A stretch of 41,704 bases of DNA, from assembly GCF_001186125.1 (NCBI RefSeq), contig NW_014040290.1:25322-67025 (forward strand). The letters are read 5' to 3'. Positions 1 to 41,704 of this stretch are shown here, one piece after another. How positions within the stretch are numbered: the first letter of the stretch is position 1; every line of letters begins with the position of its first letter. The stretch is from Sphaeroforma arctica JP610 (lineage: Eukaryota). Both the position numbers and the translations under genes were made by a program. Under the pieces are notes generated by a model, which saw nothing but the letters and a program-made list of their open reading frames with translations, was not told where the DNA came from and ran no database searches.

Positions 1-21
1 TTAAAGTTAAGGTAATAAAGT

Positions 22-69
<48 letters not shown>

Positions 70-787
70 ATATATTCACATTTGTATAAGCTGCATCCTC
101 TGTTTACCTTCATAAATTGTAAGAAAATTGATTCCACAATCGTATTCACACTTCGGTGAACCTGTTTGACATTATACTTTGCTTTTCAAAAACAATTACA
201 TATGCGGCTGATTCATGATCATTTTGATAACTACTACGAATGTGTGTTCACCTATCCGCACTTCAACGTTTCAATTAGTGAAGAATGTATGCCTCCCTGT
301 ATGTTAGCGTAAAAATTCTATATGGAAATGTCCACATACATGAACGCAGGTTTTCACACAAAACAAATCGTTGAACACGCCCTATTTGTTATATGTATTG
401 AATTGTATGTATATGTTATCCGCTTATAGTATCGGGATTTATAAGATCTCTACCTGCTATCAAATGTAAACATGTATATAGGATATTCACTTCTCAAACT
501 GGCATGATCAGTCTGTTTATACGATTGTAGACATTGGCATGGAAAGTCTAAAGTACATCCTAAATGTACCGCAACACCTATCTGAAGGTATAACTGAGTA
601 GCCGCATTGATTGGGTCTTGCCATTGCAATGTCAACCTTTCAAAACAGCGTCCTTCCCGCCGACTAACATTTTCTACGATGGCATTGTCTTGTTTCTTTC
701 AACAGCCCTCGCTTCAATTCAAGCGCAGCCGTCACAGCCTGTCAGCAAAACAGTGCAATCCGGAGTGGTAACCAGCATTGTCACAGA

Positions 788-858
788 TGCAATATAGCCC
801 TATTGCGCCCCAAAGGTCACGGGTGCAATATAGCCCTAAATTGCCTAAAAGGTCGCAC
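788..858 (+). repeat. Two-copy ~36 bp direct repeat (TGCAATATAGCCCTA...AAAGGTC) about 100-160 bp upstream of the RING-PHD start
   Basis: TGCAATATAGCCCTA occurs at 788 and 824, each followed by AAAGGTC. A regulatory role is not demonstrated. Confidence 0.6.
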
Positions 859-951
859 TCCCAAGCCTTGCACTTCCAGTTTCGCTGGCATGAAGCCGTT
901 CAGCTGTAGGGTATAGTCTGCGGATCAAGCCAGGCTTTGTACTCACGGGAT

Positions 952-3900
952 ATGGGGGGCGCCGGAGTGGACTGTCCAATCTGCCTCGATGATCCTGGGC
1001 TGCAATGGGGGGGTCTGCGGGGGTGTTTGCACAAGTTCTGTCTCCTCTGTATCGAGACCTGGGCGGAGAGTAGTACCGCGTGCCCTATGTGCCGGACACC
1101 TTTCGAACATATCGATGTGTATGGTGGTCGGGTCGACCAGAGATCGTTGCTGCGTACTATACATGTGCAACAGAAGCAGTTCGCCGCCGACCCCGAAGCC
1201 GATGACTTAGCTGAACACGGTATGTGACTGGTGTTGTTATTGTGAGGCAGCTATTGGTGAGGCTATGTTACCACTGTTTGTCAAACGGCCACTTGCGTAT
1301 GCCGAGAGTGTTGTCTGTGCGTGAGTTGAGTGTCACCCCCTTTTCTTTCATACGTAACGATGCTTTGGTTTACCTTGTGATGCGTCAGCCAAAACTTGGG
1401 CACCTCCCCAGTGCACGAGTGTATCGCCGTATTTGAGATGGCTTCGCCTCGCGTACACGTGGCGTGCTCCTCACTACCACCGTATTCAAATCAGTGTATC
1501 TACCGTACCCAGTCTGATGTGTCCCGTTCCAAACTGATTCGACCTGACTACCCTTACAGTGCGAAATGCGGCGTGCGAAGTCTGCCGGTCGAGCGAGAAT
1601 GAAGCCGAACTTCTGCTGTGCGATGGAGTCCTCGCGGACGGTAGCATGTGCCCCAGGGCTTATCACATGCTCTGCGCAGGCCTGGACGATTTGCCCCCAA
1701 TGGAGGAAGAGTGGTTCTGTCCCAATTGTGTGGCCAGGCTGTCGAGAGGCGGTCCCCGTCCGGCATATGAGGACAGCCCCGTCACCACTGAAGGTCCGAA
1801 GCATGAGTTCCGGTCGGCTGTCCGGGAGAGTCGCGATGAGACTCTGGATAGGAATGGATACGTCAATGACGGCTGGATGGTGAGTGACGACGAGGTGGAG
1901 TACACCTCCGGCGCCAGCGACACCGATGACGATAAAGGCAGCGGCAGTGCGACTGACTCTGAGGTGGATAGTACCAGTGACAGTGATGACAGTACGAGTG
2001 AGATTGACGAACCCAGCAATACAGATGGAGATACACCCAGACGGGGCCTGCGCAACGGGCCTAGGGTGACGTCCACTCACTTCAGCAGCCGACCGGATAG
2101 TCCAGGGACCTCAAGTGGGCGTATTAAGACGGGGAGTGGTAGGGGTAGGGGCGTTGTTGCTTCTGATTCGGAGGACGAATCTCTGACTAGCCTCGAGTCC
2201 GAGAGGGTGGCTAGGCTTAGTGCGTTGCTGCAAGAGCGTGTGCGCAACCTTCCGCCAGAGCAGCGCAAGTCGCGGCCAAAGCCCAAACCCAAGGCACCCG
2301 TGCGTAAAACAAGGCGGAAACGCAAGGCACCAAAGAGGACTACCACGAAGAAGGGCAAAAAGAAAAGGAAGACGACGCCTAAGCCACGTGTGATTGAAAA
2401 GAAGAGCACGCGCATTGGGTTGGATCTGCAGTCTTTTGCTCGGAGTGGATCGAACGCCAACGGATATAGCACTACGGCTCGTGCACACCGCATGGCCAAA
2501 TCGTTTGCTAAACACTCGCAGAACGCAGAAAGGGCACTTCAAGAGCGGTGGGAGAGTGCTGCGAAGGCCGAAGAAGCTCTGAAGAATCGCCCCGTGCAGC
2601 CCAAGGGTTTCTTTGCGAGTTTAGGCACGAGTTCGTCTGGTTTGGGGCCCAGTAGTCGTGGTCAAATGGGGGGGTTGTTTGCGGGGTCTACTGCGCATGG
2701 ACCGGAAGGAGACAAACACGGGGGAATGAGTGCAGGGCAATCGCCTGGTACGTCCACCAATCGCACGGCACGGAATGCCAAAGTGGTTAAGAGCACCAAC
2801 GCTGTGAACCGGAAACTGGCCGAACTCAGAGAAGAAAGCCGTGGCGATGGTAGTGCGACCCAGGTAGAGAAAACTGCGGTCAAGGTAGAGGAGTCTGTGG
2901 TCAAGAGGGAAAACTGGGATGGTGTTGGTGTTCGTGCGACTACCAGCAGGACTGTGAATCCGGGCCGGAATCCCGCACAACCCAAGAAGGATAGATTCGA
3001 TAGTTTGGAGAAGTTTGGCTTTGTCACCAGCACCGCGAAGAGCGAGACTCAAGCTGTGCGAACATCCACGACCGATAGTAGACGTACCAGTCTTCACACA
3101 ACTGCACACCCAGCCACGTCGGGTCTTGACTCCACATCTCGGGCCAGTGCGAATAAGGATAGAACTAAAGCCGCTGTTCAACCATCATACACGTACGCAC
3201 CCAGTTGGGTTACGGACACGTCGCGATACAGCGTTGAAGCATCCTATAAAGCATCTGATCGGATACCTGGTAAGACTCTGCGCTACGGCACGGCTGTCAA
3301 GAATAGTGGGCAGGACAAGACCACAACCACTGTGGATAGTGGTAAGGAAGTGAGTGCTCCGGTTGAGGGTAACAACGCGCAGTTTAGAACCTTTGCAGCG
3401 ATGAATCGAACGGATAATGCGCAGCCAGGGCACTCGCTATCTGACCAGTTGGAGCGTGCATTGGAGGCACAGAAGCGACCTGCAAAGGCAGCAAGAATGG
3501 ATACCGAAGACGAGCAGCGCCGAAAAAGGATGGAGGAGTGGATGAAAACGAAGATGCGCATGCACATGGGGGAGAAGCCTTCCGAGGAGAAGACAGACCA
3601 CAATGTCAGGGCACGGAACTATAAGAGCAGTATTCTGGAAGGGGTGGACGGACACACGGTACGCTCTGGGAATCGATTCTGCACGACATCTACAAGCCCA
3701 ACAGCGCCGGGGAGGGCACAGGGAGCGACACATGGTACATATGACAGTCGACGGAAGCCTGTGGGTGTTAAGTCGGAGCCGCGTGCAGAGCCTACTAAGC
3801 ACCCGCATAGTGAGAAGCCTGCTGCGACCTTCAGGGATTACAATAGAGGACTCGCGGGAGATATGGTTGATGCGGAAAGAAACATCCCTGACATGAAGCA

Positions 3901-5742
3901 GGAGGCAAACGTGGTTGGATTGGAGCTTGATGCGGAGCCCAGCACACATGCACATGCCTATCCTAGAAGGAAACCTTGTGACGCAAAGCAACCAACGATT
4001 GATGGGAAAGTAGAGCCTTTGGCAAAGCGCTGTAGGTACACATCTCGTGAGCAATCTGTATCGCCAGAGGTGTTTCCTGGTGAGGTTTATAGAAGGATTC
4101 GCATCAGTACTACAGGGACAATTCCTGGCATCAAACAGGAGGCAAGCGTTACGAAAATGGAGCTCCGAGAGGAACTTGGTACACACGAGCACCGTGATCA
4201 ATCTGCATCGACACGTGAAATCAAGATGGAGAAAGGTGCTGGCAATAGCCAAGAGATGTCTGGAAGTGGAAGAAGGGTAACAGATATGAAAGCGGCACCA
4301 CGTACAGCGGGTCGTACACACACGCGTAGTGTAAAATCTTATTCGAAGAACACATGGTGTGATAATCTATTCAGTGACGGTGACTCCGGATCAGATGGTA
4401 AACTCAAGAGAAGGAACAGAAACTCGGACAGTCGCGAGGCGAAGGGTCGATTTCGTGTACCCTCATCGAGTGAATCGGAGGGCGAGGATGATGTTGTTGT
4501 CCAGCGAAAAGGGACAAAGCGGAAGCGCTTGCTTTCAGCGAGCGACAGTGATAGCGCGGATGAGAATGGGCTTGCCCAGGTCAAATGCGCAGGTGTCTCT
4601 CAGGTAAGTAGTTATTTGTAGCAATTCTCTAATTTTGGAAGACAATAAAGTCCAATCTGAGCATGTGGTGTAATGATTCTCTGCACCCATCCGTCATTTG
4701 AAGACTTGTGCGGTAATAAGTTTGATATTCAACTTGCTCTCGTACCGTCTTGCATGATAGCTTTTGGCAAATATCGTATCTGACGCCTGTCACCATCTCC
4801 ATGGCAGAGTTTTTTGCGCTCAATCGCAAAAGTGGCTGCAGATCCAAGCCGTGGTGTTACTTGTAGTTGCTCATATGTGGGTAGTACGGGGCAAAAGATC
4901 ACAAATGCGGTTCATGTTCAAAATTGTTGTCCTTTTCCTGATTTCATGATTCTCACTCACTTTAACATTTAACCCTCTAGGCCACGAATTCCGACAAATG
5001 CCACACGCGCAGATCAACTGATAACCTGCACGATGCTGACGCATATGCTCCGGGGAAGAAGGAAAAGACCTCTCTTTTGCCCAAATCAAACGCTGCACCC
5101 TCTAGCAGCAGTAACTCGAATACCGAGCGGGCCATCAAGTCGGAGATTTCCTCGATGTCGAACACGAGGGTAGTTATTGACTTGTCAGGAGATAGTGATG
5201 AATGCGCACAGCCTTCATCGATATTTAAAAAGAAGGGAGTTACAGGCACAGGTGCTACACTGCACGATAAGACACGAGAACAGAGGTGGACATCTCTTGC
5301 TCAAGGCTCGGAGGCTAAGCCAACGGCAGCACGCCCAAAAAGATCTTTGGCGCTTTTTGATACCTCCAATGATTCACGGTCAAGTTCACCAGTAGTCTGT
5401 CAGGACTGTGAGAACAATTGTAGCTCGCGTAGAGGCGTGTCCGTGTGTAATCATAAAACTATTGGCAAAGGTTTAAATGGTGCAAATAGAGAGCTATCAT
5501 CGGGTAGAGCAGCTCTGAGGAAATTGAACATCATCAGGGGCGTAAAGGAACAGATACGAGCCGGTGCGAGTTCTGGAACTGCAAAGGGTAGCGGATTAGA
5601 CTGTGCACGTGCACATGCCTCTATGCAAACAGACAATCAGAAATCAGATGCGAATGATCCGTATGCGAATAAGTACTTCGCGCACAACCGCATGGCGACG
5701 CCGCCACCCAAACTTAATAGGTTTTGCTTTCAGCGAAAATGA
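952..5742 (+). CDS. RING (C3HC4) + PHD finger protein with long low-complexity tail, PHRF1-like N-terminal architecture; exons 952-1219, 1560-4603, 4981-5742 (~1357 aa)
   Basis: Exon 1 encodes CPIC..CLHKFCLLC..CPMC (RING-HC). Exon 2 starts CEVC..LLLCD..C..YHMLC..WFCPNC (PHD C4HC3). GT-AG junctions (GTATGT 1220/TACAG 1559; GTAAGT 4604/CTCTAG 4980) keep the frame through ORFs 937, 1559 and 5077. The start ATG at 952 is inferred. Confidence 0.85.
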
Positions 5743-8700
5743 GCAGACTCACATGCTAAATTAAATAAATCACAGTATATTCCACCAGCCTGGAACTTAA
5801 ATGTGTTCGTGGCTTCTTTTATTAGTCTAATTATTTTAGTTCTTTGAGCTCGCGCACACAAAACTGATGTGGTGTTGAATGTATTGATATCAAGTGCTGA
5901 GTACTGCAATCTGGCTTACACAAGCGTAAAAATAGAGAGACAAAGTTAATAGCTATATCATCATGGGGGACGATACCACTCATAGCCGACAAGCGTCATC
6001 TCCGGATTGTCGTGCAATCATGTCAGGTCATTGCGGATGTATGAGATGGCTCATGCTCCTCAATGATGGCTCAACTTCAACCAACTTGTTCGATAATTGG
6101 GAACTACACACAAATGCTTGTTGTAAAATTGATGCAAATTACAAGGACCCCTAAACCCCCATTTTTCTGCAACTCCAGGTCTCCAGCACATAAATTTATT
6201 GGTTCGGCGACCATTTGACTTACAACTTAAGACTACCTGCCGACACAAAACGATCTATACCATCGTGATGTACAACTGCTGAACTCCTTGTAGATCACCT
6301 AGGCTCTTCGAAAATCGCCACAGTTTTAGAAAATAACTTCCCTTTTTGTACATGTTGTCTCTTTATTGATAGCACGCAATTCGACAAGGAATACAATATT
6401 GAACTTCCTGTATTGAAGTTTTTGAAGGACGGCACGCTCTATGGACTTGGAATACGGCTCTGTTATACAAGTCAGTTTATATCATCTACATTCCCGGTCA
6501 ATGATTGCATACGGCTTCACTCGTTTGTAACACGAATCCCTTAAAACGCGGAAGAGATAGTTGCGACAATACAAAAACTCCGAAATCTAAGACACTTGTA
6601 TACAGTACGCAGTTCGATAATAACCCTCCTCGCGATCTTTCCGCGTTACTTCTCTGCTGAGACTATTGCTCTAAACGCGAGAATCATCCGTAGTTCAGGA
6701 ATCGTTAAAGTTATCTGTATTTGAAATTCGTCGTATTGTTATATCATGCACTGAAAGAATTTACGATAAACAAACGTCTTTGATTTTCGAAGACCTTGTT
6801 TGAGATTCTTAGCAATTTAATTGGACACAAAATGGTGATAGTAAGAGTGGTGGCTGTGGTGCTATGCAATAAAAACCGATATTTCACAAAGTGCCGCGAG
6901 CGAATGGTCTTCGAAGCTTTGTGTCCTTTTAGCAGAAAAATTAAGTTTGATAGCGAATAAAAAAGTATTCCCCTTTCTCCGTCCACACTACTGGCCTGAA
7001 TCCAATGATTTTGAGTTGAATTTATACAGCAACTATCACTGTGGGAACCTATGCACCCTTCAACAACTCTCAATCACTAGAAAAAGAATATTAATAATGA
7101 CATATTCAATTCAGAAAATACACACTTGGGAACAAAATGATTCGAACTATGATAGCATTCGCGAAGCGCCCCCAGTTTTGTATCATAGCGCTTACTGCCC
7201 TACTAGCACTCGGTCAACAGCTTAAGTCTCTACACTCGCCAATTGTGAGGCATAGTCCCACATTGAGAACCTTCGCGTCTTCAGTTGGCGAGCCTGTGTT
7301 TGGGATGCAGGTTATAATTGCGGTGGTTCCATTTTGTTTGTCAATTCGGTTTGAATGTCTTTGATACTCGTCTTTGATATCTGATTAAAACACCACACCG
7401 TTTTGTTGCTTTCAGGACGCTAAATTCTGTCACAATCGCAAGCCTTCCCATTTCGAGACACAAAGTAAGACCGTACCTAGTTTAAATGACACAGTTTATA
7501 GTTATCTTGTGTTAGACAGATTGCAGAAGTAAATTTGATTTATAGCCCTCAGAGAACAAATATTTTCGACAATGGAGAGCAAATTATTTTTGCCTATTAT
7601 AGTTTTCAGGGCGATCTACTATTGTATATTGCCCTACTTTAGAATAGTTTGGATCCTTCATCAACCGAGACGAAGAGCGTTGTATAATTAACATAGTATT
7701 TAGAAAACTAAACTCGGCCCATTTTAGTGTTGAGTTAGATTCTATCATATATAGTGCAAGCGTCCAAGGTCACGGATAAAAAAATTGCCGCTAACGTATC
7801 TACCGTGTATCGAGCTCCAGGAATGGCAAGCTACTAATGAATCACAAAATCCCTTTTAGGCGACAAATTTTGAAGAACAATATATATTGCACATCCTTTA
7901 GTTGATTGTGTATTAATTGCGAAATGTGTAAGTTGTGGAGTCAGTATCTGTAACCTATGACATGAACGTTTAACATTTCAATCTTCCGACATAAAATGGT
8001 TTAACGAGATCCTATTTCAGCAATGAGCTGGTCAGTTGGTGTCACTTGAATAAAAGATTTGGAATGGTACCAATACTACACTTAGTACAATCACTATAAA
8101 TTATTATTCGTTTTTGGTAATATATCTGACACCATTGTGCAGCAGCTGCAACTTGTTTTAATATCGACAATAGCTAGCGGGTGATATTTCCTTTTCTGTA
8201 AGTGTGATTATATTATATGTAACGTAGTTTAATCAGTCCTGCTACTTTCGAATACAAAGACTATTGTACGATATAATCGTTCGACGTTTTTCCAAATTTG
8301 ACTCTCTCGATGGGTATTTTATGTTATGTCTAAAACTGCCCCATTTTGAGTGATGTGTATTAACAAAATCTAAAACCTCTTGTGATATAGGGTTTTTAGA
8401 TAGGTCAAGTATTTACTCTGAACATTATGACATTTACAAAATTTGGAGACTGTAAGTAGTAGTCCTTTATACTACAACTAATCACAAATATTGCTATCCA
8501 ATTTTACTCGGATGTCAGCGCCCGAAAATCGTTGCAATATTGGCAAACGGCTATCGAGTGGCAAAGTATTTATCTGTCAGTGTATTTGCATGTAATGTTA
8601 ACCTAACCAATGCTGATTTCATCTATTACAACGGCTTTTGTGCAAAATGCATGGTTCGCCGGTTTCCCGCTTCTTAAATCAGCCGGAGAATTCCTAGCAT

Positions 8701-8891
8701 AAACTATTTGTCCTCGACGACTGTCGTGCTTTTTTTTTGTCAATATTGAGTGTGCTTGGACACAGATCACTAAATAGCGATTATTTGGATTAGTAGATCT
8801 GCGATTATTTGGATCAGCAGATCTTAGAAACCATATCTACGTCCAATTGAGTTTATCAACATGATAAGATCAAGTCGTAGATGGTATATTT

Positions 8892-9613
8892 AAATCGACT
8901 TAGTCATGAAAAGATCCGTGTGATCGAATCAGTATAGAAAGACTTGTGACTATAGGTATTGGACTTGGTAGTACTTTGAAATAAACATAGTATAACAGTC
9001 GAATAAAAAAGTTAGGTATGCCTCGTAAAATAGCAGTCCTCTGAGGGATAGGAAGACTGCGACATTCCCCACATAAAATCCTCTCATATACTTATTCGCC
9101 AAATAAATTTTAGTTTAAAGTGAAGGAAAATATTCAAATCGACTTCATGAGAAGATCCGTGTGATCAAAATAGTACAAAAAGACTTGTTACTAAAGGTGT
9201 TGAACTTAATTGTATTTCGAAATAAACACGGCATAAAAGTCGAAAAAATAAAGTTAGGTAGGCCTCGTGAACTAGCAGTTACTCTGTGGGATTGTAAGAC
9301 TGGGACATTCCCTAAATATATTTCTCTTATATACTAATTCGCCGAAGGGATTTTAGTAAATAGTGAAGGAAAATATCAAATCGACTTCATGAAAAGATGC
9401 GTGTGATCGAAATAGTATAGAAAGACTTGTTACTAGAGCTATTGGACTTAATAGTATTTCGAAATAAGCATGGTATAATAGTCGAGAAAAAAAAGTTAGT
9501 TAGGCCTCGTGAACTAACAGTACACTGTGGGATTGTACGGCTGCGACATTCCCTATATAAACTCCTCTTATATACCAGTTCGCCGAAGGGAATTTAGTAA
9601 ATTGTGAAGGAAA
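8892..9613. repeat. Three-copy diverged tandem repeat, unit ~243 bp
   Basis: Units start with AAATCGACTT at 8892, 9136 and 9378. Each contains AAGATCCGTGTGATC-like, AAGTTAGG..GCCTCGT, GACATTCCC and GTGAAGGAAA blocks. Confidence 0.92.
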
Positions 9614-10199
9614 TGAAAATTAACAGCAGAATATTTCATAGGATGAATAGAGAACATTCCTGTAGGTGTGTATGTACATTTAGAGACTATCCCATCTTAG
9701 CCATGTACATCGAATTGTGTCGGTTGTGCAACCTATGTTGTACTCTTTACTAGTACCTGTCGTTCTGGATTGCTGCCTGCCGTCCTAGACTGTAGCCCGC
9801 AATCTCATTGGATGACACATGGATATTTGATAGTGTACCATAGATTTCTGACGGCAGTTCTTAAGCGTTCCACAGTATTTCAGCAATGGTCGGGCCGGAA
9901 TGGTTGGACCTACAATTAACAAAAGCAACTTCATCCAACTTTTATGGAGTTTTCTAGATTCTGCAAGTTCCGATTTGTAGATAATCAATGTGTTTCCACC
10001 AAAACATAGCACATACATACATACACAATTACTCGTTTTTAAGTGACTTTGTGAACACCAAGGTATACGATGGCCCCCTCGCATGCTATTCTCGCCCGAC
10101 AAGCAAAGAATTATAAGGATTTCCTGAAGTATTGGAAACCAGATCATGATTGGGATGCGCACGAAATTTTTTTATCCCAACACAGATACCACTACAGCA

Positions 10200-11883
10200 T
10201 AAGATAAATTACTTCTGTCTACTGGTATACGGTAGTGAAACCCCTTGTCCTAATGATCACCTACTCTATTTCCTATTATATGCCTTGTATTGTCAACGAC
10301 TGGGATCCAGTTGATATGAAGGGAAATCCTACAAGATCAACAAATGTAAATAATTTACTTGTATCCATAGAGAGGGCAGAGCTCAAGGGTAAGGGAAAGG
10401 CAAATGCTGCTAAACATCCTGTGGAGTATGACAATTTTCGCAAATTCTTGCTGTAAATTCAGAAGACTGGCGTTTCCAAAATAGTGGTTTGCATGCCCTT
10501 TGGACCTGGACTTGACCTGGACTTTTCAACTTATTTGTCAGATAGATGATGTAACAAATATAAAATTTGTGGATTTAAAGCCCAAGACAGCCAGCATCAG
10601 CTTATTTTTGTGACTTTAGTTCGAAGTAAAGATCTTCGAGAGAAGGGCAGTAACCACACAAATTTTACTCGGCTATATGGATTCTCATCCGTGCGCTCTA
10701 AGAGCCCTAGCCGCTCACCTTGTTGAGCGCATGCTAGAACGAACTATTGTGCACCAATTGGATTTGGGTTACCTGTGTACTTTAAATGATACTGTGGGGC
10801 GTGATGATAAAGTGAAATCAGATGTGGCTAAAATGGCAATAGTTTTTAAAAAGTACGTCTTGAGATCTTTGTGGCACAAGGCGATGTCGAGGAAATTGGT
10901 ACTCACAGACTCAGGAATGTTCGTGCACATATGCACAGAGGCGCGGGCGCACAAAGGATGATGCAGAAAACTCATACTGCAGTTTCAATTTGAGCGATGA
11001 AGAGTTTGATTTGGTAGTACCAGGTATGTGGGATTTACCAGGCTTCCGTATTCAGCACAAGAGAATATTTGCTATCAGTGGACTATACCTTGGCATAGCT
11101 GAGAGTATATTGGTACCTGCAGAGTATCACAAATACTACGATGGTATGGTGAGACATTTATTTCCGGATATCAGCGATGAAATTTTTAGATTGGTAATAT
11201 TACGTCGACCTGCTGTTGTCATTCGAGCCGGAGACGATGGCTTTAGAGTACAAGAGATTGGCGGTGCCGAACAGAACACTGATAATAATCTTAATAATCT
11301 CAATATGCATTATATGCAAAACCAGATAGTAGCTTTGGATGCAGGCATCACTCTTCTGAAATGTATGATAGAAGGCATAAAAACAAAGATCGATCAACAT
11401 CATAATGTTTTCAAGTATAGTCACAGAGGACATGATGGGCGATTTAACATACTACGACTCTCAGTGCAAGCTCGTACGAATTATCCGAATAACAACAACG
11501 CAACAGGAAACACTGGCCCAGCCAACACCCAGAATGGAGCAAGGGATAACTTGGAACATGATGATATGCACCACCCCCATGACAGTCGTGAGGCTTGCCT
11601 GAACAAAGGAATAAGGACTCTATGAAAATTATGGCAGGAGCATGACACGGGACTATATGGAAACAAACCCACATGTTTGTTTACTGACAGTGAGCGAGGT
11701 AAAGTCAAATGCACGTATAGTTTGCGCCTATGCCTTTGGAGAACAATAGAGACGTTGATCGCTAGAAGAACCAGCGCTCAAATTGCTATAGAGAAAATAC
11801 AGGATGCGTACGGTGCAGCTTTATCAGGGACAGCAATATACAGAGCATGTCGCTCTGATAAGGATATGGCAGAGATTAAATAA
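10200..11883 (+). mobile_element. Degenerate Crypton-like DNA transposon: tyrosine recombinase + C-terminal GCR1_C-like domain (frameshifted)
   Basis: Fragments across frames: WDPVDMKGNPTRSTNVNNLL, CQIDDV, SKDLRE..QILLGYMDSHPC, GTHRLR (HxxR, ~10898-10915), TYAQRRGRTKDDAE, then RTL*KLWQEHDTGLYGNKP..FTDSERGKVKCTYSLR..W..IE.LI..AIEKI..YG (GCR1_C-like). Recognised from family knowledge, not a database search. Confidence 0.65.
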
Positions 11884-12066
11884 AGTAAGCCATGAATGTC
11901 TTTTTTTCGATTCACACATTGCAAACCTCGACACAGAGGAAAATCAAGTGTTACAGCTTACGAGATTATATCATGTGAAAGATATGGGCGATTTAAGACT
12001 TTAACAACCTTTTACTTTTTATTCTATGTTTATTAACACTACATGCTTGTCGCAGCAAAATCGGGA

Positions 12067-12070
<4 letters not shown>

Positions 12071-12107
<37 letters not shown>
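12071..12107. repeat. (GT)n microsatellite
   Basis: Pure GT run. Confidence 0.95.
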
Positions 12108-12108
<1 letters not shown>

Positions 12109-13544
12109 ACGTGAGCTTTGAATATAGTGTGTGTAGAAAATATCAAAATATTTTATGTCTCGTGCTGCCTTTTCTTGAAATCAAAACAATGGCCATACCC
12201 AATAGGAATTACACTAGATTACAATTCTCTCTTCCTATTGATCTTCCTAATGTTGTACACAGCGTTGTATAAATAACAGATATTCTTTTATATATTATAG
12301 CATGTATCCAAGGAGCCTTTGAACTGTACCACTACCCTGATATTAATGGATCTACTCTATCTAAAATATTGAGTCGCTCTGTATCATATTATTCACAATA
12401 CAAGACTGGTCTCGGACCTAAAAGAGTACTAGTGTGTAGTAAATAATCACATAACAAGATTTCCTCTTTGAAGAAGAAAAATTCTTCTTGTAGCGGGTAC
12501 CTGACATAGGAGAAGTACATGTTTACGGAGTTCTTTAAAACTGGAATACATTCACTTTTTATATTTATATGTTACAGCATTCATGTACACAGTCCATGTA
12601 CAATTGTTGGAACATTCATGTACACTCTGTGTGTATAAATGTTACAACATTCAAGGTACACTATTATACATAAATATTTCAACATTCATGTACAGAACGT
12701 AAAAGAAATATGGTTTTGATCAAAATAGCCTAGTTTTGGGAATCAGATAACACTGTAGTATACTTTCGAGCTAGGAAACTCTACAGTAGATGGTAGGTGG
12801 GGGGTTTTTTTTTGAAAACCTTAGTTTTCTTTGAAGTCATACAAGAGCAGCATGATCTATTGTGAAACAGGGCAATTGGAGACCTCCTGGCCAGTGAACT
12901 AGATGTGCTTGTCTATGCCAAATTGGGTGAAGAGTCCCGTACCAAGCCCAGCGACTAAATGCACTAGCTTGTGGAATCTCAAATTCTGATACTTGGGAAT
13001 TTAGGAATCTATCATCAATAAAGATAGTTGACTAAACGACTTCTTTAGTAGACTAAGGATCTAAATCTACAGAGCCACCCTTTTTATATGGCCTACCTCG
13101 CCTACAACTCTTTCGCTTCACATCCCTCCTCTGCTTAAATTACCCCCACTTCTCGGTAAATTTCACAGTAATCTCCCGTCCACTTATAACGGACTTCGCT
13201 ACTCAGAGTAACGATTATGTAAAGTCTCCTCCAATCATCAAACACCCAACGGTTGAGTTTACACCTCCCCAATGAACAAGACACGAGTGTAAAGCGTTGA
13301 TTCATTCACTCAACCATTTTCTAAGTTGCGTTTTTCAAAACTGGATTTCTTGCAAACTTAATATTTTTTTCAAAGTCCTCCACCTAGCCACCGAAAAATG
13401 CTCCTCCTCCGACAGCTCTAAGCCATCGTTGACTATCCGAGGCCTTCTCCGGGCAAGGCCAATGCTACAATCTCGAAAAAGAAAACGAAAGATTAAACCA
13501 AATGCTTTGTTCATCAAACCAACCATTTCCCCTGGACGATGAGC

Positions 13545-14536
13545 GTATTGCCGCCACCAGCTCACATGATTCCTGTACAGTCGTTACTCCCGCCCAGTAT
13601 ACTTATACAGCCACAACAAATATGGCTCCTTAAATTTCCATGAAAGACTCTTCTCCCCATTAGTATCCTCTATACACTGTTTAAGATGATCGAATGCAGT
13701 GTATGCATCTTTCTATCAATACGTACTTTATACATACAAAACCTATCCCTCATCAACTATGATTTCTCCAGCCTATCACCTTCCTTCGCGACTAATCTCC
13801 ACACCAACTGACCAGGGTGCCACTCAGGAGCTGCTCTTTTACACTTATCCACCGCTTGCAATTGTGGCTCCTTCGTCACTTCATCTGCTATTGCAACAGC
13901 TTTATCACGCACCGTGGTCTCACTCAAAACTTACATTCCCAACACGTCTAACAATTTCGATTGTATTACCGTATCTACTTGCAACATGTACTGATAACCA
14001 GTCACAAGATAATAAACTAGGTTAACATCAGCCGCATAATTTACGGTTGCATTACACCGTGGAATATATACATGCTGGCCACAGATTCTTCTCTCCAACA
14101 TTAAAACTCTTTGACACCCAATTCAAAACAGTGCGGAGGATTTTGCTCCGCCCTACCATTCCCTTGATGTTTATTGATAGACACCTAATGGTACGCCGCA
14201 CCTCTTTCCGCCCAGAAGCGCTTCCTTTCATCCGATGCCAACGGAACACCCTGATCGATCACTATATGCTGCGATGTACTCCAAGGCAACACTTACTGCT
14301 GCAGGAACTTTAAGACACCCTTCGTGTTTTTCTCACCTGGACAACATGGCCTACGTCATACCTTCCGTGAAATTAATAATAACCACAACTTCCTCGAACC
14401 CATGTACTGTTCTAGGTAAAGACAAATGGTCTGTCCCAATACATACACACACTCCAGACAGACGATCAGGTTTCATCAACAAGTTCGTTTCCCCATGCAA
14501 TCCTGAAACTTGCTGGCAGGCCACACAACCTTTCAA
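13545..14536 (-). pseudogene. Ty3/Gypsy DDE integrase remnant (CxxC, rve core, GPY/F module)
   Basis: Minus-strand fragments KGCVACQQ..IGTDHLSLPRTVHG..VVVIIN; HIVIDQGVPLAS..FWAERG..SINKHQGNGRAEQ; KSLSWKFKEPY..NHVSWWRQY, broken by stops and frameshifts. Confidence 0.8.
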
Positions 14537-14780
14537 TTTATTTCCAATAACGATAGTTAATTACTCGATTGCTCTAGTAGACTAAGGATCTAAGTCTACA
14601 GATAAGTCTACAGAGTAACCCTTTTTATATGGCCTACCTCGCTTACATCTCCTTCGCTTCACATCCCTCCTCTGCCTAAATTACCCCCACTTCTCCGTAT
14701 ACTCTCGTCCCCTTATAGCGAACTCTTTTATTCAGAGTTCAGATTCTGTGAAGTCTCCTTCAATCAATAACACCCGACGG

Positions 14781-15605
14781 TGTAATAAGCCGGGCCTCCA
14801 CATTAGACTCTATGTATAAACGTACTCTTAAGCAGTACGATAAACGTACTCTTAATAGTACGAGGAACTTAAGTTTCCTAAATGTACTCTTAATAGTACG
14901 AGGAACTTAAGTCTCCTAAATGTGCTCTTAATAGCACGAGGAACTTAAGTTTCCTAAAATGGTTTTTAATGGCTATACTAATTAAACCTTTTCCATTTAA
15001 CATATCAGATATTTGGATGAGGCCATTAAAAGGCCTCAGTAAAATACCAAACATAAAAGAGTTGGTCTAGTTCTATTAATAGAGCTTTATTTACTTTCCA
15101 ATTTTATTTATATCTGAATACTTCGGTAGCGAGATGGCTCAACCGAATATAGGTTTCTAGGGACTATTAACGTTACCTAGTTGATCCTCTGATAAGCCAA
15201 CCAGATCTGCCAGTCTGATGAAGGCTAAGTCGGTAATTCTTGATAGTGGCAAGTTATTGGTTAAGACAATAACTAAAGACGTCAAGAGTATTTTTATATA
15301 TATATGTAAAAAAAATTCTTCTAAAGATAGGATTTTATGAGTCTATCGGATTCGCCCCAGAATAGAGCGACAACGAAACACTAAATAAAATCCCTTCGGC
15401 GGAAACAGTACGGAGAGGATTATATATAGGCAATGTCTCAGCCTCACAATCCCTCAGAGTATTGCTGTTTTCACGAGGCAAACATAACTTTATTAAACGT
15501 CTCATTTCGTTTATTTATATCGATATTTACACGATAGATAGAATTTACCTCCGCGTTTATTTTTTCTAAGGCATTACTATCGCCTATATTAGACTGAATC
15601 TTACA
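14781..15605 (+). mobile_element. Solo LTR (copy A of the MTase-element LTR family) with 4-bp TSD ACGG
   Basis: Begins TGTAA and ends TTACA. ACGG lies at 14777-14780 and 15606-15609. The uninterrupted site CAACGGTTGAG is visible in the sister repeat at ~13247. Homologous to 21798-22651 (-) and 35220-35977 (+). Confidence 0.9.
14846..14959 (+). repeat. Three tandem 38-bp double-hairpin units inside LTR copy A
   Basis: GTACTCTTAATAGTACGAGGAACTTAAGTTTCCTAAAT-type units at 14846, 14884 and 14922; the other two LTR copies have one full unit. Confidence 0.9.
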
Positions 15606-15649
15606 ACGGTTGAGTTTTCAATTTACACTTGGTGTTTATTATTATTATT

Positions 15650-16860
15650 TTTTATTTTCTTTAAATAGATTTCGATCTATTTGTTGTAGCCGGGAGCTTC
15701 TGTGTTTGGACAATAGTTTTAAAGCAAGGTTGTAACCAATTGATGTCGTACCAATGTTAGTTGTTGGCATCTGAGATGTATTTAGACTAGAGTAGTGAGT
15801 GTTAGAAACGAAATCATATAGACAAGTGTCTCAGTCTATTTTTTAATTATCTTTTAGCTCACTACCAAGGCCTGACGCCAACATTGAATATTTCTTCAAA
15901 ATTGGCGTACTTACTTATGCTTTCCGTAAAGTACTCTTCAGTCAGCCTGGTTAGACCGGCTTAACATTTTTTTAAAGTTTTTAACTGATATGCAACCGGG
16001 GTGCCTCTGCATACCAGAACTAGGCTTCACACACTCGGCCAGTATTTCTTAAGACATTCCCAATTATAACTACTGGCTCAATCGCCTCAGGACCAATCAA
16101 ATTAGTGAAGAGGATACTCACATGCGAACCCCAGTTGTCCAGACTACGTGTCTGCAGAAATGAAGGGAGCTTCTGGCTATACATGTTGTAAAGAGAGGAC
16201 AGTGCGGAGGTTGCGGACATCTCAGCGGTTGCATATTCGCCGAGAGCCTGCGGATGTGTGCAGTAGAGACAAAAGTAGGCTTGTATTAGCAACAGTTTGA
16301 CTGCAGGCATCTAATTTACAAACTGCAATATAAACAATATTAGGTACAGGGGTTCAAAAATGACAAACCGGCACTACCTTAAAGAACATCTCCTTGCCCA
16401 TTCGTGTGAACAAGGCCAGAGTGTGCATCCATTGTTTGAGCATCTTCGTCATATTACTGACAACAATCTCGGGGATGTGGGAAGAACCCGAAGCTTTGTT
16501 ATTCAAATTTGGGCTTATATATTTATATTGTATTAGGCTGATCAGTTGTTGAAATGATAAGAGTTGATCTAGGATCCACAGAATGCATCTCTATTTATCT
16601 TGGTCTGTCATTTTGGTCGACCGTATGAGACAAAACCTTGACAACCATTCCGGCAAATCCTAACAAATCCTAATTACTACGATATTTTGATAGATAAGGA
16701 TATCTGTAAACATATTTGTGAGGCACGAATAAATAATAATCTTTAGTCATTTTTTTCATCCGCTGTAAGTTTGACCTTCCTTTTCCAACATCGGCGTGAT
16801 AGGAGTTGTAATCGCAGTGTGCACAGATATGTCCACTCAAGAACGAATCGTGGTATGTGT
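15650..16860 (-). pseudogene. Possible decayed Mutator-like (MULE) transposase fragments
   Basis: Minus-strand fragments HICAHCDY, R*DVRNLR, NTHYSSLNTSQMPTTNIGTTSIGYNLAL and EAPGYNK loosely follow the MULE order (D-T-Y-x-T-N...MPL...G...E...Y). 16673-16860 is repeated at 24520-24706. Highly eroded. Confidence 0.35.
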
Positions 16861-17075
16861 TCACAATCGGTTTATAAATAATCTTTCCTCTAGATTAGTT
16901 ATATTGAGGGTTGACGTACGAACAAGATATACAGATGAACACATCACAGAATATAAGATACCGGAACCAACACTCCGGGCACATATTATAACCGGTCAGC
17001 AAGAATAAAACACCAACAGCGAAGAAACAGCAATCCCATCAACAGAAACCATCCTGACAGATTCAAAGGAAGTTA

Positions 17076-18279
17076 TGTAACAGAGGGGCGGTAAGCCTTA
17101 CTCTATTGTTGGTTTGAGTACAAATCGGGGTGTTGTGTAATGGGTGAATTGATACACAGTGTGAATTGGTTGCGAGTATAAGAACTAAGTAGAAATGCCT
17201 AGATAGTCGTTACTTGTGAATAGGTAGGGTAATGGAACCGTGTGTAGCGGATCTAGGGGTGAATGAATACACAAGTACAGAGAGCAGTACGCACAGTTAT
17301 CGAGGGGTTATTATCCACGACATGGCTAAGTACTTTCACAAATAACGAGTCATGCGACAAAAAAAATAAGAACACGATAGTATTATAGAGGTTTACACAT
17401 AGACGCATCGAATGACATCATATGAACTAATGACCATGGAATACTTTCATGCCAATTACCAGCGAACATGCGCAATGATAGGAATACGTAAATATTATAG
17501 AGAAACACACTAGGGGGTGCTGTGAGCCATAGCACAATATACTTTACGAAAAACACATATACGAGGAGTGCAAGATCAAAATCGAATTAGCGTCGTATTA
17601 GAAGATGGTCTTCAAACGAACAAAGAAGGAGCAAATCAGGAATACTAGATAGTTTATAAAGAGAACAGTACTTTATTTCTCAGTTTAGTTCACGTGTAAA
17701 ACAAGGGCAAGTGTCTGGTAGACATTATAGGCACCGATAGCACGATGGCGGTTGAATTGGGCATGGAATTCCAACATGTTTGATAACGGAGGGTTCTCAA
17801 AAACAATTGAACCAGAGACCTTCGGTTGCCGATCGATAGGTTTTACCAGGGAAACAATCTATAGTGGAATTTAAAATTTATATCTGATGAGTACCTTGTG
17901 TGAGTATATAAAGGAATTGATCAGTCGTCAGTGTCGTGACACCAGGGAGGAGGAATATAACTACCTCCACAGTGTGAACAATAGCAATTAAGATTTCCAC
18001 AGTGTCAATAATAGTAGTTAATTGTGTGAGTGTGTGCAAACGAGTCCTAAATCAAATAGGAGTTGCACACAAAGCGAGGTGTAGCTTCACGCACGCAGTA
18101 GGAGGAGGGTCCCAGTGGGGACGAAGCGACTCATTAGAGAAAGCGGCAGAAGGAAAGCGAAATGTGAGAGCACAGGGAGTAGAGAAGAACAAGACAGAAG
18201 ACAGTAGGTTACGTGCAATATACTCTGGAGTGACTCACAATTGAAGCAACAAGATTTAGCACATGTGGAGTGGAGACAA
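17076..18279 (+). mobile_element. Possible further LTR-retrotransposon 5' fragment (gag/protease relic) running into the gap
   Basis: TGTAAC at ~17076; RLRAIYSGVTHN at ~18207-18240 resembles the retropepsin ALIDSGATHN motif. Weak. Confidence 0.3.
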
Positions 18280-19208
18280 NNNNNNNNNNNNNNNNNNNNN
18301 NNNNNNNNNNNNNNNNNNNNNNNNNNNNNNNNNNNNNNNNNNNNNNNNNNNNNNNNNNNNNNNNNNNNNNNNNNNNNNNNNNNNNNNNNNNNNNNNNNNN
18401 NNNNNNNNNNNNNNNNNNNNNNNNNNNNNNNNNNNNNNNNNNNNNNNNNNNNNNNNNNNNNNNNNNNNNNNNNNNNNNNNNNNNNNNNNNNNNNNNNNNN
18501 NNNNNNNNNNNNNNNNNNNNNNNNNNNNNNNNNNNNNNNNNNNNNNNNNNNNNNNNNNNNNNNNNNNNNNNNNNNNNNNNNNNNNNNNNNNNNNNNNNNN
18601 NNNNNNNNNNNNNNNNNNNNNNNNNNNNNNNNNNNNNNNNNNNNNNNNNNNNNNNNNNNNNNNNNNNNNNNNNNNNNNNNNNNNNNNNNNNNNNNNNNNN
18701 NNNNNNNNNNNNNNNNNNNNNNNNNNNNNNNNNNNNNNNNNNNNNNNNNNNNNNNNNNNNNNNNNNNNNNNNNNNNNNNNNNNNNNNNNNNNNNNNNNNN
18801 NNNNNNNNNNNNNNNNNNNNNNNNNNNNNNNNNNNNNNNNNNNNNNNNNNNNNNNNNNNNNNNNNNNNNNNNNNNNNNNNNNNNNNNNNNNNNNNNNNNN
18901 NNNNNNNNNNNNNNNNNNNNNNNNNNNNNNNNNNNNNNNNNNNNNNNNNNNNNNNNNNNNNNNNNNNNNNNNNNNNNNNNNNNNNNNNNNNNNNNNNNNN
19001 NNNNNNNNNNNNNNNNNNNNNNNNNNNNNNNNNNNNNNNNNNNNNNNNNNNNNNNNNNNNNNNNNNNNNNNNNNNNNNNNNNNNNNNNNNNNNNNNNNNN
19101 NNNNNNNNNNNNNNNNNNNNNNNNNNNNNNNNNNNNNNNNNNNNNNNNNNNNNNNNNNNNNNNNNNNNNNNNNNNNNNNNNNNNNNNNNNNNNNNNNNNN
19201 NNNNNNNN
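18280..19208. other. Assembly gap
   Basis: Run of N. Confidence 1.
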
Positions 19209-21797
19209 GAAATTAAACTCCCATCATCATGTCTAATTCCCGAATGAGTCGTCGCCAGGAATACCTCAATGCAGAACGAGGTGTCGAAGGCGGTATATTG
19301 ATCGTCGTGGCACGACATGTCACCGTTCTAGTCAAGAGCCTGACCAACCTCAACTAGTGGCAACCCCCTACCTGCGTGCGTACCAGGAACGAGACAATGT
19401 GGGAGAATGTGTAGCTTGCAGCGACTCGTTGTCTGGCCCGTCTTCGGAGAGTGTCAGGTCATCATCAATTGATCAGTAGTCACGACAGCGGCCTCATTCT
19501 GCAGCGAAGGGTAATAATAATCCAGAACAATAAGGTTCGGGACAACGATCATCTGTAATTCAGAACAACAATGAACCGCGCAGCACTCAACCACGCCGTC
19601 CACTAGCGCCCACACCACGGACTAAGATATGTCTCACAAGAATCTGATACTCAGTCATCCTTCGGTGATCTCTTATCACTCCAAAACCTTGTACACGAGC
19701 AGGCGTGCGCTAAGCAGAATCCTCAGGGAGAGGAAGCGTTGAGGAACCTACACGACCGCTTGGGCACGAACCTACGCAGGAAGCAGTGACGCCAGAATCC
19801 CGAACGCGATTCAGCCGATAAGGTTGTACCTACACCACAGAAGCAAGTCAAGGAAATAACGTGCTTCCACCTACACCAGCAGTATTGAGAAGAGTCGTCA
19901 AGTACTACATGCCCGCATACTTAAGCCCAGCGACGAGCTATATCAGGCAACGGAAGACAACAACGGAGGACAACAATACAGTACGAGCAGACGCTCTACG
20001 CAGGTCACTAAAGACACTTCGAGCTACACTCGAATCCAAGCCAGTCAAGAAACGTCCCGTACCTTCGCCGCGCACCTGGCCCGACTATCCGTCCAATAGG
20101 TACCACCTGAACGATATCATGGAACGTGATACGAAGAGTGTTCTTCTAGAAGCATTTAAGAATGCACATATTGCAGGACTGGATGAAAGTTGGAGATTCA
20201 CATGGTTTCAAAAGGTGTTAACTACTTTAAAGCGGAACAATCAACACTGAATTATATACGGGACAACGCAGAACGTTGAAAGGCTTGGACTCCGCAGTTG
20301 CAGATAGAACAGATCTGTTTGCACGAAACGCAAGCTACGGTCGATCCCGCATTCCGCAAACTGACCAAGGGTCAAACTAGGAACATGCAGGTATCCATCA
20401 CGGAAGAAATGACTTAGCTGGTGGGGAACCATAGGGCAAGGGACCGATGCCAGTGTGACGCTGACTACAAGCAAACCTATTGAACCACTGTCTGGTACAA
20501 TTACTCGAAATGCGCTCGGGGGCGGACGTACGAACGTACACGACAGCTGCATTCACAATAGCAGTTGATGGAGACACATGAGCTACTCCAACTCTTGAGC
20601 CCCGACATACAAGAGGCACAACAAGGTACGACAAAATGTTTGCAGAACCGTGCGAGGAGAGACACGATATCTCGTACGGCTCGTTTGTGTATAAATAGCC
20701 GCGCAAATGCTCCAACCACATGACGTCAAGACCAGAACTGGTCACAACGTTCACAGACAGCAACGCCTACGACGTGTGCCGGCTGTCAGGGACAGGCACC
20801 ATCCGGCACAAGACATATATAGCATTCTGCCACCATCATCGCGCGCCTACACAGGGCGGTCACGTTAACCGCGTACACCAGAACGAGCAAGGACGTACAG
20901 AGGCACAACCGGCGCATTGTCCAGCAACTACGTTCACAACAAGACAAAGCCAAAACAACAGTACCGCCAGGCAGTTTTCAACTCACCAGTCGTTGTCACA
21001 ACCACAAGTGAACACAGTCACGCAGGAAGTGGACTTTGAACCTATCCCTGCAGCAACCAACGTAACCCGAGGACCAGTACAGAACGACACACAGGGCGCT
21101 TGGACATGTCTGAGGACAATCGAGGGGGGAGGGTATCTGAGTCAGATGTCAGCCTGACAATTGTATAAAACACTATCGATGCAGTTATGGGCATACAGGA
21201 CCCATTGTTGACATATGATAACCGAGTCCATACGCACATTCAGAGCGTTGATAGCCACGGGAGCGAACAGAAGTTGCATCTCACAGACATCCGCAGACCT
21301 TCAATGAAGGATTTGGTTATCACGAAACGAACAACCCCAACAACCACTATGAAGGTTCCTGTGCTTGCCGTGCCCACGTTTGAAAAGAAGGTACGGATGT
21401 GTTTAGATAAGCATGCAGTAAACGCATTGATTCCCGGCGACCAATTCTTAATCCCGAAGGTCAACGAACTGATCTCACAGCTGAAGAGCAACGAGTACTA
21501 TACAACGCTGGATATTTCCGCAGCTTATCACAGGCTACCGATACATCCAGACTCCCAGTACTTATTCAGCTTCACCCATGAGCGTTACCAATACTTATTC
21601 ACATCAGTACCGTTCAGCCTACACGTATTCACACAACAATTTCAACGCACACTTAGTAAAATACTTGACGGCCTGCCCGTTCATCACTATATCGACGACA
21701 TCGTTATGGCGAGTGATGATTACGATGAGCAAATCAAGACAGTACGAGAGGCTATTAGACTTTAAGCTTAACCCCGCTAAGTGCCACTTTGCAATTG

Positions 21798-22651
21798 TGT
21801 AAGTTTCGGTCTCTTCAGGCGATATTAACGTCTTAGAGTAGTTAAACGTAATAAAGTCTTCTAAAGCTCAAATGAAATTAAAGCAAAATAAACGTAATTA
21901 GTCTTTTAGTAAAGTTAGGTTTGCCTCGTGAAAACAGCAATACTCTGAGGAATTGTGAGGCTGAGACATTGCTTATATAATCCTCTCAGTACTGTTTTCG
22001 CCGAAGGGATTTTATTTAGTGTTTCGTTGTCGCTCTATTAGAAACTATGGTATGTTTTGTTAAGGCGAATCCGAGAGACTCATAAAATCCTATCTTTTAA
22101 AAAATAAAATAAAAAAGTACTCTTGATGTCCATAGGTATTGCATTAACCAATAACTTGTCACTTGTCAAGAATTACCGACTTAGCCTTCATCAGTCTGGC
22201 ACATCTGGTTGGCTGAACGGAGGATAAACTAAGCAACGCTAATAGTCCTTAGAAACCTATGTTCGGTTGAGCCATCTCGCTACCGAAGTATTCAGATATA
22301 AATAGATTTGAAAAGTAAATATAGTTCGATAAACTAAGCAACGCTAATAGTCCTTAGAAACCTATGTTCGGTTGAGCCATCTCGCTACCGAAGTATTCAG
22401 ACATAAAATAGATTTGAAAAGTAAATATAGTTCTATTAATAGAACTAGACCAAATCTTATGTTTGGTATTTTACTGGGGCCTTTTAATGGCCTTGTCCAA
22501 ATATCTGATATGTAAAAACAAATGGAAAAGGTATTAATTAATAGAACCGTTGAAACCCGTTTAGGAAACTTAAGTTCCTTGTACTATTAAGAATACGTTT
22601 ATAGTTTACGTACTGCTTAAAAGTACGTTTATAACATAGAGTCTAATGTGG
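21798..22651 (-). mobile_element. LTR copy B, antisense, inserted in the RT of element 1; 5' ~20 bp missing; internal ~105-bp tandem duplication (22223-22433)
   Basis: Reverse complement of copies A and C. TGTAAG at 21798 directly follows the CHFAI codons. Homology stops at GTCTAATGTGG (22651). Confidence 0.9.
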
Positions 22652-23029
22652 CAAAAACCGAACGAAGTGATCGGTGACCAATGGGTCGACGGAAAATAAC
22701 ATTACTTTGTAATATTTTTTCAGTAACACGTTGAACCATACGCAGCAAAACTATTCAAAACAGATGAAAGAGAGTTAGCACTGGTGTATGGATTGACAAC
22801 GCACTTCAGAAGACGGTCAACGGTTTGCAATCTTCACGGACCATAAAGCTTTGGTATACATGAATACTCAGCTTAAACTCACTCCGATGCTGAAGCTGTG
22901 GCGACATATCATCGCACCATTTAAATTTACCATATCACACATACGTGGGGAGAAGTATGCATTACCTGACATGTTGAGTAGGGTGCATGGAGATACCGCG
23001 GAGAGCAACAAACCCGAAATATTGTATAC

Positions 23030-23415
23030 GGACTGTTGGCAGCTATTCTTCAACTATTTCGACCAAGCTCAACAACATACGCTTCGGACCGAATGATATA
23101 GACGTATTCGTGGATCCAACAAACGTTTAGCTACCTTGGTTCTGGTCAAAGGATAAAGGGTGAAGAAGCCTTCGCGCACGACTGGACCATGGTAGATGGG
23201 TGGATGAACCCGCCATGGGAGAAGATACACAAGACGCTGCGAACGATATAAGCAGACAGGACAAGGGTAACAGTATGATTTCCCTGGTTACCGAGAGTGC
23301 CGTGGTTTGACTTGTTCAAGCAGCTGCTACAGTCAGAATCAGTGTTGACGCCGCGAACACCGCATACGTTTCCGAAGTATGATAAATACACATGGAATTA
23401 GATGCCATGGGATAG
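23030..23415 (+). pseudogene. Dam-like N6-adenine DNA methyltransferase domain of element 1 (frameshifted)
   Basis: Joined across frames: DCWQL..YF; FGPNDIDVFVDPTNV*LPWFWS; EEAFAHDWTMVDGWMNPPWEKIHKTL..P..PWFDLF. NPPW at 23207-23218. Confidence 0.8.
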
Positions 23416-23605
23416 GGACACACCGCGGCATCACAAAGAGTAGATTCAGCCATCGGCTACGAGACTAGACATACTTTAACAACGACTCGGTGAATGCAGT
23501 CACGGCATACCACACACGTCATAGCGGTCGCGATGGCAGAAGCAGAGAGCCAGCCAGCATTTACACACGCAACACCGGACGAAGGTCTGGTTGGAATATC
23601 CCAGT

Positions 23606-25525
23606 AGGGGGGTTTTTTTAGCGTTTATTTGCAGTGGGTTCTAAAGCCTGGGTTATCAATCATGATTTAAGGTCGATGACACATGCAAATATTAACCGTT
23701 CAATTTTTAAAAGGATTAATAATGAAATATCAGAACACTAGGAGAGAAGGTCGAGATATAGTTATCGCTAGCGTAAATTTACTACAACCGCTTATTCTCA
23801 CACATAAAAAAGTTTTGTTTTAATGTGTATATCAAGAATATACGAATCAGTTGGCAGAATAAAAACCAGGGTAAATTGATTTACAATCCTTATATATTGG
23901 TTGTTGAACATGGGACCGTACTAGTACGGAGGAGTGGCCAGATTGAAGACTTAGATGAACTGTAAATAATTCATGCTTTCTTTATTTTAACCGCCATTGT
24001 TTCTGCAAAAAATATTATCAACATACTTATTAGCAAATTGATAAAAATTCTACACAGTCTAGCTGTAAATACCACGAGTATCAGAAGTTAGGCACATATA
24101 ACATATAAATTGGCGAAGAAAGCGGTATTGACGGATAGCCACGAGAAGAAACAAGCAAGTACAGACAGCACTATCTGTTTTCAGCAAATCCTGCAAGCAG
24201 TATTGGCTCTTGAAGATTGTATTGTACTACACCAGCACGTCCAGAGTCAAATAACAGAATGATATTTGGTGACCTTACTAGTGCAAATATTGGTATAACT
24301 ACACTACGGGTGTTCATGAATATGCGCTGTGTATCTCAACTAGAATATCAGCCTCTGCTAACTGTATTTTAATTTGGTAGACGTAGATAATCACATAGGA
24401 CATATTGCATTCATACCATTACTGAAGACTCTTGTGAATATTTGAGCAAAAAATATGATCAAATGCATGAATTGACAGCACGTATATATAAGAACTTATT
24501 ACAACGGTTGTACTGTAAATTACTATGATATTTTGATAGATAAGGATATATGTAGACATATATATGAGGCTCGAATAATTAATGATTTTTAATCATTGTT
24601 TTCATCCGCTGTAAATTTGACCTTCCTTTTCCAACATCGGTGTATTAGGAGCTGTGATCGCAGTGTGTACAGATAAGATCACTCAAGAGCGGATCGTGCT
24701 GTGTGTGCGGACTGAGATCGATGTGAAGTGTTCGTGATACAACTTTCCCGGTTTGTAATGAATTAAAAGAATGACTGATCCACCCAATCTCGTACTATGT
24801 TTTATTTTAGCTACTATGTGCTTTCAATTCTTAGTAGTAAATTTGAAATATACGTCCCATCTACGAGCGCAAGTAACATAACTCATCAACACCTATTATT
24901 TTAGGGTAAGTTGCTTGTCTTGAATATAATTATGCGAACTGAAGACGGCTAACAAGTGCAACTGATGCATGGGATTCACGACAACACATCGAATTAATAT
25001 TTTCTCTCGCCAAGATGATTCTCTGTATTTCATCTACACAGTTAATTCCTGCTATACTCTCTACGATCATTTTAAACCGGTTACGAGTCAGTTTGAACAA
25101 GTATACATAGGGTACACAAAACAGCGACTATGAGAGCCATACCATATGTTGATACATTGTATCATACATACTTGCCATTTTTGAAATATATATTATTATC
25201 CCTAACAAACTTAAAACAGAGTATGTATGTATTGTTGAAGCGGGGTATGTGTTTTGCGTGTTCTCATCCGGTTTGAAAAGTGAAAGTTCTATGTATTATA
25301 GTCCCGCTTTTGTTCATGTTCGATATTTACTTTTGTATAACGAGGTATAAAAATATGTATTTACTGTCTTCCGAGTTTCATGATTCATCACTTTATTTAT
25401 ATATTTTTTTCAATTTTGTTCCTCATCAAGAAGTCACCATCATCACGATTGTCATCATGATGATGCGTAAAAATAAATATATAGCCCCCTCTAGAAATAA
25501 AAAGAAGACTTAAAAAAACCCCCCT
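23606..25525. mobile_element. Putative TIR DNA-transposon relic (possibly MULE-like)
   Basis: AGGGGGGTTTTTTTA at 23606 and its exact reverse complement TAAAAAAACCCCCCT at 25511-25525, with imperfect extension. Internal 24520-24706 matches 16673-16860. No TSD seen. Confidence 0.45.
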
Positions 25526-25953
25526 GAAAAGATTATATGTACTCATAAACTGAGTTTTCGTGGTTTTAAAATATATATTTCAAAAAATATAATATATACA
25601 TCCTCAGACCCCTGTGTGGTGTCTTATTTCATTTATAAATATGATTTCCAGGATGTATTTAAAATATCTACAGTCGATCCTAGTAGCGATCTATTCTCAA
25701 TCGTCGAATTTAGGACATCAATAATCTAAAATTTACGACCACTAAAGCAAAGTGCCCTACCTTATTTGGAATACCAAAATAGAAAATATGTAGACGTAAG
25801 GGGTCCCATTTCCACAGACGTATATTGTTTTCTTTCACATAATTGAAAAATAACACTAACACTTGCTAATAGTCACACGCGCACACATTGACATCACACG
25901 ATATAGGTATAGGTATTCCTCATTGACACTAGCCACAGATAGCTTCTTTCACA

Positions 25954-28900
25954 ATGGTATGTATGCTACAACATTCGATTTTCAAACAGCATAATTACTT
26001 TGGAAAATGAGTGTTCAATAGGAGGGCTCTAAACGGAGAGTAGTGTGCGACCTGTGTATTCAATATAGCAGCTGATGTAGTATTGCCGTCACTTTCAGTC
26101 GTCCTGCAGTATTTGAGACCTAGTTGAGAGTCTGGTCTAGTCAGCTTGGAATACAATGATATGTGTTGAGTAGTATCGACTACCACATAAGAAGCATCAA
26201 CTGCCGACGTGTGCATATTGTGTTGATATGTTGTGTATCAGTATTGCCAACTCCTCAATGCTAAGCGGTTGCGTTGGAACAGTATATAACGCATATAATC
26301 GGGTGATATTGAATTAATAATAATACAAGGTCTTTCAAAAGTGCTATCACAAATTGCAGGTGCAACAGTTAACACCGAAACACAATATTGGTATTATAGG
26401 ATAAGATTTCGTCAAGTGAAGATGAGAAACTCTTCGGAGCCGTCTTCTCTGTGTCCGGCCCCGTTGTGGTCGCAGATGGCATGACAGGTGCTGCCATGTA
26501 CGAATTGGTATGTAGTAGTATGTACTAGAAAGTTCTTTTGTATGTTGCGACTTCTCATGTGCATTTGAACTATAATGTTTTCATACATATATCTGTTCGA
26601 AAGATGTGCTTGGATACCCTTACTTTTGGTGCGTGTCCACAACAGAATCTGAGTATATACCCGAGTTTATAAAACATATAATATATTAATATTGACTACT
26701 CTAGGTGCGTGTAGGTCACCAAGAGCTGGTAGGTGAGATCATTCGTCTCGAAGCCGACACAGCTACCATCCAGGTATACGAGGAAACCTCGGGTGTCACT
26801 GTAGGTGATCCCGTATTACGTACCGGAAAGCCCTTGTCATGTGAGCTTGGACCAGGAATCATGGACAATATATACGATGGTATCCAGCGTCCTCTGGAGA
26901 CCATTGCTACCCAAACAGACACCATTTATATCCCTCGTGGTGTAAACACAAATGCCCTAGATCGCGAGAAAATTTGGCACTTTGTACCCTCAGGTACGTA
27001 TTGTAATACATATGACCAGTTGAAAACTCGCACATGTATGCAAAATTTAAATTGGCATATGAATTTATCAAAATATTCACACACCCTCGCATGTATAGTT
27101 ACTTGTACGAACACGAACGATTGATATATATATCTTAATGTATAAACATATCATACATATTATATATATATATATATATATATACGAACGATTGATATAT
27201 ATATATCTTAATGTATATACATATACATACATACAAGTATGTATATATAACAATATATATATATATCTATATATATGTATGGTACATATAATTATATATA
27301 TATGTATATATATATATATACATATATATATGTATGGTATTAATATATCTATCTATACATTTATATATATATGCAAATATATATATATAGATATATGCGT
27401 ATAGGTATAAATAGATATATATATTTAGTTATATAAATAAATATATATTTTTAGTTATATAAATAAATATATATTTTTAGTTATATAAATAAATATATAT
27501 ATTTAGTTATATATATGCATATATTATATTTATATATCTATATATATATGTGTATATATAGTGATATACATAAATGAATATATGCATATATATATACATA
27601 TTCACATACACGCACGCACACATACATATATATATATATGCATATATATATTTGATATACTTATGTATATATACTATTGTATATATGTATTTTATAATTA
27701 ATAATATATATGTAAATATATATATATATATATATACTAATATAACTAAGAATGTATACGGGAATACATACGTGCATACATATATATTAATAGTAGGCAA
27801 ATATTTGTATCTATAATTATTGATTTATGATATACATGTATAAATATCTGTATATCTATATATACATATTTATAAATATGTATATATATCTGTATTTAGA
27901 AATACATATCTATCTATATACATTATACGCACGCACACAAACACACACATGTATATGTATATATATATACAACCACACACACACATATACATGTATATAT
28001 ATATATATGTGTGTGTATATGTGCATGCATAAATATCTGTATATATATTGATATATGCATATATATATATATATTATAAAACAGGATAAATATATATATA
28101 TAGATATGCATGAAACAAAGGATATATATATATATATGAACATATATATTTATATATGAACATATGTAAATATACACACGCGCACACACACACTTATATA
28201 TATACATACATATGTATATTTTTATATATATTTCTATACATATATACATGCTTATATATACATATCATGACGTGTCACACACACAGACACATATATATGT
28301 ATATTTTATACTTATTCGTATTCATAATTATATTTATATGAATGACACTGTATGGATAAGTTGTTAGTGGGGGTATGTTTATATCATTTTGCTTTATATA
28401 CACACATCCAAAGGAATGTTGGGATTCAGGGATGAAACTCGTACTTCTGAATGTTGTTGATGTTTATATGTTCGCTCTGATCCATAGAATACGTCTGTGA
28501 CGCCACACTTTTATCTGCTCTTCACAAAATTAGAATGCATGCATTTGCATGTGAGCATGCTGCTTGTGTTTACGCCAGCCGGGAGCACACGTATCCTACC
28601 TTATCAACAGCTTGTGACGTGATTGCACATCAACCTGTGTACGGAGAAGTACTTAATCGCCTCTAGGTTTGTTTTTGCGCGCGCGTGTAGATCAAGTGAT
28701 TTGACATTGTTCACTACCATTTGATCTTTGCGTATCTACTGTGCCCCGGGTGGCCTATCTCGCACTCGCACAAACTTTTAGCCTCGCCATCATCCTGGTA
28801 ATGAGTGGTTTTATCCATCCCTTGTCATGTATACGAAGCTCTGTCCGAAGCTGCGAATCACTTCCGTTTGTGTCTATAACGTCCTATACATTATCGTTTC

Positions 28901-31900
28901 GAAGGTAATTCAATGACCTACAACGATAACGGCAAAGTTGAGTGTAGAGCAATATATCTGTCCCATTTGTAGCCACACCAGCAACCAATGGGGCTTGTAC
29001 TCCGCCAATAGTGTACCAGATATAACTCCAGTGTCTTGTCGAGGTTGTGCTGTGTATGTATCTGAGTCACGACCCGCTCGAGGAATATATGTCTGACCAC
29101 CAATAGAGACAGACACAAATGACGTACTGTGTAGAGCTCAAGTCCCCACCAACTCGAGCCAACTCAGGCTAATACACACGTGGTATCGTCGCTGCTATAC
29201 AATTCGCACTGGGTTTTGGGTGTGCGTGCGAGGCTCTGCTTAGTTGACCTGCAGTCTCCTCCATTCTGACTATCAACCCCTCACCACCGTACTAAACGTC
29301 ACACCCTTGCGGATCACCCCTTTCTTGGACTACAGGCGTTAAAGCAGGCGATCACGTGACTGGTGGAGATGTCATTGGTACCGTACAGGAGAACACTCTG
29401 GTCCTGCACAAGATCATCGTACCTCCCCGTGCCAAGGGTACCATCTCATTCGTGGCACCTGAGGGTGACTACAATTTGACCGAGACGGTTATGGAGGTCG
29501 ATTTCAACAAGAAGACACACAAGTTCCAGATGTTCCAGGTAAGGGTTGGGCACGGGGATAGGATGATATCAATAGGTGTTGTAGGCGTGGATATGATGAT
29601 ATGGATAGGTTATAGGTTGGTGATATCAATTGGTGTTATAGGCGTGGATAGGTTGATATCAATAGGTGTTATAGACGTGGATATGTTGATATGAATAGAT
29701 GTTATAGGCGTGGGTAGGTTGAAAAGAATAGGTGTTATAGGCGTGGGTAGGTTGATATCAATAGGTGTTGTAGGCGTGGATAGGTTGATATCAATAGGTG
29801 TTGTAGGCGTGGATAGGTTGATATCAATAGGTGTTGTAGGCGTGGATAGGTTGATATCNNNNNNNNNNNNNNNNNNNNNNNNNNNNNNNNNNNNNNNNNN
29901 NNNNNNNNNNNNNNNNNNNNNNNNNNNNNNNNNNNNNNNNNNNNNNNNNNNNNNNNNNNNNNNNNNNNNNNNNNNNNNNNNNNNNNNNNNNNNNNNNNNN
30001 NNNNNNNNNNNNNNNNNNNNNNNNNNNNNNNNNNNNNNNNNNNNNNNNNNNNNNNNNNNNNNNNNNNNNNNNNNNNNNNNNNNNNNNNNNNNNNNNNNNN
30101 NNNNNNNNNNNNNNNNNNNNNNNNNNNNNNNNNNNNNNNNNNNNNNNNNNNNNNNNNNNNNNNNNNNNNNNNNNNNNNNNNNNNNNNNNNNNNNNNNNNN
30201 NNNNNNNNNNNNNNTTGATATGAATAGATGTTATAGGCGTGGTTAGGTTAATAAGAATAGGTGTTGTAGGCGTGGATAGGATGGTATCAATAGGTGTTAT
30301 AGGCGTGGATAGATTGTCAAGAATAGGTGTTATAGGCGTGGATAGGTTGATATCAAGAGGTGTTGTAAGCGTGGATATGTTGATAAGAATAGGTGTTGTA
30401 GGCGTGGATAGGTTGATATCAATAGGTGTTATAGGCGTGGATAGATTGACAAGAATAGGTGTTATAGGCGTGTATATGTTGATATCAATAGGTGTTATAG
30501 GCGTGGATAGGTTGATATCAATAGGTGTTGCGTGGATTGGTTGACAAGAATAGGTGTTATAGGCGTGGATAGGTTGATATCAATAGGTGTTATAGGCGTG
30601 GATATGTTGATATCAATAGATGTTATAGGCGTGGATAGGTTGATAAGAATAGGTGTTATAGGCGTGGATAAGTTGACATCAATAGGTGTTATAGATTGGT
30701 ACGATCCACGAGCGCAGTGCTAGAGAGCTTCATTGTGAACAGCTCTGTATATACATGTCTTCGCTTGTCACACCCAGTGTTGTCTCCTCTCACACACTCT
30801 CACACGCACTTACCCTCTCCTCCTGCCTCTCGCACTGAATAGGTATGGCCCGTACGTTCACCCCGTCCCGTGGTCGACAAGATGACGGCTGACTACCCTC
30901 TGCTGACCGGACAGCGTGTGCTGGACTGTCTGTTCCCCTGTGTGCAGGGTGGTACCACAGCCATCCCCGGTGCTTTCGGGTGCGGAAAGACGGTGATTTC
31001 TCAGGTGAGTGCTGATTTGTGATCACATGTATGATTCTATCTGTACATGGAGGGTGTATATATGATTATACCTGTATATTGAGTGTTTGCTGCGCATGCT
31101 GTGGACAGGTGGAGAGCGCGCACCAGTATGCACTACTGTGATGGGCAATGCAAGCGTTCAAAGGCTATGATAACCGCAAAGCTCAAGGCTATCGATTTCA
31201 ATGGTGTAGTATATAATAGCATGCTCGGCAAGCGACGGCTGTAGTGTGTGTGTGAGAAAACAGGCAGATGCTCATCACACCACGCAACACAACACACTAT
31301 GCATTGATCTGACTGACTCTCTCTTGCTGACTGATACCGTTCACTTGCTGCAGGCCCTGTCCAAGTTCAGTAACTCCGATGTGATCATCTACGTCGGGTG
31401 CGGTGAGCGTGGTAACGAAATGGCTGAGGTGCTGAAGGACTTCCCAGAGCTCACCATGACCTTCAACGGCAAGGAAGAGAGTATCATGAGACGTACCACA
31501 CTCGTAGCCAACACCTCCAACATGCCTGTAGCCGCCCGTGAGGCCTCCATTTACACCGGAATCACCCTGTCCGAGTACTTCCGTGATATGGGTTACAACG
31601 GTGAGTCAGGCACACGCCCTGTGCGAGGGCTGGAGTGTTGGTTGTCGCTGGACTAGAAACACTGTCTGATCTTGTGGTTTTGGTGCCTCATCTCTCAGAG
31701 TATTTGGTAATGTAAGCACACCCCAGTCCTCCTTTAACAACACACCCATCACACCTGTCTTACAATGCGTCTCGCCTCATCCACTCCGTGCTTGCTTATC
31801 CTAACGTACCACTCGTTTCCTCCCCTCCACCAATGACTGCCTATCCCTATCCCTCCAATAGTCGCCATGATGGCTGACAGTACCTCTCGTTGGGCCGAGG

Positions 31901-33542
31901 CTCTGCGTGAGATCTCCGGACGTCTGGCTGAGATGCCTGCTGATTCCGGATATCCGGCCTACCTGTCCTCACGTTTGGCCTCGTTCTACGAGCGTGCTGG
32001 TAAGGTGACCTGCATTGGTAACCCCAAGCGTGAAGGGTCTGTCACGGTCGTTGGAGCCGTGTCACCCCCCGGAGGTGATTTCTCTGATCCCGTAACCGCG
32101 TCCACCCTGTCTATTGTGCAGGTGTTCTGGGGATTGGATAAGAAGCTCGCCCAGGTTAGTACGGAATACACACACGCGCACACACACACACAATATATAT
32201 ATATATATACTTGTTTAATGCATGCGTTGACTTTTGTATGAATTGGTGTTAGGTGTTTGTAGACTTGCAGTCGCATGCAAAAGAGCCATTCCGCTCGTTC
32301 AGGTCCTCTTAACATCTACGAGAGCAACTTGTGTACACTTTCTGACGGATCGATCTGTTACTCAACGAGATACCATGGTGTTATATAAATTATATACTTA
32401 CGAAATAACACATACACCCACGTGCATGAGAAATAACATATACACACGCGTACACATACTTGCAGCGCAAACATTTCCCGTCCGTGAATTGGCTGCTGTC
32501 CTATTCCAAGTACACAAAGGCCCTCGAACCCTTCTACGAGAAGATGGACCCCGAGTTCCTGCGCGTGCGCACCCAGTGTAAAGAGATTCTCCAGGAGGAG
32601 GAAGATCTGGCTGAGATTGTGCAGTTGGTAGGTAAGAACTCGCTTGCCGAGGGCGACAAGATCACCCTGGAGATCGCCAAGCTCATCAAGGACGATTTCT
32701 TGCAGCAGAACGGTTACTCCTCGTACGATCAGTACTGTCCCTTCTACAAGACGTAAGTATCAGGCCGGTCGCGTACAGGCCATATCTAGTTTACAGATCC
32801 ATTCGGTGGGTGAAAGGGTGTTGGTGGTAGAATGGGTTATGGGGCTAGGTGTCTTCACTGCTGCACGGTATTAATGGCTAGTGCATTGCGAGGGGTACCT
32901 GTGCATGCTCCCTTTCACTCGTATTCATTCATTTATACCCATTCATGTCGAGTGTCGATTGGGAATCAACGAACGTTTGATGGTATTTGTTTTGTTTTGA
33001 GTTGACTGTGTTGCGGCGTCGCGACTATGTTCCTATTGCGCACTCATAACTGATTGTTCTGACATCACACCTACCGATCTACCTACATACATACATACGT
33101 GCATACACAACTCATTCACTGCCATTCTCTACAAACCAGCGTGGGTATGTTGAAGAATCTGATGCAGTTCCGTGACTTGGCTCGCCACTCCGTCGAGGCC
33201 AGCGCCAACTCCGAGACAAAGATCACGTGGGCTATCATTAGAGATCAGTGCAGTGACATTCTGAACCGACTTTCATCACAGAAGTTCTTGGTATGTGCAT
33301 GAACCAAGCCGCATTGTGCTTTATCACAGTACAGCCTAGGCTTGCATTGAATCAATGCATATAATGCATGTGTGCTGTCGACTCTTGTCTATCCCGTGTC
33401 TGTGAATGTCTGCGTGTGTTTAATTCACTATCTCGACTTGATCCGAATGCAGGAACCTCATGATGGTGAGGAGAAGAACAAGGAGGTACTCGCCAAGCTA
33501 TCCTCAGACATGGTCACAAAATTCAGAAACCTAGATGATTAG
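25954..33542 (+). CDS. ATP6V1A: V-type H+-ATPase catalytic subunit A; exons 25954-25956, 26400-26507, 26705-26993, 29336-29538, 30843-31004, 31354-31600, 31862-32154, 32466-32752, 33140-33290, 33453-33542 (610 aa)
   Basis: Conserved motifs [14 protein letters not shown], Walker [63 protein letters not shown]. All nine introns are GT-AG and phase-consistent (1833 nt). The ATG-only first exon is the least certain part. Confidence 0.96.
27120..28340. repeat. Degenerate (TA)n/(CA)n low-complexity tract in ATPase intron 3
   Basis: AT-dinucleotide-rich sequence; includes a short tandem of TTTAGTTATATAAATAAATATATAT near 27424-27510. Confidence 0.95.
29550..30700. repeat. 33-bp minisatellite (GATAGGTTGATATCAATAGGTGTTATAGGCGTG) in ATPase intron 4, spanning gap 29859-30214
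   Basis: Regular 33-nt period on both sides of the gap. Confidence 0.95.
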
Positions 33543-33984
33543 GTTTGGTTATTTTAGATACGTAGTAGTTGGAGGGGGGGCGTGGCGAAGGTTGTGTAAG
33601 ATATAAGAGAGCGATAATTCTGATGATGCGTTTAAAGCTGAATTATCACCATTGGCTTATTTATGTGAGCAGTGAGATCGGAACTTCCTTTTACTTGGAA
33701 TGTATCCAACAAATTAAACAGTCAGATTAAAGCACACTGTACATCTTCGGTTAAACGATATGGCAATGGTATTTTTATTTCTATTGCATCTATCGAGGAA
33801 AAGATTTTCTCAAGATTTATTCATTCGTCTGACGTCTGCGTAGTCACCATTGGAAACGATCTTTTGCTGGAACACTCCCCAGTATGAGCTAATACAAATA
33901 AATACTCATAGAAGTCGTCCGCAAAGAATAATGACTCGTCATTCTGGTAATACATTTAAATCGTGTTATCTATTTTCATCATCT

Positions 33985-34399
33985 ACAAATATATACACTA
34001 TATGTATTTATATGTATCTATATATATAGATATATACATATACATACATACATACATACGAATACACACACACACACACNNNNNNNNNNNNNNNNNNNNN
34101 NNNNNNNNNNNNNNNNNNNNNNNNNNNNNNNNNNNNNNNNNNNNNNNNNNNNNNNNNNNNNNNNNNNNNNNNNNNNNNNNNNNNNNNNNNNNNNNNNNNN
34201 NNNNNNNNNNNNNNNNNNNNNNNNNNNNNNNNNNNNNNNNNNNNNNNNNNNNNNNNNNNNNNNNNNNNNNNNNNNNNNNNNNNNNNNNNNNNNNNNNNNN
34301 NNNNNNNNNNNNNNNNNNNNNNNNNNNNNNNNNNNNNNNNNNNNNNNNNNNNNNNNNNNNNNNNNNNNNNNTATATATATATATATATATATATAGACG

Positions 34400-34439
<40 letters not shown>

Positions 34440-34525
34440 TACACAAACACAAACACACACATACACAAACACACTCACACACACACAGAGAGAGAGAGAG
34501 AGATATATATTATATATTATATACA

Positions 34526-34561
<36 letters not shown>

Positions 34562-34572
34562 TATATATGTAC

Positions 34573-34629
<57 letters not shown>

Positions 34630-34630
34630 T
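33985..34630. repeat. TA/CA/TACA microsatellite cluster spanning gap 34080-34371
   Basis: Simple repeats. Confidence 0.95.
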
Positions 34631-35219
34631 ATTTATGTATACTATTTTGAATGCACCTATATACAGCGCATATTCACATATATGCTGCTTATTAATATCC
34701 GTTTCTACTAGCCGAATTGACGGGAATACCATCAAAAGAACTACCTGATCAGGGAAATAGAGTCCGTCGTGAACACATAGAGAACGAGTCACAGAATCTA
34801 GATAGTATGGATAAAGTTCCAGTGACTCCGATGCCCCCGGAAATCAAATACTATCGTAGCTTAGTAAGTCCTACACCCCAACCAGACACATACCCTGAGG
34901 AATCGCAACATGATGAAGAAACTATGTCTATATTACCAGATACCTATGACGACCTCGATGCTGCGGTGATCCCAAAAATCTGGATCCGGGTATTGAGCTC
35001 GACAATACCCAGGATCCTTTCAATCAGAACTCGCAGAACTCACAGATCATAGATATTCAGGATACATATACAATGACAAACACACAAACATTAAATGAAG
35101 TGGTATCAGCAGACTGGACACAGGTACCTGAGAATTGGGGTTTCTTTGAGCTTTATCCAGGAAATATACCACTAGACTGGACGCTGAATGAAAAGTTTAT
35201 TCCACAAGCTATTCAGATA

Positions 35220-35977
35220 AGTTAACAAAGCCGGGCCTCCACATTAGACTCTATGTTATAAACGTACTCTTAATCAGTACGTATACTAAAAAGCGTACTC
35301 TTATTAGTACAAGGAACTTAAGTTTTCTAAATGGTTTTTAATGGTTTTATTAACTAATACCTTTTCCATTTTACATATCAGATATTTGGACAAGGCCATT
35401 GAAAGGCCCAAGTAAAATACCAAACATAAGATTTGGTCTAGTTCTATTAATATAACTATGTTTACTTTCCAACTTTATTTATATCTGAATACTTTGGTAG
35501 CGAGATGGCTCAACCGAATATCAGTTTCTAGGGACTATTAACGTTACCTAGTTGATCCTCCGATCAGCCAACCAGATGTGCCCGTCTGATGAAGGCTAAG
35601 TCGGTAATTCTTGATAAGTGGCAAGTTATTGGTGAAGACAATAACTAAGGACATCAAGAGTATTTTTCTTCTTCTTCTAAAGATGGGATTTTATGAGTCT
35701 CTCAGATTGGCCCCAACGAAAAATACCATAGTTTCTAATAGAGCGACAACGAAACACTAAATATAACCCCTTCGGCGGAAACAGTACTGAGAGGATTATA
35801 TATAGGCAATGTCTCAGACTCACAATTCCTCAGAGTATTGCTGTTCACGAGGCATACCTAACTTTACTAAAAGACTCATTTCGTTTATTTACTTTTAAAT
35901 TTTGATCTACTTAGACTTAACCTAAGCGTTTATTTACTCTAAGGCGTTGATACTGCCTTAATAGACCGAAACGTACA
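35220..35977 (+). mobile_element. LTR copy C, apparent 5' LTR of element 2
   Basis: Colinear with copy A from AAGCCGGGCCTCCACATTAGACTC to GACCGAAACGTACA. The 5' TG is degenerate. A PBS-like site and gag follow. Confidence 0.88.
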
Positions 35978-35985
35978 CATTTTAA

Positions 35986-35997
35986 TGTTAGCAAAGG
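35986..35997 (+). promoter_or_regulatory. Putative degenerate primer-binding site (initiator tRNA-Met)
   Basis: TGTTAGCAAAGG matches 10/12 to TGGTAGCAGAGG, the complement of the animal-type tRNAiMet 3' end, 8 nt after the LTR's terminal CA. Confidence 0.5.
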
Positions 35998-38900
35998 TAT
36001 TAACTACTTCGACTACTTAAACGTAAAGGTAGGTAACTACCACGATTTTTTTCCTAAGCACAGTCATTCCTTAGAAGAATAATACTGAAGTCATAAGTTA
36101 AGATAAAGACAGAGAATACGCCTGCAAAGAAACACAAGGCCGAACGTAACAAGATGGAGAGAGAAGCCGCTAGCACTGCAGCAGTTACCGCTGCCGCAGA
36201 AGCAGTCGCCGCTGCTGCGGATGCGTTTAACCTCACCGTAGCCGAAGCACTTGTCTCCAACAACAATATTCAGGACAATGCCTCGGATAAGGATGTAGCC
36301 ACTCCAATTAAGGAAACTACTCCTGCAGATAGAGCCCGAGGGCCAACTATTGCCTCAACTTCGAAACTTGCATTTACGAAGCCAAGAAGTGAGACAAGGG
36401 ACACGTCTCAAGACGCCCAAATCAATTCTTCTGACAAAACTCAGAATTATAGGGGACAAAGACGAATCTCAGAAACTACCTATACCTGAATCAGAAGAGG
36501 AAACAAGCTCAAGTGGCAATCCCGAATCTACGTCTGAGACCACTCAACCAACGCGCATAGGTAAGTTAACTACTGAAAACAGTTAGCCGCCCTTATGAAA
36601 GGCATGACTGTTGAACATGTAGATACAATGTATGGTTCAGGACAACATGCACAGCACTTACGCGAGCATGTTTCTCCGGGTACTACTGAAACCCGACAGA
36701 AGTGGACATAACGTCGACTGGCAATTAGGCCTGAAAAGTGTAAGCACCTGAGCGCTACACATGTGGCAGTTGAATCATATGTGCGCAGCGTATCTATACC
36801 TTTCGAGGTACTACCACCAGAACTTCAGGCTAATTACTTGCCTGTTCTGACACCCGGCCGTGAGTCACCCGTCCTTGAGAGTATTATAGACCCAGAGGCA
36901 GGTAGAAATACACCGCCACTCTTTTACCCAATTGGGATGACAATCGTCGTAAACCAGTTAAGACTGGGTATGTTATCCAGATGCATGAATCACCTAAGAT
37001 TATAATATCAACCACTATCCGAGGAACAGAGCACCGAAAGGCCTCTTGACCATTGACTTTACAAGGGATAATAGACACTCCCATAAACGTGTTAACGATG
37101 TCGAATTTAATCGCTTCGATCGCACCGCATTACACCAGCCCGCAGAGGATTTCTACTCTGACGAAGTGACCGAACTTAATAAATCGGTCGACGATTACAC
37201 CATTAAAATAAAAATCGCCCATGACGAGCACCGTGCTGATGACGAATCATATTTTGCTAATATGATCGCGATCAAGCAGAAGCGCATCGATCAGCTACTT
37301 CAGGCCCAACGTGGGCAAGACCACCGGGATAACCAGAAGTACAAGGGATAGATCAGTCCACTTAAGTCGAACTGGGATGCCAACAGCAAGCAGGTCGAGT
37401 TTATAAACAACCATGACCTCGACACGCTAACCTGTACGCTTATTGCGTTTACGGTCATGCTGGAGACGAATGATATCGCTCCCCAGCAATGGATTTCTGC
37501 TTTAATGCAGTCGTTTGACCCTACAGGAACAAGTTAACTTGATCCTGCAGCGACACCAGCATGAGCTAGACACTTGTCGAGACTGGCCAGCTGTGTGTTG
37601 ATTGGAAGCAAGGACATGCGCAGTCCAGGACTGAGTTTAATCTTGACTGAACCAGTTGAGAAAACTCCTATTCAGAGTTACATTCTGAAACTTGATGCTG
37701 GCCTTACAAAACTTTCAGATATAACAAAGGACAAGGCGCAGCGATGGTACCAGTTCCTGATTATGCATGTTTTCTGTAGGGATATAGGGAACAACGACCG
37801 TGAAAGTCTGTACACCGAGTTGTGACGTAAATACGCAACTGAGGCTCGAGACAAGGGACATGAAACAAAGTTTCATCTATCCCGACTTACGTGGGAACAG
37901 TTTTATGATACTATATCCACTCTTTTCCCCGCACACCGAGTACCCTCGCAGGGAAAGGCGGTAAATAAAAACCGCGCGAGCTCCCTGATCAAGGATACCT
38001 CTCACGCCAGACGTCAGATGATATACCTCATCAGACGCGTCCTAACCAGACACGTGCTTGCGACTCCACTCAATCAATGCAACCCAATAAACGGGCACGC
38101 GCGGAGCCGAAGGACAAGGAGCCTCCATTTAAGGAGATTAAGAAATGTGCCGACGCACAGTGTGGGCATGACAGGTACCAATTGACCCTTAACGGTTATT
38201 GGGATGGTAGACCTGCACCCACGTGTACACATTTTCTTACTAAGTAAGACAAGTGTGAGAAGACCAATGGCTATTACGCCAAGTCTTGCGGCAAGAAGCC
38301 CGACATTAGGTTAGAGCGAAAGTACTACCAGGTACAATCGTTACAAAGAAAATAGAACGACTCCTTAGATGAGTGTGTAATAATCCCTGTATATTGCGAC
38401 GGAAATAAAGTCCTTGCATTAATTAATCCTGATTCAGAAATTTCATTTATATCCGACCGCTTTGCATTAATGAAAGACATTGAAAGGCAAACTCAAACCA
38501 CTCACCTAATTTTAGCAGATGATAAAACTTCTAAGTGTGATACCATGGCCACAGATGTTAAAATCTCCCTGGCCGATGATAGAAATATCACGACTCAAGC
38601 TGTGATCGTTAAGATGTCACAGAAGTACGACATTATTGTCTGAATGAGCGATTTGCTCGCGTTAGGGATAACCGTAACAGGCTTACCCATCAACATAGGT
38701 CCATTAAAGTATCAGTCATACGATAATTGTCTAAAACCATATACACCACCATCGGACACAGTCAAGATATTAATTCCTGGCTTTGCCAATAAGATAATGG
38801 AACTTATATATTAATAAATAAGAAGATAAAAATAACCGACTGGGCGAAATTCCGCTTCAACGACGGATACGTCAGCCTTGACTTAACCAAGGTAGACTTT

Positions 38901-40208
38901 ACTAGGCACAAATGTCCTTCAAGAAACTATGTTTCTTGGAGACACGAAGTTGTAGATAAAGAATAAGTCGAGAAATAGCTATCCGATGGGGTAATCGAAA
39001 TCAATTACCAACAAACGCCAGTTAACTAAGAACTTTTGGCAGTTGATCAACACAACTCTGACGGAAAATTTAAGAAAGTCGGAGTATGTCTAGATATGAG
39101 CCCAATAAATAGGTTATTACCGACTCATAGTTTTCATCTTCCTCGTATAAACGAGTTACTGAGACGTATAGAAGATGCTACAGTGTTTATATCCATAGAC
39201 CTAACACAAGGGTATCATCAAATGCAAATTTATGAACCCCGTCGTAAGTACTTTAATTTTACCTGGAAAGGTAAACAATATAGGTTTAGAGGTGCACCTT
39301 TCGGGTTGCACTCCTTACCAGCATTCTTCCAACAAGTAAAGGAGGAAATATTTGCAGACATGCCTAACATGCAAGTCTATATAGATGACATAGTCATCTT
39401 TTCTAAGACTAAGGGCGAACATGCCGTATTAGTCAGACGAGTCCTTCAGAGACTCAACGAACAAAACTTCAAGATTAACGAGAAGAAATGTCACTTCGCA
39501 ATGAGCGAAATACAGCTTTTAGGCTATCGTATATCTAGGGAAGGTATTAAAATCGACCCCGGTAAGGTGGAACACCTATTAACACCAACTACAGGAAGAG
39601 ATGTAAACAGCATGTGTGGGTTTGTAAAATTCTTCTCAGATGGAGTACCACACTTAGGTGATTATCATAAATCTTTTCGACACTAAAGATGTCATAAAGG
39701 TAAACTAGGAGACTTGTGGACTAAGGAATGTGATGACGCCTTTAATGCACTCAAGCACGCAGTCCAACAAGCCCCTGTTGTACAAGGACCGGTCGATGGC
39801 GTGCCTTTTGAAATAGCAACGGACGCATCAGACTTAGCACTCGGAGGTGTACTATACCATGTTATAGATAATACACCTTGGTATATACAATTCTTTAGCC
39901 GAGTAATGAATGCATCACAGTTGAATTATCCAACTGTGAAACAAGAGCTACTAGCCATAGTAGCAGCTTTAACACACTTCCACGATTACTTATACGGAAC
40001 AGCTTTTACGCTATTGTGTGATTAGAAGTCCCTTCAATATATGAAGGAGATGAAGCCAGGCTCTCAAATACTGAGCCGATGGCATGATACAATATCAAAG
40101 CTTCATTTTGATATCAAACATCTACCAGGGATACAAAACCATTTACCGGATATGTTATCACGCTTCGTACCGGACTTTAGTAATTCCGTACGTGAGTTAC
40201 TAGCTACT

Positions 40209-40610
40209 GACTGGAAATGTAACCCCAGGTGGTTTGAACTGGCTCACAAGATATTTGAGCCACATACAATTGATATGTTTGCTGCACATCACAATGCACA
40301 ACTAAAGAACTATAGGACTTTAAATCATCATATAGGAGACGCTTTTCAACTAGACCTCTCCAAACATAATGCGTGGGCTAATCCACCATGGCAGTTAATT
40401 GCCCAATTATCAAATTATGTTCATATACACAAAGCTACCATCAAGTTGTGTTGCCCATTACGGAGTAAAGATCCATGGCTCAATAAATTAATAAGCATGA
40501 TATTATGCGAGCCAATATATTTAGATGGGGATATAGATACTTTCCTATATCAGAGTACCCGAGCCGCCCAGAAGACGCCCTGGAGACATACTATAATATG
40601 TCGTATAGGC
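40209..40610 (+). pseudogene. Dam-like N6-adenine DNA methyltransferase domain of element 2, in frame with the RNase H C-terminus
   Basis: DWKCNPRWF..FEPHTIDMFA..HNAQL..DAFQLDL..AWANPPW.LI..ATI..CP....PW; NPPW at 40380-40391. The domain itself has no stop codon. Confidence 0.88.
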
Positions 40611-41069
40611 CACATTGGAACAACCAAATGGACCCCTTCTGAGACCTTCCTTAACAAGGTCAAAGAATCACAATTTCCACTCTCTACTAGATTGAACGTT
40701 AAGCAGTTCAAAGGCAACACAGCTTGAAGTCTGTGCACAAGAAATACAATCTACTAATGACACTACATTTAAGAAGCGTCAGTCTCTAGCTAGGACTCTG
40801 TTTAGTAACATAGAGTCCGAGCCCGAGGTCTTTCAACCCATATTTTTAAAGGGATTAATGAAAGGTATTCCCAAAGTATATACACATAATACGACTGCTA
40901 AATAGTTCAGGTGTATCAAACGCACACGAGCGCAGTCATGACACTCATGCGAAAGAAGGACAGAAGTCTAGAAACACTACAGACTTAGAGACCACGCAAA
41001 TAGATTCTCAATACCCTACCTCTATTCTGGAGAAGCAGAAAGATGAAAACATTCTTATTTGGCTGACGC

Positions 41070-41485
41070 AAATCCACAAGCTGAAGCACCAAAACGTAGT
41101 AGACGCACTTAAAGATGCGAAACGAAATGGGATCGTGCACCCTAAGCTGGCAACTTTAGTTGACAGAGTATATCAGTCATGTACAGACTGTGATCTCAAC
41201 CAGGTTAAGCGCTATGGGTTCGCACCGCATAAGAGTGTGACTGAAGATGTTCCATGGCGCAGGGTCATCATTGATCTGGCTGACCTGCCTACGTCCGAGC
41301 ACACAGGCGACCTTTACGTATGTCACTTCTTTGATGTGGCGTCACGGTTTAACTTGCTCTATCCATTAAAGGATAAAAGTACGCAGACCGTGGTAGAATT
41401 ATGTTGCCAAGTCTTTGCTGACCACGGGTGGTCAGGTATCATGTGCACTGATATCGGTAGCGAGTTCTGCGATGACGTAAGTTAA
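41070..41485 (+). pseudogene. DDE integrase N-terminal half (HHCC + rve) of element 2
   Basis: IHKLKH..HPKL..V..VYQSCTDC..PWRRVIIDLADLP..FFDVASRF..YPLKDKS..TDIGSEF; it ends before the catalytic E. Confidence 0.9.
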
Positions 41486-41704
41486 CTTCAGACGCTTTTG
41501 ACAATCAGGACTATTTAAAGGCCTTTACAGAAAATGACGTAGACACAGGCTGAGATAGATAGCATGTTCTTATCGTCTGAAGGCACGGAAGTAAAAACTT
41601 ACTCACCAACAGCATTTATCCCGAGCTTTACTGCTCATCCTTCGTATGTTCAAAAAACATCGAAGCGTAAGGAATGTACATTATACAATATATATACATT
41701 ATAT

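What the first reader, a model, noticed from the sequence alone, without database searches (positions are those of the whole stretch)
38380..41485. Ty3/Gypsy LTR retrotransposon with a Dam-like N6-adenine methyltransferase between RNase H and DDE integrase
Seen: in ORF 40041-40727 the RNase H end (HLPGIQNHLPDMLSR) runs in frame into DW..F..PHTIDMFA..N..DAF..WANPPW..P..PW. A retropepsin lies upstream and an HHCC/rve integrase downstream, and the LTR family has TG..CA ends with a TSD. Established: NPPW/DPPY is motif IV of amino-methyltransferases, and an RT-RH-MTase fusion characterises DIRS elements, which use a tyrosine recombinase and lack protease and DDE integrase. Inference: this is a distinct PR-RT-RH-MTase-IN lineage that could 6mA-mark its own cDNA or insertion site, for example to mimic active chromatin or evade silencing. 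I do not know of this as a well-characterised architecture but cannot verify novelty. This copy is dead (stops, protease D to N).
Basis: partly seen in the sequence, partly recalled or inferred. Interest (0 to 1): 0.9.

Follow-up and report, generated by a model that had tools for sequence, protein, structure and literature searches.

The report
Dead DAM-carrying Gypsy retrotransposon, already described
This is a broken copy of a Gypsy-type jumping gene in a single-celled relative of animals that really carries an adenine-methyltransferase-type domain between RNase H and integrase, likely used by intact copies to mark their own nucleic acid, but a 2026 preprint already described this lineage in this species.

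Summary
Protease, RT, RNase H, a Dam-type domain (DMFA, NPPW) and a DDE integrase lie in that order. RNase H runs into the Dam domain in frame. It is not a chimera: two intact sister polyproteins (P0001, P0151) hold all domains in one ORF, the RT groups with Ty3/Gypsy rather than DIRS-like elements, and RT and Dam trees give the same clade with Abeoforma elements. A neighbouring host exon is 100% identical to a Sphaeroforma arctica protein. A May 2026 bioRxiv preprint names an 'Ichthyosporean DAM-LTR lineage' in that species, with raised 6mA but a negative dam- E. coli assay. This scan also noted such elements on other genomes. This copy is dead: stops, frameshifts, about 240 codons of integrase deleted, no 3' LTR in the window. 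Three small additions: (1) a second, unrelated DAM-LTR family lies in the same window; (2) the lineage keeps a degenerate C-terminal chromodomain, although the preprint says it lacks one; (3) the closest solved structure is the RNA cap methyltransferase PCIF1/CAPAM, so the substrate (cDNA, hybrid or RNA) is open. Verdict: already known, low interest.

The parts
35220..35977 (+). 5' LTR of the element (5' end decayed, ends ..TACA)
   Evidence: 82% over 750 bp to the solo LTR. The repeat boundary near 35229 and a diverged contig bridging 35896-36073 show the LTR-internal junction in another copy.
35978..38355 (+). leader and presumed gag region, fragmented (gag is inferred from position)
   Evidence: Repeated to the same degree as pol in 4 of 4 runs. 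No credible Pfam hit for the 4 ORFs tested.
38368..38808 (+). aspartic protease and spacer; catalytic Asp position reads Asn in this copy; stop at 38641
   Evidence: RVP_2 E 0.025; 46% to P0151 aa 20-166; other copies differ at this codon.
38808..39686 (+). reverse transcriptase (YIDD), 4 in-frame stops
   Evidence: RVT_1 7.4e-27; stops at 38964, 38976, 39027, 39684; trees.
39717..40163 (+). Ty3-type RNase H, stop at 40023
   Evidence: RT_RNaseH_2 4.5e-31 and RT_RNaseH 1.3e-20.
40203..40625 (+). Dam/PCIF1-clade N6-adenine methyltransferase domain: DMFA at 40272, NPPW at 40380-40391; in frame with RNase H
   Evidence: Dam 1.9e-5 to 3.7e-5; phrog_111 1.4e-4; model and fold matches; 67% to P0001.
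40690..41040 (+). variable linker, stop at 40725 and frameshifts
41040..41482 (+). integrase HHCC zinc finger and first two catalytic Asp; truncated
   Evidence: rve 1.7e-4; 40-44% to P0001/P0151.
41482..41525 (+). remnant of the last helix of the C-terminal chromo-like domain, joined after a deletion of about 240 codons
   Evidence: Local match to the P0001 C-terminus, score 42, reached by 0 of 300 shuffles; against P0151, 4 of 300. Other copies continue with integrase at 41480 (loose ends).
14781..15605 (+). solo LTR of the same family, TG..CA, 4-bp TSD ACGG
   Evidence: empty paralogous site near 13248
21798..22651 (-). third LTR copy (5'-truncated), inserted into the RT of element 2
21169..23413 (+). 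second, divergent DAM-LTR family: RT 21169-21800, RNase H end 22716-23000, Dam about 23025-23413 (NPPW); integrase not detected
   Evidence: tblastn; DAM HMM 1.2e-22 and no integrase hit downstream; RT in the same 99* clade.

Best explanation
This is a dead copy of a repeated Ty3/Gypsy LTR retrotransposon whose Pol carries an N6-adenine methyltransferase-fold domain between RNase H and integrase, and in intact copies that domain likely methylates adenine on the element's own replication intermediate (RNA:DNA hybrid or new cDNA) so that the insert would be read as active chromatin. Shown here: the anatomy; single-ORF relatives; co-inheritance of RT and Dam; RT-level conservation of the domain with the motif-I-like D-x-F-A and NPPW; a compact fold with no evident target-recognition domain. 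Inferred: the domain is packaged with Pol and held next to the nucleic acid by RT-RH or integrase, which would explain why it failed alone in E. coli. Host AMT1 would then maintain 6mA at ApT after insertion and keep the copy transcribed (the preprint's model). Confidence is about 0.97 for the identity and about 0.45 for this mechanism.
For: Single-protein RT-RH-Dam-IN order in 11 of 33 hits scanned with Pfam and 26 of 296 sequences by custom HMMs, near-duplicates included. RT clade of 13 rows with Abeoforma proteins: 97* and 99*. All 12 of its members with a Dam domain fall in one 19-row Dam clade, 98/81. Dam is as conserved as RT: window vs P0001 RT 66, RH 67, Dam 67%; P0001 vs P0004 RT 46, RH 43, Dam 47, IN 31%. 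NPP[W/F] in 16 of 18 clade sequences. None of the 40 listed variant sites (62 in all) falls in DMFA or NPPW. Best viral fold matches are phage DNA N6-adenine methyltransferases (E 4e-8, TM about 0.65, rmsd about 3). The preprint reports more 6mA-marked insertions and higher expression for DAM-LTRs than other LTRs in S. arctica and A. whisleri.
Against: No activity has been shown: the preprint's dam- E. coli assay was negative. The best solved-structure match is the RNA cap enzyme PCIF1/CAPAM (Z 10.0, rmsd 3.6, 145 aligned), followed by rRNA methyltransferases; T4Dam scores Z 7.5. Iyer et al. (PMC4738411) place the DIRS domain in the PCIF1 clade and call it likely inactive. The intact sister P0151 has CPPW; 8 of 51 DIRS-like and 5 of 13 other LTR domains have a non-Asn motif. 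The preprint's 6mA enrichment was counted at ApT, the host AMT1 target, so it is a correlation.
Confidence: 0.45

Rival explanations
1. The domain is a PCIF1/CAPAM-like RNA methyltransferase that would put m6A or m6Am on the element's genomic RNA (cap-proximal or internal), aiding stability, translation or packaging. DNA 6mA on the inserts would be a by-product of transcription.
For: Top 5 Foldseek PDB rows and the top VIA row are CAPAM; VIA ranks 2-13 are RNA methyltransferases, mostly of the KsgA/Erm/DIMT1 type. 20 of 68 aligned relatives hit Pfam PCIF1_WW at E<=0.1, best 1.7e-7. Iyer et al. derive the DIRS domain from PCIF1. A DNA-only E. coli read-out would miss it.
Against: 59 of 68 relatives hit phage Dam, best 9e-17, and the window's own domain hits only Dam. 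Phage DNA methyltransferase models outrank viral PCIF1-like models, so the PDB ranking may reflect the lack of a solved PF05869 structure. The 172-aa model is much smaller than CAPAM (about 480 aa), so CAPAM's extra domains are missing.
Confidence: 0.22
2. The domain is catalytically dispensable and works as an adenine-flipping or nucleic-acid-binding module or a PCIF1 mimic. Raised 6mA would then come from insertion into, or creation of, active promoters methylated by host AMT1, perhaps steered by the C-terminal chromo-like domain.
For: Negative heterologous assay. CPPW in intact P0151, and FPPV/HPPW/RPPW in other LTR relatives. Iyer's inactivity proposal. A chromo-like domain is retained in the clade.
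Against: Asn is kept in 16 of 18 clade members and 43 of 51 DIRS-like domains, together with D-x-[F/M]-A. Such conservation over about 45% overall identity fits catalysis.
Confidence: 0.3
3. The arrangement is a DIRS fragment nested in a Ty3 element, or a misassembly.
For: Dam and integrase are out of frame in this copy. No contig in the 4 runs spans the whole stretch. No whole genome was available.
Against: P0001 (1376 aa) and P0151 (1400 aa) are collinear single ORFs at 64-66% identity. A second family in the window has the same RH-Dam junction. The RT is separated from DIRS-like RTs by a 100* branch.
Confidence: 0.01

Closest known systems
Ichthyosporean DAM-LTR lineage (Fernandez-Moreno et al., bioRxiv 10.64898/2026.05.21.726589; whole main text read, supplements not available)
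   Same: Ty3/Gypsy element with a DAM domain and NPP motif; reported in Sphaeroforma arctica, Abeoforma whisleri and Pirum gemmata. The window's host exon is 100% identical to an S. arctica protein, and the closest named Dam relatives are Abeoforma proteins.
   Different: The preprint says the lineage lacks chromodomains; I find a degenerate one that Pfam misses. It treats the domain as a partial T4/E. coli-type Dam; my model is a compact, self-contained fold nearest to PF05869 phage enzymes and PCIF1. Whether this exact family is in its supplementary tables I could not see.
DIRS retrotransposon RT-RH-MT ORF (Iyer et al. 2016, PMC4738411, passages read)
   Same: Same methyltransferase family, placed directly after RNase H.
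   Different: Here there are a protease, a DDE integrase, TG..CA direct LTRs, a 4-bp TSD and a Ty3-type RT/RH. DIRS use a tyrosine recombinase (preprint text; absence of protease recalled).
PCIF1/CAPAM cap-specific adenosine methyltransferase (6IRX, 6IRV/6IRW)
   Same: Best solved-structure match to the domain (Z 10.0, 145 aligned, 13% identity).
   Different: CAPAM is a much larger cellular enzyme with a WW domain that acts on capped mRNA; the element's domain is about 140 aa inside Pol.
Phage DNA N6-adenine methyltransferases (Pfam PF05869, phrog_111)
   Same: Best profile and predicted-structure matches.
   Different: Stand-alone phage proteins, 15-21% identity.

Membership tests
Ty3/Gypsy LTR retrotransposon | pol order PR-RT-RH-IN | tested here: met
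Ty3/Gypsy LTR retrotransposon | RT groups with Ty3/Gypsy | tested here: met
   Best PDB sequence hits of P0001 are Ty3 (3e-71). Trees put it with Oryza, Chara and Haematococcus Ty3-type RTs, apart from DIRS-like RTs.
Ty3/Gypsy LTR retrotransposon | TG..CA LTRs and TSD | tested here: met
   Met for the family via the solo LTR 14781-15605 with ACGG. This copy's 3' LTR is outside the window.
Ty3/Gypsy LTR retrotransposon | primer-binding site and PPT | tested here: inconclusive
   No TGG-type PBS after 35977; the self-priming test gave only 8-9 nt matches.
Ichthyosporean DAM-LTR lineage | DAM domain with NPP motif inside a Ty3/Gypsy pol | tested here: met
Ichthyosporean DAM-LTR lineage | DAM clade shared with Abeoforma/Pirum/Sphaeroforma elements | tested here: met
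   19-row clade, 98/81, with three Abeoforma proteins. Pirum not sampled by name.
Ichthyosporean DAM-LTR lineage | ichthyosporean host | tested here: met
   V-ATPase A exon (96 aa): 100% to S. arctica, 95% to a EukProt protein labelled CFRG (Creolimax by recall), 84% or less to others.
Ichthyosporean DAM-LTR lineage | no chromodomain (as worded in the preprint) | tested here: inconclusive
   True by Pfam (no Chromo hit in P0001, P0003, P0004, P0007, P0008, P0012, P0034). A degenerate chromodomain is detected by custom HMM, profile-profile comparison and fold. Mostly deleted in this copy.
Ichthyosporean DAM-LTR lineage | raised 6mA and expression | not testable with these tools
   No methylation data; only contigs could be laid.
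DIRS | RT in the DIRS clade | tested here: not met
   'DIRS-like' is my label for unnamed RT-RH-Dam proteins lacking integrase; their recombinase was not checked.
DIRS | tyrosine recombinase instead of DDE integrase | tested here: not met
   rve integrase follows the Dam domain.
N6-adenine amino-methyltransferase | Rossmann-like fold with an NPP[Y/F/W] motif | tested here: met
N6-adenine amino-methyltransferase | catalytic activity and substrate | not testable with these tools
   The preprint's E. coli assay was negative.

The most novel reading that the evidence does not exclude
The ichthyosporean DAM-LTRs are cryptic chromoviruses with both a writer and a reader, and their 'DAM' is a PCIF1/CAPAM-type enzyme that methylates the element's own RNA (cap-adjacent or within the RNA:DNA hybrid) rather than double-stranded DNA. 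That would be a retroelement-encoded RNA m6A writer and would explain the failed E. coli assay.
Probability: 0.2. Interest if true: 0.7.

Novelty: already known. Interest (0 to 1): 0.2.

Why it matters
The architecture is interesting: a transposon that may write an 'active' mark on itself. But the architecture, the lineage, the host species and the hypothesis are all in a 2026 preprint, and this copy is dead. What remains useful is practical. Intact natural polyproteins (P0001, P0004, P0007, P0012) are good assay material. The PCIF1 kinship says RNA and hybrid substrates should be tested. The hidden chromodomain amends the published description and offers a targeting explanation for the 6mA enrichment.

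Tried and rejected
No whole genome is held, so a genome-wide tblastn for intact copies could not be run; protein databases and laid contigs were used instead.
Expression: no RNA holder was listed on record, and runs guessed as RNA are contigs only, so nothing is concluded.
The PDB sequence search with the Dam profile found nothing significant (PCIF1 at E 0.7).
Self-priming PBS test: inconclusive.
A chromodomain HMM built from non-clade proteins did not detect P0001 or P0151 directly (domain E>1). Direct hhalign to canonical chromodomains was weak (prob 5.8, E 0.0065); only the step through the clade profile was clear (prob 84, E 7e-6). Foldseek on the C-terminal model gave no hit at E<=0.001.
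The careful RT tree did not finish; the quick tree was used.
ApT/CpG composition of the element showed nothing notable.
No tblastx similarity between the gag regions of the two elements, and no integrase after element 2.
PMC12477816 and PMC9940879 (passages only) do not describe Dam in Gypsy elements.
Searches for a chromodomain in this lineage in print and for prior art returned only the preprint as relevant. The library lacks most subscription journals.
Sequence look-up in earlier findings gave nothing.
Full report
Observation. Pfam on 9 window ORFs gave protease (E 0.025), RT (7.4e-27), RNase H (4.5e-31), Dam PF05869 (3.7e-5) and rve (1.7e-4). The 4 upstream ORFs gave nothing credible. RNase H and Dam share ORF 40026-40727. 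The copy is dead: one stop in the protease frame, five inside the RT-RH frame, a stop at 40725 followed by frameshifts, Asn at the protease catalytic position, and a deletion of about 240 codons after 41482. That deletion joins the second integrase Asp to the last helix of the C-terminal domain. The window ends before any 3' LTR.

LTRs. Three copies of a repeat of about 750-850 bp lie in the window. The copy at 14781-15605 begins TG, ends CA and is flanked by ACGG on both sides; a paralogous unoccupied site near 13248 has ACGG once. The copy at 35220-35977 precedes the element. In the 4 runs laid, all 30 bins from LTR to integrase are covered by many divergent contigs, against a single low depth in the unique flank, and one diverged contig bridges the LTR end and the internal region. 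The family is therefore highly repeated; these depths give no copy number.

Not a chimera. P0001 (1376 aa) is collinear with the window, 66% identical over 630 aa. P0151 (1400 aa) is a second intact sister. A phmmer search of 1.84 billion representatives found 497 relatives of the Dam domain. I scanned 33 of the 150 listed with Pfam, chosen mainly for rank and length; 11 had RT, RH, Dam and integrase in that order in one protein. Custom HMMs found 26 such proteins among 296 sequences, near-duplicates included. The best named relatives are Abeoforma whisleri proteins P0002, P0003 and P0004. A second, divergent element in the window (21169-23413) has the same RNase H-to-NPPW junction.

Trees. 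The RT tree used 164 of 179 usable rows (15 near-redundant Haematococcus/Oryza rows dropped, after removing 11 cluster duplicates and rows under 75% coverage). Both window elements fall in a 13-row clade (97*) with the Abeoforma proteins, on the Ty3 side; 44 DIRS-like RTs form the other side (98*). Two rows labelled DIRS-like by architecture (P0002, P0006) sit in the clade and are likely truncated DAM-LTR proteins. A 48-row IQ-TREE mixture-model quick tree gave 99* for the clade and 100* for the DIRS-like split. In the Dam tree (97 rows, 144 columns) all 12 clade members with Dam fall in one 19-row clade (98/81), so RT and Dam were inherited together here. 'DIRS-like' is my label; those proteins are unnamed.

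Host and prior art. A 96-aa exon of the neighbouring V-ATPase A gene is 100% identical to the Sphaeroforma arctica protein. bioRxiv 10.64898/2026.05.21.726589 (whole main text read; supplements closed) defines an Ichthyosporean DAM-LTR lineage in S. arctica, A. whisleri and P. gemmata. It reports more 6mA-marked insertions and higher expression than other LTRs. It proposes that DAM marks RNA-DNA intermediates and recruits AMT1, and it reports that heterologous expression in dam- E. coli gave no 6mA. I found this paper before looking at earlier scan notes; 20 notes from at least 3 other genomes describe similar elements (8 shown, unchecked).

The enzyme. The AlphaFold model from a 68-sequence alignment is confident (pLDDT 89, pTM 0.84). 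In the PDB the best match is PCIF1/CAPAM (Foldseek 6e-5; VIA Z 10.0, rmsd 3.6, 145 aligned), then KsgA/Erm/DIMT1, with M.TaqI at 7.6 and T4Dam at 7.5. Among viral models, phage DNA N6-adenine methyltransferases rank first (4e-8) and giant-virus PCIF1-like proteins next (7e-5). Of 68 aligned sequences, 59 hit Dam and 20 hit PCIF1_WW at E<=0.1. This agrees with Iyer et al. (PMC4738411, passages), who put the DIRS domain in the PCIF1 clade and thought it inactive. Conservation argues for function: Dam identity equals RT identity in pairwise comparisons, and NPP[W/F] is present in 16 of 18 clade sequences, with one CPPW and one not parsed. Of 62 variant sites in the 581-bp Dam stretch, 40 were shown and I used 35 (5 rare in X1 left out). 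The 13 polymorphic sites were 8 synonymous to 5 non-synonymous; the 22 sites private to this copy were 7 to 15. That fits selection in the family and neutral decay in this copy, but the numbers are small. That D-x-F-A is the SAM-binding motif I is my inference from position.

Hidden chromodomain. An HMM built only from chromodomains of proteins outside the clade (78 sequences) hits the C-termini of P0004 (6e-9), P0165, P0276-P0284, P0007, P0008, P0034, P0271 and P0011 (5e-4 or better); P0012 and P0003 are marginal, and P0001 and P0151 are not detected. Reversed controls gave 0.45 at best. The clade profile matches canonical chromodomains (hhalign prob 98, E 7e-15), and P0001/P0151 match the clade profile (prob 84, E 7e-6). 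A model of the P0001 C-terminus aligns residues 72/84-139 to SUV39H1, Oxpecker, Rhino and CBX7 chromodomains (Z 5.8-6.8, rmsd 2.3 for the best) and residues 1-74 to SH3/Tudor-type barrels, including the foamy-virus integrase. These Z values are middling, and the alignment contained canonical chromodomains, which can bias the fold. P0001/P0151 have lost the conserved Trp residues, so methyl-lysine reading is doubtful there. The preprint's 'lacks chromodomains' holds only at Pfam sensitivity.

Mechanism and verdict. Most likely (0.45) the domain is a cis-acting methyltransferase for the element's replication intermediate, seeding host-maintained 6mA. A non-catalytic role (0.3) and an RNA substrate (0.22) remain open; a chimera is excluded (0.01). 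The element is a member of a described lineage in a described host, so novelty is 'already known' and interest is 0.2. The preprint's supplements, which I could not see, may already list this family and the odd architectures noted in passing.

Noticed in passing
window 19300-23413 (+): A second, divergent DAM-LTR family (RT about 32% to P0001, NPPW kept), split by an LTR of the first family; its integrase was not found.
   Followed up: partly
P0051: Dam domain (NPPF) directly upstream of a copia-type RT (RVT_2, 2e-65) in one 522-aa metagenomic protein: a possible Dam-Ty1/copia element, not mentioned in the preprint's main text (its RT tree used RVT_1). Single short contig; could be a chimera.
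   Followed up: no
P0022, P0072 and cluster members P0287-P0289: Polyproteins with an endonuclease/exonuclease/phosphatase domain, then Dam, then a divergent RT-RH-integrase (protease upstream in P0072). Their Dam is close to the ichthyosporean clade while the RT is on a long separate branch. May correspond to the preprint's odd Euglena group; not checked.
   Followed up: partly
P0036: Dam domain N-terminal to an apparent retropepsin (motif read by eye) in an 817-aa protein: another position of the domain in Pol.
   Followed up: no
P0151: Intact 1400-aa sister polyprotein with CPPW in place of NPPW.
   Followed up: partly
window 13006-14781: Direct repeat pair (13016-13253 / 14545-14781, 76%) around 1.3 kb of unassigned sequence; the solo LTR inserted into the second copy.
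   Followed up: partly
window 8886-9613: Three tandem units of about 242 bp, each containing about 100 bp similar to part of the LTR in inverse orientation.
   Followed up: no
window 26705-33542 (+) and 910-5742 (+): Host genes: intron-rich V-ATPase subunit A with a 33-bp minisatellite in an intron (29522-30779), and a RING/PHD-finger protein (motifs read by eye).
   Followed up: partly
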